Translations under genes and position numbers: made by a program
Assembly (NCBI GenBank): GCA_041178225.1
Contig: JBEGVV010000258.1
Coordinates: forward strand, 1,514-65,513
DNA length: 64,000 nucleotides
Source: Pseudomonadota bacterium
Lineage (GTDB): Bacteria > Pseudomonadota > Alphaproteobacteria > CACIAM-22H2
Direction of reading: 5' to 3'
The notes under the pieces: model-generated
Databases searched by the model: none
The model's input: the letters and a program-made list of their open reading frames with translations, nothing else
What the model was told of the DNA's origin: nothing
Shown here: piece after piece, positions 1 to 64,000 of the stretch
Position numbering within the stretch: the first letter of the stretch is position 1
Layout: the number at the start of each line of letters is the position of its first letter

Positions 1-318
1 ATCGGGGCGACATGGTGCTCGCAGAAGGACTCGAAGCGGATGTCGCGCAGCACGACCATCTCGTCGTAGCCCTCGGTCTCCTCGAAGGTGCGCTCGAGGA
101 TCGACACGGGATCCTCGTTGTAGCCGGCGAACCACTCCTCGTAGGCGCGCACGACGCGCTCGGGAGTGCCGAGCAGGCCCTCGCGGTCCGGGTCGTCGCC
201 GGTCCAGCGCAGGAGCGTGCGGACCGCCGCCTCGGCCTCGGACCGGGTCGGGCGGACGAGGCGCGAGGCCTCGTCGCGGTCGTGGCTGGACTGGGCCGGC
301 TGGGCGAGGTCGAGTTGC
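1..318 (-). CDS. folE: GTP cyclohydrolase I (FolE), N-terminal portion; the C-terminus lies beyond the window start
   Basis: Reverse-strand translation from the ATG at 318 reads MQLDLAQPA...[33 protein letters not shown]...[17 protein letters not shown], which carries the classic FolE motifs. The + ORF 12..425 is its antisense shadow. Confidence 0.8.
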
Positions 319-409
319 ATGTGCGATCCTTCCGTTCGTTCCGTATCTATACGGATGGGCTGGAGGATCGGATCACCAGCCCGGCAAAGTTACTTCGGGG
401 GCCCTGCGC

Positions 410-766
410 TCAGCTGCCGCGATAGGTCGCGTAGGACCAGGGGCTGGCGAGAAGCGGCACGTGGTAGTGCGCGGAGGCGTCGGCGACCGCGAAGCGCAGC
501 ACGATCTCGTCCAGGAAGGGCGGGTCGCTCAGCGCCATGCCATGGGCGCGGAAATAGTCGCCCGCCGCGAAGACCAGCTCGTAGCGCCCGGCGCGCATCG
601 CCTCGCCTTCCAGCAGGGGGGCGTCGGTCCGCCCGTTGGCGTTGGTCAGCCCGGCGGCGACCTGGACCCGGCGCTCGCCCTCGAGGCGGTGCAGGACGAA
701 GGCGATGCCGCCGCCGGGCACGCCGCGCGCGGTGTCGAGGACATGGGTCGTGAGGCGTCCTGCCAT
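410..766 (-). CDS. uraH: 5-hydroxyisourate hydrolase (transthyretin-like HIUase)
   Basis: 118 aa. Contains HVLDTARG, a His-His pair and the diagnostic C-terminal YRGS tetrapeptide. Confidence 0.85.
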   Translation of the reverse strand: MAGRLTTHVLDTARGVPGGGIAFVLHRLEGERRVQVAAGLTNANGRTDAPLLEGEAMRAGRYELVFAAGDYFRAHGMALSDPPFLDEIVLRFAVADASAHYHVPLLASPWSYATYRGS

Positions 767-769
767 GGC

Positions 770-1681
770 TCAGCCCGCCCGCGCGACGAAGAACAGCGCG
801 ACGGCGCCCGCGATGGCGGCCGGCCAGATCCAGCGCCCCTCCTCCGTCCTGCCCTTGTCGTGGAGCAGGAACCAGTGGCGGACGATGGCGCCGATGACGA
901 TCAGCCCGGTGAGGATCGCCCATGCGTAGGCGCTGCCCCAGGTCGAGGAGAAGTTCTTCGACAGCATCATGAAGACGACGGGAAGCGTCAGGTAGGAGTT
1001 GTGCGTCGAGCGGATCTTGCCCTGCAGCCCGCGATCGGCATCCGGCGCGCGACCCGCGGTCACCGCCTCCACCATCGCGCGCTGGTTGGGGATGATGATC
1101 ATCCAGACATTGGCGACCATCAGCGTGCCGATGAGCGCGCCGACATGGACGAAGGCCGCCTGGGGCTGCATGACGCGGCAGAGGGCCCAGATCACGACCA
1201 CCAGCGCCGCGAAGCCGATCGCGGCGGCGTGCAGCGGGCGGGCGCGCCCGAGCGCCGAGCGGAACAGCGCGTCGTAGAGAAGCCAGGACAGGCAGACGAG
1301 CGCCGCGAAGAAGGCCGTGGCGCCGGCGCCGCCGAGCGCGGCGAGGCGCGGCTCGACGAACACGTCGCCGCCCATGCCGTAGTGGAAGACCAGCAGCAGC
1401 AGCAGGGCCCCCGTGACGAAGGTCATCCCGGCCTCCCACTTGAACCAGTGGAGGCGCCGCGGCAGCGCGGGCGGCGCGACGCCGAACTTCTCGACGCGGT
1501 AGAAGCCGCCGCCATGCACGGACCAGGCCTCGCCGGCCACGCCTGCGCGCGGCGGGTCGGGCGGCTCCAGCGAGGCATCGAGCCACATGAAGTAGAGCGA
1601 CGACCCGATCCAGGCGATGCCGAACATCACGTGGGCCCAGCGGATCGCCAGGTTCAGCCATTCGTGGACGAGTGGATCCAT
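770..1681 (-). CDS. Integral membrane protein resembling the membrane domain of urate hydroxylase PuuD (Urate_ox_N/DUF989-like). No cytochrome c CxxCH motif is visible.
   Basis: 303 aa with several hydrophobic helices. It sits 4 nt downstream of uraH on the same strand. The stretch FYRVEKFGV..HWFKWEAG is reminiscent of the PuuD N-terminal domain. Confidence 0.55.
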   Translation of the reverse strand: MDPLVHEWLNLAIRWAHVMFGIAWIGSSLYFMWLDASLEPPDPPRAGVAGEAWSVHGGGFYRVEKFGVAPPALPRRLHWFKWEAGMTFVTGALLLLLVFHYGMGGDVFVEPRLAALGGAGATAFFAALVCLSWLLYDALFRSALGRARPLHAAAIGFAALVVVIWALCRVMQPQAAFVHVGALIGTLMVANVWMIIIPNQRAMVEAVTAGRAPDADRGLQGKIRSTHNSYLTLPVVFMMLSKNFSSTWGSAYAWAILTGLIVIGAIVRHWFLLHDKGRTEEGRWIWPAAIAGAVALFFVARAG

Positions 1682-1714
1682 CGCCTGCCCCCAGCCTTGA
1701 CGGTAGGTCCCCTC

Positions 1715-2215
1715 TTACGTCGCCCCCCGTCCGGCGTCCACAGGGGCCTCGAGCCGCGCGGCGTCGAGCGGCGCGAGGTCGGGCGGGACCCAGCCGCGCC
1801 GCGCCTCGACCGAGAGCAGCCCGGACCGGCTCCAGAAGGCGAAGATCCCGTCCTTCGAGCCGAGCGGGCTGTCGACGAAGGCGTCGACGAGCCCGGCCAG
1901 GCCCGCGGGCCCCGCGCGCTCGAGGAAGCGCGCGGCCGCCCAGGCGTAATAGCGCGTCACGGTCTCGTGGTAGCCGCGCGTGTCGCTGTTCGGCACGCCG
2001 ACCGCCTCGTTGTAGGCGCGGATCCCGTCGCGCAGCATCGCGAGCGCGGCGTCCTCGCCATACCGGAGGACATGCCAGAGGCCGACCGCGAGATGGGCCT
2101 GGTGCGTCCAGGCCTCGCGCGGCAGGGTGCGCGCGCGGAAGCGGTGGACGATGTCCTCCACGGCCTGGTCCCCGCGCAGCGGCGCGAATCTCCGCGATGG
2201 CGTCTCCATGGACAT
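1715..2215 (-). CDS. Hypothetical protein
   Basis: 166-aa ORF with normal amino-acid composition (not Arg/Ala-biased), lying in a gap between annotated genes. I recognise no motif. Confidence 0.45.
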   Translation of the reverse strand: MSMETPSRRFAPLRGDQAVEDIVHRFRARTLPREAWTHQAHLAVGLWHVLRYGEDAALAMLRDGIRAYNEAVGVPNSDTRGYHETVTRYYAWAAARFLERAGPAGLAGLVDAFVDSPLGSKDGIFAFWSRSGLLSVEARRGWVPPDLAPLDAARLEAPVDAGRGAT

Positions 2216-2349
2216 GCGCGATCCCCTCCAAGGCCATCATGGCAGCAGGCGACCGCGCGCAGAAGCCGCACCGCGCCCGCGCCTCGATTGACAGCCTGCG
2301 CGCCGGCCATAGAGTGCGGCGCTTCGGGGAGCCGGGGCGGAGCCTGTCG

Positions 2350-3759
2350 ATGAGCAGCGAGACCGAGGGCGCGGGCCGGTACCGGCTCGTGCCGCTGATC
2401 GTCTCCTCCGCCCTTTTCATGCAGAACCTGGACTCGACGGTGCTGACCACGGCGCTGCCGACGATCGCGCGCGACTTCGGCGCCGATCCCCTGCACCTCA
2501 AGCTCGCGCTGACCTCCTACCTGATGGCGCTCGCCGTTTTCGTGCCTGCCTCGGGCTGGATCGCCGATCGCTTCGGCGCGCGGCCGGTCTTCCAGGCGGC
2601 GCTCGGCGTCTTCGCGCTGGGCTCGGCGGGCTGCGCGCTGTCCTGGGACCTCGCCAGCCTGGTCGGCGCGCGGCTGGTGCAGGGCATCGGCGGGGCGATG
2701 ATGCTGCCCGTGGCGCGCCTGCTCGTGCTGCGCAGCGTGCCGCGGGGCGAGATGGTCGCCGCCTTCGCGATGCTCAGCATGCCGGCGCTGGTTGCGCCGA
2801 TCATGGGCCCGCCCGTCGGCGGCTTCCTGACCTCCTTCCTGTCCTGGCACTGGATCTTCTGGATCAACCTGCCGATCGCGGCCATCGGCGCGGCGCTCGC
2901 GGCGCGCCATGTCCCGCGCCTGCCGCCCGACGCGCCCGCGTCCTTCGATGTCGTCGGCTTCCTGCTCGTCGGCCCCGGCCTCGCCCTCGTGCTGACCGGG
3001 ATCACCCTGCTCGACATGGACCTGCTGGGGCGCGCGGCGCTCGCGGCGATCCTCGGGCTGGGCGTGGCGATGCTCGTGCTCTACGTCGCCTGGGCGCGAC
3101 GCCACCCCGCGGCGCCGATCGACCTGCGGCTCCTGCGCATCCCGACCTTCCGCGCGGGGATCCTGGGCGGCCTGTTCTTCCGCGTCGGCGTGGGCGCGAG
3201 CCCGTTCCTGCTTCCTCTCCTTCTCCAGGAGGGTTTCGGGCGCAGCGCCTTCGAGGCCGGGCTCGTCACCTTCGGCGCCGGCGTCGGCGCGCTGGCGATG
3301 AAGCCGCTCGCGCCGCGGATCGTCGGCGCGGCCGGCTTCCGCCGCGTGCTGCTCGCCAACGCCGTGCTGTCGTCGCTCCTTGTCGCCGTGCCGGGCCTGT
3401 TCCGGCCCGACTGGGCGGCCTGGGCGCTGTTCGGGGCCCTGCTGGCGGGCGGCTTCTCGCGATCGCTGCAGTTCACCACGGTGAACGCGCTGCTCTACGC
3501 CGACGTGCCGCGCGAGGACCTGAGCCGCGCCACGACCTTCGGCTCGGTGATGCAGGAGCTCGCCGGCACGTTCGGGGTCGCCACGGCCGCCCTCGCGCTG
3601 GCGGCGATGCAGGACATGAGGGGCCGCGCCGGGCTCGACGCGCTCGACTTCCCCGTCGTCTTCGCGCTCGTGGGCGCGATCTCGCTGGCGTCCGCCCTCG
3701 CCTTCCTGCGCCTGCCCGCCGACGCCGGGCGCGACCTCGCCCGGCGCGGCGGCGGCTGA
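2350..3759 (+). CDS. MFS transporter (DHA2/EmrB-like, 14 TMS type)
   Basis: Start MSSETEGAGRYRLVPLIV. It has the typical MFS N-terminus LDSTVLTTALPTIARDFG and many TM helices. The upstream 220 aa of the six-frame ORF is an Arg-rich artefact. Confidence 0.85.
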   Translation: MSSETEGAGRYRLVPLIVSSALFMQNLDSTVLTTALPTIARDFGADPLHLKLALTSYLMALAVFVPASGWIADRFGARPVFQAALGVFALGSAGCALSWDLASLVGARLVQGIGGAMMLPVARLLVLRSVPRGEMVAAFAMLSMPALVAPIMGPPVGGFLTSFLSWHWIFWINLPIAAIGAALAARHVPRLPPDAPASFDVVGFLLVGPGLALVLTGITLLDMDLLGRAALAAILGLGVAMLVLYVAWARRHPAAPIDLRLLRIPTFRAGILGGLFFRVGVGASPFLLPLLLQEGFGRSAFEAGLVTFGAGVGALAMKPLAPRIVGAAGFRRVLLANAVLSSLLVAVPGLFRPDWAAWALFGALLAGGFSRSLQFTTVNALLYADVPREDLSRATTFGSVMQELAGTFGVATAALALAAMQDMRGRAGLDALDFPVVFALVGAISLASALAFLRLPADAGRDLARRGGG

Positions 3760-4917
3760 TCAGCCGAGGCCCATCAGCTTCTCGATCGCCGACAGCTGGA
3801 TCATCGCCGCGTCGACCATCTCGGCCACGGGGACGGACTCGTTCGCGGCATGGCCCGCGACGCCCGAGCCCGGGCCGATGTTGATGATCTCGATCCCGTC
3901 GTCGGCGAAGTAGCGGCCATCCGACACGCCGGTGGCGTTCAGGAACCGCGCCGGCTTGCCGAGGCGCTCGCGGATCGCCGCCGAGAGCGCCGCGATCGCC
4001 ATGCCGTCGGCCGAGCCCTTGAAGCCGTTCGTCCCGGTGAGGAACTCGCAGCTCCACGATCCCTTCGGCTCGCCCGCGCGGCGCAGCGTGTCCTCGAGCT
4101 CGCGATAGGCGGACTTGACGCGCTCGCTCGGCAGCAGCCGGCGGTCGATCTCGACGACGCAGGACGCCGGCACGACGTTCGTGTTGTGGCCGCCGCGGAT
4201 CATCCCGACATTCATCGTCGAGCGCATCGCGCCATCGACGCGCGCGGCGATGCGCGGAGCCAGGTCCCTGTCGATGGCGCCGAGCAGGCGCATCATGCGC
4301 GCGATCGCGTTGTCGCCGGCGGCGGGGTTGCCCGCATGCGCGGCCTTCCCCTTCGTCGTGATGCGCGCCCAGAAGACGCCGCGCTCCGAGACGATCATCT
4401 GGTTCTCGGTCTGCGCGCCGAGGATCAGCGCGTCGGGCTTCACGTGGCCGGCGTCGCGCAGGAAGGACATGCCCTCCGGCCCGAGGTTCTCCTCGTCCGC
4501 GACGAAGGTGAAGCAGACCTCGCCGCGACGCGGGCCGCCGCGGCGCGCGATCTCCTCGGCCAGCCAGAGCTGCACCGCCATCGAGCCCTTGCAGTTGCCC
4601 GCGCCGAGGCCGAAGACGAGGCCTCCCTTCGCGACCGCCTTGTAGGGATCGGTCTTCCAGTCCGAGCGCTCGCCGACGCCGACCGTGTCGACATGGGCGT
4701 TGAAGACGATGCGCGGGCTGCCCTTGCCGAGCTTGGCCACGACGTTGTCGACGCCCTTGCTGCGCGCCAGCACCTTCGTGCGGTAGCCGGCCTTGCGCAG
4801 CCGCGTCGCCGCGTAGCGGCAGATCTCCACGCTCTCGCCCGGCGGGAAGGGCGACGGGATCGCGATCAGGTCGGACAGGATCGACGTCAGCGACCTGGCG
4901 AGGGCTTTCTCGTTCAT
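3760..4917 (-). CDS. M20 family metallopeptidase / amidohydrolase (ArgE/DapE-like)
   Basis: 385 aa. Shows M20 signatures: HVDTV, a DEE-type motif (FVADEENLG) and GHAGNP. Confidence 0.8.
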   Translation of the reverse strand: MNEKALARSLTSILSDLIAIPSPFPPGESVEICRYAATRLRKAGYRTKVLARSKGVDNVVAKLGKGSPRIVFNAHVDTVGVGERSDWKTDPYKAVAKGGLVFGLGAGNCKGSMAVQLWLAEEIARRGGPRRGEVCFTFVADEENLGPEGMSFLRDAGHVKPDALILGAQTENQMIVSERGVFWARITTKGKAAHAGNPAAGDNAIARMMRLLGAIDRDLAPRIAARVDGAMRSTMNVGMIRGGHNTNVVPASCVVEIDRRLLPSERVKSAYRELEDTLRRAGEPKGSWSCEFLTGTNGFKGSADGMAIAALSAAIRERLGKPARFLNATGVSDGRYFADDGIEIINIGPGSGVAGHAANESVPVAEMVDAAMIQLSAIEKLMGLG

Positions 4918-4942
4918 GGGCAGGCGTGCCTTTGCGTGGGTT

Positions 4943-6214
4943 TCAGCGGTTGGCGAGGGCGGCGAGCGTGTCGGCGAGGACGCGCGTGCCGTTGGCGAGG
5001 TCGCGCGGCGTGGCGTCCTCGGTCTCGTTGTGGCTCACGCCCTTCCAGCAGGGCACGAAGACCATGCCCGCCGGCGCCACCTTCGCGACGTGCATCGCGT
5101 CGTGGCCGGCGCCGGAGATCATGTCGATGTGGCGGAAGCCCAGGGCGGCGGTCGCCTCGCGCACCCGCGCGACGGTCTCGGCGCCGAAGGGCACCGGCGC
5201 GACGGTCGTGTACTCCGTGACCTCGACCGTGCAGCCGCGGCGCGCGGCCTCCGCCTCGCAGGTCGGCTGGATCGCGTCGCCGAGCCGCTTGAGCGTCGCC
5301 GGGTCGGGATGGCGGAGGTCGACCAGGAAATGCACCTTGCTCGGCACGGTCGAGGGCGAGCCCGGGTAGATCTCGAAGCGGCCGACGGTGAAGCGCACGG
5401 TGTCGGTCGGGTCGTCCATCACCTTCTCGAGCGCGAGCACCATGGATGCCGCCGACTTGAGCGCGTCCTTGCGCAGGCGCAGCGGCGTCGTGCCGGAATG
5501 CGCCTCCTCGCCATGGACGTCGACGTAGAAGCGGCGCATGCCCTGGATCAGCGTGACCACGCCGATCTCGTTGCCCGTGTTCTCCAGGATCGGCCCCTGC
5601 TCGATATGCGCCTCGATGTAGGAGTCGATCGGGAAGCCGAGGCGCGGCTCGAGCCGCGCGGGCGCCGCGGCGAGCACCTCGCCGAAGGCCTCGCGCACGG
5701 TCTTGCCCTTCGGGTCCTTGCCGTCGAGCAGCGTCCCGAGGTCATAGGCGCCAACGAAGGCGCCCGAGCCCATGCAGCCAGGCTGGAAGCGGTTGCCCTC
5801 CTCGTTGGTCCACGCGACCGCCATCACCGGGCGCTTCGTCGCGATGCCCGCGTCGTCGAGCGCCTCCAGCACCTCGAAGGCCGCCAGCACGCCATAGGTG
5901 CCGTCGAACCTGCCGCCGGTCGGCTGGCTGTCGAGATGCGAGCCGGAGACGACCGGCCTCGCGTCGGGGTCGGTCCCGGGCCGCTTGACGAAGAGGTTGC
6001 CGATGGGATCGGTGAAGACCTCGTAGCCGCGCGCGGCAGCCCAGCTGCCGAGCAGCCCGCGCGCCGCGGCGTCCTCGGCGCTGAGCGCCTGGCGGTTGAC
6101 GCCGCCCTTCGCCGTCGCGCCCAGCTTCGCCATCTCCATGTGGCGCTGCCAGAGCCGCTCCTCGCGGACATGGTCGGAGGCGCGCGTGTTGGCGCCGCGT
6201 GGCGTCGTCGACAT
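4943..6214 (-). CDS. Zn-dependent hydrolase of the hydantoinase/carbamoylase amidase family (allantoate amidohydrolase / N-carbamoyl-amino-acid hydrolase-like, M20)
   Basis: 423 aa. Motifs GSHLDSQPTGGRFDG, NEEG, EAHIEQGP and HSGT are typical of the AllC/AmaB family. It lies between the urease genes and the other M20 gene. Confidence 0.8.
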   Translation of the reverse strand: MSTTPRGANTRASDHVREERLWQRHMEMAKLGATAKGGVNRQALSAEDAAARGLLGSWAAARGYEVFTDPIGNLFVKRPGTDPDARPVVSGSHLDSQPTGGRFDGTYGVLAAFEVLEALDDAGIATKRPVMAVAWTNEEGNRFQPGCMGSGAFVGAYDLGTLLDGKDPKGKTVREAFGEVLAAAPARLEPRLGFPIDSYIEAHIEQGPILENTGNEIGVVTLIQGMRRFYVDVHGEEAHSGTTPLRLRKDALKSAASMVLALEKVMDDPTDTVRFTVGRFEIYPGSPSTVPSKVHFLVDLRHPDPATLKRLGDAIQPTCEAEAARRGCTVEVTEYTTVAPVPFGAETVARVREATAALGFRHIDMISGAGHDAMHVAKVAPAGMVFVPCWKGVSHNETEDATPRDLANGTRVLADTLAALANR

Positions 6215-6271
6215 GGCTGGTCGTCTCCCTCGGCGAAAGGACGGCGAATAAGCCGGAACCCGCGGCCGGGT

Positions 6272-6913
6272 TCAAGCCCCGCGGGCGGGGCGCGGCCGCA
6301 GGCCGCCGGCCTTGCAGATGAAGTCCGCGACCTCCGCCACGCCCTTTCCGGCCCGCACGTTCGCGAACAGGAAGGGCCTTTGGCCGCGCATGCGCCGCGC
6401 GTCGCGGTCCATGACCTCGAGCGAGGCGCCGACATGCGGCGCGAGGTCGATCTTGTTGATGACCAGCAGGTCGGAGCGCGTGATGCCCGGGCCGCCCTTG
6501 CGCGGGATCTTCTCCCCGGCGGCGACGTCGATCACGTAGATCGTGATGTCGGCGAGCTCGGGCGAGAAGGTGGCGGCGAGGTTGTCGCCGCCCGACTCGA
6601 TGAACATGAGCTCGAGCCCCGGGAAGCGGCGGTTCATCTGCTCCACCGCGGCGAGGTTGATCGAGGCGTCCTCGCGGATCGCGGTATGCGGGCAGCCGCC
6701 CGTCTCGACGCCCATGATGCGCTCCGGCGCCAGCGCGCCCGAGCGCGTCAGGAACTCCGCGTCCTCCTTCGTGTAGATGTCGTTGGTGATCGCGGCGACG
6801 TCGAGCCGCTCGCGCATGGACTTGCACAGCGCGTCGACCAGCGCGGTCTTGCCGGAGCCGACCGGGCCGCCGACGCCGACGCGCAGCGGGCCCGTCGAGG
6901 AACGATTGGTCAT
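6272..6913 (-). CDS. ureG: Urease accessory protein UreG (GTPase)
   Basis: Contains GPVGSGKT (P-loop), ESGGDNL and NKIDL. Confidence 0.95.
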
Positions 6914-7608
6914 GAGCGGAACAGCCTCGTGTACTGGGTTTCGTGGCGGATGGAGAGCAGGTCGATCGCCGGGGCCGTGGAGAACACGTCGTCGACGGAG
7001 GCGATGTACGCGCCCCGCGCGGCGGCGCGCGCCGCCTCCACCTCGAGCGCGGCGATCGCGCGCTGCCCGTCGGTCTGGCCCAGCGGCACGAGCCGCACCC
7101 CGGCGGAGACGAGGTTCGCGGCGACGGCGTGCAGGTGCGCCAGCAGCAATTCCTCGAGCGGCAGGTCCCAGGCCGCGCCCGCGATGGCGACCGCCACGGG
7201 ATGCGCGACCTCGATGCCGCGCGCGGCCAGCATGTCGCCCGCCGCGGCAAGCGCGGGGCGCGGCCAGGCCGCCCGCACCGTGGCGAGGAAGGCGCGACCC
7301 TGCGCCTGGCTCTCCAGCGCGAGCTCGGCGGAGCCGCGCATCGCCGCGGCGCGCTCCGCGACCGTGGCGAGCGCATCGTCGTCGCCTTCCCGGCAGGCAC
7401 GCCAGGCAAGGGCCAGGAACGCGGCATCCGCATGCCCGGCGCCGCGCGACAGGACCGTCGCCACGTAGTCGACCAGCGTCGCCAGGTCGCGCACGCGCCC
7501 GTCCTCGACCGCCATCTCGATGCCGTGGCTGTAGCTGAACGCGCCGGTCGGGAAGGACGGGGACATCCAGGCGAGCAGCCTCGGCAATGTCGTCTCGGGC
7601 CCGGCCAT
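6910..7608 (-). CDS. ureF: Urease accessory protein UreF
   Basis: Start [29 protein letters not shown]. Its position between ureE and ureG is the canonical order. The longer six-frame ORF upstream of this start is an out-of-frame read of the ureE His-tail. Confidence 0.85.
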
Positions 7609-7609
7609 C

Positions 7610-8209
7610 TCAGTGGCGATGGCCATGCCGGTGGTGGCCGTGGCCATGGTCGTGGCCATGGTCGTGGTCGTGGCCATGGTCGTGGTCGTGGCCATGGCCG
7701 TGGTCGTGCGCGTGCCCATGCCCGTGGCCATGCCCATGGTCGTGGGCGTGGGCATGGCCGTGGCGCGCCTCGCCGGCATGGGCGTAGGCGCCCTGCTCCG
7801 GGGTGAAGGCTGCCTCCAGCCGCGCGACGCGCGCGCCGAGCCCTTCCAGCATCGAGACGATGACATGGTCGTCGCGGATGCGCAGGCGGCCCGGCAGGAT
7901 CTCCACCGGGAGGTGCCGGTTGCCGAGATGCCAGGCGAGGCGCGCCAGCGCGGCGGCGCTCTCCGCCTCAACGTCGCAGACCTTCTCCGGCGCGGCCGCC
8001 ACCTCGATCACGTCGCCCGTCTCGAGCACCAGGCCGTCGCCGGCATTCATCACCCGCGCCTCCGGCAGGTCGAGCAGGAAGGGCGCGCCGTCGTCCGTCG
8101 CGAGCGCGATGCGCCGGCGGTGGCGGTTGTCGAAGTCGAGGGTCGCGACCCCGACCCGGCGCCGCAGCGGCCAGGCGCCCTTCGGCACCACCTCGATCGC
8201 CCTGCGCAT
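7610..8209 (-). CDS. ureE: Urease accessory protein UreE with a roughly 50-aa His-rich C-terminal tail
   Basis: Starts [17 protein letters not shown]. Carries the UreE core and ends in [15 protein letters not shown]...[10 protein letters not shown]. Confidence 0.85.
7613..7765. repeat. Near-perfect short tandem nucleotide repeats (9/18-nt units of GTGGCCATGGTCGTGGTCGTG type) that encode the His-Gly/Asp tail of UreE
   Basis: The + strand reads gtggccatggtcgtggccatggtcgtggtcgtggccatggtcgtggtcgtggccatggccgtggtcgtg. Confidence 0.75.
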
Positions 8210-8211
8210 GG

Positions 8212-9921
<1,710 letters not shown>

Positions 9922-9924
9922 GGC

Positions 9925-10296
9925 TCAGCCCCCCTTCCGCTTCGCGGCCTTGCGCTTCGGCGCGGCCGGCTTCCCCGCGGCGCGCCTCGCGTCCAGCGCG
10001 CCGTTCACCATGCCGCGGAAGCCATGGACGACACGGTCGCCGCCGAAGGCCACGAGCCCGACCTCGCGTGTCTGGCCGGGCTCGAAGCGCACCGCCGTGC
10101 CGGCGGGGATGTCGAGGCGCATGCCGCGCGCGGCCGCGCGGTCGAAGCGCAGCGCGGCGTTGGTCTCGTGGAAATGGTAGTGCGAGCCGACCTGGATCGG
10201 CCGGTCGCCGGTGTTGGCGACCTGGAGGCGCAGCGTGCGGCGGCCCGCGTTGAGCTCGATGTCCCCGGCCGCGAGGATGTATTCGCCCGGCTTCAT
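9925..10296 (-). CDS. ureB: Urease beta subunit UreB with a Lys/Ala-rich C-terminal extension
   Basis: Begins [19 protein letters not shown]...[13 protein letters not shown] and ends in a ...[18 protein letters not shown] tail. Confidence 0.9.
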
Positions 10297-10300
10297 GGCG

Positions 10301-10603
10301 TCACCTGATCGGCTGGTGGACGGTCACCAGCTTCGTGCCGTCCGGGAAGGTCGCCTCGACCTGGATCTCGTGGATCATCTCAGCCACGCCGGACATCACC
10401 TGGCCGCGCGCGACCACCTCGGCCCCCGACTTCATCAGGTCGGCGACGCTGCGCCCGTCCCGCGCGCCCTCGACGACATGGTCGGTGATCAGCGCGATCG
10501 CCTCGGGATGGTTGAGCTTCACGCCGCGCTCGAGGCGGCGGCGCGCCACCACGGCCGCCATCGCCACCAGCAGCTTGTCCTTCTCTCGGGGCGTCAGGTT
10601 CAT
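10301..10603 (-). CDS. ureA: Urease gamma subunit UreA
   Basis: 100 aa reading [13 protein letters not shown]...[10 protein letters not shown]. Confidence 0.95.
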
Positions 10604-10651
10604 CTTGCCTCCCTCGCGGCGATCCCATCCATGCGGGTGGGTCGCCGTGCA

Positions 10652-11515
10652 TCAAATATGCCATAGCCTCGGCAGGCGCGCGGGCAATGATCCGCCCGCC
10701 GCGCGCAGGAAGCGCCAGGCCGCCGCGACGCCCCGGCGCAACGCCTGCGCGTCGGGCGAAAGGCCACGCACCAGCAGGATTTCGCCCATGCAGGAGGCAG
10801 CGATGCCTTCTCCGTGGCCTGCAAGCGCCGCGCGCAGGCCCTCGAGCAGCGCCGGGCCGTCCGCGCCGCAATAGGCGAGCGTCGCCATCGCGGCCGCGCC
10901 GTCGAGGGCGAAGGGCGCGTCGAGCGCCCCGGGGGCCTCGGGCCCGAGCGCGAGGGCATCGGCCCAGGCCAGCCTGCCATCGCGACGTATCTCCCAGCGA
11001 TCGCGCAGCCAGGCGCGCCCGATGGTCTCGCCGCGCGCGCGGCGCCCGAAGACCAGGATCTCCCCGGCGAGGCAGCGCGCGCCCGCGGCGAGGCTGATCG
11101 AGAGCCGTCGGTCCAGCCGGCTGGCGTCGAAGAGGATCGTCTCCTGCGGCATCCACTCGAGCCATGCGTCGCGCCCGGCCGACAGCGCGGTTCGGATCGC
11201 GACCTCGGGCCCGTCGGAGCGATAGACCTTCTCGGCCGACTGCCCGGTGACCAGCGCGCGCGCGCGATCCCCGACCTCGATCTCGGTACGCAGCGAGTCG
11301 CCGCCGACGAGCCCGCCCGCGGTGTTGAGCAGCACGACATGCGGGAGGGCGTCGTCCACGGGCTCGGGCAGCAGGACGCGCACGGGGTCGTGGTGCCAGA
11401 GTTCGCGCAGCCGCGTCGTCCCGGCGTCGTCGCGCAGCGTCACGCGCGCGCCGCCCTCGACGCGCACGCGCCTGCGCCCGCCAGCCATGCGCGAAGCATC
11501 CGCCACCATGTCCAT
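10652..11515 (-). CDS. ureD: Urease accessory protein UreD (UreH)
   Basis: 287 aa at the head of the ureDABCEFG order. It has a UreD-like sequence and starts the minus-strand operon. Confidence 0.8.
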   Translation of the reverse strand: MDMVADASRMAGGRRRVRVEGGARVTLRDDAGTTRLRELWHHDPVRVLLPEPVDDALPHVVLLNTAGGLVGGDSLRTEIEVGDRARALVTGQSAEKVYRSDGPEVAIRTALSAGRDAWLEWMPQETILFDASRLDRRLSISLAAGARCLAGEILVFGRRARGETIGRAWLRDRWEIRRDGRLAWADALALGPEAPGALDAPFALDGAAAMATLAYCGADGPALLEGLRAALAGHGEGIAASCMGEILLVRGLSPDAQALRRGVAAAWRFLRAAGGSLPARLPRLWHI

Positions 11516-11599
11516 CCCCGCATGCTAGGCGCGCGTCGCCGTGCTTGCCAAACACCGCCTGCCCCAGTCTCATGTCGCCAGGACGAGGGAGGGACCGAC

Positions 11600-12376
11600 A
11601 TGGACAAGGCTCTTGCCGGCCAGCGCGCGCTGGTCACGGCCGGCGCATCCGGCATCGGCCGCGCGATCGCGCGGCGCTTCGCCGCGGAGGGCGCGCGCGT
11701 CTTCGTATGCGACGTGGACGGGAAGGCGCTCGCGGCCTTCCTCGCCGAGAACCCCGGCAGTTCGGGCATCCTCGCAGACGTCGCCGATCCCGCGCAGGTG
11801 GATCGCCTGTTCGACGCCGTCGCGTCAGGCCTCGGCGGCCTCGACATCCTCGTCAACAACGCGGGCATCGCCGGGCCGACGCGCAAGGTCGAGGAGGTCA
11901 CGGTCGCGGACTGGGACCGCTGCATCGCGATCAACCTCAACGGCATGTTCTACTGCACGCGGCGCGGCGTGCCGCTGCTGAAGGCCGCCGGCGGCGGCTC
12001 GATCGTCAACCTGTCCTCGGTGGCGGGCCGCCTCGGCTACCCGCTTCGCACGCCCTACGCCGCCTCGAAATGGGCGGTGGTCGGCCTCACCAAGAGCCTC
12101 GCCATGGAACTCGGCCCCGACGGCATCCGCGTCAACTGCATCCAGCCGGGCCTCGTCGCCGGCCCGCGCATCGACGGCGTCATCGGCGCCAAGGCAGAGG
12201 CCTTCGGCATCGGCTTCGACGAGATGAAGCAGCGCCTGCTCGCGAACGTCTCGCTGCGCCACATGGTGACGTCGGACGACATCGCCGAGATGGCGCTCTT
12301 CGTCTGCTCGCGCGCGGGCTCCAGCATCACCGGCCAGGCCCTCTCGGTCTGCGGCGACCACCAGGTGCTCCAGTGA
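11600..12376 (+). CDS. SDR family NAD(P)-dependent oxidoreductase
   Basis: Contains TAGASGIGRAIA (TGxxxGxG), NNAG and a YAASK catalytic YxxxK. A GGGAGGGA ribosome-binding site lies upstream of the ATG at 11600. Confidence 0.9.
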   Translation: MDKALAGQRALVTAGASGIGRAIARRFAAEGARVFVCDVDGKALAAFLAENPGSSGILADVADPAQVDRLFDAVASGLGGLDILVNNAGIAGPTRKVEEVTVADWDRCIAINLNGMFYCTRRGVPLLKAAGGGSIVNLSSVAGRLGYPLRTPYAASKWAVVGLTKSLAMELGPDGIRVNCIQPGLVAGPRIDGVIGAKAEAFGIGFDEMKQRLLANVSLRHMVTSDDIAEMALFVCSRAGSSITGQALSVCGDHQVLQ

Positions 12377-13317
12377 AGGCCGCGATCGCGATCGTCGGCA
12401 GCGGCTTCATCGGCCGCGGCTGGGCCGCGCGCTTCGCCTCGGCGGGCGCGACGGTGAGGCTCTGGGACAGCAACCCCGCCGCGCCGGGCGCCGCGCTGCG
12501 CTGGCTCGACGAGACGCTCCCGGCGATGGAGAAGCTCGGCCTGATCGCCGACGCGGCGGGCGCGCGGGCGCGCGCCACCGCCTGCACGACGCTCGAGGAG
12601 GCGCTGGCCGGCGTCGACTACGTGCAGGAGAACGCGCCCGAGGACCTCGCGCTCAAGCGCGACCTCCACCGGCGCATCGACGCGGCGGACTGCGCCTCGG
12701 CCGTGGTCGGCAGCTCGACCTCCACCTTCCCCGGCAGCCGCATCTTCGGCGGGCTGCGCGGCGCGGCGCGCTGCCTCGTGGCGCATCCCGCCAACCCGCC
12801 GCATCTCCTTCCCGTCGTCGAGCTTGTGCCGACGCCGGACACCGCGCCCGAGGCGCTCGCGCGCTGCAGGTCGCTGATGCAGGAGGCCGGCCAGGTGCCG
12901 GTGCTGCTGAAGAAGGAGATCGAGGGCTTCGTGATGAACCGGCTGCAGGCCGGCGTCATCTGCGAGGCGATCAGCCTCGTCGCCGACGGCGTGATCGAGC
13001 CCGACGACCTCGACGCGGTGATCCGCCACTCGCTCGGCCTGCGCTGGTCCTTCATGGGCCCGTTCGAGACCATGGACCTCAACGCGCCATCCGGCTTCCT
13101 CGACTACGCCACGCGCTATGGCGGCCCGCTGCGCGGCCTCGGCCGCGACCTCAAGGTCGCCGCGGACTGGCCCTCCGAGGCGCTGGCGCGCATCGAGGCC
13201 GAGCGCCGCGCGCGCGTGCCGGCCACGGGGCTGCCCGCGCGCGGCGGCTGGCGCGACCGGCGCCTGATGGCGCTCGCCGCGCACAAGAAGCAGATGAACG
13301 ACAAGGAAGGGGAGTGA
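12373..13317 (+). CDS. 3-hydroxyacyl-CoA dehydrogenase family protein (L-carnitine / L-gulonate 3-dehydrogenase-like)
   Basis: Its GTG start overlaps the SDR stop (GTGA). It has an N-terminal Rossmann motif IAIVGSGFIGRGWA and an HADH-like core. Confidence 0.8.
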   Translation: MKAAIAIVGSGFIGRGWAARFASAGATVRLWDSNPAAPGAALRWLDETLPAMEKLGLIADAAGARARATACTTLEEALAGVDYVQENAPEDLALKRDLHRRIDAADCASAVVGSSTSTFPGSRIFGGLRGAARCLVAHPANPPHLLPVVELVPTPDTAPEALARCRSLMQEAGQVPVLLKKEIEGFVMNRLQAGVICEAISLVADGVIEPDDLDAVIRHSLGLRWSFMGPFETMDLNAPSGFLDYATRYGGPLRGLGRDLKVAADWPSEALARIEAERRARVPATGLPARGGWRDRRLMALAAHKKQMNDKEGE

Positions 13318-14273
13318 CGACCATGGCAGACGCGAAGCCGAAGGCCCGGCGCAAGACGATCATCACCTGCGCGGTGACCGGCTCCATCCACACGCCGACG
13401 ATGTCGCCGCACCTGCCGATCACGCCGGACGAGATCGCGCGGGAATCGATAGCGGCCGCCGAGGCCGGCGCCTCGATCATCCACCTCCACGCGCGCGACC
13501 CGAAGGATGGTCGCCCGACGCCGTCGCCCGACGTCTTCATGGAGTTCCTGCCGCGCATCAAGCAGGCCTGCGACGCGGTGGTGAACATCACCACCGGCGG
13601 CGGCCACGGCATGACGGTGGCCGAGCGCCTCGCCGCGCCGCTGCGCGCGAGCCCGGAGATGACCTCGCTCAACATGGGCTCGATGAACTTCGGCCTCTAC
13701 CCGATGCTCGAGCGCTACAAGGAGTTCAGGCACGACTGGGAGCGCGTCCACCTCGAGAACAGCCGCGACTTCATCTTCCGCAACACGTTCAAGGACATCG
13801 AGACGGTCCTGCACGAGCTCGGCGACAAGCACGGCACGCGCTTCGAGTTCGAGTGCTACGACGTCGGCCACCTCTACACGCTGGCGCATTTCCTCGAGCG
13901 CGGCCTCGTCAAGCCGCCGCTCTTCGTGCAGACGATCTTCGGCATCCTCGGCGGCATCGGCCCGCACCCGGAGGACGTCATGCACATGAGGCGCACGGCC
14001 GACCGGCTCTTCGGCGACCAGTACCGCTGGTCGGTGCTCGCGGCAGGCCGCCACCAGATGCCGCTCCTCACCATGGCCGCGACGATGGGCGCAAACGTGC
14101 GCGTCGGGCTCGAGGACTCGCTCTGGCTCGGGCCGGGGCAGCTCGCGAAGTCCAACGCCGACCAGGTGCGCAAGATCCGCACGATCATCGAGAGCCTGGG
14201 CGGGGAGATCGCGACGCCGGCCGAGGCGCGCGCGATGCTGGGCCTGAAGGGCGGGGACCGCGTCGCCTTCTGA
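13314..14273 (+). CDS. BKACE family enzyme (3-keto-5-aminohexanoate cleavage enzyme-like, DUF849)
   Basis: TIITCAVTGSIHTP...ITTGGG matches the Kce/BKACE signatures. Its start overlaps the stop of the preceding gene. Confidence 0.85.
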   Translation: MTTMADAKPKARRKTIITCAVTGSIHTPTMSPHLPITPDEIARESIAAAEAGASIIHLHARDPKDGRPTPSPDVFMEFLPRIKQACDAVVNITTGGGHGMTVAERLAAPLRASPEMTSLNMGSMNFGLYPMLERYKEFRHDWERVHLENSRDFIFRNTFKDIETVLHELGDKHGTRFEFECYDVGHLYTLAHFLERGLVKPPLFVQTIFGILGGIGPHPEDVMHMRRTADRLFGDQYRWSVLAAGRHQMPLLTMAATMGANVRVGLEDSLWLGPGQLAKSNADQVRKIRTIIESLGGEIATPAEARAMLGLKGGDRVAF

Positions 14274-14285
14274 CGCGGCGCCCCG

Positions 14286-16178
14286 TCAGCGCCTGAAGCG
14301 CGCGAGCTCCTCGGCGACGCGGGCGAAGACGCTCTTCCAGTCGCGCTGGCGCGGCTGGCGGAACAGGCGCATCGACGGGTACCAGGGCGTGTCGTCGCGC
14401 CCGAGCATCCAGCGCCAGTCGGGCGAGAACGGGACCATCGTCCAGACCGGGCGGCGGATCGCGCCGGCGAGGTGCACGATCGAGGTGTCGGCGGCGACGA
14501 GCAGGTCGAGCGCGCAGAGCGCCGCCGCGCTTTCCGCGAAGTCGGTGAGCAGCGGCGCCATGTCCTCCACCTTGCCGAGCCGCGCGAGGTCGGCGTCGTC
14601 GCCCTCGCGCCGGTTCTTCTGCATGGAGAAGAAGCGCACGCCCGGCACGTCGAGGAGCGGGCCGAAGGCGAGCGGGCGGAACGACCTGTGGTGGTCGTTG
14701 CCGTGCTGCGGGTTGCCCGCCCAGACGAGGCCCACGCGCAGCCCGCCGCCCTGCCCCAGCCGCTCCTTCCAGGCGCGCACCAGCTCCGGGTCCGGCGCGA
14801 GCTCGTCGCCGGGCGGCGGGATCGTGTCGAGCTCGCAGGCGAGCACGCCGGGGATGCTCAGCAGCGGGCAATGCACGTCGAAATGCGGCAGCGGGTTGCC
14901 GCGCTGCACGAGGCGGATGCCAGGCCGCGCGAGCGGCGCGGCAAGGCGCAGCAGTTCGGGCTGGATCTCCACGACGACGTCGGCGCCGAGCGCGCGCACG
15001 ATCGGCACGTAGCGCAGGAACTGCAGCGTGTCGCCCAGGCCCTGCTCGGCATGGAGCAGGATCGTCTGCCCGACGATGGACTCGCCGCGCCACCAGGGCT
15101 GCCGGAAGGGCCGCGGCGGCAGGACGGCGAGCTTCCAGCGCGCCTCGTAGCGCTCCCAGCCCTCGCGGAACTGGCCCAGCGTGAGCAGCGCCTGGCTCAT
15201 GTTGCTGACGGCCTCGTGGTAGACGGGCCTCAGCTCGAGGGCCTTGCGGAAATGCGCCACCGCCTCCTCGTGGCGGCAGCGACCCATCAGGACGATGCCG
15301 AGGTTGCCGAAGCCATCCGCATAGTTCGGCCGCAGCTCCAGCGCCTTGCGGTAGCAGGCCTCGGCCTCGTCGAGGCGCCCCTGCCGGAAGAACGTGTTGC
15401 CGAGGTTGTTGTGCGCCTCGGGGAAGTCCTCGCGGATCGCGATCGCGGCGCGGAAGCTCGCCTCGGCGTCGGCGAGGCGGCCGAGATGCTTGAGGCGGCT
15501 GCCCAGCTGGTTGTGCGCCTCGGCGTCGCGCGGATCGAGCTCGATCGCGCGGCGGAAGCACGCGATCGCCTCGTCGTGCTTGTTCTGGCGCGCGAGCACC
15601 ATGCCCTGGCCGCGATGCGCGTCGCCGTAGTCCGGGCGCAGCCCGAGGGCCTCGAGGAAATGCTTCGCGGCGTCGTCGAGCGCGCCCGACTTGCGCAGCA
15701 GGTGGCCGAGGTTGTTGTGCGCCTCCGGGAATTCGGGGCGGGCCGCGATCGCGGCGCGGTAGCTCGCCGCGGCCTCGCGCCAGCGCTGGCGCTTCTCGTG
15801 CAGCGCGCCGAGGTTGTTGTGCGCGTCCGCGTAGCGGCGGTCCAGCTTCACCGCCTGCTCGTAGTGCTTCTGCGCCTCGTCGAGCCGGCCGAGCGCCTGC
15901 AGCGCCGTGCCAAGGTTGCCGTGGAAGGGCGCCGCGCCCGGATTGGCGGCGATGGCCGCGCGGATCTTCTCGACCGCCGCCGCCGGCTCGCCGCGCTGGA
16001 TGTCGAGCACGCCCATGAGGTGCAGCGCGCCGGGATGGCCGGGCCGCTCGCGCAGCACGCGCTCGTAGAGCGCCTGCGCCTCCGACAGGCGCCTTGCCTG
16101 GTGGAGCCGCACGCCCTCCTCGAACAACGCCCTGGTCCCGGCCGCCGCCTCGGCGGAGGGGGCGCCGCTCCCGGTCAT
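14286..16178 (-). CDS. TPR-repeat protein with a C-terminal glycosyltransferase family 9 (heptosyltransferase-like) domain
   Basis: Seven or more TPR units (AHNNLG..., EAHNNLG...) are followed by HAEQGLGDTLQFLRY and a GT9-like C-terminus. Confidence 0.75.
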   Translation of the reverse strand: MTGSGAPSAEAAAGTRALFEEGVRLHQARRLSEAQALYERVLRERPGHPGALHLMGVLDIQRGEPAAAVEKIRAAIAANPGAAPFHGNLGTALQALGRLDEAQKHYEQAVKLDRRYADAHNNLGALHEKRQRWREAAASYRAAIAARPEFPEAHNNLGHLLRKSGALDDAAKHFLEALGLRPDYGDAHRGQGMVLARQNKHDEAIACFRRAIELDPRDAEAHNQLGSRLKHLGRLADAEASFRAAIAIREDFPEAHNNLGNTFFRQGRLDEAEACYRKALELRPNYADGFGNLGIVLMGRCRHEEAVAHFRKALELRPVYHEAVSNMSQALLTLGQFREGWERYEARWKLAVLPPRPFRQPWWRGESIVGQTILLHAEQGLGDTLQFLRYVPIVRALGADVVVEIQPELLRLAAPLARPGIRLVQRGNPLPHFDVHCPLLSIPGVLACELDTIPPPGDELAPDPELVRAWKERLGQGGGLRVGLVWAGNPQHGNDHHRSFRPLAFGPLLDVPGVRFFSMQKNRREGDDADLARLGKVEDMAPLLTDFAESAAALCALDLLVAADTSIVHLAGAIRRPVWTMVPFSPDWRWMLGRDDTPWYPSMRLFRQPRQRDWKSVFARVAEELARFRR

Positions 16179-16239
16179 GGCGACGACCCGTCCGGATGCA
16201 TGAGCCCATGATAGCGCCGGCGTGCCGGCGGTTCAGCAC

Positions 16240-17034
16240 TCACGCGCCGCGCCTCCCGCCTCGCAGCGCCAGCCGCGCCGCGAGCAGCGCGATCCCTACC
16301 GCGACCAGCATCAGCGTCGCCAGCGCGTTGATCTGCGGCGAGAGGCCGAGGCGCACGCTCGCGAAGACCAGCATGGGCAGCGTGGTCGCGCCCGGCCCCG
16401 AGACGAAGCTGGCCACGACCAGGTCGTCGAGCGACAGGGTGAAGGCGAGCAGCCAGCCAGCCGCCAGGGCGGGCGCCAGCAGCGGCAGGGTGACGGTGCG
16501 CAGGATCTCCGCGGGCCGCGCACCGAGGTCGGCCGCCGCCTCCTCCAGCGCCGGGTCCTGGTCCGCGAGCCGTGCCTGCACGACCGTGGCGACATAGGCG
16601 ATGGCGAAGGTGGCGTGCGCGATCGTCACGGTCGCGGCGCCGCGCTCGGCCGGCCAGCCAGTCGCGCGCTCGAGCCCGACGAAGAGCAGCAGCAGCGTCA
16701 CGCCGGCCAGGATCTCCGGCATGACGAGGAGCGCCGCGAGCGCGCCACCCAGCGCGCCGCGCAGGCGGAAGCGCCCCATGCGCGCCATCGCGAGCCCGGC
16801 GGCGGCGCCGATCGCGGTGGCGAGCGTCGCGCTCGCGGCGGCGATGGCGAGGCTCAGCCCCGCCGCGCGCAGCATGCGCTCGTTGCCGAGGAGCTCGCCG
16901 TACCAGCGCAGCGAGAAGCCGCTCCAGCTCGTGAGCAGCGGCGAATCGTTGAAGGAGAAGGCGACCAGCACGAGGATCGGCAGGTAGAGGAAGGCGAGGC
17001 CAAGGCCCAGCCCGACCAGGAGCCGGGCGCTCAT
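16240..17034 (-). CDS. Polyamine ABC transporter permease (PotC-like)
   Basis: 264 aa with 6 TMS and the EAA-like loop ALEEAAADLGARP. It overlaps the next permease by ATGA. Confidence 0.85.
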   Translation of the reverse strand: MSARLLVGLGLGLAFLYLPILVLVAFSFNDSPLLTSWSGFSLRWYGELLGNERMLRAAGLSLAIAAASATLATAIGAAAGLAMARMGRFRLRGALGGALAALLVMPEILAGVTLLLLFVGLERATGWPAERGAATVTIAHATFAIAYVATVVQARLADQDPALEEAAADLGARPAEILRTVTLPLLAPALAAGWLLAFTLSLDDLVVASFVSGPGATTLPMLVFASVRLGLSPQINALATLMLVAVGIALLAARLALRGGRRGA

Positions 17035-17882
17035 CCGCGCGCCTGCAGCCGCTGGAAGAGCAGGATCGGCGCGGCGAGCAGCGCCACCATCGCGATCGCC
17101 AGCGCCGAGGTGGCCGGCCAGTCGCGGCTGGAGAAGAACTCGTTCCAGATCGCGCGCCCGAGCAGGTTGGCGTCCGGCCCGCCGAGCATCTCCGGGACGA
17201 TGAACTCCGCGGTCGCGGGGATGAAGACGAGCAGCGCGCCGGCCGCCAGCCCCGGCAGCGAAAGCGGCAGGGTGACGGTCAGGAACACCGCCGACGGGCG
17301 GGCGCCGAGGTCGGCGGCCGCTTCCTCCAGCGCCGGGTCGAGCTTCTCGAGGCTGGCATAGAGCGGCAGCACCATGAAGGGCAGGTAGACGTAGACGAGG
17401 CCGAGCAGCACGGCGAAGTCGTTGTCGACCAGCTCCAGCGGCGCGTCGATCGCGCCGATCGCCTCGAGCGCGGCGTTGACCAGGCCCGAGGGCTTCAGCA
17501 GCGCCGTCCACGCGTAGATGCGCACGAGGAACGACGTCCAGAACGGAAGCATGACGAGCAGGAGCAGCGTCTCGCGCCGGCCGCGCGGCGCGCGCGCGAT
17601 CGCGAGCGCCATCGGATAGCCGAGCAGCGCCGCGCAGGCGGTCGCGAGCCCGGCCATGCGCAGCGAGGAGAGCAGCGCATCGAGGTAGACCTCGTCCGAC
17701 GCGAGCAGCCGCCACGCGGCAAGGCCGGGCCGCGAGAGGTCGAAGGGCGGCGCGCCCTCCACGGGCGTCGCGAAGCTGATCGCGAGCGCCATCGCGAAGG
17801 GCAGCACGAAGAAGGCGGCGAGCCAGGCCGCCGGGAGCGCGAGGATCGCGGCGCGAAGGCCACGCGGCCAGAGAAGGCTCAT
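17031..17882 (-). CDS. Polyamine ABC transporter permease (PotB-like)
   Basis: 283 aa with 6 TMS and the loop PALEEAAADLGARP. Confidence 0.85.
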   Translation of the reverse strand: MSLLWPRGLRAAILALPAAWLAAFFVLPFAMALAISFATPVEGAPPFDLSRPGLAAWRLLASDEVYLDALLSSLRMAGLATACAALLGYPMALAIARAPRGRRETLLLLVMLPFWTSFLVRIYAWTALLKPSGLVNAALEAIGAIDAPLELVDNDFAVLLGLVYVYLPFMVLPLYASLEKLDPALEEAAADLGARPSAVFLTVTLPLSLPGLAAGALLVFIPATAEFIVPEMLGGPDANLLGRAIWNEFFSSRDWPATSALAIAMVALLAAPILLFQRLQARG

Positions 17883-18937
17883 GCCGGGACGATCGGCGCT
17901 TCCGCCGGATCCCAGTCCAGCGCCACCGCGCTGCCCGGCGCCGGGCAGGGATCGCGCGGCGCGAGGCTCGCCTGCAACTCGCGCCCGTCGGCCAGCACGA
18001 CGCCGAGCGACACGCTCTCGCCGAGGAAGGCGGCGTGGCCCGCGACGCCCTGCAGCCGCCCGCTGCCCGGCGGCGCGAGGCGCAGCGCCTCGGGCCGCAG
18101 CACGATCGTCGCGACCGTGCCGGGCGCGAGGCCTGGAGCGGAGCTGCCGGCGAGCATTCCAAGAGGTCCCGCATCCAGGAGCGCGGCAGCCCTGCCCGCC
18201 TTCGCGAGCCGTCCGTCGACGAGCGCGGCGCGGCCCAGGAAGGCGGCGACGTGCCGGTCGGCGGGTGACTCGTATACCTCGCGCGGGCTGCCGACCTGCG
18301 CCAGCCGCCCGCCCCGCATGACGGCGAGCCGGTCGGCGACCGCCAGCGCCTCCTCCTGGTCGTGGGTGACGAGCACGAAGGTGATGCCCAGCCGCTTCTG
18401 CAGCGCCAGCAACTGGCGGCGCGTCTCCTCGCGCAATCCCTTGTCGAGCGCGGCCATCGGCTCGTCGAGCAGCAGGATGCGCGGCAGCTTCGCGAGCGCC
18501 CGCGCGAGCGCCACGCGCTGGCGCTGGCCGCCGGAGAGCTGGTGCGGGCGCCGGCCGCCGAGGCCCTCGAGCCGCACGAGCGCGAGCATCTCCGCCACGC
18601 GGCGCGTGATGTCGGCCTTCGCCATTCCCTCGCGCACCAGCCCGTAGGCGATGTTCGTCGCCACGTCCATGTGCGGGAAGAGCGCGTAGGACTGGAACAC
18701 CGTGTTCACGGGCCGGCGCCAGGGCGGCAGCGCGGTGGCGTCGAGCTCGCCGATCCCGATGCGCCCCGCGTCGGGAAGCTCGAGCCCGGCCACCAGCCTA
18801 AGCAGGGTCGTCTTGCCGCAGCCCGAGGGACCGACGAGCGCGAAGAACTCGCCCTCGCCGATCGCGAGGTCGACGCCGTCCACGGCCGCGACCGGGCCGT
18901 AGCGCCGCGACACGCCCTCGAGGACGATGCCAGCCAT
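17879..18937 (-). CDS. Polyamine ABC transporter ATP-binding protein (PotA-like)
   Basis: Walker A GPSGCGKTT, signature LSGGQRQR, Walker B LLLDEP, and a C-terminal TOBE-like domain. Confidence 0.9.
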   Translation of the reverse strand: MAGIVLEGVSRRYGPVAAVDGVDLAIGEGEFFALVGPSGCGKTTLLRLVAGLELPDAGRIGIGELDATALPPWRRPVNTVFQSYALFPHMDVATNIAYGLVREGMAKADITRRVAEMLALVRLEGLGGRRPHQLSGGQRQRVALARALAKLPRILLLDEPMAALDKGLREETRRQLLALQKRLGITFVLVTHDQEEALAVADRLAVMRGGRLAQVGSPREVYESPADRHVAAFLGRAALVDGRLAKAGRAAALLDAGPLGMLAGSSAPGLAPGTVATIVLRPEALRLAPPGSGRLQGVAGHAAFLGESVSLGVVLADGRELQASLAPRDPCPAPGSAVALDWDPAEAPIVPA

Positions 18938-18968
18938 GCCGGCGCGGCCGCGCCTCCCTGCCCCGCCC

Positions 18969-20066
18969 TCAGCGCCCGGTCTTCACCCGCGTCCAGGCGC
19001 GCGTGCGCAGGCGGTCGAACTCCAGGTCCGCGGGCGTGATCGTGTAGAACCGCGCCTGGATCTCGGCCGGCGGGTAGACGCCGGGGTCGGTGCGCGTCGC
19101 CTCGTCGATGCGCGGCAGCGCCGCGGGCACGGCGACGGCATAGCCAAGGAAGCTCGAGTTCATCGCCGCGATCTCGGGCCGCAGCATGAAGTCGATGAAG
19201 CGGTGGGCGTTGTCGACGTTCGCCGCGTCGGCCGGGATGGCCGCGGTGTCGATCCAGGTGAGCGCGCCCTCGACCGGGATCGAGTACTCGATCGACACGC
19301 CGCGGCGGGACTCGGCCGCGCGCTTCGCGGCCTGCTTGACGTCGCCCGAGAAGCCGAAGGCGAGGCATGCGTCGCCGCTCGCGAGCGCGTTGATGTAGTC
19401 CGAGGAGTGCCAGCGCCGCACGAAGGGGCGGATCGCCTGCAGCGCGGCGACGGCCTTCTCCAGGTCCTCCGGCTTCTTCGAATCCGGGTCGAGGCCCAGG
19501 TAGGCGAGCGCGGCCGGGAAGACGTCGGTCGGCGAGTCGAGCACGATCACGCCGCAGGAGCGGAAGCGCGACACGACCGCGGGATCGAAGATCATGCGCA
19601 GCGAGTAGACCGGGGCGTCCGGCATCGTCTTGAGGACGCGCTCGCGGTTGTAGCCGATGCCCGTCGTGCCCCAGAGCCAGGGCACGGCGTGGCGGTTGCC
19701 GGCGTCGAAGCGCTCGAGGCGCTTCATCACGCCGGGATCGAGCTGCGCGTGGTTCGGGATCTTCGCACGGTCGAGCGGCCGGTAGAGGTTCGCCTTCAGC
19801 TGCGTCGCCAGGAAGGGCGAGGCCGTCGGCACGACGAGGTCGTAGCCGCTGCGGCCCGCGCGCAGCTTCGCGTCGAGGATCTCGTTCCCGTCGTAGGTGT
19901 CGTAGGTGACCTTGATGCCGGTCTCCTGCTCGAAGCGCTTGAGCGCCTCGGGCGCGACGTAGTCGTTCCAGTTGTAGACGCGCAACTGCCCCTGCGCGGC
20001 CGCGTCGAGCGCGACGCCCGCGAGCAGGGCGAGGGAACAGGCGATGCGGGCGATGGCGACGCGCAT
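18969..20066 (-). CDS. Polyamine ABC transporter periplasmic substrate-binding protein (PotD/PotF-like)
   Basis: The start MRVAIARIACSLALLAGVALDAAAQ is a signal peptide. The body is a spermidine/putrescine-binding-protein-like sequence. Confidence 0.85.
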   Translation of the reverse strand: MRVAIARIACSLALLAGVALDAAAQGQLRVYNWNDYVAPEALKRFEQETGIKVTYDTYDGNEILDAKLRAGRSGYDLVVPTASPFLATQLKANLYRPLDRAKIPNHAQLDPGVMKRLERFDAGNRHAVPWLWGTTGIGYNRERVLKTMPDAPVYSLRMIFDPAVVSRFRSCGVIVLDSPTDVFPAALAYLGLDPDSKKPEDLEKAVAALQAIRPFVRRWHSSDYINALASGDACLAFGFSGDVKQAAKRAAESRRGVSIEYSIPVEGALTWIDTAAIPADAANVDNAHRFIDFMLRPEIAAMNSSFLGYAVAVPAALPRIDEATRTDPGVYPPAEIQARFYTITPADLEFDRLRTRAWTRVKTGR

Positions 20067-20209
20067 TGTTTGTCTCCATTGCAGGAGGTGGATGCGACGA
20101 ATCGCGCAGATTTGGCCGCCTTCGCCGCGGCGCGTCAATCGCCGCGATCCGGCGACGCGCGCCCCTTGTCGCCGCGCTGCCCCCGCGAGAGGATGCGGAT
20201 CTCCCCCGC
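20067..20209. promoter_or_regulatory. Divergent intergenic region between the polyamine ABC operon and puuE (putative promoters)
   Basis: 143-bp gap between two divergently oriented start codons. Confidence 0.3.
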
Positions 20210-21157
20210 ATGGAGCCCGCCCCCATGGCGCAGCGCAAGAAGCCAGCCTACCCGCGCGACCTCGTCGGCTATGGCCGCAATCCGCCCGACGCGAAATGGC
20301 CTGGCGGCGCGCGCGTGGCGGTCAGCTTCGTCGTCAACTACGAGGAAGGCGGCGAGCGCTCCCTCGTCCATGGCGACAAGGTCTCGGAGGTCTTCCTGCA
20401 CGAGGTGCCAGGCCTCGTGCCACGCGCTGGCCGTCGCGACGAGCAGGTCGAGTCGGTCTACGAGTACGGCAGCCGCGCCGGGTTCTGGCGCCTCCTGCGC
20501 ATGTTCGACGAGCGGCGCATCCCCTTCACGAGCTGGGCCGTCGGCATGGCGGTCGCGCGCCACCCCGAGGTTGCGCGGGCGATGCGCGAGTCCGGCCACG
20601 AGGTGGCCAGCCATGGCTGGCGCTGGTTCGACTACCAGGACATGGGGATCGCCGAGGAGCGGCGGCACATGAAGCTCGCCATCGAGGCGATCGAGAAGGC
20701 CTGCGGCGAGCGGCCGGTCGGCTGGTACACGGGTCGCCTGAGCGCGAACACGCGGCGCCTCGTCGTCGAGGAGGGTGGCTTCCTCTACGATTCCGATTCC
20801 TACGCCGACGACCTGCCCTACTGGGTGGAGGCCGGGCGCGGCCGCGGCCACCTCGTCGTTCCCTACACCTTCGACAACAACGACATGAAGTTCGCCACGC
20901 TCGGCGGCTTCGCGACCGGCGAGGACTTCTTCGCGCACCTGCGCGATTCCTTCGACGTCCTCTACCGCGAGGGCCAGCAGGGCCAGGCCAAGATGATGTC
21001 GATCGGGCTGCATTGCCGGCTCGCCGGGCGCCCTGGCCGCGCGGCGGCGCTGGCGCGCTTCCTCGACTACGTGCAGCGCCACGACCATGCCTGGATCTGC
21101 CGGCGCGTCGACATCGCGCGGCACTGGCATGCCACCCATCCCTACCGCAAGGACTGA
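20210..21157 (+). CDS. puuE: Allantoinase PuuE (polysaccharide-deacetylase-type)
   Basis: The sequence VNYEEGGE...DSDSYADDLPYW...PYTFDNNDMKF...LHCRLAGRPGR is highly characteristic of PuuE. Confidence 0.9.
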   Translation: MEPAPMAQRKKPAYPRDLVGYGRNPPDAKWPGGARVAVSFVVNYEEGGERSLVHGDKVSEVFLHEVPGLVPRAGRRDEQVESVYEYGSRAGFWRLLRMFDERRIPFTSWAVGMAVARHPEVARAMRESGHEVASHGWRWFDYQDMGIAEERRHMKLAIEAIEKACGERPVGWYTGRLSANTRRLVVEEGGFLYDSDSYADDLPYWVEAGRGRGHLVVPYTFDNNDMKFATLGGFATGEDFFAHLRDSFDVLYREGQQGQAKMMSIGLHCRLAGRPGRAAALARFLDYVQRHDHAWICRRVDIARHWHATHPYRKD

Positions 21158-21175
21158 CAGAGGAGACGCGCGAAC

Positions 21176-21799
21176 ATGATCAAGGTCTGGGGACGCAAGA
21201 ACTCGTCCAACGTGCAGAAGGTGATGTGGGCGATCGGCGAGCTCGGCATCGCCTACGAGCGGCTCGACATCGGCGGCCCGTTCGGCGGCAACAAGGAGGC
21301 CGCCTACCTGGCGATGAACCCGAACGGGCTGATCCCGACGATCCAGGACGGCGAACTCGTCATGTGGGAGTCGAACGCGATCGTGCGCTACCTCGCGACC
21401 GCCTACGGCACTGGCCGGCTCGTGCCCGCCGACGCCAAGGCCGCCGCGACCTGCAACCAGTGGATGGACTGGCAGCTCTCGGTCGTCGCGCCGTCCATCA
21501 CCCCGGCCTTCCTCGGCCTCGTCCGCACGCCGGCGGCGCAGCGCGACAACGCGGCCATCGCCGCGTCGCAGGCGAAGACCATCGAGGCGATGTCGATGCT
21601 GGAGGCGCGGCTCGGCACCTCGCGCCACGTCGCGGGCGACGCCTTCACGATGGCCGACATCCCCCTCGGCATCATGGCCTACAGGTACTGGCAGCTCGTG
21701 CCGCACCACCCCGCGCACCCGAACCTGCGCCGCTGGTACGACGCGATCCAGGCGCGCAAGGCCTTCGCCGAGCACGTCTCCTCGATCCCGATGACCTGA
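21176..21799 (+). CDS. Glutathione S-transferase
   Basis: The stretch NPNGLIPTIQDGELVMWESNAIVRYLA is the GST N-terminal domain. Confidence 0.85.
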   Translation: MIKVWGRKNSSNVQKVMWAIGELGIAYERLDIGGPFGGNKEAAYLAMNPNGLIPTIQDGELVMWESNAIVRYLATAYGTGRLVPADAKAAATCNQWMDWQLSVVAPSITPAFLGLVRTPAAQRDNAAIAASQAKTIEAMSMLEARLGTSRHVAGDAFTMADIPLGIMAYRYWQLVPHHPAHPNLRRWYDAIQARKAFAEHVSSIPMT

Positions 21800-21827
21800 C
21801 GGCGCGAGGCAGGCGACGGGCGCGGCC

Positions 21828-24314
21828 ATGGCGTTCCGCGGCCTCGACGAGGACGAGGCCGCGCGCCGCCTCGCGCAGGCCGGGCCCAATGCCCTGCCCG
21901 CGCCGCGCGGCCGCGGGCTCCTGCGCTTCTTCGCGGAGGTCCTGGAGGAACCGATCTTCCTCCTGCTCGTCGGCGCGGCGGTGCTCTACCTCGCGATCGG
22001 CGACGCCGCGGAGGGCATCCTCATGGCCGGATGCGCGGCGGTCTCCGTCGCGCTGGTCGCCGTGCAGTCCTGGCGCAGCGAGAAGGTGCTCGCGGCGCTC
22101 AAGGGCATCGTCGCGCCGCGCGCCCTCGTCGTGCGCGGCGGCGCGACGCGGCGCGTGGGCGCCGAGACGATCGTCCCGGGCGACTTCGTGGTCCTCGCGC
22201 CCGGGGACCGGGTGCCAGCCGACGGGATCCTGCGCGAGGGCGCCGGACTGGTGCTCGACGAATCCGCGCTGACCGGGGAATCCGTGCCGGTGCGCAAGCG
22301 CGCCAGCGAGGAGCCCGGGCCCGGCGACGCCACGCCGGGCGGCGACGACACGCCCTTCGTCTTCTCCGGCACGCTCGTGCTCTCCGGCGAGGGCATCGCC
22401 GAGGCCACCGCGACGGGGCCGCGCAGCCGCGTCGGCGCGATCGGCGCGGCGCTCGCGACGCTGCGCTGGCCACCCACGCCGCTGCAGCTCGCGACCGCCC
22501 GGCTCGTGCGGCGCCTGGCGCTCGTCGGCGTCGCGCTCTCGATCCTCGTCGGCGCGCTCCACTACGCGCGCGAGGCCGACTGGCTGCAGGCCACGCTGGC
22601 CGGCATCACGCTCGCGATGAGCGCGATGCCGGAGGAACTGCCGATGGTCCTCGCGATCTTCCTCGCGATGGGGGCGTGGCGGCTGTCGCGCCATGGCGTC
22701 CTCGCGCGGCAGCCAAGCGCCGTGCTCGCGCTCGGCGCCACCACGGTGCTGTGCGTCGACAAGACGGGCACGATCACCGAGAACCGCATCCGCCTGGAGC
22801 GCATGGCCATCCCGGGCGCTGTCGCCGGCGTCGAAGAGGCGGTGGCCGATGCGCGCTTCGCGCCCCTGCGCGCCGCGGCGCTCCATGCCTCGCACCCCCA
22901 GGGCGGCGATCCGATGGACCGCGCGACGCATGCGCTTGGCCCTGCGCCGGCGGGAGGCGCGCTGCGCGAGTACCCGATCGAGGCGCGCAGGCCACGCGTC
23001 GCCTTCGCCTGGCCGGATGGCGCAGGCGTGCTCGTCGCGGCCAAGGGCGCGCCCGAGGAGATCGCGCGCCTCTGCCGCCTCGACGCGGACGCCGCGCGCG
23101 CGGCCATGGCCAGCGTCGAGGTGCTGGCCGCCGAGGGATTGCGCGTCCTCGCCGTGGCCACGGCGCGCGCGCCGTCGGCTCCCGACGAGATCGACGGCCT
23201 CGCCTTCGCCTGGGCGGGGCTGCTCGCCTACGGCGACCCGGTCCGCAAGTCCGCGCGCGCGAGCATCGAGGAATGCCTCGCCGCCGGCATCGAGGTCGTG
23301 ATGATCACCGGCGACTATCCTGCGACGGCCTGCGCGGTTGCGCGCCACGCAGGCATCGACGCGACCGGCCACTCCATGTCCGGCGCCGAGGTCGCGCGGC
23401 TCGACGACGCGGCGCTGCGCGAGGCGGTCGCCGGCAAGCGCGTCTTCGCGCGCACCGAGCCCGGGCAGAAGCTGCGCATCGTCGAGGCGCTGCGCGCGCG
23501 CGGCCATGTCGTCGCGATGACCGGGGATGGCGTCAACGACGCGCCGGCGCTGCGCGCGGCGCATGTCGGCGTGGCCATGGGCAGCCGCGGCACCGACGTC
23601 GCGCGCGAGGCCGCGGGCCTCGTCGTGCTCAACGACGACCTCGGCTCGATCGTCTCCGCGATCCGCCTCGGCCGGCGCATCGCCGACAACATCCGCAAGG
23701 CGATGGTGTTCGTCGTCGCGGTCCACGTCCCACTTGTCGGCCTCGCCCTGCTGCCGCTGCTGCTCGGCTGGCCGCCGATGCTCGCGCCGGTTCACGTCAT
23801 CTTCCTCGAGCTCGTCATCGACCCGACCTGCGCGATCGTCTTCGAGGCGCAGGAGGCCGAGCGCCGCGCCATGCGCCGCCCGCCGCGGCCCGCCAGCCGC
23901 ACCGTCGCCTCGCCGCTCACCATCGCGCTCGCGGTGGCGCAGGGCTGCGCCCTGCTCGCCTGCGCCTTCGCGGCCTATGGCGGCGCGCTCGGGCTCGGCC
24001 TGCCCCATGGGGAGGCGCGCGCGCTCGGCTTCGTGGCCCTGGTCGCCGGCACGCTCTGCCTCGCGCTCACCAACCTGTCCTGGGACGACTTCGCCTTCGC
24101 GCCGCGGATCCTCTCCCATCCCGCCGTTGCCCTCGCCGCCGGCGCGACCAGCGCGATGCTCGCGCTGCTCCTCGCATGGCCGGCCGCGCGCGGCGTCTTC
24201 GGCTTCGCGGTCCCCGCGGCGGGGCCCCTCGCCATCGCGGTCGTGGCCGGCGCCGCCTCGGTGCTCTGGTTCGAGGCGGTGAAGCGCGGCGGGCTGATGG
24301 CGCGCGGGGCCTGA
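21828..24314 (+). CDS. Cation-transporting P-type ATPase (type II, Ca2+/Mg2+-like)
   Basis: DKTGTIT phosphorylation motif, TGES, MITGD and TGDGVNDAPAL. Confidence 0.9.
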   Translation: MAFRGLDEDEAARRLAQAGPNALPAPRGRGLLRFFAEVLEEPIFLLLVGAAVLYLAIGDAAEGILMAGCAAVSVALVAVQSWRSEKVLAALKGIVAPRALVVRGGATRRVGAETIVPGDFVVLAPGDRVPADGILREGAGLVLDESALTGESVPVRKRASEEPGPGDATPGGDDTPFVFSGTLVLSGEGIAEATATGPRSRVGAIGAALATLRWPPTPLQLATARLVRRLALVGVALSILVGALHYAREADWLQATLAGITLAMSAMPEELPMVLAIFLAMGAWRLSRHGVLARQPSAVLALGATTVLCVDKTGTITENRIRLERMAIPGAVAGVEEAVADARFAPLRAAALHASHPQGGDPMDRATHALGPAPAGGALREYPIEARRPRVAFAWPDGAGVLVAAKGAPEEIARLCRLDADAARAAMASVEVLAAEGLRVLAVATARAPSAPDEIDGLAFAWAGLLAYGDPVRKSARASIEECLAAGIEVVMITGDYPATACAVARHAGIDATGHSMSGAEVARLDDAALREAVAGKRVFARTEPGQKLRIVEALRARGHVVAMTGDGVNDAPALRAAHVGVAMGSRGTDVAREAAGLVVLNDDLGSIVSAIRLGRRIADNIRKAMVFVVAVHVPLVGLALLPLLLGWPPMLAPVHVIFLELVIDPTCAIVFEAQEAERRAMRRPPRPASRTVASPLTIALAVAQGCALLACAFAAYGGALGLGLPHGEARALGFVALVAGTLCLALTNLSWDDFAFAPRILSHPAVALAAGATSAMLALLLAWPAARGVFGFAVPAAGPLAIAVVAGAASVLWFEAVKRGGLMARGA

Positions 24315-24388
24315 GCGGCGATTTTCCTGAGGCGCGCGACGCGCGCTTGCCCTTACTCTCGCCCCGCCCAAGCCAGGAAGGAAGACAC

Positions 24389-25195
24389 ATGCCGCTCCGC
24401 ATCGCCATCGCAGGCCTCGGCGCCATCGGCGCCGCCGTCGCGCGCCGCATCGACGCCGGCATCGAGGGCCTCGAGCTCGTCGCCGTCGCCGGCCGCGACG
24501 AGGCGAAGACGCGCGACGCGGTCGCCGGCTTCGCGCGACGCCCCGAGGTCATGGGCTCGACGCGGCTGGGCGAGGTCGCGGACGTGGTCGTCGACTGCGC
24601 CCCGGGCCCCCAGCTCGGCGAGATCGCGGAGCCCGCGCTCGATCGCGGCCGCATCGTCGTGACCGCGAACGCCGCCGTGCTCCTCGACCGCATGGACCTC
24701 GTCGATCGCGCGCGCGCGCATGGCGGGCGCGTCATCGTGCCGACCGGCGCGCTGCTCGGCCTCGACGCCGTGCGCGCCGCGGCTGAGAGCCGCGTCGACA
24801 GCGTCACGATGATCACGCGCAAGCCGCCCAAGGGCCTCGCGGGCGCGCCCTACCTCGTCCAGAACGGGATCGACGTGATGTCCTTCGCGGAATCGACGCG
24901 CGTCTTCGCGGGCTCGGCGCGCGAGGCGGCGCGCGGATTCCCGGCGAACGTCAACGTCGCCGCGGCGCTGAGCCTCGCGGGCATCGGCCCGGACCGCACG
25001 CGCATCGAGATCTGGGCCGAGCCGACCAGCGGCCGCAACCAGCACACGATCGAGGTCGAGGCCGAGGCCGCGCGCTTCACCATGACCATCGCCGGCGTGC
25101 CGAGTGCCGAGAACCCGCGCACGGGCAGGCTGACGCCGCTGAGCGTCGTCGCCTGCCTGCGCGGCCTCGTCTCGCCCCTGCGCGTCGGCACCTGA
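24389..25195 (+). CDS. Aspartate dehydrogenase-like protein (NadX/DUF108 family)
   Basis: 269 aa with an N-terminal Rossmann motif IAIAGLGAIG. AGGAAGGAAG ribosome-binding site upstream. Confidence 0.65.
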   Translation: MPLRIAIAGLGAIGAAVARRIDAGIEGLELVAVAGRDEAKTRDAVAGFARRPEVMGSTRLGEVADVVVDCAPGPQLGEIAEPALDRGRIVVTANAAVLLDRMDLVDRARAHGGRVIVPTGALLGLDAVRAAAESRVDSVTMITRKPPKGLAGAPYLVQNGIDVMSFAESTRVFAGSAREAARGFPANVNVAAALSLAGIGPDRTRIEIWAEPTSGRNQHTIEVEAEAARFTMTIAGVPSAENPRTGRLTPLSVVACLRGLVSPLRVGT

Positions 25196-25202
25196 CGGCG
25201 CG

Positions 25203-26828
25203 ATGACCTCCGGCCGGGACCCGGAGGCGCCACCGCCCCCGCCCGCGCGCGACCTGGCCCTCCTGCGCGAGGCGGACCGGCTCGCGGCCAGCGGCGACGC
25301 GCGCGGCGCGCTCGCGCTGTTCGACGCGGCATCGCGAGGGCCGCTGGCCGCGTATGCGCTGCTGCGCACGGGCCAGCTCCTCCATGCGCAGGGCGCGCAT
25401 GCGGCGGCGATGGACGCGCTCGGCCGGGCGGCCATGCTGCGCCCGGGCGATGCGCCGATCCTCTTCGCGCTGGGCAACGCCGCGCGCGACCTCGGGCGCG
25501 TGGACGAGGCCGAGGCGCATTTCCGCGCCGCGCTTGGCGTGGCTCCGGCGAGCCCGGAGCCAGCCGTGAACCTCGCCAACCTCCTCCGCAGGCAGGGCCG
25601 CGCGGCCGAGGCGCAAGCGATCCTCTCCGCCTCGCTCGCGCGCAATCCGGGCTCGGCGGCGCTGCACGAGGCCGCCGGCCTCGCCGCGCTTGACGCGCGC
25701 GACCACGAGGCCGCCTGCGCCAGCCTCCTCGAGGCGCTGCGCCTCGCGCCGGGCCGCGCCGAGACGCAGGCCAACCTCGCCGAGGCGCAGGCCGGGGCGG
25801 GCCGCCACGGCGAGGCGGTGCGCCTGCTCGATGCCGCCATCCCGCGCCTCGCCGACCCTTCGCTCGCGCGCCTCAACCGCGCCCATGCGCTGATGGCGCT
25901 GGGCCGCTGGACGGAGGCCTGGATCGACTACGAGGCAAGGTTCGGCAGGGCATCCATGGCGGGCGCCGCGCGGCACCCCTCCCGGATCCCCCTGCCCGCC
26001 TGGCGCGGCGGCCCGGCGCCGGCAGGTCCTCTCCTCGTCTGGGGCGAACAGGGCCTGGGCGACGAGATCGTCGGCGCCAGCCTCCTGCCCGCTCTTGCCG
26101 GGCAGGTGGGCGAAATCGTGGTCGAGGCGAGTCCTCGCCTCGTCGCGCTCCTCGCGCGCAGCTTCCCGGGCCTGCGCGTCGTCGCGCGCGACGACGCGTC
26201 CGTGCCCCAGGGCTGCGTGGCGCATGTCCCGATGGGAAGCCTGATGGCGATCCTGGGATGGACGCCCGCGCGGATGCCGATGCCAGCCGTGCTCGTGGCG
26301 GACCGCGCGCGCGCCGAAGCCGCCGCGGCACGGCATCGCCGCCCCGGCCGCCGGCTCGTCGGCCTCGCCTGGGCGAGCGGCGCGGCCGGCGGGCTCGGCG
26401 CGCTGAAGACGCTGCCGCGCGACGAGCTCGCGCGCCTCGTCCGCGGGAGCGACGCCGTCTTCCTCGACCTGCAATATGGCGATACCGAAAGGACGCGCGC
26501 CGAGCTCGCCGCGGCGACCGGCGCGGAGATCCTCCGCGACCGCGAGATCGACGTGCGATCGGACATCGACGGGCTGGCCGCGCTCTGCGCCGCCTGCGAC
26601 GCGGTCGTCACCACGAGCAACGTCACGGCGCATGTCGCAGGCGCGCTCGGCGCCGAGACGCATGTCCTCGTGCCGTCCGGCCACGCGCAGCTCTGGTACT
26701 GGACGCCCTCGCCCGGCGCGGCCGCGTTCTACGCGCGCGCCACGCTCCACCGGCAGGACGGCGCCGGCTGGCGCGGCGCGGTCGATTCCGTCCGCGCGGC
26801 GCTCGCCGTCAGGCCACCCACTCGCTGA
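25203..26828 (+). CDS. TPR-repeat protein with a C-terminal GT9 (heptosyltransferase-like) domain; paralog of 14286..16178
   Basis: TPR units are followed by GEQGLGDEIVGASLLP and a GT9-like C-terminus. Confidence 0.7.
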   Translation: MTSGRDPEAPPPPPARDLALLREADRLAASGDARGALALFDAASRGPLAAYALLRTGQLLHAQGAHAAAMDALGRAAMLRPGDAPILFALGNAARDLGRVDEAEAHFRAALGVAPASPEPAVNLANLLRRQGRAAEAQAILSASLARNPGSAALHEAAGLAALDARDHEAACASLLEALRLAPGRAETQANLAEAQAGAGRHGEAVRLLDAAIPRLADPSLARLNRAHALMALGRWTEAWIDYEARFGRASMAGAARHPSRIPLPAWRGGPAPAGPLLVWGEQGLGDEIVGASLLPALAGQVGEIVVEASPRLVALLARSFPGLRVVARDDASVPQGCVAHVPMGSLMAILGWTPARMPMPAVLVADRARAEAAAARHRRPGRRLVGLAWASGAAGGLGALKTLPRDELARLVRGSDAVFLDLQYGDTERTRAELAAATGAEILRDREIDVRSDIDGLAALCAACDAVVTTSNVTAHVAGALGAETHVLVPSGHAQLWYWTPSPGAAAFYARATLHRQDGAGWRGAVDSVRAALAVRPPTR

Positions 26829-28485
26829 CCGGCGCGCGCGCCTCGTTGAGCGGCTGGCAGACGACGTCGACGAGCGTCGGCCCGCCATGCTCGATCGCGG
26901 TGCGGAGCGTCTGGCGCAGTTCCGCGGGATCCTCGACGCGCCAGCTCCTGACACCGAAGGCCGCGGCCACGGCGGCATGGTCGGTGCGGTTGAAGTCGAC
27001 GGAGAAGTAGCGGCCGTCATAGCCGGTCTTCTGGCCGGCCTTGATCCAGCCAAAGACCGAGTTGGAGACGACGACCATGGTCACCGGCACGCGGTTGCGG
27101 ACGATGGTCTCCATCTCGCCGCAGGAGAAGCCGAAGCTGCCGTCGCCCATCACGGCGACGACCTTCGACGACGGCCGCCCGTACCACGCCCCCACCGCGC
27201 CGGGCAGCGAGTAGCCGAGCGCGCCATGGGCGCGGTTGGTGATGAACCAGCGGCCCGCGCGGTGCTTCGGGTAGAAGGCCGAGAAATAGGGGCAGGGCGT
27301 GCCGGGATCCGCGACGATGACGGCGTCGTCGCCGAGCACGGCCGCGAGCTCGGCGACCAGCCGCTCGGGCTTGATAGGCCGGTCGTCGGAGAGCGCGAGC
27401 GGCCTGTAGGCGGCCTCCTTCTCCGCGCGCGCCTTCGCGACCATCGCGATCGCCCCGGACGGGTCGCGGCGCGCCACGGCCGAGGCGAGCGCCGCGAGCG
27501 CGAGGCGGGCATCGCCCACGACGCCGGCCTCGGTCTGGAAATTGGCGCCGATCACGCCCGGCTCCACGTCGACATGGACGATGCGCGTGCCGGGCCTCGG
27601 GTGGCGCCAGCGCTCGGTCGTGACCGACCCCGCGCGGCAGCCCACGAACACGACGAGGTCCGCGGCATCGACGATCGCGCGCGTCGCCGCGACGCCGCCA
27701 TTCGAGCCGACGACGCCCGCATGCAGCGGATGCGAATCCGGCATCGAGCCCTGGCCGCTTATCGTCGTGCAGACCGGCGCGCCGATGCGCTCGGCCAGCG
27801 CCGCGAGCTCGGCCTCGGCGTGGGAGAGCACGACGCCGCCGCCAAGCACCAGCACCGGCCGCGTCGCGGAGTCGATCGCCCTCGCGGCCGCCTCGATCGC
27901 GGCGGGATCGGGCGCCACGCGCGCGGCGGGCGCGGCGCCGAAGCGCCGGTCGGCCCAGACGTCCTGCTCGTCGACCGGCGCCTTCTGCACGTCGAAGGGA
28001 AGTCCGAGATGCACCGCGCCCGGACGGCCCGTCGTCATGGTGCGGAAGGCGCGCCGCAGGATCGACGGTATGTCGGCCGCGCGATCGATCACGCTCGTCC
28101 ACTTGGAGAGCGGCCGGAACAGCGCCTCCTGGTCGAGCTCGGTCAGGGTGTACTTGCCGCGCGAGGACACGGAGATGTCCGTCGTCACGGCCAGCAGCGG
28201 GATCGAGCTCTCGTGCGCCTCGACCACGCCGGGAAGGATGTAGGTCGCGCCGCCGCCCGAGGGCCCCTCGCAGACGCCGACCTTGCCGGTGACCCGCGCG
28301 TAGCAATCCGCCATGTAGGCCGCGGAGCGCTCGTCGCGGGTCAGGACATGGGTGATCCCGTGGTCGAGCCGCGCGAGCGCGTCGTAGAGCGGCAGGCTCG
28401 TGTCGCCGCACAGCCCGAAGACATGCGTGACGCCATGGTGCTGGAGCATGCGCACGAAGGCTTCGGCGCCGGAGAGCTGGTTCAT
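26809..28485 (-). CDS. Thiamine-diphosphate-dependent enzyme (acetolactate synthase large subunit / benzoylformate-decarboxylase-like)
   Basis: 558 aa. It has the ThDP N-terminal domain HVFGLCGDTSLPLYDAL and a GDGSF ThDP-binding motif. Confidence 0.85.
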   Translation of the reverse strand: MNQLSGAEAFVRMLQHHGVTHVFGLCGDTSLPLYDALARLDHGITHVLTRDERSAAYMADCYARVTGKVGVCEGPSGGGATYILPGVVEAHESSIPLLAVTTDISVSSRGKYTLTELDQEALFRPLSKWTSVIDRAADIPSILRRAFRTMTTGRPGAVHLGLPFDVQKAPVDEQDVWADRRFGAAPAARVAPDPAAIEAAARAIDSATRPVLVLGGGVVLSHAEAELAALAERIGAPVCTTISGQGSMPDSHPLHAGVVGSNGGVAATRAIVDAADLVVFVGCRAGSVTTERWRHPRPGTRIVHVDVEPGVIGANFQTEAGVVGDARLALAALASAVARRDPSGAIAMVAKARAEKEAAYRPLALSDDRPIKPERLVAELAAVLGDDAVIVADPGTPCPYFSAFYPKHRAGRWFITNRAHGALGYSLPGAVGAWYGRPSSKVVAVMGDGSFGFSCGEMETIVRNRVPVTMVVVSNSVFGWIKAGQKTGYDGRYFSVDFNRTDHAAVAAAFGVRSWRVEDPAELRQTLRTAIEHGGPTLVDVVCQPLNEARAPVSEWVA

Positions 28486-28621
28486 CGCTTCGACCTTTCC
28501 GGTTTTCCCGCCGCGAGACTAGCGCCCCCGGGCGATGCCGAGTAGCGCCGCGACGCGGTGCCCGCCCCGCGCGAGGCCGCGATTGACGGAGGCGGCGCGC
28601 ATCCGCCCTACTGCGGGGCCC
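28486..28621. promoter_or_regulatory. Divergent intergenic region between the ThDP enzyme and the kinase-enolase-peptidase tricistron
   Basis: 136-bp gap between divergent starts. Confidence 0.3.
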
Positions 28622-29641
28622 ATGCAGGACAGCCTCGTCGAGATCCTCTCCGCGCTCCGCCGGCTCGGGCTCGTGCGGGGAGACGCCGATCCTCCCGCCG
28701 AGCCCCTCGCCGGCGGCGTGTCCTCCGACATATGGCGCATCGACCTTCCCGGCGGCGCGATCTGCGTGAAGCGCGCGCTCGCCCGGCTGCGCGTCGCGCA
28801 GGACTGGCGCGCGCCGGTCGAGCGCAACGCCTTCGAGGTCGCGTGGATGGAGGTCGCGGGCGAGGCCGTGCCAGGCGCCGTGCCGCGCCTCGTCGCCGTC
28901 GACGACGCTACGAAGCTCTTCGCGATGGAGTTCCTCGACCCGCGGACGCATCCGCTGTGGAAGGCGCGGCTGCGCGACGGGATCGCCGAGCCGCCGGTCG
29001 CGCGCGCCGTCGGCGAGCGCCTCGCGCGCATCCACGCCGCGACGGCCGGCCGCGACGACGTGGCGGCGCGGTTCCGCAGCGACGCGATCTTCCACGCGAT
29101 CCGCCTCGAGCCCTACCTGCTCGCCACCGCGCGCCGCCATCCCGACCTCGCGCCGCGGCTGGAGGCGCTCGTCGCGCGCACGGCCGCGACGCGCCTCGCG
29201 CTGGTGCACGGCGACGTCAGCCCGAAGAACATCCTGGCCGGCCCGAGCGGCCCGGTCTTCCTCGACGCCGAGTGCGCCTGGTACGGGGACCCGGCCTTCG
29301 ACGCGGCCTTCTGCCTCAACCATCTCCTGCTCAAGGCGGCATGGCGGCCGGCGCACGCGATCGCCTATCTCTCCCTCTTCGACGCTTTGCGGCGGTCCTA
29401 CCTCGCGGGCTGCGACTGGGAGCCGGTCGCCGGGCTCGAGGCGCGCATCGCCGCCCTTCTGCCCGCGCTCCTCCTGGCACGCGTCGACGGCAAGTCGCCG
29501 GTCGAGTACATCGTCGACGACGCGATGCGCGACGCGGTCCGCCGCGTCGCGCGCCCCCTTGTCGCCGCCCCTCCGGCCGACATCTCCGCCATCCGCGCGG
29601 CCTGGGCCGCCGAAACCGCCAGCTGGAGCCGCCATCCATGA
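28622..29641 (+). CDS. Kinase of the MtnK (methylthioribose kinase)/APH phosphotransferase superfamily
   Basis: VHGDVSPKNIL and DAECAWYGDPAFDAAFCLNHLLL match the MtnK HGDLHTGS / DPEFAFYGPxGFD motifs. Start MQDSLVEILSALRR. Confidence 0.7.
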   Translation: MQDSLVEILSALRRLGLVRGDADPPAEPLAGGVSSDIWRIDLPGGAICVKRALARLRVAQDWRAPVERNAFEVAWMEVAGEAVPGAVPRLVAVDDATKLFAMEFLDPRTHPLWKARLRDGIAEPPVARAVGERLARIHAATAGRDDVAARFRSDAIFHAIRLEPYLLATARRHPDLAPRLEALVARTAATRLALVHGDVSPKNILAGPSGPVFLDAECAWYGDPAFDAAFCLNHLLLKAAWRPAHAIAYLSLFDALRRSYLAGCDWEPVAGLEARIAALLPALLLARVDGKSPVEYIVDDAMRDAVRRVARPLVAAPPADISAIRAAWAAETASWSRHP

Positions 29642-30909
29642 CATCGACCCGCATCGCCCGCATCCATGGACGGCGCGTCTGGGACTCCCGCGGCCGGCCC
29701 ACGGTCGAGGCCGAGGTCGAGCTCGCGGGCGGCGCGACCGGCCGCGCCATCGCGCCCGCCGGCGCCTCGACCGGCTCGGGCGAGGCCGTCGACCTGCGCG
29801 ACGGTGGCGGCTCGCAGGGAGGCCTCGACGTCACGAAGGCCGTCGGCAACGTGAACGGGGACATCGCGAGCCTGCTGCAGGGCATGGACGCCGCCGACCA
29901 GGGCGCGGTCGATGCCGAGCTGGTCGCGCTCGACGGCACGCCGACGAAGCGGCGCCTGGGCGGCAACGCGACGATCGCCGTCTCCATGGCCGTGGCCCAT
30001 GCCTCGGCGGCGCAGCGCGGCCTGCCGCTCTGGCGCCATCTCGGCGGCGAGCGGCCGCTGGTCGCGCTGCCGGAGATCCAGGTCATCGGCGGCGGCGCGC
30101 ATGCCGCCGCGCGCGTCGACCTGCAGGATTTCCTCGTCATCGCGACCGGCGCGTCCTCGGTCGCCGAGGCGCTCGACTGGACGGGCGACGTCTATCGCGC
30201 CGCTGGCGCCATCCTGAAGGAGCGCGGCCTGCTGCAGGGCGTCGCCGACGAGGGCGGCTGGTGGCCGGCCTTCGAGTCCAACGAGGCCGCGCTCGAGACG
30301 CTCTATCGCGCGATCGAGAAGGCGGGCTTCGCGCCGGGGCGCGAGATGTCGATCTCGCTCGACATCGCCGCCACCCAGTTCCACGACAAGGGCAGCTACA
30401 GGCTGCGCCGCGACGACCGCACGATGGACGCCGCCGCGCTCGGCGCGATGCTCGCGCGCTGGGCCGACGACTACCGGATCGTGGCGATCGAGGATCCGGT
30501 CGCGGAGACCGATGCCGAGGGCATGGTGGCCTTCACCCGCGCCGTCGGCGCGCGTTGCCTCGTCGTCGGCGACGACTTCCTTGTGACCAACGCCGCGCGC
30601 ATCCGCGCCGCGGCGGCGGCAGGCGCCTGCAACACCGCGCTGATCAAGCCCAACCAGGCCGGAACGCTGAGCGAGACGAAGGCGGCCTTCGACGCCGCGC
30701 GCGCGGCCGGCTGGCGCACGATCGTCTCGGCGCGCTCGGGCGAGACCGAGGATTGCACCATCGTCCACCTCGCCGCCGCATGGGGCGCGGACCTCCTCAA
30801 GGTCGGCTCCTTCGCGCGCGGCGAGCGGACCGCGAAATGGAACGAGAGCCTGCGCCTCGCGGAAGTCGAGGGCGCGGGCTTCACGCGCTGGAAACCGATC
30901 GGGGGATGA
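29638..30909 (+). CDS. Divergent enolase-family protein (paralog; probably not the housekeeping eno)
   Basis: WDSRGRPTVEAEV, GASTG, ADEGG, IKPNQAGTLSET and SARSGETED are enolase signatures, but His is replaced by Ala in SHRSGETED and QEF is replaced by QDF. The ATG overlaps the kinase stop (ATGA). Confidence 0.8.
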   Translation: MTSTRIARIHGRRVWDSRGRPTVEAEVELAGGATGRAIAPAGASTGSGEAVDLRDGGGSQGGLDVTKAVGNVNGDIASLLQGMDAADQGAVDAELVALDGTPTKRRLGGNATIAVSMAVAHASAAQRGLPLWRHLGGERPLVALPEIQVIGGGAHAAARVDLQDFLVIATGASSVAEALDWTGDVYRAAGAILKERGLLQGVADEGGWWPAFESNEAALETLYRAIEKAGFAPGREMSISLDIAATQFHDKGSYRLRRDDRTMDAAALGAMLARWADDYRIVAIEDPVAETDAEGMVAFTRAVGARCLVVGDDFLVTNAARIRAAAAAGACNTALIKPNQAGTLSETKAAFDAARAAGWRTIVSARSGETEDCTIVHLAAAWGADLLKVGSFARGERTAKWNESLRLAEVEGAGFTRWKPIGG

Positions 30910-32045
30910 CGCCCATGTTCATCGACGCGGAGTTCGACGGCGGCAACATCGAGGTGCTCGACGCCTCGGTCCCGGGCCTCGCGAGGCTGGCGATACGGCC
31001 GGACCGCTTCTCCCACTACTACCAGTGGTTCTGCTTCCGGCTCTCCGGGGCGCGCGGGCGCGAATGCGTCCTGCGGATCGAGAACGCGTCGGGCGCGGGC
31101 TATCCCGCGGGCTGGCGCAACGGCTATCGCGCCGTCGCGTCGACCGACCGCGAGGCGTGGCGCCGCGTGCCGACATCCTATGACGGCACGGCGCTGGAGA
31201 TCCGCCTCGTGCCCGAGGCCGACTGCACCTGGATCGCCTATTTCGCGCCCTACACGCAGGAGCAGCACGACCGCTTCCTCGGGCGCGTGACCGCGGACCC
31301 GCGCGTCGTCCACGAAACCATGGGCCGCAGCCTCGACGGCAGGCCCCTCGACCTGCTGCGCATCGCGACCCCGGGCGCAGGCAAGCGCGTCGCCTGGGTC
31401 ATCGCGCGCCAGCATGCCGGCGAGACGATGGCCTCGTATTTCCTCGAGGGCTTCGTCGGCCGCCTGCTGGAACCGCACGACGAGGTCGCGGCCAACCTGC
31501 TCGACCGCTTCGTCTTCCATGTCGTGCCGAACATGAACCCCGACGGATCGCGGCGCGGTCACCTGCGCTGCAACGCCGCCGGCGTCGACCTGAACCGCGA
31601 ATGGGCCGCGCCCTCGGCCGCGCGCAGCCCGGAGATCCTCCACGTGCGCCAGCGCATGGAGAGGACCGGCGTCGACCTCTTCCTCGACATCCACGGCGAC
31701 GAGGCGACGCCGCACAACTTCCTGATCGGCTCGATGGGCGTGCCCAACCAGACCGAGGGGATGACGCGGCTCTTCCGCGACTACCTCGCCGCGCTCGTCG
31801 CCGCGACGCCGGAGCACCACGCGCATAACGGCAACTGGTCGCGCGATCCCGGCAGCATCAACCTCGCCATCGGCTCTTCATGGGTCGCGAACCGGTTCCG
31901 CTGCCTCGCGATCACGGTGGAGATGCCCTTCGCCGACGAGGACGACACGCCCGATGCCGTCCATGGATGGTCGCCGCTTCGCAGCCACCATCTCGGCCGC
32001 GCGCATCTCGACGCGGTGCGCGCGGTGGCGCCGCGCCTGCGCTGA
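30906..32045 (+). CDS. M14 zinc carboxypeptidase of the cytosolic-carboxypeptidase (CCP/Nna1-like, M14D) type
   Basis: N-domain motif FDGGNIEV, zinc ligand HAGE, NPDG and a later IHGDE. The ATG overlaps the enolase stop (ATGA). Confidence 0.75.
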   Translation: MTPMFIDAEFDGGNIEVLDASVPGLARLAIRPDRFSHYYQWFCFRLSGARGRECVLRIENASGAGYPAGWRNGYRAVASTDREAWRRVPTSYDGTALEIRLVPEADCTWIAYFAPYTQEQHDRFLGRVTADPRVVHETMGRSLDGRPLDLLRIATPGAGKRVAWVIARQHAGETMASYFLEGFVGRLLEPHDEVAANLLDRFVFHVVPNMNPDGSRRGHLRCNAAGVDLNREWAAPSAARSPEILHVRQRMERTGVDLFLDIHGDEATPHNFLIGSMGVPNQTEGMTRLFRDYLAALVAATPEHHAHNGNWSRDPGSINLAIGSSWVANRFRCLAITVEMPFADEDDTPDAVHGWSPLRSHHLGRAHLDAVRAVAPRLR

Positions 32046-32055
32046 GGCGCGTGGC

Positions 32056-35000
32056 TCAGCCGCCGTCGCCGACGACCGAGAAGGGTGCCCAGAAGATCGG
32101 GTGCGCGTAGGAGAACACGGTGCGCCCGCCCTCGACGAAGCCCGGGCCATCGATCAGCGCCAGCATCGCCTGCTGGGCTGCCTTCGCCCGCGCGAGGCCC
32201 GGATCCGCCGCCTGCCGCGCGAAGAGGTCCGTCGTCAGGGCCCGCGCGCTCGTCGTCTCGACCGGCCAGTTCGTCACCAGCAGCGCCCGCGTCCCAGCGT
32301 AGAAGAACGCGCGGCCCAGGCCGGAGACCGCCTCCGCCCCCGCGCCATCGCCCGTCGCCGTGTTGCACGCGCTCAGCACGACCCAGTCCGCATTGAGGCG
32401 CAGCCCCAGTACCTCGTCCATCGTCAGCAGGCCGTCGCCGTCGCTTCCCGCGACCGCCGGCGCCGTCAGCGCCAGCGCGGGCTGCGCCAGTCCGTTCAGG
32501 TCGCCAGGCACCAGGCCATGCGTGGCGAACATCACCACCTTGCGGTCCGAGAGGCTGGCCCCCTTCACGCGCGCCTCGCTCGCCTGCAATCCCAGGAACA
32601 CGTCGGCGGAGGGATCCGCCTTCAGCGCCACCGCGATGCTCCGCACCTCGTCGGCGGTGTCGGGAAGCCGCGGCAGGCTCGCCAGCTCGGCGCTTGCCGA
32701 GGACTGCGTCTGCGGGGCGTTGCGCCGCACCAGCGGCAGGCCTCGCGTCTGCAGCCCGCGGGTCGTCAGCTGGGCCACCTGCGTGCTGCCCGCCGCCGCC
32801 TGCTCGGTGCTGAAATACGGGTCGCCGAAGCCGATGAACGGCTTGCGCGACGCCTCCCCGGGCGCAAGGCGTCGCAACGCCCCCAGCGACGCGACCGACG
32901 GGAGCTGCGTCACCGCCTTCTCGCGCGCGAGGAACGGGACCTGCGCATAGCCGGAGAACAGCGCGCGGCCCTGAGTGTCGGCTGGCGCCGGCACCGCCCG
33001 CGTGACCAGCAGCGAGAACGGGATCTGGCCCAGCGCCTTGTCGGGCACGACCAGCAGGCTCTCCGCCCCGGCCAGCCCCGCCCTCACCGGCGCCAGGAAC
33101 TGCTCGTGCAGGCGATGCGCGAGCGCCACGTCGAAGGCGGGGATGTCGCCAAGCGTCGCCGCGTTCGGGTCAAGCGCGCGGCGCAGCCGGGCGACCGACT
33201 GCGCGATATCCTTCTCGCCGGCGGCGACCGCGGCGAAGGCCGCGGGACCGCTCTTCGGCACGGCCCACACGAAGCTTCGCGCCTGGCCAACGTAGACGCT
33301 CACCAGCGCCTCGCCGGCACGAAGCTGGGACTGCACGTCCTCGACCGTCGCGGGCCGCGGGTCGATCAGGCTCGCGTAGTCCGGGAAGCGCCGCTCGATC
33401 TCCTCGCGCAAGGACGCGCGCGCACGGCGCAGCGTGTCGATGCTCGTGCGCAGCGAAGCCGTCGCGGCCGCGTCCTGCTGGCTCGCCGGGGACGACAGGA
33501 TGTTCGACAGCAAGCCGAACTGCGCCGCGATCTGCTTGCGCGCATCCTGCTCCTGGCGCACCAGCGCCGCGAGGCCGGGGTCGCGGATCCCCGAGCGCGC
33601 CGCGCTCTCCGCCAGAGCGCGCTGCACGCCCTGCGCGCGCGCCGCGTCCGCCACGCGGAACGCCTCGGCCGCCGGGTCGAGGCCACCACCCGCGGAAGCG
33701 GGCAACGAACTCAGGAGGTCGACGTAGCTCTCCAGCACGAAGCGCTGCACGCGCTCGCGCTGCGCGCCGCCCTCCTCGTCCTCGCTCTGCCGCGACACCT
33801 GCAGCAGGACCGGCACCGACGCGCGGAAGCCGGCAAGCGCCTCCTCCCGCTTCCCCGTCGCGGCCTGCGCTGCCGCCAGGATCCCGCGCGACTGGGCCGT
33901 CTCGTAGTGCCGCTCCCCGAAATTGCGCGCGCGCTCGGACGCAAGGCGCTCGGCACTTGCCATGATCGCCGTGGCCCGGCCGGACTCGATCCGGGAGACG
34001 AGAAAGCCGGGCTGGCTCTCGACGCGGCGAAAGCGCTCGTCCGGATCGTCCGCGAACACCGCGAGGGCACGGTCGATCGCCGCATCCGACGCCGCAATGT
34101 CGCCCTCCTCGCGCGCCGCCGAGGCGGAGAGGAGGTTGCCCAAGGCGACGAAGCGCGATCCCTTGAAGACGCCATAGCGGTCGTAGGTCGCGAGGGCGAC
34201 CTCGGCGAGTTGTCGCGACTCGGCGAAACGACGCTGCTCCAGCATGTTGCGGGACAGGTTCAGCGACAGGGCGGCGACGCGAAGGCTGTCGCGCCCGAAG
34301 ACCCGCAGCGCGTGGACGAGGGCACGCCTGAACTCGACCTCGGCCTCCACCAGCCTCCCCTGCATCCGCAGCACGTTGCCGAGCTGCGCGAGGGAGACGA
34401 GGAGCTGGCTGTCCTGGAGGTCGTCGCTGACGTCCGGCACCACCGCCTTGATCGCCTGCCTGTTGGCGAGGTTCCACTGCTCGTTCTCCAGCGCGGCCCG
34501 CGAACTGCGTTCGGCCTCGGCGTAGCGCCCCTCGGCCATCCTGACCTCGGCCTCCGCGCGCAGGATCAGGGCCTCCTGCATTCGGCGAGATGCCTGGTAC
34601 CCGGACGAGCGCTGGTAGCCCGGGTCGGCGAGCGCACGCCTCGCCGCGGCAAGCCCCCGCTCGGCTGCAGCGAGATCCCCTGCCTGGGCGTCAAGGTTAG
34701 CCAGCGACGCCTCGCCCGCCGAGATTGTCCCCATCCGCCCGCTGGCGCGCGCAGCCTGCAGGCGCTTGATGGCGGCGTCATGGGCGTTCCGGGCATTGCC
34801 CACGAAGGACTCTGCCGCCATCAGTTCCTGGTAGGCCCGCGATGTGTCGAGGCGGTTTGCCTCGCCGATCCGCGCGGCCTCGCGCAGATCCCGGACCTGC
34901 CCGTCCACCAGGCCCAGTTCGCCACGCGCCTGCGCGCGCCTGAGGAGGAAGCCGTAGAGCGCGGCGGGCGAGGCACTCGCGGGAGGCTCCGCGCCGCTGG

Positions 35001-35214
35001 CGGCGCTGAGCGCGGCGACGCGCGCCGGGTCCGGGCTGGCCTGGGCGAGCAGCGCCGTGATGTCGCTGATCGTGCGCGGCGGCGGCACGAAGGCCGCCTG
35101 CCCCTGGAACCCGGCCTGGACGCGCCGCGCCTCGTCGAGGGACATGGCCGGCCGCTCGTCCTGGCAGCCGCCCATGGCAAGCAGCCCAAAGATCGCTACG
35201 ACGACGCGCTTCAT
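32056..35214 (-). CDS. Large lipoprotein with N-terminal TPR-like repeats and a C-terminal CHAT (caspase-like) protease domain
   Basis: The start MKRVVVAIFGLLAMGGCQ is a lipobox. The C-terminus has ATHG...VLSACNTATGD...GTRALLVTNWPVE, a CHAT His/Cys dyad region. The upstream 330 aa of the six-frame ORF overlaps the aminotransferase gene and is an artefact. Confidence 0.75.
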   Translation of the reverse strand: MKRVVVAIFGLLAMGGCQDERPAMSLDEARRVQAGFQGQAAFVPPPRTISDITALLAQASPDPARVAALSAASGAEPPASASPAALYGFLLRRAQARGELGLVDGQVRDLREAARIGEANRLDTSRAYQELMAAESFVGNARNAHDAAIKRLQAARASGRMGTISAGEASLANLDAQAGDLAAAERGLAAARRALADPGYQRSSGYQASRRMQEALILRAEAEVRMAEGRYAEAERSSRAALENEQWNLANRQAIKAVVPDVSDDLQDSQLLVSLAQLGNVLRMQGRLVEAEVEFRRALVHALRVFGRDSLRVAALSLNLSRNMLEQRRFAESRQLAEVALATYDRYGVFKGSRFVALGNLLSASAAREEGDIAASDAAIDRALAVFADDPDERFRRVESQPGFLVSRIESGRATAIMASAERLASERARNFGERHYETAQSRGILAAAQAATGKREEALAGFRASVPVLLQVSRQSEDEEGGAQRERVQRFVLESYVDLLSSLPASAGGGLDPAAEAFRVADAARAQGVQRALAESAARSGIRDPGLAALVRQEQDARKQIAAQFGLLSNILSSPASQQDAAATASLRTSIDTLRRARASLREEIERRFPDYASLIDPRPATVEDVQSQLRAGEALVSVYVGQARSFVWAVPKSGPAAFAAVAAGEKDIAQSVARLRRALDPNAATLGDIPAFDVALAHRLHEQFLAPVRAGLAGAESLLVVPDKALGQIPFSLLVTRAVPAPADTQGRALFSGYAQVPFLAREKAVTQLPSVASLGALRRLAPGEASRKPFIGFGDPYFSTEQAAAGSTQVAQLTTRGLQTRGLPLVRRNAPQTQSSASAELASLPRLPDTADEVRSIAVALKADPSADVFLGLQASEARVKGASLSDRKVVMFATHGLVPGDLNGLAQPALALTAPAVAGSDGDGLLTMDEVLGLRLNADWVVLSACNTATGDGAGAEAVSGLGRAFFYAGTRALLVTNWPVETTSARALTTDLFARQAADPGLARAKAAQQAMLALIDGPGFVEGGRTVFSYAHPIFWAPFSVVGDGG

Positions 35215-35300
35215 CGCCCCTCCGCCAAGCACCCCGCTTCCTGAAAATCTAGATTGCGCCGACGGGAGCGAGCAAGGACCTGGGCGACAGGCACCGCTTC

Positions 35301-36230
35301 TCAGCGCGGCAGCCGGTCCAGGTACTGCTTGACGAAATCGCAGCCGACATCGGCGATGTAGGCGTCGGTGAGGCGCTTCGTGACCGGGCCCGGCACCTTG
35401 CCGTCTCCGATCTCCTGCCCGTTGAACCGCCGCACCGGGCAGATGCAGAGGCTGGTCGAGGTCAGGAACATCTCGTCGGCGTTCGCGGCGTCGAAGACGT
35501 CGATGTCGCGCTCGGCGAAGGGGATCCCGCACTTCGCGGCCATGTCGATCGTCATCTGCCGGCTGACACCCGGCAGCACGTAGCGCTCGCTGGGCGTGGA
35601 AAGCTTGCCGTCGCGCACGATGAAGACGTTCGACCCCATGCCCTCGGCAAGGTTGCCATGCGCGTCGAGCAGCACGGCCCAGCCCTCGGGGTCGTGCGCC
35701 TTCACCTGCTGCTCGGCCACGATCATGTTGAGGTAGTTGTGGCTCTTGGCGCGCGGGCTCAGCATGTCCGGCGCGATGCGCCGCGCGGCGGGCGTCCAGA
35801 CGTCGATGCCGTCGCGGTAGAGCCGCGCGCGGCCCTTGAGCGGCAGCGGCGTGCACTCCACCACGACCTGCGGGCCCGTGTCCTCCCAGCCCTCGTCGCC
35901 GATGGCGTCGACGCCGCGGCTGACGCGCTGGCCGATCCACCAGTCGCCCGCCGCCTCGCGCAGGTGCTCGTTGCGCGCGACGATCTCCTCGGAGATGTCG
36001 ATCATCTCCTGCGGCGACATCCCTGGGTCGATGCGCAGGTACTTCATGGACCGGTAGAAGCGGTCGATGTGCTCCTTCAGGCGGAAGGCGCGCCCGTCGA
36101 AGGTGCGCGTCATGTCGAAGGCGCCGTCGCCATACTTCCAGCTGCGGTCGCGGAAGGGGATCAGCACCTGGCCCTCGGGCACGTACTTGCCGTTGAACCA
36201 CGCGATGCGCTGGTTGGCGAGCTGGGACAT
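35301..36230 (-). CDS. Class IV aminotransferase (branched-chain / D-amino-acid aminotransferase family)
   Basis: 309 aa with normal composition and a fold-type IV PLP enzyme pattern. Confidence 0.75.
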   Translation of the reverse strand: MSQLANQRIAWFNGKYVPEGQVLIPFRDRSWKYGDGAFDMTRTFDGRAFRLKEHIDRFYRSMKYLRIDPGMSPQEMIDISEEIVARNEHLREAAGDWWIGQRVSRGVDAIGDEGWEDTGPQVVVECTPLPLKGRARLYRDGIDVWTPAARRIAPDMLSPRAKSHNYLNMIVAEQQVKAHDPEGWAVLLDAHGNLAEGMGSNVFIVRDGKLSTPSERYVLPGVSRQMTIDMAAKCGIPFAERDIDVFDAANADEMFLTSTSLCICPVRRFNGQEIGDGKVPGPVTKRLTDAYIADVGCDFVKQYLDRLPR

Positions 36231-36270
36231 GTCTTCTCCTCGTGTGTGCCGGATGCGCGGGGCGGCGGCG

Positions 36271-37824
36271 TCAGCCGACGACGTAGCCGTAGCGCAGGTT
36301 GCTGGGCTCCGCGCCGTCGCGCAGGTAGCGCTCCTTGAGCGCGGCGAAGGCGTCGTTCCGCCACGCGGCCTTGCGGACGTCGTAGCGATACATGCTGGCC
36401 GAGTTCTCGCCGAAGATCGCGCGCTTCACGGGGCCGTCGGCGGGCCCGAGCGGCGCGAAGCCGTGGCGGCGCTGCATGTCCTCGGGGATCTCGAGGCGGC
36501 GCAACGCCTCGATCTGCCATTGCGGCGAGCCGGTCCAGACCGCGTCCGTGCCCCAGACGACATGGTCCGCGCCGAGCCCCTTCACGAGCATGCCCATGAG
36601 CGCCGCGCAGAGCCGCGGCTCCACGACCGTCGTCTGCGCGAAGATCTGGCCGAGGTCGCCATAGACGTTCGACACGCCCCATTTCGCGGGGATCTCGGCG
36701 AGGTCGGACGTCCACTCGACGCGGCCCGTGCGCTCGAACTGGTCGAGCGCCTTCGCCGCGTTGCCCGCGCCGGTCCAGCGGAAGGCCGAGTGGTAGATGA
36801 CGAAGCGGATCTGCGGCCAGTCGCGCGCGGCGCGGCCGACATCGTCGACCCTGGCGTAGTCGGTCAGGCGCGGGAAGCGCTCCGCCGTCTCCGGCGGGTA
36901 GAGGCCCTTGTGGACGCAGACGATGTCGACGCCCGCCTTAAGCAGCTTCTCGTAGAACGGGTAGACGAGCTTCTCGTCGTCCATCCGCCAGGGCGTGCGC
37001 GCGAGGTGCTTGTTGGTGTTGTCGCCCACCGTGTAGCCCTTCGCCGAATCCGGCTTGTCCTCGGCGAGGCAGCGCTCGGCCTCCTCCAGCCAGCCGTCAT
37101 GGCCGGGCGCGAAGATCATGTGGCTGAGGCAGCGGCGGCTGCCCGCGGCCTGGTTCACCCGCGCGCGCGCGTCGCGCTTCATCTCGTTGGTCAGGAACCA
37201 GTCGCGCCTGTCCTCTGACGGCGAGCCGCTGATCAGCGCCACCTTGGTGTCGCTGTCGAGGAAGACCTCCTTGAACCAGTTCGCGTACTTGAGGTCCTCG
37301 AGCGTCTGCGGCTTGCCCACCAGCGCCGGGTTCCAGCCCGCCCTGCCCACCGCCTCGCGCGCGCGCACGAAGCCCTCGAGCCGCGTGTCGTCGCGCAAGA
37401 AATGCGTGTGCACGTCCATAACGAACTGGTCGCGCAGCTGCGCCAGCCGCTCCTCCGCCGCGCCGGGGACGGCGGCCTCGGCGCGGTCGACGCCGTAGAG
37501 CGGGCCATAGACCTCGTTCATCGCCACGAAGGCCGCCGCCATGCCCGAGGCGCTCCGGAAGAAGCCGCGCCGCGACAGGCCGCGGCGCGCGCCATGCTCG
37601 TCGGCGAGCGCGTTGAGCCGCGCCTCGACCTTGCGCTGCCGCTCGGTCTGCGGGCTCGGCATGAACTCGTCGCTGGAGACGACCTGCACGGGCAGCGGCG
37701 TCGGCGCCGAGGCGTCCTCGGCGGGCGAAAGCGTCGACAGCTCGCGATCGGACAGCATCTTCATCGCCGGCGCTCCTCGATGGGTGGCTGGCGCGAGCAT
37801 GGCCGCGCCACCGGCCGCCGGCAA
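36271..37824 (-). CDS. Amidohydrolase-family (TIM-barrel metal-dependent hydrolase) protein with a Tat-type signal; start codon uncertain
   Basis: A twin-arginine motif SRRGFFRSASGMAAAFVAM is present. Alternative starts lie at M21 and M55 of the ORF. Confidence 0.65.
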   Translation of the reverse strand: MPAAGGAAMLAPATHRGAPAMKMLSDRELSTLSPAEDASAPTPLPVQVVSSDEFMPSPQTERQRKVEARLNALADEHGARRGLSRRGFFRSASGMAAAFVAMNEVYGPLYGVDRAEAAVPGAAEERLAQLRDQFVMDVHTHFLRDDTRLEGFVRAREAVGRAGWNPALVGKPQTLEDLKYANWFKEVFLDSDTKVALISGSPSEDRRDWFLTNEMKRDARARVNQAAGSRRCLSHMIFAPGHDGWLEEAERCLAEDKPDSAKGYTVGDNTNKHLARTPWRMDDEKLVYPFYEKLLKAGVDIVCVHKGLYPPETAERFPRLTDYARVDDVGRAARDWPQIRFVIYHSAFRWTGAGNAAKALDQFERTGRVEWTSDLAEIPAKWGVSNVYGDLGQIFAQTTVVEPRLCAALMGMLVKGLGADHVVWGTDAVWTGSPQWQIEALRRLEIPEDMQRRHGFAPLGPADGPVKRAIFGENSASMYRYDVRKAAWRNDAFAALKERYLRDGAEPSNLRYGYVVG

Positions 37825-37889
37825 CAGGCTTCAGCCGGCCGGGGCCGCCGCGGCGCGCGCGAAGCCGCGCCGGCCCGATGGTCGCGCGG

Positions 37890-38171
37890 TCACTTCGTCT
37901 CGATCTCGACGAAGACGAACTCGGTCTTGTTGGGGTTGGAGACGTCATGCTCGACGCCCGCCTTGCGCGTGTAGCTCACGCCCGCGACGAGGTCGGCGAA
38001 GCGCTCGCCCTGCGCGTCGCGCAGGTGGAGCTTCCCGGTGGTCATCGGCACCACGACGTAGTCGTATTCGTGCCGGTGCCAGCCGGTCGACGCACCTGGC
38101 GCGAAGCGCCACTCGATGACGCGCACGCGGTCGTTGTCGATCTGCAGGGTCGGCACGGCGGCTGTCGTCAT
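37890..38171 (-). CDS. Cupin domain protein
   Basis: 93 aa. WHRHEYDYVVVP and a GVEHDV-type motif give the two cupin motifs. Confidence 0.75.
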   Translation of the reverse strand: MTTAAVPTLQIDNDRVRVIEWRFAPGASTGWHRHEYDYVVVPMTTGKLHLRDAQGERFADLVAGVSYTRKAGVEHDVSNPNKTEFVFVEIETK

Positions 38172-38174
38172 CGG

Positions 38175-38756
38175 TCAGTACCCCTTCGCCTTGAGCTGGA
38201 GCAGGCATCGCTCGAAGCCCGCGAGGTCGGTATAGCGCGCCTCGCGCGGGACGTCGTTCGCCTCCACCTCGAAGCCCGACGAGATCACGCCGCCATCGAG
38301 CATGAGGTTGTCCGCCATGCCCATGCCCTCGATCATCATGCCGTCCGGGTCCTCGTGCACGCCGCTTTCGCGCAGGCGCAGCCGCGCCGCGCCGCCGACC
38401 GATCCGGCGGTGCGCGCGAAGATGTCGCCTGCGACGTTGGTGTAGCCGAGCACCGGCTTTCCCTGGGCGCGCATGTAGCCCATCTCGAAGGCCGTCCCGA
38501 CATCCATCGACGGCCCGCGGAAGGGCGTCATCTGCGCCACGCAGATGTCGCAGGAATCCATCAGCGCGACGTCGGAATGGTAGATGCGCATCGCCTTCTG
38601 GCGCGGCGACAGGTTCGTGAAGTCGAGCACCGCGTCGAAGGGGAAGGCGCCCTCGAAGCCATGCCGCCTGCAGAGCTCCTTCTTGCGCGCCGCCGCCCCG
38701 AGCGCATCGGGCAGGAAGACGTCCGGCCCCGCGAGGTAGATCCTTGGCGTCTTCAA
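38175..38756 (-). CDS. Nucleoside 2-deoxyribosyltransferase-like protein
   Basis: A TTG start is preceded by a GGAGGT ribosome-binding site. The N-terminus reads PRIYLAGPDVF, and there is a conserved acidic motif downstream. Confidence 0.6.
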   Translation of the reverse strand: MKTPRIYLAGPDVFLPDALGAAARKKELCRRHGFEGAFPFDAVLDFTNLSPRQKAMRIYHSDVALMDSCDICVAQMTPFRGPSMDVGTAFEMGYMRAQGKPVLGYTNVAGDIFARTAGSVGGAARLRLRESGVHEDPDGMMIEGMGMADNLMLDGGVISSGFEVEANDVPREARYTDLAGFERCLLQLKAKGY

Positions 38757-38863
38757 CGGTACCTCCACCGGCGGGTCGCGCGGCCTGGCGGGACGCCAGG
38801 CCGGCCGGTGGAGCATCGGGACCGCGGGCGCCCCGGGCAAGGCCCGCGTGGCGCGATCGCCGG

Positions 38864-39634
38864 TCAGGCGGCGCGCAGGCGCCCGCTCCCCAGGGCGGCA
38901 AGCGCGATCGCGGCGCCGAAGAGGGCGAGCGATCCCGGCTCGGGCACCTGGCCGGGCGGCGGGTCGCCGTCGCCGGGATTGCCGAACCCGGGTTCCGTCA
39001 ACGACGTCCCGTATTGGAAGAACAGGCTCTCGGCGTCGATGCTGCCAGCGGCCGAGGGGTCGAAACCCGCTGGCAATCCCGAGAGGGTGAAGACGACCTC
39101 GTTGCGGATCATCGCGTTCGCACCGGTCACCGACGCGTTGCCGGTCGTGGGGTCGTCCGCCGCCGAGGCCAGGCCGTATTGCATCCCGTTCACGCCGACA
39201 GGCCCCTGCAGGTTGGATCCCGGGAAATTGGCGTTGCCGAAGAGGCCGAACCCGGCACTGCTGATGCCGGAATTGGCACCGGACGGAATCACGATCCCCG
39301 TGGCATAGGCCCATTCGCCCCCGACCACGCCGCCCGGGTCGCTGGTGCCGAAGAGCACCGACGACGTGCCCGGGACGATCGCCGAGACCGGCGTCAGGAC
39401 CGGGTTCCCGGCAAGCTTGAAGAATATGGCCGTAAGCAACTGGTCAGGCAGAAGTATATCCGATCCGATATTCCTCAGGCTCACCACGAGGTTCGTCCCC
39501 GAGGCGTCGAACGTGGCGGCGGCGATGCGCAGCCCGTCGGTCCCAAGGAACGACTTTGGCGCGGCATGCGCGCTGCCGCATGCCGCGACGATGCAGATCG
39601 CCGTCGCGGCGGCGGCCCGTCTTCCCGTGTCCAT
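38864..39634 (-). CDS. PEP-CTERM sorting-domain secreted protein
   Basis: Signal peptide MDTGRRAAAATAICIVAACGSAHA. The C-terminus VPEPGSLALFGAAIALAALGSGRLRAA is the PEP motif followed by a TM helix and a basic tail. Confidence 0.85.
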   Translation of the reverse strand: MDTGRRAAAATAICIVAACGSAHAAPKSFLGTDGLRIAAATFDASGTNLVVSLRNIGSDILLPDQLLTAIFFKLAGNPVLTPVSAIVPGTSSVLFGTSDPGGVVGGEWAYATGIVIPSGANSGISSAGFGLFGNANFPGSNLQGPVGVNGMQYGLASAADDPTTGNASVTGANAMIRNEVVFTLSGLPAGFDPSAAGSIDAESLFFQYGTSLTEPGFGNPGDGDPPPGQVPEPGSLALFGAAIALAALGSGRLRAA

Positions 39635-39659
39635 GGCGCGATCTCCTTCGTGTGACCCT

Positions 39660-39839
39660 GGGCTGTGGTTCACGGGAGGGTTCGCAAATGCCGGGCCAGA
39701 TTCGTGGAGTCTCTTTAAATGAATTGAATCAGCACGATGGAAGACTTTCCTAGATCGGGGATCGAGGACATGGAAGATCCGCCGACCCCTCGTGCCAGGG
39801 CCCCGGCAGGCCCGCCCGGACGCAACAGGAGCGCCGCGA
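39660..39839. promoter_or_regulatory. Upstream region of the PEP-CTERM gene with a local AT-rich island
   Basis: The motif tctctttaaatgaattgaatcagcacgatggaagactttcctagatc stands out against a roughly 70% GC background. Confidence 0.3.
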
Positions 39840-40799
39840 TCAGCCCCGCCGCGCGGCGGAGAGCGCGGTGGCGAGGCGCGCGGCCAGGGCCGCGTTGCCG
39901 CGGATGATCGCCCGGTTGACCGCCAGGCTCCGCCCGCCCGTCGCCGCGACCACGCGCGCGAGGAGGAAGGGCGTGACGTCCTTGGCCGCGACCCGCGCGG
40001 CCGCCGCCTCGGCGAGCGCCGCCTCGATCGGGCCGGCGATCTCGCCGGCCGGGATCTCCTCGCCCGCCGGCAAGGGGTTCGCGACCAGCATGCCGCCGGA
40101 AAGGCCAAGCGCCTCGCGGGCGAGGACGAACCGGGCGACGTCCTCGGGGTCATCGAGGCGCAGCGGCGCGCGCAGCCCGCTCGACCGGCTCCAGAAGGCC
40201 GGGAAATCGTCCGTGCCGAAGCCGACCACCGGGACACCCCTGGTCTCCAGCGCCTCGAGCGTCTTGGGCAGGTCGAGGATCGCCTTGGCGCCGGCCGAAA
40301 CGACCAGGACGGGGCTGCGCGCGAGTTCGTCGAGGTCGGCCGAGACGTCGAAGCTCGACTCGGCGCCGCGATGCACGCCGCCGATGCCGCCGGTCGCGAA
40401 GACGCCGATGCCGGCGAGCGCCGCGCAGATCATGGTCGCCGCGACGGTGGTCGCGCCCGGCCTGCCGGTGGACACGGCAAAGGCGAGGTCGGCGCGGCTG
40501 AGCTTCATCACGCCGCGCGCCGTGGCGAGCCGCTCGAGCGTGGCGCCGTCGAGGCCGACGCGGATCCTTCCGTCGAGGACCGCGATGGTGGCCGGCACGG
40601 CACCGGCCGCGCGCACGATCGCCTCGACCTCGCGCGCCGTGGCGAGGTTCTCGGGATGCGGCATGCCATGGGTGACGATCGTGGATTCGAGCGCGACCAC
40701 GGGCGCGCCCGCCGCCAGCGCCGCCGCCACCTCGGGCTCGACCTGCACGAGGCCCCTCGCCCGCGCGTCCGGCGCGAGGCCGAGCGCGGGCGCGCTCAC
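39840..40799 (-). CDS. psuG: Pseudouridine-5'-phosphate glycosidase
   Basis: 319 aa. VVALESTIVTHGMPHPEN, GGIGGVHRG and VVSAGAKAILDLPKTLE are conserved PsuG motifs. Confidence 0.9.
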   Translation of the reverse strand: MSAPALGLAPDARARGLVQVEPEVAAALAAGAPVVALESTIVTHGMPHPENLATAREVEAIVRAAGAVPATIAVLDGRIRVGLDGATLERLATARGVMKLSRADLAFAVSTGRPGATTVAATMICAALAGIGVFATGGIGGVHRGAESSFDVSADLDELARSPVLVVSAGAKAILDLPKTLEALETRGVPVVGFGTDDFPAFWSRSSGLRAPLRLDDPEDVARFVLAREALGLSGGMLVANPLPAGEEIPAGEIAGPIEAALAEAAAARVAAKDVTPFLLARVVAATGGRSLAVNRAIIRGNAALAARLATALSAARRG

Positions 40800-41947
40800 G
40801 CGAGGCCGAGCTCGGCCAGGATGCGCGCGCGGTCGGCGTCGAGCGCGGGCGCGGGCCGGCGCGTCGATGGATCCTCGACGCCGGAGATCTTCACCGGGTT
40901 GCCCGCCATGCGCAGCTCGCCGACATCCGGGTCGTCGACCGAGACGACCATGTTGCGCGCGCGGACCTGCGGGTCGGCGAGCGCCTGCGCGACGTCGTTG
41001 ATCGGCCCGCAGGGCACGCCCGCGGCGTCGATGGCCTCGAGCCAGTGCGCCGTGCCATGCGCCGCCAGCGCCTGCTCGATCTCGGCCTTGAGCGCGGCGG
41101 CGTGGCGCGTGCGCAGCTCGTTGCTCGCGAAGAGCGGGTTGGCGGCAAGGTCGGGCCGTCCGAGCGCGTCGGCGAGGCGCCGGAACAGCCCGTCATTGCC
41201 CGCAGCGACGATCATCCAGCCATCCGATGTGCGGAAGGCCTCGAAGGGCGTGATCGAGGGATGGCGCGCGCCCAGCGGGCCAGGCACCTGCCCGGTCGAG
41301 AAGTAGCGCGCGATGGCGTTCTCCAGGATCGCGACCTGGCAGTCGAGCATCGCGACGTCGACCTTGCGGCCAAGCCCGGTGCGGGCGCGCTCGACCAGCG
41401 CCGCGTTGATCCCGATGGCGGTGAACAGGCCGGCCGTGATGTCGCCGACCGAGGTGCCCACGCGCGTCGGCGGGCTGCCTGGATGGCCGGTGAGGCTCAT
41501 GATGCCGCCCATGCCCTGGACGACCATGTCGTAGGCGGCGCGCGTGCGGTAGGGGCCGGAATGGCCGAAGCCCGAGGCCGCGGCGTAGACCAGCCGCGGG
41601 AAGCGCGGGTGCAGCGCCTCCCAGCCATAGCCGAGCTTCTCCATCGTGCCGCCGCGGTAGTTCTCCACGAGGACGTCGCCGATCGAGAGCAGGCGCTCGA
41701 AGATCGCGCGGTCGCCCGGCGCCTTGAGGTCGAGCGCGATCGATTCCTTGCCGCGGTTGATCGACATGAAATAGGCGGACTTGCCCTTCATGAACGGGCC
41801 GATGTGGCGGGAATCGTCCCCGGTGCCAGGCGGCTCGATCTTGATCACGCGCGCGCCGAGGTCGGACAGCACCATCGTGCAGTAGGGACCGGCGAGGACG
41901 CGCGTCAGGTCGAGCACGATAGTGCCCGCGAGCGGGCCGGCGCTCAT
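40796..41947 (-). CDS. CoA-transferase family III (CaiB/BaiF) protein
   Basis: Start MSAGPLAGTIVLDLTRVLAGPYCTMVLSDLGARVIKIE is the family N-terminus. The catalytic Asp region GDITAG is present. Confidence 0.85.
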   Translation of the reverse strand: MSAGPLAGTIVLDLTRVLAGPYCTMVLSDLGARVIKIEPPGTGDDSRHIGPFMKGKSAYFMSINRGKESIALDLKAPGDRAIFERLLSIGDVLVENYRGGTMEKLGYGWEALHPRFPRLVYAAASGFGHSGPYRTRAAYDMVVQGMGGIMSLTGHPGSPPTRVGTSVGDITAGLFTAIGINAALVERARTGLGRKVDVAMLDCQVAILENAIARYFSTGQVPGPLGARHPSITPFEAFRTSDGWMIVAAGNDGLFRRLADALGRPDLAANPLFASNELRTRHAAALKAEIEQALAAHGTAHWLEAIDAAGVPCGPINDVAQALADPQVRARNMVVSVDDPDVGELRMAGNPVKISGVEDPSTRRPAPALDADRARILAELGLA

Positions 41948-41972
41948 GTCCCGTCGCCCCGCGACAGCGTGG

Positions 41973-43349
41973 TCAGCGCGCCGACCGCGTGGGCCGCGGG
42001 TCGTCAGGGACCTTTGCGCCGCGCCCTTCGTCGGCCTCGGGCGGCATCTCGATCTGCAGCACGTTGACCAGTTCGCCCATCGCGGCAAGCAGGCGGTAGG
42101 CGGAGAAGACGCGGCTGCTCTCGGCGCTGACCAGGCGCCCCTGGGACACGAACAGCTCGTTCTCCGCGTTCAGCACGTCGATCAGGCTGCGCTGTCCCTG
42201 GTTGAAGAACTGGTCGGTGTAGGCGTCGCGCACGCGGCGGTTCTTCTCCACCGCGCCGGTCAGCGGCGGGATGCGCTCGCTCGCGGTCTGGTACTGGACC
42301 CAGGAGCGACGCGCCTCCTCCTCGGTGGTGCGCGCCGTCGCGTGGCGCTGCGCCATCGCCTGGGACATGCGGCCGAGCGCGACGCGGCGCTGGGCCTGGT
42401 CGGACCCGCCGCGATAGAGGTTCCAGCGCATGACCACGAGCGCCGAGGCGTCGTTGCTGTCGCCGCGCGTGCCGTCGATGTTGCGGTCGCGCGTCGCGCC
42501 GAGCTCGAGGTTGAGCTTCGGGTAGGCCGCGGCATCCGCGACGCCGATCTCGTTCTCGGCGACGGAGATGTCCGCCTCGGTGATCCTGAGCGCGCGGTTG
42601 CCGCTGCGGCTGCGCTCGATGGCGGCGTCGAGCGTGCTGACGTCGCGCATCGCGGCCTGCGGGAACTCCGCGGCCGCGAGCTGGCCGGCGCGCTTGTTCA
42701 CGACGATGAAGTAGCGGTTCTCGGCATCCTCGAGGGCGCCCTGCGTCTCCACCAGCGTGGCCTGCGCGTTGTCGAGTCGCGCGCGGGCCTGCTCCTGGTC
42801 GGCGGCAGGGGCCGCGCCACGGCCCACGCGCTGCGAGATGCGGCCGACGATCTGCCTGTGGATCTCGAGGTTCTGCTCGGCGAGGCGCACGAGGCGGCGC
42901 TGCCTGAGGACGTCGATATGCGCCTCGACCGCGTCGAGGGCCACGACCTCCGACGTCTCGCCGACGCGGCGCGCCGCGGATTGCCCGCGCGCCTTCTGCC
43001 GCTCGACCTCGCTGTCGGTCTCCCATCCATCGAACAGGCGCTGCGTCACGAAGACGCCGGTCTCGCGACGCGGCAGCGTGGCCGAGCCGCCGCGCGCGCG
43101 CGTGGTGCCGTTGTCCGACCACTCGGGCCCGCCGCCCGCGCGCAGGTCGAGCTGGGGCAGGTACTGGCCGCGGGCACGCGCCAGTTCCTGCTCCACCGCC
43201 TGCCTGTTGAACGCCACGACATCCACGCGCGGGTTGCTGCGCACGGCTTCCTGGGCGCTCTCCCTGAGCGACTGCCCGGCCGCGCCGCCTGCGGTGGCGA
43301 AAATGAGCGCCAGGGCGAGGGGAAACCGGATCTTCGCTTGCTGGAACAC
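41973..43349 (-). CDS. TolC-family outer-membrane efflux protein (type I secretion type)
   Basis: Signal peptide MFQQAKIRFPLALALIFATAGGAAGQ. There are two repeated halves, and LESAQ / NPRVDVVAFNRQA are TolC-like. Confidence 0.8.
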   Translation of the reverse strand: MFQQAKIRFPLALALIFATAGGAAGQSLRESAQEAVRSNPRVDVVAFNRQAVEQELARARGQYLPQLDLRAGGGPEWSDNGTTRARGGSATLPRRETGVFVTQRLFDGWETDSEVERQKARGQSAARRVGETSEVVALDAVEAHIDVLRQRRLVRLAEQNLEIHRQIVGRISQRVGRGAAPAADQEQARARLDNAQATLVETQGALEDAENRYFIVVNKRAGQLAAAEFPQAAMRDVSTLDAAIERSRSGNRALRITEADISVAENEIGVADAAAYPKLNLELGATRDRNIDGTRGDSNDASALVVMRWNLYRGGSDQAQRRVALGRMSQAMAQRHATARTTEEEARRSWVQYQTASERIPPLTGAVEKNRRVRDAYTDQFFNQGQRSLIDVLNAENELFVSQGRLVSAESSRVFSAYRLLAAMGELVNVLQIEMPPEADEGRGAKVPDDPRPTRSAR

Positions 43350-43389
43350 GGGACGACCTCGATTTGCGACTAGCGTCGCGAAGCATTGG

Positions 43390-43490
43390 ACGAATTCCGC
43401 CGGGAACTCAACGCTTCGTTGGATATTTACGAATATTTTGGGCCGCCGCCGTTAACCAAACGGACAGGTCGCCGGTATAGCCTCTGGGGC
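43390..43490. promoter_or_regulatory. Divergent promoter region between tolC-like and the T1SS ABC gene, with an AT-rich -10-like box
   Basis: ttggatatttacgaatattttggg. Confidence 0.3.
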
Positions 43491-45758
43491 ATGAGCGACC
43501 CTGCGGCCATCGAGACGCCCCCCTCCCAGCACGCGCCAGCGCGCGCGCGGCAGGCGACCGATGCACCACCGCCCGCGCCGCACGCCGCGCCCGCGGCCGG
43601 CATCGGCGGCCACGAGGCCGACGACCCGCTCCTCGCCTGCCTCGCGCTCATGACCGCGCTGCTGGGCAGGCCGACCAGCCTCGAGACGCTGCGCTCCGGG
43701 CTTCCCCTCCACGCCGACAAGGCGCCGCCCGCGCTCTTCGTGCGGGCAGCCGAACGTGCTGGGTTCGCCGCGCGCGCGACGCGCAGGAAGCACGTCGTCG
43801 ACATACCGCAGGTCAACATGCCCTGCGTCCTCGCGCTCAAGGACGGCTCGGCCTGCGTGCTGCTCTCGATCCGCCGCGGCGACGCGGAGATCATGGTCCC
43901 CGAGACCGGCGGCCGGCAGCACGTCGGCGTCGCGACGCTGCAGGAACTCTTCTCCGGGCAAACGCTCTTCGTGCGGCTGCCGCACGAGCCCGACGCGCGG
44001 TCGGGGCACCTGCCCGTGCGCCGGCAGGATCGCTGGTTCTGGAGCGCGATCGCGGATCTCTGGCCGGTCTACGGCCACGTCTTCGTCGCCGCGGTCGCGA
44101 TCAACCTGCTCGGCCTCGCCGCGTCGATCTACTCCATGAACGTCTACGACCGCGTCGTCCCGAACAACGCGATGGAGACGCTCTGGGTGCTGACCATCGG
44201 CGTCGTCGTGGTCTACGTCTTCGACTTCCTGCTGCGCACCGCGCGGGCCTATTTCGTCGACGCGGCCGGCAAGGGCGCGGACGCCGTCATCGCCTCGCGC
44301 CTCGTCGAGCAGGTGCTGTCGATGCGCCTGGAGGCTCGCCCGGCCTCGACCGGCGCCCTCGCCAGCAACCTCCGCGAATACGAGTCGCTGCGCGAGTTCT
44401 TCACCTCGGCGACGCTGGTCACGCTCGTCGACCTCCCCTTCGTCGCCATCTTCGTCGCCGTGGCCTGGGCGATCGCCGGCCCGGTCGCCTACGTGCCGCT
44501 CGTCGCGCTGCCGGTCGTACTCGTCGTCGGGCTGCTGCTGCAGGTGCCGCTCTCCGCCGCGGTCTCGCGCAACCAGGCCGAATCCGCGCAGAAGCACGCG
44601 ATCCTCGTCGAGGCGATCGAGGGGCTGGAGAGCCTGAAGGTCGCGCGCGCCGAGGGCCGGACGCAGAAGCTGTGGGAGCGCTTCGTCGCCGCCTCCGCGC
44701 GCTCGGCGATGGCGACGCGCGTGCTCTCCACCTTCGCGATCAACTTCACCGCCTTCGCGACCTCGCTCGCCAGCGCGCTCGTCATCTTCCTCGGCGTGCA
44801 CGAGATCGCCGCCGGCCGGATGACGATGGGCGCGCTCATCGCGGTGTCGATCCTCACGGGCCGCGCCATGGCGCCGCTCGGCCAGGTCGCGGCCCTGATC
44901 GTGCGCGTCAACCAGTCCATGGCGGCGCTCTCCGCGCTCGACCGCCTGATGAAGGCGCCGCGCGAGCGCGACCCGAGCGAGAGCTACGTCGCGCGGCCCT
45001 CGCTGCGCGGGCAGATCGAGCTGCGCGACGTCAGCTTCGCCTACCCGCAGTCCGGCGCGCCCGGCGGCGGCAGCGCCGTGGCGGCGATCAGCGGCGTGTC
45101 GATCTTCGTCGCGCCGGGCGAGCGCGTGGGAATCGTCGGGCGCGTCGGGTCCGGCAAGAGCACCCTCGCCCGCCTGATCACCGGCCTCTACCAGCCGACG
45201 CAGGGATCCGTGCTTGTCGACGGGACCGACATCCGGCAGGTCGATCCCGCAGAGCTGCGACGACAGGTCGGCTACGTGCCGCAGGACGCGCACCTCGTCT
45301 TCGGCTCGGTGAAGGAGAACATCCTCATCGGCTCCCCCTTCGCCGACGACGCGGCGCTGCTGCGCGCCGCGACGATCGCCGGCGTCGACGACTTCGTGCG
45401 CTCGCGCCCCCAGGGCTACGACATGCCGGTAGGCGAGCAGGGCCGCTACCTCTCGGGAGGCCAGCGCGCGGCCGTCACGATCGCGCGCGCCCTCGTCTCC
45501 AACCCGCCGATCCTGCTTCTGGACGAGCCCAGCGGCGCGATGGACTCGACCTCGGAGCAGCGCCTCAAGGCACGCCTGTCGGAGATCCTCGCCGGAAGGA
45601 CGCTGCTCCTCGTCACGCATCGCGGATCGATGCTGTCGATGGTCTAGCGGCTGGTGGTCATGGACCAGGGCCGCATCGTGGCAGACGGGCCGCGCGACCG
45701 GATCATCGCCGAGCTCCAGGCCGGCGCGATCCGCGGCAGCGCGAAGGGCATGCCATGA
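43491..45758 (+). pseudogene. Type I secretion ABC transporter (HlyB-like, with an N-terminal C39-like domain) interrupted by an in-frame TAG at 45645..45647. The intact ORF runs 43491..45647.
   Basis: Walker A GRVGSGKST, LSGGQRAAV, ILLLDEPSGAMD and the H-loop VTHR are present. After the TAG the same frame continues RLVVMDQGRIVADGP... to a TGA that overlaps the hlyD ATG. Confidence 0.6.
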
Positions 45759-47083
45759 CGGCCCGGCGCAGGATCGTCGAGGCGGACTTCGCGCCCGAGG
45801 GCGCGCTCGCGGCCCAGTCGGGCATCCGCCGCCTCGGCTGGATCGTCTCCTTCCTCGTCGTGTCCTTCCTCGGCGGCTTCATCTACTGGGCCTCGGTGGC
45901 GGCGCTCGACGAGGTGACGCGCGGCGATGGACGCGTCATCCCCTCGCAGCGCGTGCAGGTCATCCAGAACCTCGAGGGCGGCATCGTCTCGGAGATCCTC
46001 GTGCGCGAGGGCCAGATCGTCGAGCGCGACAGCGTGCTCGTGCGCATCGCGAACACCGCGGCGGAGGCCGACCTGCAGGGCAACCGCGCGCAGTCCCATG
46101 CGCTGCGCGGCGCCATCGCGCGGCTGGAGGCCGAGCTCCAGGGCGCTGGCGCGCTAGAGTTCCCCGCCTCGCTCGTCGCCGACGCGCCCGACATCGTCGC
46201 CGCGGAGCGCAGGCTGGCCGAGGCGCGGCGCGACCAGCTCGAGGCGCAGGTGGCGGTCATGCGCGAGCAGGGCGACCAGCGGCGCAGCGAGATCGTCGAG
46301 CTCGAGGCCCGCATCGTCGCGCTCGAGCGTTCCCGCGCCCTCGCCCAGCAGGAGCTCGGCATCGTCGAGCCGCTGATACGCTCGGGCTCCGGCTCGCGCA
46401 TCGAGCTCGTGCGAATCCAGCAGCGCGTCAACGACATCCAGACGCAGATCACCGCCGCCGAGCTTGCCCTCCCGCGGGCGCGCAACGCGCATGCCGAGGT
46501 CCTCCGGCGCATCGACGAGCGGCGCGCGACCTTCCGCTCGGAGGCCAGCACCGACCTCAACCAGCGCCGCGCGCAGCTTGCGGCGCTGACCGAGAAGCTG
46601 CAGGCCGACCGCGACCGCGTCACGCGCACCGAGGTGCGCTCGCCCGTGCGCGGGACGATCAAGGACATGAAGGTCTCCACGGTCGGCGGCGTCATCCGCC
46701 CCGGCCAGGACATCCTCGAGATCGTGCCGCTCGAGGACACGCTGCTCGTCGAGGCGCAGCTGCGCCCCGCCGACATCGCCTTCGTGCGGCCCGGGCAGCC
46801 CGCGGTCGTGAAGGTGACGGCCTACGACTTCTCGATCTTCGGGGGGCTGGAGGCCGAGCTCGAGCAGATCAGCGCCGACACGATCCAGGACGAGCGGGGC
46901 GAGCGCTGGTTCCGCGTCAGGCTGCGCACGCAGAAGGCACATCTCGGGACGGAGGAGAAGCCCCTCCCGATCATCCCCGGCATGACCGCGGGGGTGGAGA
47001 TCCTCACCGGCCGCAAGACGGTCCTCGACTACCTCATGAAGCCCATCCTTCGGGCGAGGGATCGCGCGCTGCGCGAACGCTGA
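45755..47083 (+). CDS. HlyD-family type I secretion periplasmic adaptor
   Basis: An N-terminal TM helix, long coiled-coil segments and a C-terminal VEAQLRPADIAFVRPGQPAVVKVTAYDF...IPGMTAGVEI. Confidence 0.9.
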   Translation: MTARRRIVEADFAPEGALAAQSGIRRLGWIVSFLVVSFLGGFIYWASVAALDEVTRGDGRVIPSQRVQVIQNLEGGIVSEILVREGQIVERDSVLVRIANTAAEADLQGNRAQSHALRGAIARLEAELQGAGALEFPASLVADAPDIVAAERRLAEARRDQLEAQVAVMREQGDQRRSEIVELEARIVALERSRALAQQELGIVEPLIRSGSGSRIELVRIQQRVNDIQTQITAAELALPRARNAHAEVLRRIDERRATFRSEASTDLNQRRAQLAALTEKLQADRDRVTRTEVRSPVRGTIKDMKVSTVGGVIRPGQDILEIVPLEDTLLVEAQLRPADIAFVRPGQPAVVKVTAYDFSIFGGLEAELEQISADTIQDERGERWFRVRLRTQKAHLGTEEKPLPIIPGMTAGVEILTGRKTVLDYLMKPILRARDRALRER

Positions 47084-47084
47084 G

Positions 47085-47438
47085 ATGCCCTACGTCGAAC
47101 GCGATTCCGTCGGGCGCATCGCCGCCCTGAGCGAGAAGCCGACCGGCCGCGCGCTCGAGTTCCTCGACGACGGCTCGCCGGAGCTGCGCCACTTCCTCTC
47201 GCGCACGAGGCCGCAGGCCGATCCGCGCCAGTCCCAGGAGGCGCTCGACTCGCTGCGCTCGAGCGACGCGGAGCTGGTGCGCGTGGTGGAGGACCTGATC
47301 GAGCTCCTGGTGCACAAGCGCACGATCGCGATCGAGGAACTGCCCGTGCCGGTGCGCCGCAAGATGGAGGCGCGCGCGCGTCTGCGCGAGCGCTATCGCG
47401 CGAACCCGCTGCTGCGCTTCGACGACGACACGATCTGA
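47085..47438 (+). CDS. Hypothetical acidic 117-aa protein coupled to hlyD
   Basis: It begins 1 nt after the hlyD stop. Composition is normal and I recognise no motif. Confidence 0.5.
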   Translation: MPYVERDSVGRIAALSEKPTGRALEFLDDGSPELRHFLSRTRPQADPRQSQEALDSLRSSDAELVRVVEDLIELLVHKRTIAIEELPVPVRRKMEARARLRERYRANPLLRFDDDTI

Positions 47439-47444
47439 GCGCGC

Positions 47445-49073
47445 TCAGCCGGCGCGCGCCCCGGCCTCGCCGCGCAGGAACGAGGCCGCCTGCTCCGCGA
47501 TCATGATCACCGTCGCGTGCGTGTTCGTGCTGGTGATCGACGGCATGATCGAGGCATCGACCACGCGCACGCCGCGCAGGCCGCGCACGCGCAGCGCCTC
47601 GTCGACCACGGCGTCCTCGCCGCGTCCCATCCGGCATGTCCCGACCGGGTGGTAGACGGTGTCGGCGTTGCGACGGATCCAGGCCTCGATCTCCGCCGCG
47701 GTGCGCACGTCCGGCCCGGGCGCGAGCTCGCGCCCGCGCCACGGGTCGAAGGCGGCCTGCGCGAAGACGTCGCGCAGCATCTCGATCGCGCGGCGCAGCA
47801 CCAGCATGTCCTTCCGGGCCGACAGGCAGTTCGGCCGGATCGCCGGCGCCGCGAAGGGATCCGCGCTCGCGAGCTTGATCTCGCCGCGGCTCTCGGGCCG
47901 CATCTGGTAGGCGTTGGCGAAGAAGGCGTGGCCGTCGTGCCGCTTCGGCGGCAGGCGCAGGCCCGGAAGGCGCAGCGTCGCCGTCGACAGCCCGGGCAGG
48001 AAGTGGCTCTGGATGTCGGGCGCGTCGAGCGCGGGATCGGAGCGCAGGTAGGCGCCGCTCTCGAGCGGGAAGCGCGTCATCGGGCCCTTGCGGAACAGCA
48101 GCGCCTGCAGGAAGGCGAGGCCCGCGCGGTCGATGCGCGTAAGCCCGTGCAGCGTCACGGGCTGCGTGCAGGCATGCTCCACGCGAACGAGGACGTGGTC
48201 CTGCAGGTTCATGCCGACGCCCGGCAGGTCCGCGACCACGTCGATCCCGAGCCGGCGCAGCTCGTCCGCCCTGCCGATCCCGGAGAGCATCAGCAGTTGC
48301 GGGGAATTGACCGTGCCACCGCAGAGCAGCACCTCGCCCTCGACGGCGAAGCGCCGGTTCGCGCCGCGCACGCTGGCCTCGACCGCCACGGCGCGGTCGC
48401 CGGCGAAGACGATGCGCGTCGCGTGGGCGCGGGTGACGACGTCGAGGTTCGGCCTGCCGCGCGCGGGATCGAGGAAGGCGCGCGCCGTGCTCCAGCGCTG
48501 TCCGCCGGAGATGTTGAAGTCGTAGCGGCCGAATCCCTCCGGCCGCGCGTTGAAGTCATGCGTCGCCGGATGGCCGGCCTGGCGCCCCGCCTCGACGAAG
48601 ACGTCCGAGAGCGGGCTGAAGGGCGGCGGCCGCGACGTGCGCAGCGGGCCCTCGCCGCCATGGTCCTCGCTGGCGCCGCCGTCATGGGCCTCCGAGCGCA
48701 GGAACAGGGGCTTCACCCTGTCCCACGACCAGGCAGGCAGGCCGGACTGGGCCCAGCTGTCGAAGTCCATCGGCAGGCCCCGCACGTAGACCATGCCGTT
48801 GATCGACGAGGAGCCGCCGATCACCTTGCCGCGCGGCCAGAACAGGCGCCGCCCCTCCATCCCGGGCACCGGCTCGGTCTCGTAGAACCAGTTCGCGTAG
48901 CGGTTGCGCAGCAGCGTGCCCGTCATCATCGGGATCCGGAAGACGGGGTTGCGGTCGCCGCCGCCGGCCTCGAGCACGAGGACGCGCACGGCCGGGTCCG
49001 CGCTCAGTCGCGCCGCGAGGACGCAACCCGCCGTTCCACCGCCCACGATCACGTAGTCGTAGCCCCTGTCCAT
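47445..49073 (-). CDS. GMC family oxidoreductase (choline-dehydrogenase-like)
   Basis: YDYVIVGGGTAGCVLAARLS (FAD site), GGSSSINGMVY and HPVGTCRMG. Confidence 0.9.
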   Translation of the reverse strand: MDRGYDYVIVGGGTAGCVLAARLSADPAVRVLVLEAGGGDRNPVFRIPMMTGTLLRNRYANWFYETEPVPGMEGRRLFWPRGKVIGGSSSINGMVYVRGLPMDFDSWAQSGLPAWSWDRVKPLFLRSEAHDGGASEDHGGEGPLRTSRPPPFSPLSDVFVEAGRQAGHPATHDFNARPEGFGRYDFNISGGQRWSTARAFLDPARGRPNLDVVTRAHATRIVFAGDRAVAVEASVRGANRRFAVEGEVLLCGGTVNSPQLLMLSGIGRADELRRLGIDVVADLPGVGMNLQDHVLVRVEHACTQPVTLHGLTRIDRAGLAFLQALLFRKGPMTRFPLESGAYLRSDPALDAPDIQSHFLPGLSTATLRLPGLRLPPKRHDGHAFFANAYQMRPESRGEIKLASADPFAAPAIRPNCLSARKDMLVLRRAIEMLRDVFAQAAFDPWRGRELAPGPDVRTAAEIEAWIRRNADTVYHPVGTCRMGRGEDAVVDEALRVRGLRGVRVVDASIMPSITSTNTHATVIMIAEQAASFLRGEAGARAG

Positions 49074-49183
49074 CGCCCATCCCCGCCATCGATCCCGGTG
49101 CTGTCCCGCGCCGCCGGAACCGCTATATCAGGAACGCCCGCGATGCCAACCCCGGCGGCGCCAGGCGACGAGGCCCCGACCGC

Positions 49184-49954
49184 ATGCATGTCGAGATCAC
49201 GAAGGCCACGAAGAGCTTCGCCGCGCGCGGTCGCGTCGTCGAGGCGCTGCGAGAGGTCTCGCTCGGCGTCGGGCGCGGCGAGTTCGTCGCGCTGGTCGGT
49301 CCGTCGGGCTGCGGGAAGTCGACCCTGCTCAACATGGTGGCGGGCCTCGCGACGCCGACGCGCGGCGCGATCCTGCATGCCGGCCGGCCGGTAGAGGGCG
49401 TCAACCGATCCGTCGGCTACATGACGCAGGCCGACGCGCTGCTGCCCTGGCGCACCGCGGAGGCGAACGTCATGCTTCCCCTGCTGCTGCGCGGGACGAA
49501 GCGCGCCGACGCGCGCGCCCGCGCCCGCGACCAGCTCGAGCGCGTCGGCCTCGCCGGCTTCCTCGACGCCTACCCGCGCGAGCTGTCCGGCGGCATGCGC
49601 AAGCGCGCGGCCCTCGCGCAACTGCTGGTCTACGAGCCAGACACGCTGCTCCTCGACGAGCCCTTCGGCGCGCTCGACGCGCAGCTCAAGCTCGTGCTGG
49701 CGCAGGAACTCGCCACGCTGCACGCCCGCACCGGCCAGACGGTGCTCTTCGTGACCCACGACCTCGGCGAGGCGATCGCGCTCGCCGACCGGGTGGTCGT
49801 CTTCTCCGGCCGGCCCGGCCGGATCAAGGCGATCGAGCGGGTGGCGCTCCCCCGGCCCCGCGACATGTTCCGCGCGCGCTTCGAGCCCGCGTTCCAGGAA
49901 CTCTACGAGCGCCTCTGGGCGGCGCTCGCGCCCGAGATCGGGGCCGCGGCATGA
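49184..49954 (+). CDS. ABC transporter ATP-binding protein (NitT/TauT family)
   Basis: GPSGCGKSTLL, LSGGMRKRAALA and LLLDEPFGALD. Confidence 0.9.
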   Translation: MHVEITKATKSFAARGRVVEALREVSLGVGRGEFVALVGPSGCGKSTLLNMVAGLATPTRGAILHAGRPVEGVNRSVGYMTQADALLPWRTAEANVMLPLLLRGTKRADARARARDQLERVGLAGFLDAYPRELSGGMRKRAALAQLLVYEPDTLLLDEPFGALDAQLKLVLAQELATLHARTGQTVLFVTHDLGEAIALADRVVVFSGRPGRIKAIERVALPRPRDMFRARFEPAFQELYERLWAALAPEIGAAA

Positions 49955-50763
49955 ACAGGATCGACGGGGATCCCGAGGCGCCGGTCGCGGCGCCGGACGG
50001 CGGTGCCGGCGAGGTCGCGCCGTGGGTCGTGCGTGCCGGCCAGGTCGGGCTCGGCGTGGCGCTCCTCGCCGCCTGGCAACTCGCGTCCGGCCGCCTCGTC
50101 GACCCGTTCTTCGTGAGCTCGCCGGCCGAGGTCGGGGCGCGGCTGGCGCGCTGGGCGACGGACGGCACGCTGCTCGTCCATGGCAGCTACACGCTGCGCG
50201 CGATGGTCGCGGGCTTCGTCATCGGCGCCGCGAGCGGCTTCGGCACGGGCTTCGCGCTCGGCCGCAACGACCTGCTCGCGCGCATCCTCGACCCCTACAT
50301 CACGGCCATCTACTGCCTGCCGAAGATCGCGCTCGCGCCGCTCTTCCTGCTCTGGTTCGGCATCGGCATCGAATCGAAGATCGCCATGGCCGCGGCGATC
50401 GTCTTCTTCCTCGTCTTCCTGAACACATTCGCCGGCGTTCGCGCGGTGGAGCGGATCCACCTCGACGCCGTGCGCATCATGGGCGGCGGGCGGCTCGCCG
50501 AGCTCAGGCATGTCGTCCTGCCCTCGGCCGCGGCGTGGGTGATGACGGGGCTGAAGGTCTCCGTGCCCTACGCGCTGATCGGCGCCGTGGTGAGCGAGCT
50601 CATCTCCTCCAACCGCGGCGTCGGCTTCCTGATCGGGCAGGCCAGCGGCCTGTTCGACACCGCGGGCGTGTTCGCGGGGCTGGTCGTCCTCGCGGTCGCC
50701 GGCGCGACGCTCAACGGCGTCCTCAAGTCGGCCGAGCGCCGCCTGCTGCGCTGGCGCGGATGA
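49951..50763 (+). CDS. ABC transporter permease (NitT/TauT family)
   Basis: 270 aa with 6 TMS. It is coupled to the ATPase gene by ATGA. Confidence 0.85.
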   Translation: MNRIDGDPEAPVAAPDGGAGEVAPWVVRAGQVGLGVALLAAWQLASGRLVDPFFVSSPAEVGARLARWATDGTLLVHGSYTLRAMVAGFVIGAASGFGTGFALGRNDLLARILDPYITAIYCLPKIALAPLFLLWFGIGIESKIAMAAAIVFFLVFLNTFAGVRAVERIHLDAVRIMGGGRLAELRHVVLPSAAAWVMTGLKVSVPYALIGAVVSELISSNRGVGFLIGQASGLFDTAGVFAGLVVLAVAGATLNGVLKSAERRLLRWRG

Positions 50764-52471
50764 TCGCGTCGCCAAACTTCGCCGCCAGCATCATCGTCGG
50801 CAGGTTCAGGTTGGCGCGCGGCGCGGTCGGCATGACCGATGCGTCGACGACGCGGAGCCCGTCGACCCCGTGGAGGCGCGCCTGCAGCGGGTCCACCACG
50901 GCGCCCCGGTCCGAGCCCGGCCCCATGCGGCATGTCCCGCAGGGGTGCCACTGGCCGAACACGCGCGCACGGACATGCGCCTCGAGCGCCTCCTCGTCGG
51001 CGACGAGGGCGTCGAGCGACACGCCGCCAGACACGATCCTCTCCATGGCCAGGCGCCGCAGCGGCGGGAGCATGTCGAGAAGCAACGCCGCCGGGGCCGT
51101 CGCGAGGATGTTGCGCAGGCTGCGTGTCCCCAGCGCGCGCGCCACGCCGGAATAGGTCGAGGGCGACGGGCCCTCGATGCATCGCGCGAGCGGCTCGGTG
51201 CGCGCCAGCCTCGCGAGGAATCGGAACGCGTCCACGAGCCGTCGTGCATCGCGCGGGTCGGCGAGGAAGTCGAAATTGGCCAGAGGCCCGGTCGCCGGAT
51301 CGGGCGATCGCAGCACGACCCGGCCCCGCGAATGGACCTTGTTGAGCCATGCGACGAGCGTGCCGGTGCGGCGTCCAACCGGATGCCAGCCGGACTTCGC
51401 GATCGCCATCATGTAGAGGTCGGATGCCGGGCTTCCCGGTAGCCCCGAACTGAAGCGCAGTGCCACGTGGTTGTGGCGGCGCGTCGTCCCTGCGAGCCGC
51501 GCCCAGGGCTTGATGAAGGCCGATATCGAGATCCCGGGATGCTCCTGCAGGTTCCGGCCGACGCCCTCGCGGTCGAGCCGCACCTCGATGCCCAGCGCCC
51601 GCAAGTCGCCGCCCGGCCCGATGCCGGAGCGCAAGAGCAGGGCCGGGGAATGGATCGCCCCCGCGCACAGCACGACCTCCGCCGCGCGCACCAGGCCCGC
51701 TGCCCGCCCATGCACGACCTCGACGCCGCAGGCACGCCGCCCCTCGAAGGCGAGGCGGCTGGCCTCCGCGCCGGCGAGGACATGCAGGTTCGGGCGCGCC
51801 CGCGTCGAGGCCCCGAGGAAGGCCATCGCCGCGGAGACCCGATGCCGCCCGTCATTGGACAGGCTCTGCGCGAACCATCCGTCGCCGAAGACGCCGTTCT
51901 GGTCGCCGATGTCGGCGTGGCCGAGCGCGTGGAGCGCATCCGCGACGGCGGTCGAGAAGCCCGGCCAGAGCGGGCGGGCGACCCTGTGGATCGGTATCGG
52001 GCCGGACGCCCCGTGGAGCGGCCCCGAGAAGTCGAGGTCGCGCTCGATCGCGCGGAAGAAGGGCAGGACGTCGTCCCAGCCCCAGCCCTCCGCGCCGAGG
52101 CCGCGCCACTCCTCGTAGTCGTCGGGCGTGCCGCGATTGGCGACCTGCCCGTTGATGCTCGAGCCGCCACCGAGCAGCCTCGCCTGCTCGTAGCGTCGCT
52201 GTGGCGGCCGCGGCGGCGCGTTGTGGCCCACCGGCGAGAAGTTCGCGGCGATGTCGGGCCAATGGTTCGCGGGATCGAACGCGGCGACGCCCGGATACAT
52301 GTCGAGGATCTCCGGTGGCTCCTGCCCCGGCGGGACGTCCCTCCCGGCCTCGAGCAGGAGCACCCTGCGGGACGGATCGCGAGAGAGCGCTTCGGCCATG
52401 ACGCAGCCCGCGCTGCCGCCACCGACCACGACGAAGTCCCAGCGTGCCCCGAGCACCTCGGCGAGGCTCAT
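50723..52471 (-). CDS. GMC family oxidoreductase
   Basis: Start MSLAEVLGARWDFVVVGGGSAGCVMAEAL, GGGSSINGQV and HPCGTCRMG. Confidence 0.9.
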   Translation of the reverse strand: MSLAEVLGARWDFVVVGGGSAGCVMAEALSRDPSRRVLLLEAGRDVPPGQEPPEILDMYPGVAAFDPANHWPDIAANFSPVGHNAPPRPPQRRYEQARLLGGGSSINGQVANRGTPDDYEEWRGLGAEGWGWDDVLPFFRAIERDLDFSGPLHGASGPIPIHRVARPLWPGFSTAVADALHALGHADIGDQNGVFGDGWFAQSLSNDGRHRVSAAMAFLGASTRARPNLHVLAGAEASRLAFEGRRACGVEVVHGRAAGLVRAAEVVLCAGAIHSPALLLRSGIGPGGDLRALGIEVRLDREGVGRNLQEHPGISISAFIKPWARLAGTTRRHNHVALRFSSGLPGSPASDLYMMAIAKSGWHPVGRRTGTLVAWLNKVHSRGRVVLRSPDPATGPLANFDFLADPRDARRLVDAFRFLARLARTEPLARCIEGPSPSTYSGVARALGTRSLRNILATAPAALLLDMLPPLRRLAMERIVSGGVSLDALVADEEALEAHVRARVFGQWHPCGTCRMGPGSDRGAVVDPLQARLHGVDGLRVVDASVMPTAPRANLNLPTMMLAAKFGDAIIRASAAGGARPT

Positions 52472-53319
52472 CCCTTCACCGCGCCCTTGGTCAGCCCCGA
52501 GACGACATGCCGGCCGAGCAGCGCGAAGGCGAGGAGGATCGGCACGATCGCCAGCGTGGCCGCCGCCGTCAGCGGCCCCCATTCCCGGCCGAAGAAGCCG
52601 ATGAAGGAATAGATCATCGGCTGGACGGGCTTGAGCTCCGGCGCGTCCACCATCACGGAACCTGCGACGAACTCGTTCCAGCTGCCCACGAAGGCGAGGA
52701 CCCCGGCCGCGCCGAGCGCAGGCCGCGCAAGCGGAAGCATGACGTGCCGCAGGATGTCGGCATGCGTTCCTCCATCGACGATGACCGCCTCGTCGAGTTC
52801 GCGCGGGATGGCCTCGATCACGCCCTTGGTGATCCAGATCGCCATCGGTAGCTGGTGGGCGGTGTAGATGAGCGGCAGCACGTACCAGGTGTTCGTGATG
52901 CCCAGTCGCATGAACCAGATGTAGTTCGGGATCAGCAGGGCGGCGGCGCCAAGCGAGAGCGGGATGCTCGCGACGATGGCGAGGAAGAGGCCCTGGCGGC
53001 CCGGGAATTCAAGCCGGTCGAAGGCATAGGCGGCAGGCAGGGCGAGCGCCAGCGTCGCGGCGACGGAGAGGCCCGCATAGGCGAGGCTGGTGCCGAGGCT
53101 TCCCAGGAAGCCGCTCTCGACCACGCGCACGTAGTGCTCGAGCGTCGGCGAGAAGCCAAGGATGACTGGCGGGAAGCGCAGGATGTCGGCGTCGCCCTTG
53201 ATGGACGTGAGCGCTCCCCAGGCGAGCGGCACGAGGTTGAGCACGCAGAGCAACGCCATGCCGGCGGCCAGGAGCGTGCCGGCGGCGAGGCCGGCAAGGC
53301 GCCGCGGGGCGGCCGTCAT
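52468..53319 (-). CDS. Carbohydrate ABC transporter permease (MalG-like)
   Basis: 283 aa with 6 TMS and the EAA loop ELDEAVIVDGG. Confidence 0.85.
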   Translation of the reverse strand: MTAAPRRLAGLAAGTLLAAGMALLCVLNLVPLAWGALTSIKGDADILRFPPVILGFSPTLEHYVRVVESGFLGSLGTSLAYAGLSVAATLALALPAAYAFDRLEFPGRQGLFLAIVASIPLSLGAAALLIPNYIWFMRLGITNTWYVLPLIYTAHQLPMAIWITKGVIEAIPRELDEAVIVDGGTHADILRHVMLPLARPALGAAGVLAFVGSWNEFVAGSVMVDAPELKPVQPMIYSFIGFFGREWGPLTAAATLAIVPILLAFALLGRHVVSGLTKGAVKG

Positions 53320-54173
53320 GCGCGCCACCGCGAGAGCCTGACATACGCGAGGACGAGCAGGATGTTGCCCGCGAACATCACCAGGGCGAGCGCCGTCGCG
53401 CTGCCGAGGTCGAAGACCGCGAAGGCGCGCTCGTAGACGTCGATCGCCAGGACGCGCGTCGCATCGCGCGGCCCGCCCCCGGTGAGGACGAGCGGGGTCT
53501 CCACCGTGTTTATGTTCGAGAGCGTCAGCACGACCGCCGCCAGGAGCAGCGGCGTCTTGAGGAGCGGCAGGGTGACAAGGCGGAAGACCTGCCAGCCATT
53601 CGCCCCGTCGATGCGCGCGGCCTCGTGGAGCTCCGAGGGGATGCTCTTGAGGCCGGCGAGCAGCACGATCACGGCATAGCCGATGCGCTTCCAGACCGAG
53701 ACGACGACCAGCAACCCCATCGCCCCGGAGGGCGAGGCAAGCCATCCCTCGCCGCCGGCGGAGACGAAGGAGAGCACGTAGGAGGCGAAGCCGATGTCGC
53801 TGACGAAGACCCAGCGGAAGAGCAGCGTCGCGACCACGGTCGAGATGATCCACGGGACGATGACCACGGACTGCACGACGAGGCCAATCGCCGGGCGCAT
53901 CCGGTCGATCCAGGCCGAGAGGCCCAGCGCGATGGCTATCGTCAGGACGACGGAACTCGCGGTGTGGAACGCCGTCCTGCCGAAGGTGGCGACGAGCTCG
54001 TGGTCGTCGAGCAGCCGCAGGAAGTTGCGCATCCCCGCGAAATCGGTCGGGGCGCCGTACTCGATCCGGAACAGGCTGAACCAGAGCGCGTAGGCGACCG
54101 GGGACAGGAGCACGAAGCCGAGCAGCCCGAAGCTCGGCGCGGCGAACGCGAATGCGGTCCTGCTGTCGCGCAT
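53316..54173 (-). CDS. Carbohydrate ABC transporter permease (MalF-like)
   Basis: 285 aa with 6 TMS and the EAA loop LHEAARIDGANGWQVFR. Confidence 0.85.
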   Translation of the reverse strand: MRDSRTAFAFAAPSFGLLGFVLLSPVAYALWFSLFRIEYGAPTDFAGMRNFLRLLDDHELVATFGRTAFHTASSVVLTIAIALGLSAWIDRMRPAIGLVVQSVVIVPWIISTVVATLLFRWVFVSDIGFASYVLSFVSAGGEGWLASPSGAMGLLVVVSVWKRIGYAVIVLLAGLKSIPSELHEAARIDGANGWQVFRLVTLPLLKTPLLLAAVVLTLSNINTVETPLVLTGGGPRDATRVLAIDVYERAFAVFDLGSATALALVMFAGNILLVLAYVRLSRWRA

Positions 54174-54231
54174 GCGTCGCGGGCGTGACCGGCGGGCCGC
54201 GTCGCCGCGGCCCGTGGTCCCTGCCCTCGCC

Positions 54232-55542
54232 TCAGCGGTTGTTCTGCTGGTTGAAGCGACGCTCGGCGGCCTCGAGCGCGGCCTTCGGGTCGACATTCCC
54301 GACGACGACGTCCTGCGCCGCCTTGTTGAGCGCCTGGCGATAGCCACCGACCCCGTACTCGACGGAAGGGATCCAGCCGAATTCCTTCACGCCGCGCGAG
54401 GCGATGGCGAGATAGGCGTTCTGGGGCTTGGCCATGAACTCGGTCATCTGGCGCAGCGTCGAGGGCGCGCCGGGAAGCTGGCCGCCCATCTCGACCCAGA
54501 GCCGGTCGGACTCGCCGGTCGACATGTGCTCGAGGAACCTGCCTGCGAGCGCCTTGTTCTTGCCGCCCGACCACACGCCGACGGCCCAGCCCGCCATCAC
54601 GCCGGGGGAATGCGGCTTCCCGTCGACGCCCGGCCAGATCATGAAACCGACATTCTCGGCGCCAAGCTTGGCCTGCATCGTCGAGATGCGCACCACGGCG
54701 CCGCCGAACATGGCGAGCCGCCCCGCCGCGAACTGCTCGTAGAGGTCCTCGGCCGTCCAGCCCACCGCCTGCCGCGGCGTCACGCCGTGCCGTAGCACCA
54801 TGTCGGTCTGGAGCTTCAGCGCCTCGGCGCCGACGGGATTGCTCCACTTCGCGCGGCCATTCGCCTCGAAGAGGTCGCCCTGCCGGGCCAGGAGCATCGA
54901 CGTCATCATCTGGGAGTCGGCGAGGTTCTCGCTGAATTGCTGGCCGAAGCCCCAACGGGTCACGTTGCCGGCGGCATCCCGCGTGGTCAGCTTCCTCGCC
55001 GCCTCGATGAAGGCCGGCCAGGTCGAGAGCGTCGACGGGTCGATGCCCGCCTCCCTGAGGAAGTCGGTCCGGTAGATGACCCCGTAGTAGTTCCTGGAAT
55101 GGAAGAGGCAATGGACCCTGCCCTCCCTCTCGCAGCGCGCCCAGTAGCCGTCCTTGCGCTCCGCGACGTCGGCGGCGGGCCACTTGCCGAGGAAGAGCTC
55201 GTTCAGGTCGGCAAGCGAGCCGGTGCGCAGCGCGTCGCCCAGCAGGTCGGTCACGACCCAGACGATGTCCGGAGCGGTGCCCGCGCGATGCGCCGCCAGG
55301 AACTTGGGCGTCATCTGGTCCCAGACCTGCGGCTCGACCACGACCTTCGTGCCCGGGTTCGCCGCCTCGAAGCGCCGGATGATCTCCGCCAGCGCCTTCT
55401 CGCGCGGCGCGTTGCCGGCGGGGTTGAGGAAGGTCCACATGCGGATCGTCTGCGCGGCGGCCCCCGTCGGGACGAGGGCGCAGGCCGCTAGCCCGCAGAG
55501 GACGGCGCCGGCAAGCGCGCGTCGCAGGAAACTGCCGATCAT
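54232..55542 (-). CDS. ABC transporter extracellular solute-binding protein (family 1, sugar type)
   Basis: Signal peptide MIGSFLRRALAGAVLCGLAACALVPTGAAAQ. AGGAGGAAG ribosome-binding site upstream. Confidence 0.85.
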   Translation of the reverse strand: MIGSFLRRALAGAVLCGLAACALVPTGAAAQTIRMWTFLNPAGNAPREKALAEIIRRFEAANPGTKVVVEPQVWDQMTPKFLAAHRAGTAPDIVWVVTDLLGDALRTGSLADLNELFLGKWPAADVAERKDGYWARCEREGRVHCLFHSRNYYGVIYRTDFLREAGIDPSTLSTWPAFIEAARKLTTRDAAGNVTRWGFGQQFSENLADSQMMTSMLLARQGDLFEANGRAKWSNPVGAEALKLQTDMVLRHGVTPRQAVGWTAEDLYEQFAAGRLAMFGGAVVRISTMQAKLGAENVGFMIWPGVDGKPHSPGVMAGWAVGVWSGGKNKALAGRFLEHMSTGESDRLWVEMGGQLPGAPSTLRQMTEFMAKPQNAYLAIASRGVKEFGWIPSVEYGVGGYRQALNKAAQDVVVGNVDPKAALEAAERRFNQQNNR

Positions 55543-55615
55543 GTCTTCCTCCTTGGTCGTCGGTTGCATTCGTGGCCAGGCGGCCCCGCCATGCGGGGCG
55601 GCGCAGGCCCGCCGG

Positions 55616-56788
55616 TCATCGGGTGCCTTGCGGCAGGTCGGTGCGGTAGGTCTCCGCCAGTGCCCAGTCGAGGTCGCAGCCATGGCCCGGCGCATCCCGC
55701 GCCACGAGGCAGCCATCGACCGTCTCCAGTGGCGGCACGGGCAACTCGTCGCGCAGCGCGTTCGGCAGGCGGTTCGCCTCGTAGAGCCGGCAATTGTCCA
55801 CGGCGCGGCAGACATGCAGCGCCGCGGAGACGGCGATGCCGCCGCCCACGCCATGGGGCGAGATCCGCACGCCGTGGCGCCGCGCCGGGGCGGAAAGCGC
55901 GAGGATGCCGCTGACGCCGCCCGCGCGGCTGATGTTCGGCATCAGGACGTCGACGGCCCCTGCCCGCAGGAAGGTCTCGTAGCCCTCGACGGTGAACTCG
56001 TTCTCGCCCGCCGCTATCGGCATGGGCGCCGCGCGCCTGATCTCCGCCAGGGCCGCCGGGTCGTCGGGCCTGATCGGCTCCTCGAGCCATGCGAGGTCGT
56101 AGGGCTTGAGCGCCTTCGCGAAGGCGATCGAGGTCGGCACGTCATAGGCGCAGTTGACGTCGAGCATCAGGCCGCGCCCCGAGCCGATCGCCGCGCGCAC
56201 CGCGGCGACATGTGCAAGGTCCACCTCGATGCCGCGGCCGACCTTCAGCTTGATCGCGCGATAGCCCTGCGCGACGTATTCAAGCGCCTTCGCCGCGGAA
56301 CGCTCGGGCGTCGGCAGGAAGGGAACCGGGCTCACGTAGAGGTCGACGGGCCCGGGCGTCGCGCCAAGCAGCGTGGCCAGGGGCTTGCCCGCGCGCCGCG
56401 CCTTGAGGTCCCAGAGCGCGATATCGACCCCGGACAGCGCCTCCATCGCCGGGCCGCGCGTATGGCCCATGGCGATGAAATAGGCCCGCAGCGCAGCGAG
56501 CATGGCGGCGGGCTCGTCGAGGTCCTCTCCCACCAGGGCAGGCGCGATGACGTCGTTGACGAGGCAGGCGCTGGCCATCGCGCGCGGCAACCCGAATGCC
56601 TCGCCAAGGCCGCGGCAACCATCGTCGCTCTCCGCGACCACGATCGTGGAGTGCTGGCCCGAGCGCGGGATCTTCCGGAAATGGCTCGCGGGCGAGAGGA
56701 TCTCGGGAGGCACGCGATCGAGCCCGCCGTAGAGCCGCGCGAACGACCCGTACAGGGGCAGCGCCACGAGGCGCGCTAGCTTTGCCAC
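55616..56788 (-). CDS. Mandelate racemase/muconate lactonizing enzyme family protein (enolase superfamily, sugar-acid-dehydratase-like)
   Basis: KLKVGRG, LMLDVNCAYD, LAWLEEP and AAGENEF carry the metal-ligand D/E/D pattern. Confidence 0.8.
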   Translation of the reverse strand: MAKLARLVALPLYGSFARLYGGLDRVPPEILSPASHFRKIPRSGQHSTIVVAESDDGCRGLGEAFGLPRAMASACLVNDVIAPALVGEDLDEPAAMLAALRAYFIAMGHTRGPAMEALSGVDIALWDLKARRAGKPLATLLGATPGPVDLYVSPVPFLPTPERSAAKALEYVAQGYRAIKLKVGRGIEVDLAHVAAVRAAIGSGRGLMLDVNCAYDVPTSIAFAKALKPYDLAWLEEPIRPDDPAALAEIRRAAPMPIAAGENEFTVEGYETFLRAGAVDVLMPNISRAGGVSGILALSAPARRHGVRISPHGVGGGIAVSAALHVCRAVDNCRLYEANRLPNALRDELPVPPLETVDGCLVARDAPGHGCDLDWALAETYRTDLPQGTR

Positions 56789-56875
56789 TTTCCCTCCCCC
56801 CCGGAAGACAGGAGCCAGCCTAGCGATGTTTCTGCGCTTGTAAACGACGCGCCGGGCCCGCCGCCCGCCGCGCCC

Positions 56876-57946
56876 TCACTTCTCGCCGACGACGACCGTC
56901 CAGGGGAAGCGCCAGCGCTCGCCGCGCGCGGCGAGCGCGCCGGGCATCTCCTCGAAGTCGATGGTCTCGACGTTGCGGAAGCCGAGTTCGCGCATCGTCT
57001 TCTTCACGTCCATGCGGACCATCGGCTCCATGTAGGGCTCGTTGTTCCGCCGACCGTGGCCGAAATGCATGAAGCGCATGAACGGGTCCTCGGGCGGGAT
57101 GAAGTCGAGGTGGATCATCAGCCCGCCCGGCTCGAGCACGCGCATCGCCTCGGCGAAGGTCTCGCGGATCGCGGGCGGCGGCATCTCGTGGATCACCATC
57201 GTCGAGGTGACGACGTCGTGGCTGGCGTCGGGCAGGCCCGTCTTCCTGCAGTCGCGCTGCAGGAAGCGCACGTTGCGCGCCTGCGCGGCCGCGGCGTCCT
57301 GCGCGGCGAGGCGAAGGCAGGGCGCCGCGATGTCGACGCCGGTCACCTGCGCGTCCCGGTTCTCCGACCAGAAGGGCCGCGTCGACTTGCCGAAGCCGCA
57401 GCCCATGTCGAGGATCCGGCTGCCCCTGCGCCGCTCGTTCACCAGCGCGGTGAACTTCCAGTGCAGGTCCTTGTGCTGCTGCATCAGCGGCGTCGTCGAG
57501 CGCGCGCCGCGCTCGTAGACATAGCCCGCGATCGCGTCCGACCAGATGCCGCCGGGATGCTGGTGGATGTCGACGGAGGCGAAATAGGCGGGGATCTCTA
57601 GCGCCGGATCGAGCTCGAGCACGCCTGGCGGCAGCGGCGCGTCGAGCTCGGCCTCGATCTCGCCGCGCAAGCGGTCATGCGCGGGCTGCAGCCCCCAGCG
57701 CCCGGAATACTTGAAGCGCTGGAGATGGCGCTCGAGCCACGCGAACTGGCGGTAGAGCGGCTCGCCCTCGAGCAGCGCCGCGGCGTCATCGGCCTCGCGC
57801 GGCGGCGACCCGGCGTTGGCGGCGCGCGCCGCCTTCTCGCGGTAGAGCGCGTGCAGCTCGGGGAAGACGCGCCCCGTCCAGTGCAGCTTGCAGCCCAGCA
57901 GGAACGCCTGGTACGCCTCGAACTGCCGATCGCGCACGTTGATCAT
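56876..57946 (-). CDS. Class I SAM-dependent methyltransferase
   Basis: Motif I ILDMGCGFGKST. Start MINVRDRQFEAY. Confidence 0.8.
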   Translation of the reverse strand: MINVRDRQFEAYQAFLLGCKLHWTGRVFPELHALYREKAARAANAGSPPREADDAAALLEGEPLYRQFAWLERHLQRFKYSGRWGLQPAHDRLRGEIEAELDAPLPPGVLELDPALEIPAYFASVDIHQHPGGIWSDAIAGYVYERGARSTTPLMQQHKDLHWKFTALVNERRRGSRILDMGCGFGKSTRPFWSENRDAQVTGVDIAAPCLRLAAQDAAAAQARNVRFLQRDCRKTGLPDASHDVVTSTMVIHEMPPPAIRETFAEAMRVLEPGGLMIHLDFIPPEDPFMRFMHFGHGRRNNEPYMEPMVRMDVKKTMRELGFRNVETIDFEEMPGALAARGERWRFPWTVVVGEK

Positions 57947-58017
57947 GTCCACCAAGCTCCCATCGTGTCGCGGCGATGATATGGTCTGGCATCCACACCG
58001 GCAATCGGGCCCGTCGC

Positions 58018-58725
58018 ATGTCTGACCTCGCATCGGAACAGGAAGTCCTCTCGATCCTCGAGGCGGTGCGCGCCAAGCGCGGCTACCTGCTCCCGCACCA
58101 CGGCCTCCTCGCGCTGACCGCGCCGCGCCTCGCGCGCGCCTACGACGAGGCCTACACGGCGCTGACCCTCGACCGGCGCTCGCTGAGCGAGTTCGAGAAG
58201 GAATTCGTCTGGCTGCCGATCCTGATCTCGACCGACGAGGCGATCGCCACCCACCACATCGCGAAGTTCAAGGCCGCGGGCGGGACGAGCGCGGACATGG
58301 AGACCTGCCTGCGCCTCGCGGCCTTCGCCCGCGGCGCGCGCGACTACCGCTTCGTCGGGCGCCACTGGGGCGACCTCATCGAGGGCTTCGACCGCGAGCG
58401 CGCCTATCGCGGCGCGCTCGACGCGCTGCTGGCGGGCGCGTCCTGCCCGCGCGGCCTCGCGGAGGCGGCCATGGCCGCGACCCATGCCTGCCTCGCGCAG
58501 TGGGAGGAACTCGCGATCCACATCCGCGGTGCCTACGCCGCGGGCTTCCCCGAGGCGAAGCTCGCCGAGGCGCTGTCGCTCGTGATGTTCCCGGGCAGCG
58601 TGCCGCATTTCGTGGAGGCCGCGCGCGTCTGGCGCGACCTGGCGCGCTCGGGCGCCATCCCCGCCTCGCCCGCGCTGCGGCTCTGGGCCTCGATCGACCA
58701 GAGCGGCTTCGACGGCAAGGTCTGA
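58018..58725 (+). CDS. Hypothetical protein (possibly an AhpD/carboxymuconolactone-decarboxylase-like fold)
   Basis: 236 aa, helical, with normal composition. The family assignment is a guess. Confidence 0.4.
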   Translation: MSDLASEQEVLSILEAVRAKRGYLLPHHGLLALTAPRLARAYDEAYTALTLDRRSLSEFEKEFVWLPILISTDEAIATHHIAKFKAAGGTSADMETCLRLAAFARGARDYRFVGRHWGDLIEGFDRERAYRGALDALLAGASCPRGLAEAAMAATHACLAQWEELAIHIRGAYAAGFPEAKLAEALSLVMFPGSVPHFVEAARVWRDLARSGAIPASPALRLWASIDQSGFDGKV

Positions 58726-58740
58726 GGCGGCGACCGCGCC

Positions 58741-59514
58741 TCAGGTCGCGAAGTCGCCCTCGCCGCGGCGCAGCAGCACGCGCTTGAGCGCCTCGAAATG
58801 GCGCTCCGCCGGCCCCGGGCCCGCCGGCACGACGCCGCCGCCCTCGAGGCCGAACATCACCTGCTTGCGCAGGGTGGCGAGCACGTCCTGCCGCACGCGG
58901 CGGCGCGGCTGGCCCGTCATGTACGCGTAGACCTGCGTCTGGCAGGCGCGCTCGAGGTAGTAGAGACGGTCATAGGCCTCGGCGAGGCTGCGCCCGGCGA
59001 CCATCACGCCATGGCTCGCCATGAACATGATCGTCTTGCCGTCCTCGAGCCTGGCGGCGAGCCGCTCGCCCTCGGCCGGCTCGTGCGCGAGGCCGGTGTA
59101 TTCCTCGTCGTAGCAGATCATCGGCGCGAGGATGGCGGCCGCCTGGCCGATCGGCTCGAGCCGCTGGTCCTGGAGGAGCGTCAGCGTCGTCGCGAAGGGC
59201 ATGTGCGTGTGCAGCAGCACCTCGGCCTGCGGCTTGAGGCGGTGGAGCGGCGCGTGGATGCACCACGCCGTCAGCTCGATCTCGCCCTCGCCCTCGACGA
59301 CCCGGCCGTCGTAGTCGCAGACCAGGAAGTCGCTCGCCTTCACCTCGGCCCAGTGCAGGCCGTAGGGGATGGCGAGGAAATGGCCGGGCCTGCCCGGCAC
59401 GTTCATCGTGAAGTGGTTGCAGATGCCCTCGTTGAAGCCGTGCATCACCGCCATGCGGTGCGCGGCGGCGAGGTCCACCCGCGCCTGCCAGACAGGATCC
59501 GTCTTTCCGGACAT
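58741..59514 (-). CDS. Class II aldolase/adducin family protein
   Basis: N-terminal WQARVDLAAAHRM...GFNEGICNHFT, and HTHMP His ligands. Confidence 0.8.
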   Translation of the reverse strand: MSGKTDPVWQARVDLAAAHRMAVMHGFNEGICNHFTMNVPGRPGHFLAIPYGLHWAEVKASDFLVCDYDGRVVEGEGEIELTAWCIHAPLHRLKPQAEVLLHTHMPFATTLTLLQDQRLEPIGQAAAILAPMICYDEEYTGLAHEPAEGERLAARLEDGKTIMFMASHGVMVAGRSLAEAYDRLYYLERACQTQVYAYMTGQPRRRVRQDVLATLRKQVMFGLEGGGVVPAGPGPAERHFEALKRVLLRRGEGDFAT

Positions 59515-59547
59515 CGTCGTCTCCCGCTAGGGCCGCGCCGGCGCCGC

Positions 59548-59835
59548 TCAGAGCGGGCCGCGGGCCGACTGCCTGCCGAGCAGGTTGTCCATGAGGTGCG
59601 CGACGAAGGCGTCGCGGTCCGCCGCGGAGGCCTCGGCCTGCTCCGCGGTCGGGGCGAAGGCGTCGAGGGCCCCCTCCGCCAGCGCGCCCTGCCTGACCAG
59701 GAGCGCCTCCATGCAGCGCACGCGGTCGCGCAGGACGTAGACCTCGCCGGCGAGCGCCATCACGACGCCCATCATCCGGTCGATCGCGGGATCCGCGAAG
59801 AAGGTCTGCTCCGGCCTCGATCTCGTCTCGCTCAT
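59548..59835 (-). CDS. Hypothetical small protein (95 aa)
   Basis: ORF with normal composition lying between the aldolase and dctP. Confidence 0.4.
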   Translation of the reverse strand: MSETRSRPEQTFFADPAIDRMMGVVMALAGEVYVLRDRVRCMEALLVRQGALAEGALDAFAPTAEQAEASAADRDAFVAHLMDNLLGRQSARGPL

Positions 59836-59860
59836 GCTTCCCTTCCCCCAGGCTGCGCGA

Positions 59861-59893
59861 AGGGGCGGCCGCGCATCGCGCGCGACCGCCCCT
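59861..59893 (-). terminator. GC-rich hairpin 8 nt downstream of the dctP stop (terminator-like, no U-tract)
   Basis: AGGGGCGG-17 nt-CCGCCCCT inverted repeat. Confidence 0.3.
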
Positions 59894-59900
59894 CGCCCGG

Positions 59901-60887
59901 TCACAGCGACTGGATGCGGTCCCAGGCGCCGGCGCCATAGACCTCGTCGGCGAGGCGCTTGTTCAGCGGCGCCATGCGACGGGTGATGTCCGCCTGGTCG
60001 ATGGTCACGACCGAGTCGTCGCCGTTGAAGCGCCGCCAGGTCGCGAGGTCGGTCGTGATGGCGCTGACGCCCGCCTGGAAGTAGTCGGTCGCCTCCATCT
60101 CCTCGAAGGTCTGCAGCATGATGCGCTGCTGCTGCTCGTTGAGGCGGCGCCACGCGCGGGTGGAGATCGCCTCCTTGTCGAGGCCCTCGCCGAACGGGTT
60201 CGACAGGACGTACTTGGACACCTCGTAGAACTTGCCGGCGACCGAGGGGTTGAGCGCCGAGACGAAGCCGTCGACCGTGCCGTTCTGCAGGGCGAGGTAG
60301 ATCTCGTTGAAGGCGATCGGGGTCGGGTTGGCGCCGAGGAACTTCAGCGCCTCGACCATGCCCTCGATCTGCGGGGCGCGCAGCTTCATGCCCTTGATCT
60401 CCTCCAGCGAGGAGATCTTCTTCTTCGTCGACAGGACCCAGGGGCCGAGGCGACCGATGCCGAGCAGGCGGGCCTGGTAGCGCTTCTCGAGCACCTGCGA
60501 CGCCTGCGCGCCGATCTGGCTCTGCATCACGCGCTTGGAGTGGCCGGAGTCGCGGAAGAAGCCCGGCGAGTAGAAGATGTCGAACTCGCGGGTGCCCGTG
60601 TAGGCGCCGTTGTAGATGTCGATCGTGCCAAGCGCCATGCCCTCGAGCAGGCGCTGCTCGCCGCCGAGCGTGCCGGCGAAGATCTCGACCTTGATGCCGC
60701 CATTGGTGCGCTTGGAGACCTCGTTCCAGAGCTTGACGTTGAACTGGTTCGAGATCGTCTGCGGGTTGCCGGCATTGCCGAACTTCAGGTTGACGACCCT
60801 GCCCTGGGCCGAGGCGGCGAGCCCATGGCCGGCGACGCCGGCGGCCGCGGCCGAGGCGAGGACGGAGCGACGGGAAACGAAAGTCAT
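59901..60887 (-). CDS. dctP: TRAP transporter substrate-binding protein DctP
   Basis: Tat/Sec-like signal MTFVSRRSVLASAAAAGVAGHGLAASAQG and a DctP-family sequence. Confidence 0.9.
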   Translation of the reverse strand: MTFVSRRSVLASAAAAGVAGHGLAASAQGRVVNLKFGNAGNPQTISNQFNVKLWNEVSKRTNGGIKVEIFAGTLGGEQRLLEGMALGTIDIYNGAYTGTREFDIFYSPGFFRDSGHSKRVMQSQIGAQASQVLEKRYQARLLGIGRLGPWVLSTKKKISSLEEIKGMKLRAPQIEGMVEALKFLGANPTPIAFNEIYLALQNGTVDGFVSALNPSVAGKFYEVSKYVLSNPFGEGLDKEAISTRAWRRLNEQQQRIMLQTFEEMEATDYFQAGVSAITTDLATWRRFNGDDSVVTIDQADITRRMAPLNKRLADEVYGAGAWDRIQSL

Positions 60888-60939
60888 GGTTTTCTCCCTT
60901 GGGTTTGAAGGCTTGGTCGAGGTTACCGGTCCGCCCCGG

Positions 60940-62232
60940 TCAGTCCATCAGCAGGTTGGGCAGCCAGAGCGAGAGGCCGGGTACGTAGGTGACGAGCAGC
61001 AGCACCGCGAACAGCACGTAGAGATAGGGCATCATGTCCTTGAATACAGCCATGGGGTCGACCCTGGCGATGAGCCCCACGACGTTGAGGATCAGCCCGA
61101 CCGGGGGCGTCACCAGCCCGAGCACCACGTTGATCACGAAGATCACCGCGAGGTGGATCGGGTCGACGCCAAGCTCGGTGAACATCGGGAAGACGATGGG
61201 CCCGAGGACGAGCATCAGGGGCAGCGGCTCCATGAAGGTGCCCAGCGCCAGCAGCAGCACGTTGAAGAGCAGCAGCAGGACGTTGACGTTGCCGGAGATG
61301 GCGAGCATTGCCGAGGTCACCAGCTCGCCGAAGCGCTCGAGGACCGAGAGGGCCGAGAACATCTGCGCCATGCCGACGGTCAGCATGATGATCGAGGTCA
61401 CGAGCGCGGCGCGCGCGGCGCAGTCGACCAGCGAGCGCAGGGACAGCGTCCGGAAGACGACGAGGCCGAGCAGCACGACGTAGCCGACGAGGATGGCGGC
61501 CGCCTCCGTCGGCGTGGCGACGCCGCTCGCCATGGCGCGCACCACGACCAGCGGCGCGGCCAGCGGCAGGATCGCGGCCAGGATGGCGGCGCGCCGCTCG
61601 CCCCAGTCGGCGCGCGGCTCGACCGGGTAGCCGCGCCCGCGCGCGATCCACCACGTGATCGCGAACATCGACAGGCTCATCAGCGTGCCCGGGATGATCC
61701 CCGCGAGGAAGAGCTTGCCCACCGACAGGTTCATGATCGCGCCGATCAGCACGAACGAGATCGACGGGGGCACGATCGGGCCGACGGTCGAGGCGGCGGC
61801 GATCACGGCGCAGGAGAAGCCCACGGGGTAGCCGCGCTTCGTCATCTGCGGGATCAGGACGGTGCCCGTCGCCGCGGCGTCCGCGATCGCCGAGCCGGAG
61901 ATCCCGGCCATGCCGTAGTTCGAGACCACGCCCACGTTCGCGAGCCCGCCGCGGACATGGCCGACGAAGGCGGAGGCGACGCGCACCAGCCTCTGCGTGA
62001 CCCCCGCCTCCGTCATCAGCTCGCCCGCGAAGAGGAAGAGCGGGATCGCGAGCAGCGCGAAGCTGTCGACGCCGTCGAAGACATAGAGCGGGAAGCTCAC
62101 GTAGTTGGCGTCGTCCACGAGGATGTCGGAGAGGACCAGGTAGCTGAGGCAGGCGAATCCGATCGCCCAGGCGACCTCCATGCCCAGCATGATGAAGGCG
62201 ATGAGCAGGACGATGAGCGTCGCAAGCAGCAT
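60940..62232 (-). CDS. dctM: TRAP transporter large permease DctM
   Basis: 430 aa with about 12 TMS and DctM-family motifs. Confidence 0.9.
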   Translation of the reverse strand: MLLATLIVLLIAFIMLGMEVAWAIGFACLSYLVLSDILVDDANYVSFPLYVFDGVDSFALLAIPLFLFAGELMTEAGVTQRLVRVASAFVGHVRGGLANVGVVSNYGMAGISGSAIADAAATGTVLIPQMTKRGYPVGFSCAVIAAASTVGPIVPPSISFVLIGAIMNLSVGKLFLAGIIPGTLMSLSMFAITWWIARGRGYPVEPRADWGERRAAILAAILPLAAPLVVVRAMASGVATPTEAAAILVGYVVLLGLVVFRTLSLRSLVDCAARAALVTSIIMLTVGMAQMFSALSVLERFGELVTSAMLAISGNVNVLLLLFNVLLLALGTFMEPLPLMLVLGPIVFPMFTELGVDPIHLAVIFVINVVLGLVTPPVGLILNVVGLIARVDPMAVFKDMMPYLYVLFAVLLLVTYVPGLSLWLPNLLMD

Positions 62233-62235
62233 GGT

Positions 62236-62763
62236 TCAGCCCATCCCCGCGCCGGCCTGCTGCGCGTCGCGGACGTCTTCCCCGGTGCGCATTGCGCGCA
62301 GCACGCCGAGAAGCCGGCGCGCCTGGTAGATCGCGGCGATGCCCAGCCCGCCGATCATTGGGATCACGAGCACCGCCTCGCTCCAGCCGGTCGACAGCAT
62401 CGTCGTCCCCCACTTGAGGCGGAGCAGGGGCACGGTGAACCAGGACAGCACGCCGATCATCGCCAGGACGAGGACGTGCATCAGCGCCTCGTTGGCGAGC
62501 CGCAGCGGGCGGGGCATCGCGTCGACAAGGCTCGTCACGCGGATGTTGAGGCCGAGCTTGATGGCGAGGCCGAGCGTCGCGAAGACCATCCAGACGAACA
62601 GCGTGCGGGGCACGTCCTCGGACCAGAGCGGAGGCCGGTTGAAGAAGTAGCGCGCCGCGACGACGTAGAGCATCGTCCCGGTCATCGCGAGCATCAGGAA
62701 CGCGCCGGCGAGCCAGAAAACCCGGTCGACGAAGGTCCTCGGCCGCATGCCGCCTTCGGACAT
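62236..62763 (-). CDS. dctQ: TRAP transporter small permease DctQ
   Basis: 175 aa with 4 TMS, immediately upstream of dctM. Start MSEGGMRPRTFVDRVFWLAG. Confidence 0.8.
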   Translation of the reverse strand: MSEGGMRPRTFVDRVFWLAGAFLMLAMTGTMLYVVAARYFFNRPPLWSEDVPRTLFVWMVFATLGLAIKLGLNIRVTSLVDAMPRPLRLANEALMHVLVLAMIGVLSWFTVPLLRLKWGTTMLSTGWSEAVLVIPMIGGLGIAAIYQARRLLGVLRAMRTGEDVRDAQQAGAGMG

Positions 62764-62948
62764 CGATGCTCGCCTCTCGCTGGTCGGATGAACGCTTCGG
62801 GCAGGGCCATCCCGCGCCGTGGACGGGACCCCTGGCGCCGGACGGCGGGCATAATGTCGGCGCCCCGTCGCTCGCGCAACATGGATGCCGCGGGGGGCGG
62901 CGCGCGCCATGGTTGCGCGGCGTCCGCGACGCTGCCAGTTTCCAATGC

Positions 62949-63332
62949 ATGAAGAGCGAAAGCGCAGGGGCGCCCGCGGGCGCCGCGACGGTCGACCGGC
63001 ACGAGATCGTTGCCGAGGTGACCTCGGCGATCCATTGCGCCAACTTCATCCAGGCGGGCCAGGTCTTCGTCTTCGACATGAAGGGCGTGATCAAGGCCGA
63101 GAAGTCGACGGCCAATCTCTGCCTCGGGATCCTCGCGCGCATCCAGCCCGGGCTGCTGATGGCGATGGACCGCGCGGCCGAGGGGCTCCACCCGGTCAGC
63201 CCGCGCTGGCGGAACTTCGACTGCTACGACCTCGGCATCGACCATGGCGGCATGGGCAAGGTCACGGTGAAGCTGCACCTGCGGGACGCCGCCACGCACG
63301 AGATCCTGCGCGAGCTCCCGCCTCCCGCCTGA
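62949..63332 (+). CDS. Small conserved protein of unknown function (127 aa); paralog of 63351..63893
   Basis: It shares with the convergent neighbour a block QVxVFDM..(R/K)..K.EKSTA.LC..L....AMDRAA(D/E)GL.PV...WR.FDC.D.G. Confidence 0.55.
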   Translation: MKSESAGAPAGAATVDRHEIVAEVTSAIHCANFIQAGQVFVFDMKGVIKAEKSTANLCLGILARIQPGLLMAMDRAAEGLHPVSPRWRNFDCYDLGIDHGGMGKVTVKLHLRDAATHEILRELPPPA

Positions 63333-63350
63333 GCCCGCGGCGCGGCGACG

Positions 63351-63893
63351 TCAGACGTCGATCTCGGCGCGCGGCGGCAGGTCGCGCATCATGACCGGCT
63401 GGTGCGTGTCCGACGTGCGCAGGTAGACGCGCGCGCGGGCCTTCTCGCGCCCGAGGTCCTCGCCCGTGTCGAGGCAGTCGAAGAAGCGCCAGATGCTGGT
63501 CACCGGGTTGAGCCCGTCCGCGGCGCGGTCGAAGGTCATGTAGAAGATGGCGAGCACCGGCGCGAGCAGGTGCATGCACAGGGGCGCCGTCGACTTCTCC
63601 GGCTTGACGCGGTGGCGCATGTCGAACACGACGACCTGGCCGGGCGCGACGCCGCAGCCGCAGCGCCCGTTCGAGGTGATCTCCAGCACCACCTCGAAGT
63701 CGTCGAGCCAGGTGTTGCCGAGGTGCCGCCGCACGCCGAGCAGGTGGCGCATCTCCGGGGAGATCCGGTCGAAGTCCTCGTCGCGGAGGCCGAGCGCGCG
63801 CTTGAGCGCCGCGCGCACGTCGCCCTCCAGGCGCATGCCGGGATCGGGATAGGGATAGAGCCCGGCTCCGGGCGCGGGTGGCTTGTCAGACAT
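63351..63893 (-). CDS. Small conserved protein of unknown function (180 aa); paralog of 62949..63332
   Basis: CGCGVAPGQVVVFDMRHRVKPEKSTAPLCMHLL...FDRAADGLNPVTSIWRFFDCLDTG. Its ATG overlaps the stop of an upstream gene (ATGTCTGA). Confidence 0.6.
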   Translation of the reverse strand: MSDKPPAPGAGLYPYPDPGMRLEGDVRAALKRALGLRDEDFDRISPEMRHLLGVRRHLGNTWLDDFEVVLEITSNGRCGCGVAPGQVVVFDMRHRVKPEKSTAPLCMHLLAPVLAIFYMTFDRAADGLNPVTSIWRFFDCLDTGEDLGREKARARVYLRTSDTHQPVMMRDLPPRAEIDV

Positions 63894-64000
63894 CGATGGC
63901 GATCGCGCGTCCCGCGCGCCTCCTGAGGTTCTTCTTGTCGAGGTCGTCGCCCGACGCCTCGTCGCCGACGACGTTGGCGAGGTTGCGGTAGGTCTCGGTG
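63886..64000 (-). CDS. C-terminal fragment of an unidentified protein that continues beyond the window end
   Basis: Reverse-strand frame reads ...TETYRNLANVVGDEASGDDLDKKNLRRRAGRAIAIDV*. Its stop overlaps the downstream start. Confidence 0.35.
   Translation of the reverse strand, partial: TETYRNLANVVGDEASGDDLDKKNLRRRAGRAIAIDV

Follow-up and report, generated by a model that had tools for sequence, protein, structure and literature searches.

Three closely packed genes of an alphaproteobacterium, which encode a small-molecule kinase, an enolase-family protein and a carboxypeptidase homolog, raise the question whether they constitute a single pathway, as proposed in the initial annotation of this DNA, and which reaction they may catalyse. 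The window referred to below is the whole stretch of 64,000 nucleotides analysed; the features of the locus are given in Table 1.

Table 1. Features of the kinase-enolase locus and their positions in the window.
Feature	Position	Strand	Remark
MtnK-like small-molecule kinase, APH fold, 339 aa	28622..29641	+	first gene of conserved pair
Enolase-family paralog "enolase*", 423 aa	29638..30909	+	second gene of conserved pair
ATGA stop/start overlap, kinase/enolase*	29638..29641	+	direct sequence reading
M14D bacterial cytosolic-carboxypeptidase homolog	30915..32045 (alternative start 30906)	+	PF18027 + PF00246
ThDP-dependent enzyme, acetolactate-synthase superfamily, divergent	26809..28485	-	three TPP domains
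Divergent intergenic region, 136 bp	28486..28621	.	length checked on sequence

Translation confirms that the kinase and enolase* frames and the forward peptidase frame 30906-32045 are open, and a codon-usage gene model chooses the same three genes. The reading frames, the 136-bp spacer, two ATGA strings (the second at 30906-30909) and the quoted motifs were all recovered where the initial annotation had placed them, the latter being HGDVSPKN at residue 196 and LDAECAWYGDPAFD at residue 214 of the kinase, and FDGGNIEV at 10, QHAGE at 169, NPDG at 211 and HGDE at 263 of the peptidase frame beginning at 30906. Neither a sigma-70-like site nor an Rfam family was detected in the spacer. The further claim of obligatory co-translation goes too far, as a 4-bp overlap suggests translational coupling but does not demonstrate that it is obligate. 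Likewise, only the first of the two alleged start/stop fusions is secure. For the peptidase, the second ATG (30915, MFIDAEFDGGN...) is the likelier start, and the ATGA between enolase* and the peptidase may therefore not be a start/stop overlap. A Shine-Dalgarno-like GGGGGA run ends 8 nt upstream of this ATG, a 98%-identical homolog (P0121) comprises 376 aa and not 379, and the alignment with 3l2n, a homolog of known structure, begins at residue 4. In the related loci L001 and L091 the two genes are 50-60 bp apart.

The kinase displays the hallmarks of the APH / eukaryotic-like kinase fold, i.e., a Pfam APH match (PF01636, 55 bits against a cut-off of 23.2), the HGDxxxxN loop, a metal-binding Asp and the ATP Lys/Glu pair. 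Across 25 homologs, residues H196, G197, D198 and N203 of the loop (196-203) as well as D215, K50 and E72 do not vary. Its only sequence matches in the PDB are 2pyw and 2olc, and by this comparison it is nearer to methylthioribose kinases than to antibiotic APHs, as initially suggested. MtnK itself is ruled out by a TIGR01767 score of 57.9 bits, below the equivalog cut-off of 275, and by the absence of mtnA, mtnB and other methionine-salvage genes both from the window and from 135 immediate neighbours of the pair. More than 8000 homologs of the kinase were found, in at least 582 species-level genomes.

The second gene encodes a protein with both enolase domains (PF03952, Enolase_N, 151 bits; PF00113, Enolase_C, 232 bits), which scores above the curated TIGR01060 cut-off (434 vs 300 bits) and is about 46% identical to the Chloroflexus enolase 4yws. 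Enolases in the strict sense are usually regarded as one isofunctional family, and automated annotation calls every member of the present clade "phosphopyruvate hydratase". Judged by its residues, enolase* is a paralog family with an altered catalytic signature. The metal ligands D246/E295/D320, the base K345, K396, the acid E211 and S39, H159, Q167, R374 and S375 (yeast numbering) are kept, while the canonical Glu168 and His373 on the side of the C3-hydroxyl are replaced by Asp and Ala in the window protein as well as in every linked homolog (in the window, E168D is Asp164 in LQDFLV and H373A is Ala365 in SARSGETED). The complete signature (S39 H159 Q167 D168 E211 D246 E295 D320 K345 A373 R374 S375 K396) was present in 74/74 kinase-linked enolases checked, and plasmid-borne, archaeal and fused copies carry the identical D168/A373 combination with the other catalytic residues intact. 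Positions 168 and 373 covary: among 150 cluster representatives 79 possess E/H, these being the canonical representatives sampled, and about 50 combine D with A, G, T or V. Further clade-specific changes lie beside K345, K396 and E211. The clade is deep, comprising about 50 of the nearest 150 clusters at 50% identity, and its occurrence on plasmids or chromids of Methylobacterium, Rhizobium, Rhodococcus, Paracoccus and Halomarina argues for an extra copy, not the glycolytic housekeeping enzyme. The earlier designation of this gene as a paralog is thus borne out by signature and location.

The linkage of both genes was assessed in 80 species-level loci, retrieved with the kinase as sole anchor. 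In 71 of these, enolase* immediately adjoins the kinase on the same strand, and a further 6 have it within 3 kb; of the remaining three loci, two end at a contig edge. The pair is distributed over at least seven bacterial phyla and one haloarchaeon, and occurs in both gene orders. The 4-bp overlap recurs in 27 other loci (26 with the kinase first, one reversed), and full-length kinase::enolase fusions of about 770 aa form at least 21 protein clusters; one was verified on the Polaribacter staleyi chromosome. The functional unit is accordingly a two-gene module of kinase and enolase paralog and not a tricistron. No description of this pair was located in the searchable literature.

The third gene is indeed the M14D cytosolic carboxypeptidase homolog that had been recognised before. 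It matches PF18027 (Pepdidase_M14_N, 118 bits) and PF00246 (Peptidase_M14, 91 bits), and thus combines the CCP N-domain with an M14 domain bearing HxxE, Arg, His and the catalytic Glu. It scores 363 bits against 3l2n, to which the zinc/catalytic motifs QHAGE, NPDG..RGHLR, HGDE and VEMPF all align; further matches are 4b6z, 3k2k and 4a37. The ThDP enzyme stays under every NCBIfam cut-off (ALS 403 vs 866, Gcl 325 vs 791, Xsc 282-296 vs 620-676); unlike Gcl, its sequence has the canonical Glu that contacts N1' of ThDP.

The initial model joined kinase, enolase* and M14 peptidase, possibly with the ThDP enzyme, into one pathway ending in the removal of an amide-linked Glu or Asp. It gains some support from the tight packing and probable co-transcription of the three genes, between which no convincing terminator was found, and from an arrangement kept in four loci despite divergence of their M14 proteins to 60-64% identity. 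We nevertheless consider it very improbable, and the neighbourhood data largely refute it by the criterion of conserved neighbourhood that the initial annotation had itself set: the M14 peptidase is adjacent in 1/80 and the ThDP enzyme in 0/80 kinase-anchored loci. Beside the pair, the former occurs only in the window, L001, L005 and L091, all from one uncultured alphaproteobacterial lineage, and the latter, apart from the window, only in L001 and L091. A wider synteny block is conserved across the same four loci, which explains the adjacency by shared ancestry; M14 homologs of 54-59% identity are located after recQ or in other unrelated contexts, and the enolase*/M14 overlap is itself insecure. 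The M14 peptidase is a lineage-specific neighbour outside the conserved module, and we see no evidence that it or the ThDP enzyme shares a pathway with the pair. The locus consequently offers no usable clue to the function of bacterial cytosolic carboxypeptidases.

In other genomes the sole recurrent partner of the pair, missing from the present window, is a D-2-hydroxyacid dehydrogenase, which accounts for 27 of the 135 immediate neighbours (6 for the next commonest family) and is likewise found downstream of the fused gene in loci L103-L105. In other lineages an aldehyde dehydrogenase or a 2,4-diketo-3-deoxyaldonate hydrolase takes this place. Neighbours of the FAH family match 2,4-didehydro-3-deoxy-L-rhamnonate hydrolase with 342-426 bits; the products of that hydrolase are pyruvate and a C3 2-hydroxy acid. 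In Flavobacteriia an aldehyde dehydrogenase lies upstream of the fusion, with an isomerase, a PfkB kinase and a class II aldolase alongside, and in Rhizobium indicum PEP carboxylase (ppc) is part of the operon. The majority of loci possess no informative neighbours, and ACAD homologs are near the pair in four loci only, never as the adjacent partner.

The pair resembles an undescribed phosphorylate-then-eliminate route to phosphoenolpyruvate (PEP), a reading to which, deducing chemistry and substrate from context, we assign a probability of roughly 0.55. With ATP as donor, the kinase would place a phosphate on the 2-hydroxyl of a small D-2-hydroxy acid with a leaving group at C3 (X-CH2-CHOH-COO-). 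This acid would be supplied by the enzyme beside the pair, either from a 2-oxo acid by the D-2-hydroxyacid dehydrogenase, from an aldolase product by the aldehyde dehydrogenase, or by the 2,4-diketo-3-deoxyaldonate hydrolase. Enolase* would hold the 2-phospho-acid by its unaltered metal, phosphate and carboxylate sites, the Lys345 equivalent would take the C2 proton, and X, which may be a hydroxyl (with D-glycerate as the acid) or something bulkier, for example sulfonate, would leave from C3 to yield PEP. As E168D and H373A lie on the C3-substituent side of the pocket, the intermediate probably differs from ordinary 2-phosphoglycerate. The phosphorylation followed by dehydration of a phospho-acid in the initial annotation comes close to this sequence of steps, while its Glu/Asp-releasing peptidase step is unsupported. 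Against our reading, the TIGR01060 score is compatible with plain enolase activity, and we know of no APH-fold kinase that phosphorylates the 2-hydroxyl of a carboxylic acid.

In the yeast enzyme, E168 and H373 are assigned to the leaving-group side of the mechanism. Their loss, together with the retention of the base Lys345 and the stabilising Lys396, could also indicate that enolase* eliminates nothing and removes and returns the C2 proton, racemising or epimerising a 2-phospho-acid or enolising a 3-oxo analogue. This is improbable, since the main general acid Glu211 is invariant, a second base is not evident, and the PEP carboxylase neighbour and the dehydrogenase and aldehyde-dehydrogenase partners match PEP formation better. 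APH-fold kinases are well known for modifying drugs, and resistance through a duplicated insensitive target is a familiar theme; with a paralog altered at inhibitor-contacting residues, the pair might conceivably be a resistance module, in which the kinase disarms a natural enolase inhibitor and an insensitive enolase copy backs up glycolysis. To this we attach hardly any probability, because the fusion, the recurrent dehydrogenase and the presence in sugar or sugar-acid catabolic operons under LacI, LysR or AraC regulators indicate catabolism, and biosynthetic clusters are absent nearby.

If elimination to PEP is accepted, the nature of X has to be considered. With X as hydroxyl, a private enolase seems superfluous. 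In a C-S cleavage variant, which we advance tentatively and think rather unlikely, the kinase would transfer phosphate to O2 of (S)-3-sulfolactate, which would derive from sulfolactaldehyde, from sulfopyruvate or through a diketo-sulfosugar-acid hydrolase, and enolase* would expel sulfite to form PEP; more generally, enolase* would be a lyase suited to C3 leaving groups larger than hydroxide (such as sulfonate, sulfate ester or phosphate). The isomerase beside the Polaribacter fusion has the SftI sulfoquinovose isomerase model as its sole match (148 bits, cut-off 700), and a Paracoccus operon of the pair lies 15-20 kb from hpsN/suyAB/comC-like genes; across the 80 sampled loci no sulfonate marker recurs. 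A sulfonate leaving group is opposed by the encoding of SuyAB on the same Paracoccus seriniphilus plasmid as the pair and by the lack of a recurrent sulfite exporter or oxidase near it.

The substrate may instead be longer. Aldonate dehydratase is the missing step of operons L095 and L096, which favours such a substrate, and Paracoccus and Roseibium operons contain SDRs, a lactonase, a diketo-acid hydrolase and a sugar ABC transporter without a dehydratase. Here the pair could act as an ATP-dependent stand-in for an acid-sugar dehydratase, the kinase acting on the 2-hydroxyl of a C4-C6 aldonate and enolase* dehydrating the product to the phosphoenol form of a 2-keto-3-deoxy acid, to be processed by the neighbouring SDR and FAH enzymes. 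One SDR is similar to DHRS6-type 2-keto-3-deoxy-acid 4-dehydrogenases, E168D and H373A widen the C3 side of the pocket, and the dehydrogenase family of the recurrent partner includes 2-ketoaldonate reductases (PMC12994016). We regard this explanation as doubtful, for most loci consist of the bare pair or the pair with the dehydrogenase and have no sugar genes, the Burkholderia pseudomallei cluster is already equipped with mannonate dehydratases, and an additional dephosphorylation step would be required. The first-shell signature, moreover, is identical in every context, which suggests one substrate type.

The depth of the clade, its covarying substitutions, the linkage or fusion to the kinase and the breadth of species with the kinase imply a widespread, unannotated two-step reaction that supplies PEP in bacteria of soils, fresh waters and seas as well as in haloarchaea. 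Were glycerate the substrate, the kinase would represent a fourth glycerate-kinase family, and the need for a private enolase would be a puzzle. A sulfolactate or sugar-acid substrate would mean a new strategy of desulfonation or dehydration, with bearing on models of carbon and sulfur cycling and on the filling of pathway gaps; if C-S cleavage applies, an organism could complete sulfoglycolysis alone and gain PEP instead of pyruvate.

Among known systems, the window peptidase shares its N-domain and catalytic domain, about 50% identity and all motifs with the bacterial cytosolic carboxypeptidases (M14D; 3l2n, 4b6z, 3k2k, 4a37), and is distinctive only by its position beside the pair in one lineage. 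The kinase has its nearest solved-structure relatives among MtnK and 5-deoxyribose kinase (2pyw, 2olc), with HGDxxxxN and DxE in common, but unlike MtnK it is partnered by an enolase and lacks salvage genes nearby. Enolase* agrees with canonical enolase (TIGR01060) in fold, domains, the three metal ligands and the retained catalytic residues, and differs in its Asp/Ala pair, its obligate kinase linkage and the changes by the catalytic lysines.

A close formal parallel is the combination of glycerate 2-kinase and enolase in the lower part of the serine cycle, the non-phosphorylative Entner-Doudoroff and the glucarate pathways. The two proposed steps would be alike, namely 2-O-phosphorylation of a C3 2-hydroxy acid and its conversion to PEP by loss of the alpha-proton and beta-elimination; so are the upstream enzyme types (hydroxypyruvate reductase or glyceraldehyde dehydrogenase) and, in one locus here, the adjacent ppc. 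Those systems, however, use the housekeeping enolase, whereas the present E168D/H373A paralog is private and at times kinase-fused. The glycerate kinases known so far fall into the GlxK/GarK, MOFRL or P-loop families (in part after PMC2063504), none of which is the APH/MtnK fold found here. Acid-sugar dehydratases and 3,6-anhydrogalactonate cycloisomerase (MR/MLE subgroups) similarly abstract an alpha-proton, stabilise the enolate by metal and eliminate a beta oxygen substituent. Their substrates are unphosphorylated, while enolase* belongs to the enolase subgroup proper, retains the residues that bind phosphate and depends on a kinase.

If X is sulfonate, the net reaction would equal that of SuyAB, proceeding through the intermediate of a reversed ComA reaction (2-phospho-3-sulfolactate to PEP and sulfite), and the flavobacterial context would resemble sulfo-EMP genes with a sulfolactaldehyde dehydrogenase. 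SuyAB is a UxaA-family lyase that yields pyruvate, and ComA has an unrelated fold and works in the biosynthetic direction; in two 2026 reviews of sulfoquinovose catabolism, neither a kinase nor an enolase step appears. Two further comparisons may serve as leads only. Activation of a hydroxyl for elimination by a kinase is known from LvaA/LvaC and ACAD10/11, where LvaA is an APH-fold kinase that prepares the eliminase substrate. In the Lva system, unlike in our proposal, it is the phosphate that departs, and an acyl-CoA dehydrogenase serves as partner. In phosphinothricin biosynthesis the enolase homolog PhpH has an analogue of 2-phosphoglycerate as its substrate, but it belongs to a biosynthetic cluster without a kinase partner.

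The locus in the window reveals a widespread and apparently uncharacterised kinase-enolase module, in which the enolase carries an altered catalytic site and both activities sometimes reside in one protein. The initial annotation had read a kinase, a divergent enolase and an M14 peptidase as one tricistron, possibly joined by the divergently transcribed ThDP enzyme; its observations on the sequence are essentially right, but its reading of them as a tricistron finds no support.

The window has a G+C content of 72%, and a codon-usage gene model calls the same three plus-strand genes as the initial annotation, together with the divergent gene. All three reading frames are open and their products show the quoted motifs, both ATGA strings are present, and the spacer to the divergent gene measures 136 bp. 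Two start/stop overlaps had been claimed, of which only the one between kinase and enolase is secure. The peptidase more probably begins at the second of two in-frame ATGs, where a GGGGGA run terminates 8 nt upstream and the product starts with MFIDAEFDGGN. P0121, a homolog of 98% identity, has 376 aa, the alignment to the solved homolog 3l2n begins at residue 4, and in L001 and L091, both related loci, 50-60 bp separate enolase and peptidase. With this start, the second ATGA would be no overlap at all. Promoter, terminator and Rfam scans at the locus yielded nothing useful.

Positions of features in the window and, where named, in other genomes
Feature	Position	Strand	Remarks
ORF	8212-9921	-	Large; presumably a urease subunit gene
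5_ureB_sRNA (Rfam)	9480-9769	+	123.8 bits, full length; antisense inside ORF 8212-9921; sole Rfam match in the window
P-type cation ATPase	21828-24314	+	Between GST and aspartate-dehydrogenase-like genes
ThDP enzyme	26809-28485	-	Divergent from kinase
MtnK-like kinase	28622-29641	+
ATGA, kinase/enolase	29638-29641	+
Enolase paralog	29638-30909	+
ATGA, enolase/peptidase	30906-30909	+
M14 peptidase	30906-32045	+	As called by the gene model
Candidate peptidase starts	30906, 30915	+	ATG; 30915 has better Shine-Dalgarno spacing and fits homolog lengths
TPR + CHAT-domain protein	32056-35214	-	1052 aa; ends 10 bp past peptidase stop
Outer-membrane efflux protein, C39-peptidase-domain ABC exporter	41973-45647	-, +	Adjoining; bacteriocin/peptide-export type pair, unrelated to the module
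Small VOC/glyoxalase-fold gene, locus L019 (Burkholderiales)	11013-11399		Between kinase and enolase; identified by eye
Small VOC/glyoxalase-fold gene, locus L032 (Burkholderiales)	10981-11400		Between kinase and enolase; identified by eye
Cluster of distant kinase homolog, L098 (Enterobacter chuandaensis plasmid NZ_CP097174.1)	6863-14648		No enolase
DHPS/sulfolactate island, L107/L109 (Paracoccus seriniphilus plasmid NZ_CP067132.1)	24-39 kb

The kinase matches APH in Pfam (55 bits), and its relatives among PDB sequences are only plant and Bacillus methylthioribose kinases. The proposed likeness to MtnK is borne out by these relatives and by the best NCBIfam model, but identity with MtnK is not, the score being 57.9 bits against a cut-off of 275. 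Methionine-salvage genes do not occur near the kinase in the window; a canonical MtnK, or a part in methionine salvage, was rejected on the model score and on the neighbours, both here and among the 135 immediate neighbours at 80 loci. Catalytic residues are intact throughout a 25-sequence kinase alignment. The peptidase (363 bits to 3l2n, all catalytic motifs kept) is by homology an ordinary bacterial cytosolic carboxypeptidase, as had been suggested. The ThDP enzyme belongs to the acetolactate-synthase superfamily and falls under every curated cut-off; a glyoxylate carboligase supplying glycerate was dismissed, as this enzyme does not pass the Gcl model and is confined to one lineage.

The enolase possesses both enolase domains and reaches 434 bits to TIGR01060 (cut-off 300), which explains why pipelines name it phosphopyruvate hydratase. 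Compared with the Chloroflexus enolase 4yws it keeps Ser39, His159, Gln167, Glu211, Asp246, Glu295, Asp320, Lys345, Arg374, Ser375 and Lys396 (yeast numbering); Glu168 is replaced by Asp (LQDFLV) and His373 by Ala (SARSGETED). The resulting signature, S-H-Q-D-E-D-E-D-K-A-R-S-K, was found in all 74 kinase-linked enolases of a first sample and recurs in plasmid-borne, archaeal and reversed-order copies that are 42-46% identical to the window protein. The altered signature and the plasmid-borne copies argue against the housekeeping enzyme and agree with the initial annotation, which had called the protein a paralog.

An exhaustive search covered 1.84 billion cluster representatives, the best 150 of which were inspected at positions 168 and 373. 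Glu168/His373 occurs in 79 of these, and Asp168 combined with Ala, Gly, Thr or Val at 373 in about 50, extending to 35% identity. Mixed cases are few, so that the two positions covary. Further changes beside catalytic residues are at least 90% conserved in the paralogs (VGDEGG to VADEGG, GGFAP to GGWWP, LIKLNQ to LIKPNQ, IKTG to LKVG and NGG to GGG), which form a distinct clade. In the established enolase mechanism, Glu168 and His373 adjoin the C3 hydroxyl of 2-phosphoglycerate. The remodelled part of the pocket is the side facing the C3 substituent, and the sites for phosphate, carboxylate and metal as well as the base are unchanged.

The kinase belongs to a large family; over 8000 proteins were scored, of which the best 120 are all at least 63% identical. 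When one genome per species was scanned, with the 25-sequence alignment as query, at least 582 kinase carriers emerged, and an unbiased set of 80 loci was returned. Together with other look-ups, the scan places carriers in Alpha-, Beta- and Gammaproteobacteria, Acidobacteriota, Methylomirabilales, Chloroflexota, Bacteroidota, Thermoleophilia, Rhodococcus, planctomycete-like contigs and the haloarchaeon Halomarina. In 71 of the 80 loci the paralog is no more than 200 bp from the kinase and shares its strand; in another six it lies 0.26-2.9 kb away, with toxin-antitoxin or small VOC genes inserted between, and it is absent from three, two of which are cut by a contig edge. Among the 75 loci with both genes called on the plus strand, kinase and enolase overlap by 4 bp in that order in 26, and the order is reversed in four (one overlapping). 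Rhizobium, Cupriavidus, Rhodococcus and Sphingobium likewise have recurrent two-domain VOC and cupin genes close to the pair. The L098 cluster (U32 peptidase, NAD(P) oxidoreductase, aminotransferase, iron-containing redox enzyme, M14 metallopeptidase and MFS transporter) is headed by a kinase homolog of 42% identity and marks the outer edge of the enolase-linked kinase clade.

In some genomes the two genes are one. P0246 (770 aa) and P0280 (745 aa) each join a full-length kinase to a full-length enolase with the D/A or D/G signature, and a search with the former yielded at least 21 clusters, 750-826 aa in length, with APH, Enolase_N and Enolase_C, one of them annotated in Polaribacter staleyi; contig look-ups confirmed single fused genes. 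The kinase-enolase linkage is obligate, and the enolase core is intact with its C3 side changed. That the genes have fused independently, occur in either order and are almost always adjacent shows that the two proteins act together, and most simply they would catalyse consecutive steps.

Such conservation does not extend to the other genes of the proposed tricistron. The M14 gene accompanies the kinase in one of the 80 loci and the ThDP gene in none; the trio is a trait of one uncultured alphaproteobacterial lineage, comprising the window and loci L001, L005 and L091. This result of the neighbourhood search is the one that the initial annotation had itself named as refuting its proposal. L091, with a 60%-identical peptidase, repeats the arrangement of divergent ThDP gene, kinase, enolase and M14 within a wider conserved synteny block, and peptidase homologs of 59% and 54% identity lie after recQ or amid unrelated genes. 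We therefore reject the trio, with or without the ThDP enzyme, as a conserved unit, and the M14 and ThDP genes contribute nothing demonstrable to the module. Within the lineage, the peptidase of L091 almost directly precedes a block of Amidohydro_2, class IV aminotransferase and cupin genes (a 61-aa ORF alone lies between), which in the window is found beyond the CHAT gene; the latter thus looks like an insertion. The genes flanking the P-type ATPase adjoin in the syntenic L001, where a histidine kinase fragment lies farther along.

We propose that the kinase would make the 2-phospho ester of a D-2-hydroxy acid with a C3 leaving group, on which the paralog would run the enolase reaction to give PEP. 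We assign this general scheme of phosphorylation and elimination a probability of about 0.65, and a C3 acid as the substrate yielding PEP is somewhat better than an even bet. Three types of supplier adjoin the pair, namely a 2-oxo-acid reductase, an aldehyde dehydrogenase downstream of an aldolase, and a diketo-acid hydrolase, and all converge on a C3 acid X-CH2-CHOH-COO-. In a Pfam run on the 135 immediate neighbours, D-isomer-specific 2-hydroxyacid dehydrogenases account for 27; the next families, glycerol kinase, PNP oxidase and EamA (six members each), all stem from Burkholderiales synteny. The dehydrogenase gene, which the window lacks, lies downstream of the enolase, divergent from the kinase or, in three planctomycete-like loci, 3' of the fused gene. 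It is most closely related to short phosphoglycerate dehydrogenases and to glyoxylate/hydroxypyruvate reductases; in Rhodococcus, Rhizobium, Cupriavidus, Sphingobium and Halomarina the pair occurs together with a second subtype that resembles CtBP. The PEP carboxylase gene of Rhizobium indicum shares an operon with dehydrogenase and kinase, which fits PEP as the product. With X a hydroxyl, the substrate would be D-glycerate; this is compatible with all contexts but gives no reason for a private, remodelled, even fused enolase, and we regard it as a tentative reading, rather doubtful when taken singly.

In other loci the pair stands among genes for sugars or sugar acids. Paracoccus seriniphilus and Roseibium aggregatum carry a LacI gene next to kinase, enolase, FAH-family hydrolase, one or two SDRs and a sugar ABC transporter; Burkholderia pseudomallei combines SDR, two UxuA-type dehydratases, lactonase, FAH, kinase, enolase and sugar ABC transporter; and in Halomarina genes for sugar dehydrogenases, dehydratases and aldolases form an island around the pair. 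Scores of 342-426 bits to the 2,4-didehydro-3-deoxy-L-rhamnonate hydrolase model (cut-off 500) identify the FAH proteins as enzymes that would cleave a diketo sugar acid to pyruvate and a C3 2-hydroxy acid. The Paracoccus and Roseibium operons lack a dehydratase, which favours an alternative in which the pair itself acts as an ATP-dependent dehydratase of a longer aldonate; the many bare pairs speak against it, and we consider it unlikely.

If X is a sulfonate, as in 3-sulfolactate or similar, both the private enzyme and the enlarged pocket would be accounted for. Such a substrate agrees with two sulfo-EMP-like Flavobacteriia loci, where an aldehyde dehydrogenase precedes the fusion and a facing operon encodes a PfkB kinase, a class II ketose-bisphosphate aldolase and a 518-aa protein with sulfoquinovose isomerase SftI as its sole family match (148 bits against a cut-off of 700). 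PDB searches with the SDR, aldolase and aldehyde-dehydrogenase neighbours gave generic matches only and no sulfoquinovose-specific enzyme. The position of the Paracoccus operon in an organosulfonate island likewise agrees with it; the hpsN-, suyAB- and comC-like genes there have the look of a textbook DHPS/sulfolactate set and lie some 15-20 kb from the operon, although SuyAB on that very plasmid also weighs against a sulfonate. This set encodes a TRAP transporter, a hisD-like (HpsN-type) protein, SDR, Zn-ADH, two UxaA-family (SuyAB-type) proteins, a TTT transporter, a 2-hydroxyacid dehydrogenase, Ldh_2 (ComC-type) and a putative sulfate exporter. Moreover, a sulfite-handling gene recurs nowhere near the pair, and the dehydrogenases lack clear orthology: those linked to the pair are 40-46% identical to that of a bona fide sulfolactate cluster, which is uninformative. 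We consider a sulfonate unlikely, with a smaller share of the C3 reading than glycerate. Two further ideas were discarded, an LvaA-like 4-hydroxyacyl-CoA system because ACAD neighbours are rare, and an Fe-S-independent dihydroxy-acid dehydratase bypass, which the window's neighbouring ALS-like and class IV aminotransferase genes had suggested, because ilv genes recur nowhere else among the loci.

No description of the pair was found in the portion of the literature covered, which dealt with enolase paralogs, glycerate kinases, sulfolactate and sugar-acid pathways, nor in recent papers on sulfoquinovose and sugar acids, and enolase is unmentioned in the sulfoquinovose catabolism literature examined. 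The proposed phosphorylation and elimination would work in the same manner as glycerate 2-kinase followed by enolase. However, the kinase lies outside all three known classes of glycerate kinases, and the paralog fails two residues that define the enolase family. Its logic is shared with the acid-sugar dehydratases of the enolase superfamily and, were X a sulfonate, would resemble that of ComA in reverse.

Follow-up and report, generated by a model that had tools for sequence, protein, structure and literature searches.

The variant enolase gene analysed here overlaps the genes on both sides of it. The window, meaning the whole 64,000-nt stretch of DNA that was analysed, contains the following genes at this locus:

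26809–28485, − strand: TPP enzyme gene, divergent
28535–29641, + strand: APH-family (methylthioribose-kinase-like) small-molecule kinase gene, upstream of the variant enolase (Pfam APH)
29638–30909, + strand: variant ('D/A-type') enolase-family gene (ORF and translation; 423 aa plus stop)
30906–32045, + strand: M14 carboxypeptidase-like gene (Pfam Pepdidase_M14_N and Peptidase_M14), whose ATG overlaps the enolase stop (ATGA)

The TGA stop of the kinase overlaps the ATG of the enolase in the same manner (ATGA). The overlapping upstream kinase gene is the most informative feature of the locus, and it was not remarked upon in the sequence-only reading that preceded this analysis.

The variant enolase is a full-length two-domain protein (Enolase_N E = 2.5e-44, Enolase_C E = 1.2e-68 in Pfam). 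It reached 434.1 bits with the TIGR01060 'eno' equivalog model (cutoff 300), and because of this score it carries the public name 'phosphopyruvate hydratase'. The best PDB matches were enolases (E = 1e-107), with an identity of ~45% to solved bacterial enolases. The AlphaFold model (pLDDT 92.6) superimposed on Mycobacterium tuberculosis enolase with a TM score of 0.94 and an rmsd of 1.3–1.5 Å. The well-conserved enolase fold proposed earlier was thus borne out by Pfam, TIGR01060 and the structural model. The gene appears to be under strong purifying selection (dN/dS = 0.07, calculated against one 96%-identical homologue).

The positions relevant to catalysis and ligand binding (all + strand) were located as follows:

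30079–30102: QVIGGGAH, with Gln148 and Gly151 in place of two canonical Asn; His155 (= His159) retained
30091–30105: GGAHA motif
30124–30132: QDF motif (canonical QEF)
30127–30129: codon of Asp164, equivalent to yeast Glu168 (E168D; HMMER and MAFFT alignments)
30244–30258: ADEGG motif
30244–30264: ADEGGWW, with Ala203 (canonical Gly), Glu205 (the retained general acid Glu211) and Trp208-Trp209 (canonical Phe-Ala)
30361–30573: metal ligands Asp242, Glu285 and Asp312 (= Asp246, Glu295 and Asp320), retained (invariant columns)
30643–30657: IKPNQ motif
30646–30648: Lys337, retained catalytic base (= Lys345; alignment)
30727–30753: SARSGETED motif (canonical SHRSGETED)
30730–30732: codon of Ala365, equivalent to yeast His373 (H373A; HMMER and MAFFT alignments)
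30733–30801: Arg366 and Ser367 (phosphate binders) through Lys388 (= Lys396), all retained (invariant columns)
30793–30810: LLKVGS motif

In the HMMER alignment to the enolases 4yws (Chloroflexus) and 4rop (Synechococcus), 'qdf' is matched to 'qef' and 'sarsgeted' to 'shrsge(s/t)ed'. Asp164 and Ala365 fell in the same columns when the protein was aligned in MAFFT to three canonical enolases from proteobacteria. The protein therefore has Asp164 and Ala365 where canonical enolases have Glu168 (QEF) and His373 (SHRSGE). The two substitutions had been read from an alignment by eye, and both alignments agree with that reading, meaning that the eye alignment was not shifted in these columns. The counterparts of H159, E209, K342 and K393 were also present in GGAHA, ADEGG, IKPNQ and LLKVGS, where they had been placed. 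The intended residues were right, but their numbers mixed the E. coli and yeast schemes.

Apart from the Glu168 and His373 counterparts, all catalytic and ligand residues are retained in the alignments. The Lys/Gln carboxylate site and the Arg/Ser/His phosphate site are kept, and the counterparts of Arg374 and Ser375 are present as Arg366 and Ser367. The counterpart of the Ser39 loop is Ser44 in AGASTG, which is invariant in the variant enolase alignments.

The Asp/Ala pair was fixed in all 120 of the closest homologues with a readable motif and occurred in 93 of 95 variant enolases from the fetched loci. The Asp164 column was invariant in the alignment of variant enolases (A2). Among 150 family representatives (50% identity), 78 had Glu/His, ~50 had Asp plus a small residue and few were mixed; the pairing gave a Fisher p of 9e-27, calculated on sequences that are not phylogenetically independent. 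In the canonical group (66–78 representatives), both Glu168 and His373 were found in 100%. Two more derived positions accompany Asp/Ala, namely GDEGG to ADEGG (Gly209 to Ala) and NGGxHA to G/SGGxHA (Asn155 to Gly/Ser), and both are common to the two D/A subtypes. The Trp-Trp after the acid Glu and the Gln for Asn152 are limited to the subtype of the window. As the altered residues are conserved and co-vary, they appear to have been selected as the hallmark of a separate subfamily and not to stem from decay.

In a crude NJ tree, the Asp/Ala sequences fell into two pure clades and were not recovered as a single group. The four shared derived positions and the shared kinase linkage argue for a common origin, as far as can be judged from the sequences. 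Type 1 D/A enolases, and only these, have their charges swapped between positions 13 and 403 (from Glu/Arg to Arg/Glu). Insulation against heterodimers was considered as a possible role of this swap, which is mentioned here as a side observation.

A scan with the window protein's own peptide patterns returned at least 552 relatives among 185,579 species genomes. Their distribution is patchy, and several copies lie on plasmids or chromids. The D/A branch spans Alpha-, Beta- and Gammaproteobacteria, Acidobacteria and Actinobacteria. Azospirillum brasilense Sp7 has one variant copy and one canonical enolase copy. The variant is not a near-universal single-copy core gene of the kind expected of a housekeeping enolase. 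It is probably a paralogous, accessory member of the enolase family and not the housekeeping glycolytic enzyme. Within the enolase family, the D/A type forms an old and widespread branch, so far uncharacterised. Culturable hosts include A. brasilense Sp7, Cupriavidus necator, Ralstonia pickettii and Paracoccus seriniphilus.

Of 87 loci, 80 had an APH kinase gene directly upstream of the variant enolase, and the two genes usually overlapped by ATGA. The acidobacterial type-2 loci have the same order with a 4-nt overlap. In M. nodulans, the order is reversed, and the kinase lies downstream of the D/A enolase, again with an overlap of 4 nt. Kinase and enolase are fused in two proteins (P0126 and P0160). 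When look-ups were started from the kinase side, an enolase adjoined in three of three cases. A dedicated kinase partner of this kind points to a specialised role of the subfamily. The link between D/A enolase and kinase may also trace to one ancestral event, and the many loci are thus not independent evidence of functional necessity.

The kinase homologues are ~339 aa long, and the true start of the window kinase is probably Met30 at 28622. The protein reached 54.6 bits with Pfam APH (cutoff 23.2). Invariant residues in the kinase alignment (A1) were the ATP-binding Lys (K50), the HGDxxxxN loop (H196-G-D198 and N203) and the Mg-binding Asp (D215). The kinase model had a pLDDT of 91.9, and its nearest PDB folds were MTR kinase (TM 0.8), PsiK and LxmK. 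The phosphate acceptors of these three are sugars, phenols or peptides and not 2-hydroxy acids. The partner was rejected as a methylthioribose kinase: it shares the fold alone, its score with the TIGR01767 MTR-kinase equivalog was 57.5 bits (cutoff 275), and no methionine-salvage genes were found near the kinase–enolase pair.

No paper that links an enolase to an APH kinase came up in full-text literature searches, nor did one on a new glycerate kinase or on enolases for L-2-phosphoglycerate. The matches for L-2-phosphoglycerate concerned the cytidylyltransferase CpgD, which is unrelated to the pair.

The most frequent further partner in the kinase–enolase loci was a D-2-hydroxyacid dehydrogenase. 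The family 2-Hacid_dh made up 32 of 146 immediate flanking genes, and every other family occurred five times or fewer. The closest PDB relative of this dehydrogenase is glycerate dehydrogenase/glyoxylate reductase. In Paracoccus, Roseibium and B. pseudomallei, the cassette operon includes a diketo-deoxy-sugar-acid hydrolase, SDRs and a sugar ABC transporter; no sugar-acid dehydratase was annotated within reach in the wider Paracoccus and Roseibium operons. APH kinase, dehydrogenase and ppc (PEP carboxylase) occur together in Rhizobium indicum. The M14 carboxypeptidase-like partner is lineage-specific (three loci: the window, L004 and L005), and the divergent TPP enzyme recurs only in the closest relatives of the window. 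As a glyoxylate carboligase or a sulfoacetaldehyde acetyltransferase, the TPP enzyme was rejected with scores far below both cutoffs; by its sequence, it looks like a generic acetolactate-synthase-like enzyme.

Enolases without an APH neighbour served as controls. One from a tartrate DH–TtuD–pyruvate kinase operon (Burkholderia YI23), one from a CLC-F/DUF190 (fluoride) cluster and one from a pflB-pta-ack (fermentation) cluster all had the canonical Glu/His. The idea of a fluoride-responsive accessory enolase was dropped: no Rfam riboswitch, of the fluoride type or any other, was found in the window, the neighbours of the variant enolase are unrelated to fluoride channels (CLC-F/CrcB), and the enolase of the fluoride cluster is of the Glu/His type. 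Genes of phosphonate metabolism (PEP mutase, phosphonopyruvate decarboxylase) were found neither in the window nor among the flanking families.

Based on these data, we propose that the D/A enolase is the lyase half of a conserved kinase–lyase cassette which provides a dedicated two-step route into PEP, and that its preferred substrate differs from plain D-2-phosphoglycerate (probability roughly 0.55). The kinase and the D/A enolase would be translationally coupled. With ATP as donor, the kinase would transfer a phosphate to the 2-hydroxyl group of a glycerate-type 2-hydroxy acid in its free form. In many genomes, this acid would be supplied by the co-encoded D-2-hydroxyacid dehydrogenase acting on a 2-oxo acid, most obviously hydroxypyruvate; in a few, its source would be the diketo-sugar-acid hydrolase. 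Binding of the 2-phospho acid to the enolase would then rely on the two-Mg2+ site, the Arg/Ser/His phosphate site and the Lys/Gln carboxylate site, all of them intact. Lys337 would take the C2 proton, and the C3 group would leave aided by Glu205 and Asp164, so that elimination across C2–C3 would yield phosphoenolpyruvate.

The pocket placement of Glu168, Glu211 and His373 is established for enolase. We think that the four co-varying changes (positions 151, 164, 203 and 365) lie at or next to the leaving-group contacts, which for 151 and 203 is a guess. As these changes fall on the leaving-group side and Glu/His is kept in accessory enolases for 2-phosphoglycerate, the preferred substrate would differ, and we think that the difference is in stereochemistry, in the C3 substituent or in the leaving group. 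More tentatively, and with somewhat less than even odds, the D/A enolase and the APH kinase would form an unrecognised two-enzyme pathway from a non-canonical 2-hydroxy acid (e.g. L-glycerate, a lactate substituted at C3 like sulfolactate, or a C4 sugar acid) to PEP or a PEP analogue.

The sequence-only reading had suggested a neofunctionalised enolase with a modified substrate or reaction. The part that stood is the paralogous nature, the conserved co-varying signature and the dedicated kinase. A changed substrate or reaction is not supported as a firm claim: the ligand, base and acid residues are retained, and the neighbours fit ordinary 2-PGA chemistry no less well than a new substrate. The glycerate-dehydrogenase-like partner, ppc and the hydrolase are equally compatible with an ordinary route from D-glycerate via D-2-PGA to PEP.

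It is accordingly quite possible, though in our view not probable, that the protein is an ordinary 2-phospho-D-glycerate enolase isozyme in a module from hydroxypyruvate via D-glycerate and 2-PGA to PEP, with Asp/Ala tolerated and historically fixed. The only real novelty would then be a fourth, APH-type family of glycerate 2-kinases, and canonical glycerate kinase families were absent from the 25 commonest flanking-gene families. The direct ligand, metal, base and acid residues are all kept with a TIGR01060 score above the cutoff, the partner dehydrogenase resembles glycerate dehydrogenase/hydroxypyruvate reductase, ppc adjoins in R. indicum, and the hydrolase contexts would give glycerate. 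Redundant enolase and pyruvate kinase copies do occur in catabolic operons, as in the tartrate operon of Burkholderia YI23. However, that redundant enolase, which acts after a known type of glycerate kinase, keeps Glu/His. Reversion of Asp164 to Glu requires one base change but was never seen in more than 150 divergent sequences, and the four pocket positions co-vary. In yeast enolase, E168Q lowers the activity ~1e5-fold and His373 variants lower it at least 10-fold, which also counts against a simple isozyme. Moreover, the kinase almost never occurs without the D/A enolase, which would be unexpected if the housekeeping enolase could use its product. A dead or moonlighting enolase-like protein, e.g. 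a regulatory or scaffolding partner of the kinase, would be in line with the replacement of two residues regarded as catalytic. This is very improbable, as a very divergent clade shows no variation in the metal ligands, the base, the acid or the residues that bind phosphate and carboxylate, the variant enolase is apparently under strong purifying selection, and the replacements themselves are conserved and not variable.

Two specific substrates were considered within the changed-substrate reading. Salvage of L-glycerate is unlikely. In it, the kinase would make 2-phospho-L-glycerate, and the D/A enolase would remove water from this mirror-image compound to give PEP, which is achiral. Swapped acid and base faces would explain the rebuilt Glu168/His373 side. 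A self-sufficient two-gene cassette would need a product in central metabolism, and only the L form would need both a new kinase and a new enolase. The Paracoccus hydrolase fits the model of 2,4-didehydro-3-deoxy-L-rhamnonate hydrolase best (352 bits, below the cutoff of 500), and L-glycerate would be set free if an enzyme of this kind acted on a non-deoxy L-hexonate. But the commonest partner is a D-specific 2-hydroxyacid dehydrogenase, which is unable to make L-glycerate. We know of no precedent in the enolase superfamily for Glu as the base that takes the alpha proton, and the full-text searches brought up no literature in support. A larger group leaving from a D-configured 2-phospho acid to give PEP is slightly less likely still; the group would be, for example, sulfite if the substrate is 2-phospho-(S)-3-sulfolactate, in a reversal of the ComA reaction of methanogens, or phosphate if it is 2,3-bisphosphoglycerate. 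The repulsion expected between Glu205 and Asp164 and an anionic leaving group argues against both, and the bisphosphoglycerate version would waste ATP. In favour of this reading, three side chains next to the C3 site are shrunk, and TctC-type transporters recur near the cassette. The partner dehydrogenase scores equally on the phosphoglycerate dehydrogenase and glyoxylate reductase models and is 44% identical to a Paracoccus dehydrogenase whose gene has a sulfolactate-DH-like gene and one for a YeiH-type exporter as neighbours. In tblastn searches of the fetched loci with sulfolactate-DH-like and YeiH-exporter-like seeds, however, neither was found near the cassette besides the Paracoccus seed region, and both are absent from the commonest flanking families.

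To our knowledge, enolase proper is treated as a single-function family, and any protein that passes the TIGR01060 threshold is called 'phosphopyruvate hydratase' by genome pipelines. The D/A branch is found across phyla, with fixed alternative residues on the acid side and an obligate, sometimes fused kinase partner. If its substrate is different, as we prefer, the cassette would lead to PEP by a new route, and a systematic misannotation would be corrected. A non-canonical pathway would mean a new reaction specificity within the enolase family proper together with a new kinase specificity, and the genes in many genomes would be misnamed as glycolytic enolase and 'aminoglycoside phosphotransferase'. 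If 2-phosphoglycerate is still used, the kinase would represent a fourth, unrelated glycerate kinase family. Glu168 and His373 would then be replaceable in a working enolase, which bears on their long-debated roles.

Compared with known systems, the D/A type has the fold of canonical enolase (EC 4.2.1.11; TIGR01060, PF03952 and PF00113) and the same metal ligands, with Lys as base, Glu as acid and both the phosphate and the carboxylate site in common. It differs in Asp for Glu168, Ala for His373, Ala for Gly209 and Gly for Asn155. Unlike the canonical enzyme, it is patchily distributed, often borne on plasmids or chromids, occurs in addition to a canonical copy and has a coupled kinase gene in nearly all cases. 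The serine cycle, the glycerate pathway and the tartrate (ttu) operons follow a like logic, from a 2-oxo or hydroxy acid via glycerate and a 2-phospho acid to PEP and oxaloacetate. As in these systems, a D-2-hydroxyacid dehydrogenase and sometimes ppc are co-encoded with the D/A cassette. In contrast to the known glycerate kinases, the cassette kinase belongs to a different fold family, and the one ttu operon examined has a Glu/His enolase.

A precedent for the recruitment of an enolase-family member to secondary metabolism is PhpH, the carboxyphosphonoenolpyruvate synthase of phosphinothricin biosynthesis, a paralogue that converts a modified 2-substituted glycerate to a PEP analogue (PMC4748306). 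PhpH belongs to actinomycete phosphonate clusters with no APH kinase described, whereas the D/A cassette comes without phosphonate genes; the two are set apart by context and not by sequence. For the kinase, MtnK is the nearest solved fold (TM 0.8), and both have the HGDxxxxN loop and the Mg-binding Asp. Unlike MtnK, the partner kinase scores below the equivalog cutoff, is not accompanied by methionine-salvage genes and is paired with an enolase-like lyase. An APH-fold kinase that is obligatorily paired with a lyase from the adjacent gene is also known from LxmK/LxmY, the class V lanthipeptide dehydratase, and the fold of LxmK is near that of the partner kinase. There, however, the substrate is a peptide and the phosphate leaves, whereas in the D/A enolase the phosphate site is intact and the phosphate would be expected to stay.

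The window has a G+C content of ~72%, and coding frames were recognised from third-position G+C. The cassette and the gene that follows it were assigned as follows:

28535-29641 (true start probably 28622), + strand: APH-family phosphotransferase (kinase) gene (Pfam APH)
29638-30909, + strand: variant enolase gene, 423 codons (ORF translation)
30906-32045, + strand: M14 peptidase gene, cytosolic-carboxypeptidase-like (Pfam), with an ATGA overlap with the enolase stop

The TGA stop of the kinase gene overlaps the enolase ATG. Given the ATGA overlaps, kinase, enolase and M14 peptidase are one translationally coupled unit in the window. The arrangement with the peptidase was limited to the closest relatives of the window (loci L004 and L005).

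The enolase product contains both enolase domains (Pfam), scored 434 bits against the NCBI enolase equivalog model (cutoff 300) and was matched over its full length by solved enolases (E = 1e-107). Its AlphaFold model (pLDDT 92.6) superimposed on the enolases of M. tuberculosis, E. coli and others with a TM score of 0.94 and an rmsd of 1.3-1.5 Å. The key columns were fixed by HMMER alignments to two solved enolases and by MAFFT with three canonical proteobacterial enolases, and both concurred. Asp164 occupies the column of the QEF glutamate (yeast Glu168), and Ala365 that of the SHRSGETED histidine (yeast His373). The two substitutions claimed in the sequence-only reading, E168D and H373A, were thus correct, and each motif it had named was found in its place in the translation. 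The general acid (Glu205, equivalent to Glu211), the catalytic base (Lys337, equivalent to Lys345), the metal ligands Asp242, Glu285 and Asp312, and His155, Gln163, Arg366, Ser367 and Lys388 were all kept. The dN/dS with respect to a 96%-identical homologue was 0.07.

Asp and Ala were present in each of the 120 nearest database homologues (65-100% identity) wherever the motifs were readable. Among 150 representatives of 50%-identity clusters, 78 were Glu/His, 37 were Asp/Ala and ~12 combined Asp with Gly, Ser, Thr, Val or another residue. Mixed states between Glu/His and Asp/small were rare (Fisher p = 9e-27, with the sequences being related and not independent). In a group comparison, only the Glu168 and His373 positions cleanly separated all Asp/Ala from canonical sequences. 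Most Asp/Ala sequences also had ADEGG for GDEGG, and in most of them Gly or Ser took the place of the NGGxHA asparagine. They fell into two subtypes: type 1, mainly proteobacterial and including the window enolase, has the additional Gln148, Trp208-Trp209, His377 and Trp401, whereas type 2, common in Acidobacteria, lacks them.

Type 1 also carries Arg13 and Glu403 (window 29674-29676 and 30844-30846), at positions where Glu and Arg prevail in canonical enolases. The reciprocal charge exchange might prevent pairing of the paralogue with the housekeeping enolase. Seven representatives (P0125, P0128, P0136, P0147, P0156, P0175 and P0179) showed further catalytic-site changes: the Glu211 acid was replaced by Lys, Gln, Asp, Gly, Thr or Ala, and the Lys345 base was also gone in two. 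The enolase family may thus hold more divergent, unexplored branches. Five canonical Glu/His enolases were fused to unrelated domains, namely Usp, MerR, RpiB/LacAB isomerase, GT2 glycosyltransferase and guanylate kinase (P0148, P0154, P0202, P0235 and P0262). Gene-calling merges may explain some of these fusions.

The Asp/Ala signature is not a general trait of accessory enolases. Over every fetched locus, 93 enolases were Asp/Ala, one Asp/Ser, one Asp/Thr and three Glu/His. The latter three are the control accessory enolases with no APH neighbour, and all have QEF, GDEGGFAP and SHRSGET. One lies on plasmid byi_1p of Burkholderia sp. YI23 (L099, 1-5275) in a tartrate operon with tartrate dehydrogenase, a TtuD-type 'hydroxypyruvate reductase' and pyruvate kinase; as a control, this operon means that redundant glycolytic enzymes can occur in catabolic operons. 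Another, on plasmid p76-1 of Pseudomonas orientalis (L098, 492-5278), lies beside a CLC-family channel and two DUF190 genes. The third, on replicon p3 of A. brasilense Sp7, adjoins pflB, pta and ack. As Sp7 carries the variant enolase on p1 in addition to this canonical copy, the variant is a paralogue. The L098 enolase recurs on several P. syringae plasmids, and its cluster looks like one for fluoride resistance, with an extra copy of an enzyme that is sensitive to fluoride.

A kinase homologue was found directly upstream of the enolase and on the same strand in 80 of 87 loci (80 from species-representative genomes, three from metagenome contigs, three from plasmids, and the window); two more loci end at a contig edge at this point. 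Type-2 enolases likewise had the kinase upstream with a 4-nt overlap in three acidobacterial contigs. Methylobacterium nodulans pMNOD02 encodes an Asp/Ala enolase followed by the kinase, the opposite gene order, and these two genes also overlap by 4 nt. Two cluster representatives were kinase-enolase fusion proteins, and look-ups begun from kinase homologues found an adjoining enolase in three of three cases. The window kinase resembles methylthioribose (MTR) kinase weakly in the equivalog model search. Its structural model (pLDDT 91.9) was nearest to MTR kinase (TM 0.8), followed by PsiK and the lanthipeptide kinase LxmK.

An Asp/Ala sub-group without an adjoining kinase was seen in Ralstonia pickettii (L017), Piscinibacter (L058) and on a Rhizobium indicum plasmid (L084). 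This sub-group, which may have a different role, lies in a cluster of cupin, enolase, HpaD-like extradiol dioxygenase and Zn-alcohol dehydrogenase genes, with a fumarylacetoacetase-family gene near.

The sole other frequent neighbour was a D-isomer-specific 2-hydroxyacid dehydrogenase (32 of 146 immediate flanking genes; every other family ≤5), located just downstream, or upstream and divergent. It was nearest to glycerate dehydrogenase/glyoxylate reductase and short phosphoglycerate dehydrogenases. Neither this partner nor a second enolase was found in the window. The pair is part of sugar operons in Paracoccus seriniphilus, in Roseibium aggregatum and on a B. pseudomallei plasmid; these operons also encode SDR dehydrogenases, a lactonase, an ABC transporter and a hydrolase of the fumarylacetoacetase family. 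The top model for this hydrolase was 2,4-didehydro-3-deoxy-L-rhamnonate hydrolase, with a score under the cutoff of that model; hydrolases of this type yield pyruvate and a short hydroxy acid (PMC6336799). On the R. indicum plasmid (L084), kinase, dehydrogenase and PEP carboxylase genes are adjacent, and the enolase gene is 6 kb off on the other strand.

Further genes were noted around the cassette. A P-type cation ATPase (21828-24314, +) lies a few kb upstream. In Bauldia (L001, enolase 67% identical), such an ATPase (3805-6579) is directly upstream and divergent, accompanied by a Na+/H+ exchanger and a Usp protein. This proximity in both loci may be due to chance. A gene for a TPR plus CHAT-domain (caspase-like) protein of 1058 aa (32056-35232, -) converges on the cassette, and more TPR-rich proteins are encoded at 14286-16178 and 25203-26828. 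Elsewhere in the window, an RNA family match was recorded:

9480-9769, + strand: strong match to the Helicobacter '5_ureB_sRNA' family (Rfam, 124 bits)

It runs antisense inside the gene for the urease alpha subunit; Pfam confirmed ureA, ureB and ureC in 8212-10603 (-). In a proteobacterium with 72% G+C, the match is most likely due to conservation of the urease coding sequence rather than to an sRNA.

In yeast enolase, the side formed by Glu168, Glu211 and His373 handles the C3 hydroxyl. The changes cluster on this side; for the other two altered positions, we infer the pocket assignment. The retained residues imply that the variant enolase would still use two Mg2+ ions to bind a 2-phospho carboxylic acid, with Lys337 taking the alpha proton. 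The tight, ancient coupling, including the fusions, indicates consecutive steps, in which the kinase would produce the phospho acid that the enolase-like enzyme would then consume. Judging from the dehydrogenase, hydrolase and ppc neighbours, the putative kinase substrate would be a three-carbon acid resembling glycerate, and the final product would be PEP.

We favour a kinase-lyase cassette with some departure from plain D-2-PGA (probability roughly 0.55). If the kinase product were a central metabolite, no dedicated enolase would be needed; the tartrate operon has its own enolase, and that one remains canonical; and reversion of Asp164 to Glu is never seen, though one base change would suffice. 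An ordinary isozyme acting on plain 2-phosphoglycerate is a real but clearly less probable alternative: dehydrogenase, kinase and enolase would most simply lead from hydroxypyruvate through D-glycerate and 2-phosphoglycerate to PEP, and the Asp/Ala-kinase association could stem from one ancestral event. Direct support is slight for specific other substrates (L-2-phosphoglycerate, phosphosulfolactate or bisphosphoglycerate). The partner dehydrogenase acts on D-isomers, and a search for sulfonate genes near the cassette found none in the fetched loci other than the Paracoccus seed region. The earlier proposal of a neofunctionalised enolase is partly supported, and it is now sharpened to a testable kinase-lyase hypothesis.

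No description of the enolase and APH-kinase pair was found in the searchable literature. There is no solved structure in the Asp/Ala branch, the top PDB matches being canonical enolases at ~45% identity. The window kinase has the APH fold and is no MTR kinase. Recruitment of an enolase homologue has a precedent in PhpH of phosphinothricin biosynthesis (PMC4748306), although its gene context differs from that of the cassette. The variant enolase belongs to the enolase family in its fold, in its architecture and in most of its catalytic residues, but it departs from it at Glu168 and His373 and in not being the housekeeping enzyme.

What the first reader, a model, noticed from the sequence alone, without database searches (positions are those of the whole stretch)
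45641..45760. T1SS ABC exporter interrupted by an in-frame amber codon 37 codons before its natural stop
The HlyB-like ABC gene reads ...LLLVTHRGSMLSMV then TAG (45645-45647). The same frame then continues RLVVMDQGRIVADGPRDRIIAELQAGAIRGSAKGMP and ends in a TGA that overlaps the hlyD ATG (ATGA at 45755-45758). The post-TAG peptide is the canonical ABC C-terminus (for example HlyB ...ADRIIVMEKGKIV...), so the TAG replaces a conserved acidic codon, probably Asp or Glu. The cause is one of three things: a recent nonsense mutation that inactivates or truncates the exporter downstream of the H-loop, a sequencing/assembly error, or programmed read-through. A truncation would also uncouple translation of hlyD from the ABC gene.
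Basis: seen in the sequence. Interest (0 to 1): 0.7.

Follow-up and report, generated by a model that had tools for sequence, protein, structure and literature searches.

The report
One-base amber stop in secretion-pump gene
One G-to-T change found only in this contig turns a conserved glutamate codon of a type I secretion ABC transporter gene into a stop codon, which is either an ordinary recent knockout or a consensus error.

Summary
TAG at 45645-45647 is in frame, at codon 719 of a 755-codon ABC gene (ATG 43491). The same frame runs 36 more codons to a TGA that overlaps the hlyD ATG (ATGA 45755-45758).

The gene is an LssB/LapB-type type I secretion permease/ATPase. It sits between a divergent TolC-family gene and an HlyD-family gene.

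All 19 distinct near-identical contigs (98.8-99.9% DNA identity) that cover the site read GAG (Glu). That includes the nearest relative, which has 12 mismatches in 15 kb. Two relatives at 90-94% identity also read GAG, and one at 79% reads GAC. Among 118 full-length homologues the column is D106/E9/N3, and none ends there. With Glu at 719 the window protein is identical to a protein that at least 24 other contigs encode.

No other gene in the window has an in-frame stop. There is no tRNA gene and no unusual RNA fold at the site.

So this is a single private G>T nonsense change. The truncated product would lack the last two beta-strands and the terminal helix of the ATPase domain and is probably inactive. 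I cannot separate a real recent mutation (about 0.6) from a consensus error (about 0.33) without reads. Programmed read-through is very unlikely. The finding is ordinary and of low interest.

The parts
41973..43349 (-). TolC-family outer-membrane component of the type I secretion system, transcribed divergently from the ABC gene
   Evidence: Pfam PF02321 OEP, E 1e-41. NCBIfam TIGR01844 type_I_sec_TolC, 255 bits against a cut-off of 225.
43491..45647 (+). 5' part of the LssB/LapB-type ABC permease/ATPase gene: 718 sense codons followed by the amber codon. It holds the C39-like N-terminal domain, the transmembrane domain, and the ATPase domain through the H-loop (THR).
   Evidence: Pfam Peptidase_C39, ABC_membrane and ABC_tran. 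TIGR03375, 910 bits. The exact 718-aa product is NCBI MEY4682522.1, seen on 1 contig only.
45645..45647 (+). In-frame amber codon TAG at codon 719. Every relative has GAG (Glu) or GAC (Asp) here, so the difference is a single G>T at 45645.
   Evidence: 19 of 19 near-identical contigs have G at 45645. Family column D106/E9/N3.
45648..45758 (+). Stranded in-frame tail of the ABC gene: 36 codons plus TGA. It encodes the last two beta-strands and the terminal helix of the nucleotide-binding domain.
   Evidence: Translation. The tail residues R, L, D, G, A, D are nearly invariant in 118 homologues. In the AF2 model of the 96%-identical P0001 the region forms strands 743-748 and 751-757 and helix 758-767, with block-mean pLDDT about 89-96 for residues 741-770.
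45743..45748 (+). Shine-Dalgarno-like GAAGGG, 6 nt upstream of the hlyD ATG. It could allow hlyD to initiate independently.
   Evidence: Read directly from the sequence. Its function is inferred.
45755..47083 (+). HlyD-family periplasmic adaptor gene. Its ATG overlaps the natural TGA of the ABC gene.
   Evidence: TIGR01843 type_I_hlyD, 397 bits against a cut-off of 209. Pfam HlyD_3. The identical protein occurs on 6 other contigs.
47085..47438 (+). Conserved 117-aa ORF that starts 1 nt after the hlyD stop. It is always present downstream of hlyD in relatives, and its function is unknown.
   Evidence: No Pfam or NCBIfam hit. The exact sequence is indexed in 219 blocks of the collection, in the same position.

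Best explanation
A very recent single-base substitution (G>T at 45645) in this strain converted Glu719 (GAG) of an otherwise intact LssB/LapB-type type I secretion ABC permease/ATPase into an amber stop. Translation ends 9 residues after the H-loop histidine. The product lacks the final beta-hairpin and C-terminal helix of the nucleotide-binding domain, is probably misfolded or ATPase-dead, and so disables the TolC-ABC-HlyD exporter in this lineage. Ribosomes now stop 108 nt before the hlyD start, so hlyD loses translational coupling and must rely on its own GAAGGG ribosome-binding site. Shown here: the stop, that it is private to this contig, the ancestral GAG, the conservation of the lost segment, and the integrity of everything else. 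Inferred: loss of function, the effect on hlyD, and that the T is present in the DNA rather than introduced during sequencing or assembly.
For: All 19 distinct contigs of 98.8-99.9% DNA identity that cover the site have GAG, and the window alone has TAG. The nearest relative, L077, has 12 mismatches in 15,042 bp and shares the window's other rare alleles such as 44519A, but it still has GAG, so the change is younger than that split. The window protein differs from the widespread full-length P0122 only at residue 719. P0122 is on at least 24 contigs, whereas the 718-aa form is on 1. The other differences from the close relative L056 within the ABC gene, including two downstream of the TAG, are all synonymous, so there is no sign of decay. 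Of 20 coding positions where the window differed from all comparators in 26.4 kb, 14 were synonymous. That pattern indicates the contig's unusual bases are mostly real strain variation shaped by selection, not random error. The lost segment is conserved: R+1, L+2, D+6, G+8, A+12 and D+13 are invariant or nearly so in 118 homologues, and none has fewer than 30 residues after the column. The AF2 model places two strands and a helix there at high confidence. Alignments to solved HlyB (8dck, 7sgr) run to query residue 742, past the stop. A second frame-breaking lesion in the same operon, a 2-bp deletion in hlyD, occurs in another assembly of the same population. That fits an operon that tolerates knockouts, although it could also be assembly noise.
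Against: No reads are available, so a consensus error is not excluded. Once L077 is included, only two positions in the 15-kb overlap are truly private to the window: 45645 and the synonymous 54598. The base rate of real private changes there is therefore low, and the odds against error are modest. Loss of function is inferred from conservation and a predicted structure and was not measured.
Confidence: 0.6

Rival explanations
1. The T at 45645 is a sequencing, library or assembly consensus error in this MAG contig. The organism actually carries GAG and an intact exporter.
For: The T is a singleton among 20 near-identical sequences. The same lineage, L077, has G. With G the protein is identical to the common full-length allele. 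The exact truncated protein is recorded on one contig only. G>T is the change expected from oxidative guanine damage in library preparation (my own knowledge, not tested here). Another assembly of this population carries an odd 2-bp deletion in hlyD at a strain-variable site, so consensus glitches may occur in these data.
Against: The window shows no other frame-breaking difference from its relatives over 26.4 kb; the only indels involving the window are an intergenic poly-C length change and a 15-bp tandem repeat. Its other unusual bases are mostly synonymous, as real variation would be. A 67.6-kb contig implies reasonable coverage. Graph assemblers generally keep only k-mers seen in several reads (my own knowledge).
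Confidence: 0.33
2. The amber codon is decoded, through programmed read-through, a suppressor tRNA, pyrrolysine or leaky termination. Full-length transporter is still made and the TAG is functionally tolerated or regulatory.
For: The base after the stop is C (TAG-C), which is a comparatively weak termination context in E. coli (my own knowledge). None of about 52 genuine genes in the window ends in TAG, against about 52 TGA and 1 TAA, so TAG is at least a rare stop here. The downstream frame is fully intact.
Against: The stop is not conserved: 19 of 19 conspecific contigs and 3 of 3 more distant relatives have a sense codon. No other gene in 64 kb has an in-frame TAG with coding sequence on both sides. 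No tRNA gene lies in the window. The RNA around the site folds no better than shuffles, z = -1.55 with 14 of 200 shuffles as stable. An intact tail is what a very recent mutation or an error would also leave.
Confidence: 0.04
3. The gene naturally ends at 45647, as a short-C-terminus variant of the family, and the downstream similarity is coincidental.
For: None found.
Against: The tail matches the family profile to position 695 of 696. All 118 full-length homologues continue at least 30 residues past this column. The tail is identical to that of P0122.
Confidence: 0.01

Closest known systems
LssB/LapB-type type I secretion ABC permease/ATPase (NCBIfam TIGR03375; JGI labels relatives 'ATP-binding cassette subfamily C protein LapB')
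   Same: End-to-end profile match above the curated cut-off when read through the stop. Same domain order: C39-like domain, transmembrane domain, ATPase domain. Adjacent HlyD-family adaptor with ATGA overlap, and a TolC-family gene next door.
   Different: The reading frame is broken by an amber codon at residue 719. No RTX or giant-adhesin substrate gene, and no GGxGxD repeat in a genuine frame, is present in the 64-kb window.
E. coli HlyB, the haemolysin exporter (solved structures 8dck, 7sgr)
   Same: Homologous over query residues 108-742, E about 1e-85, including the H-loop and the strands after it. By visual alignment, which is my own knowledge of the HlyB sequence and not computed here, the amber codon corresponds to the Asp of the ...NADRIIVM... 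segment.
   Different: It scores below the HlyB-subfamily cut-off: TIGR01846 gives 428 bits against 725. It is therefore a relative, not an orthologue.
Ordinary nonsense pseudogene or strain-level loss-of-function polymorphism
   Same: A single-base change from a sense codon present in all close relatives, an intact downstream frame, and no accumulated secondary damage.
   Different: Nothing distinguishes it from that category except that its reality cannot be confirmed without reads.

Membership tests
LssB/LapB-type T1SS ABC permease/ATPase (TIGR03375) | Whole-protein score above the curated cut-off across the full profile | tested here: met
   910.3 bits against a cut-off of 693.1, profile positions 1-695 of 696, with X at residue 719.
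LssB/LapB-type T1SS ABC permease/ATPase (TIGR03375) | Domain order: N-terminal C39-like domain, ABC transmembrane domain, ABC ATPase domain | tested here: met
   PF03412 (28 bits, cut-off 22), PF00664 and PF00005. Walker A GSGKST, signature LSGGQ, Walker B LLLDEP and H-loop THR are visible in the translation.
LssB/LapB-type T1SS ABC permease/ATPase (TIGR03375) | Genomic partnership with an HlyD-family adaptor and a TolC-family outer-membrane protein | tested here: met
   TIGR01843, 397 bits, for 45755-47083. TIGR01844, 255 bits, for 41973-43349.
LssB/LapB-type T1SS ABC permease/ATPase (TIGR03375) | Uninterrupted reading frame encoding the complete ATPase domain | tested here: not met
   TAG at codon 719 of 755. 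The gene belongs to the family by descent but, as written, is a truncated allele.
LssB/LapB-type T1SS ABC permease/ATPase (TIGR03375) | A cognate secreted substrate (large adhesin or RTX protein) is exported | not testable with these tools
   No RTX-repeat ORF in the window. The rest of the genome was not available.
Programmed stop-codon read-through or recoding | The in-frame stop is conserved among orthologues | tested here: not met
   Sense codon in 19 of 19 near-identical contigs, in L001, L033 and L003, and in 118 of 118 homologues.
Programmed stop-codon read-through or recoding | Other genes of the organism also carry in-frame copies of the same stop codon | tested here: not met
   A scan for stops flanked on both sides by coding-like composition found only 45645 as a plausible in-gene stop. 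The rest are gene junctions or antisense frames.
Programmed stop-codon read-through or recoding | Decoding machinery (suppressor tRNA, pyl genes) or a stimulatory RNA element | tested here: inconclusive
   No tRNA gene in the window and no significant local RNA structure, z = -1.55. The rest of the genome was not seen.
Nonsense pseudogene (recent loss-of-function allele) | The stop replaces a sense codon present in close relatives by a single substitution, with the downstream frame still intact | tested here: met
   GAG>TAG, and the protein is otherwise identical to P0122.
Nonsense pseudogene (recent loss-of-function allele) | The variant is present in the organism's DNA (read support) | not testable with these tools
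   No reads are available. The truncated product is on record from a single contig.

The most novel reading that the evidence does not exclude
TAG is hardly used as a terminator in this lineage (0 of about 52 genes in the window), and the stop sits in a weak TAG-C context. The most novel reading not excluded is that amber termination is leaky or suppressed in this strain. Enough full-length transporter would then still be made, and the nonsense allele would be nearly neutral or act as a dosage switch on the secretion system.
Probability: 0.04. Interest if true: 0.5.

Novelty: already known. Interest (0 to 1): 0.08.

Why it matters
It matters little. If the change is real, one strain of an uncultured freshwater alphaproteobacterium has just lost an LssB/LapB-type type I secretion system. 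That is a routine example of strain-level gene inactivation. Together with the hlyD frameshift seen in another assembly, it hints mildly that this exporter is dispensable in the plankton. If the change is an error, the only consequence is a mis-annotation: NCBI lists the 718-aa product as 'hypothetical protein'. In both cases the practical point is that the gene should be annotated as an LssB/LapB-type T1SS ABC transporter interrupted at codon 719.

Tried and rejected
Natural short C-terminus: rejected, because the profile and all 118 homologues continue past the site.

Genome-wide TAG recoding: a scan for in-frame stops with coding-like flanks found no other credible case.

Suppressor tRNA nearby: none in the window.

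Stimulatory RNA structure: the fold is not significant, z = -1.55.

Independent recovery of the TAG allele: one metagenome scan used a pattern that accepts either T or G at the site. It returned a single contig, which carries GAG. Exact look-up of the truncated protein with three alternative starts found only the window's own NCBI record, and no encoding contig is on record in the assembly index.

Extending the private-SNP census to the left part of the window: this failed because the chosen protein (28535-29638) was not on record. The census therefore covers 37.1-63.5 kb only.

Substrate search: no GGxGxD repeats in genuine frames.

Literature: a search for C-terminal truncation experiments on HlyB gave nothing directly usable.

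Correction: my first queries started one codon early, at 43488 (GGC) instead of ATG 43491. The codon numbers printed are therefore one too high. The frame and the conclusions are unaffected.

Full report
**1. Observation**

The sequence reads ...atg gtc TAG cgg ctg gtg gtc atg gac..., with TAG at 45645-45647. Translating from 43386 to 45758 in one frame gives a long ABC-transporter protein. The peptide before the stop ends ...LLLVTHRGSMLSMV. After the stop the frame reads RLVVMDQGRIVADGPRDRIIAELQAGAIRGSAKGMP and then a second stop.

- The likely start is ATG 43491. The amber is therefore codon 719, and the natural TGA (45756-45758) would be codon 756.
- That TGA overlaps the ATG of the next gene, giving ATGA at 45755-45758.

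**2. What the gene is**

- The part before the stop carries Peptidase_C39 (weak), ABC_membrane and ABC_tran domains.
- Read through the stop, the protein matches NCBIfam TIGR03375 (type_I_sec_LssB) over profile positions 1-695 of 696, with 910 bits against a cut-off of 693.
- It falls below the cut-offs for the HlyB (TIGR01846) and PrtD (TIGR01842) subfamilies.
- The downstream gene (45755-47083) is an HlyD-family type I adaptor: TIGR01843, 397 bits.
- The divergent upstream gene (41973-43349, minus strand) is a TolC-family protein: PF02321 and TIGR01844, 255 bits.
- This is therefore a complete three-component type I secretion locus of the LssB/LapB kind.
- No RTX-type substrate is present in the window.
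- The surroundings are ordinary chromosomal genes, including urease, peptidases, sugar and TRAP transporters and oxidoreductases.
- The window has 72% G+C.

**3. Comparison with relatives**

- A genome-collection scan found uncultured freshwater Alphaproteobacteria MAG contigs at 94%, 90% and 79% DNA identity: L001, L033 and L003. They read GAG, GAG and GAC at this codon and continue to a stop that overlaps hlyD.
- A metagenome scan used a pattern that accepted either T or G. It found one contig, 99.77% identical, with GAG.
- The exact 718-aa truncated protein is NCBI MEY4682522.1 ('hypothetical protein RLZZ276_4171'), recorded on a single 67,641-bp contig, which is evidently the source of this window.
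- Its 90% cluster contains a 755-aa form, P0122, found in NCBI, JGI, ENA and Logan assemblies. P0122 is encoded on at least 24 contigs.
- P0122 differs from the window's read-through translation at exactly one residue, E719.
- In all, 19 distinct contigs of 98.8-99.9% identity cover the site, and all have G at 45645.
- The nearest relative, L077, differs from the window at 12 of 15,042 positions. It shares the window's other rare alleles, for example 44519A, but has GAG.
- Within that 15-kb overlap, only 45645 and the synonymous 54598 are private to the window.

**4. Conservation of what is lost**

- In an alignment of 118 full-length homologues the column is D (106), E (9) or N (3).
- The following residues R, L, D, G, A and D are invariant or nearly so.
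- Every homologue has at least 30 residues after the column.
- An AlphaFold2 model of the 96%-identical P0001 has mean pLDDT 81. In P0001 numbering, which is window numbering plus 23, it shows:
  - strand 727-731 leading to the H-loop His733;
  - a short helix at 736-740;
  - strands 743-748 and 751-757 and helix 758-767, with block-mean pLDDT about 89-96 for residues 741-770.
- The amber corresponds to P0001 residue 742. The truncated product would therefore end just before this beta-hairpin and the terminal helix.
- Solved HlyB structures (8dck, 7sgr) align to query residue 742, past the stop.
- That losing these elements inactivates the ATPase is my inference from their conservation and from general knowledge of ABC nucleotide-binding domains. 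It was not tested.

**5. Is it programmed?**

- The stop is not conserved in any relative.
- A scan of all six frames for stops flanked on both sides by coding-like composition found no other credible in-gene stop in 64 kb.
- ARAGORN found no tRNA gene.
- The RNA around the site folds no better than shuffled controls: z = -1.55, with 14 of 200 shuffles as stable.
- One mildly odd fact remains. None of about 52 genuine genes in the window ends in TAG, against about 52 TGA and 1 TAA. TAG is thus a rare terminator here. That alone does not indicate recoding.

**6. Real mutation or error?**

This cannot be settled without reads.

For a real mutation:
- Among 20 coding positions where the window differed from all comparators over 26.4 kb, 14 were synonymous. 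That is the signature of genuine variation under selection, not random error.
- The contig shows no other frame-breaking difference from its relatives.

For an error:
- The T is a singleton.
- Once the closest strain is included, the count of truly private changes is small.
- G>T is a known damage-type artefact (my own knowledge).

The ABC-gene differences between the window and the close relative L056, other than the stop itself, are all synonymous, including two downstream of the TAG. If the change is real, it is therefore very recent. I put a real recent nonsense allele at about 0.6, an artefact at about 0.33, and tolerated or suppressed read-through at about 0.04.

**7. Consequences if real**

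- The ABC subunit is truncated 9 residues after the H-loop histidine.
- Ribosomes terminate 108 nt upstream of the hlyD start, so the ATGA-type coupling is lost.
- A GAAGGG sequence 6 nt upstream of the hlyD ATG may still allow independent initiation (inference).
- Another assembly of the same population carries a 2-bp deletion that splits hlyD. This is either a second knockout of the same system or assembly noise.

**8. Verdict**

The biology is ordinary: a single-base, contig-private amber codon in a well-known type of transporter gene. Novelty is 'already known' and interest is low.

Noticed in passing
window 50769-56851: A 6.1-kb block is a presence/absence polymorphism within the same population. 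It holds a GMC oxidoreductase, two BPD_transp_1 permeases, a solute-binding protein and an MR_MLE enolase-family enzyme. It is present in the window and in L067, L068, L070, L072-L075 and L077, and absent with clean junctions in L069, L071, L076, L080 and the 90% relative L033.
   Followed up: partly
L062/L071 (ENA ERZ27251821 k141_128739), equivalent to window 46332-46333: A 2-bp deletion (CGTTCCCGCG to CGTTCGCG) splits hlyD into 81-aa and 224-aa gene calls in another assembly of the same population. It lies exactly at two closely spaced polymorphic sites, 46330 and 46333. It is either an independent knockout of the same secretion operon or an assembly glitch.
   Followed up: partly
whole window: Stop-codon usage is extremely skewed. 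About 52 genuine genes end in TGA and one in TAA (stop at 1715-1717, minus strand). None ends in TAG. All other TAG-terminated ORFs are antisense-frame artefacts with first-position GC near 0.5.
   Followed up: partly
window 47085-47438 (+): A 117-aa ORF starts 1 nt after the hlyD stop. It has no Pfam or NCBIfam match and ends ...LLRFDDDTI. It is always found in this position in relatives, and its exact sequence is indexed in 219 blocks of the collection. It may be an unrecognised accessory or substrate of the secretion system.
   Followed up: partly
window 38864-39634 (-) and 32056-35244 (-): There is an XDD4-family exosortase-dependent surface protein (NF045504, 192 bits). There is also a 1062-aa predicted lipoprotein with TPR and CHAT domains.
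   Followed up: no
window ~62900-62908 and 56796: Relatives L069 and L071 carry an extra 15-bp tandem copy (GCGCGCGCCATGGTT-like) near 62,900. Several relatives have one more C in an intergenic poly-C run at 56,796.
   Followed up: no
window 43350-43490: The divergent TolC/ABC intergenic region is locally AT-rich (ggatatttacgaatatttt). It carries a cluster of population polymorphisms at 43419-43438. Gene callers disagree on the ABC start, giving 755 aa against 790 aa.
   Followed up: no
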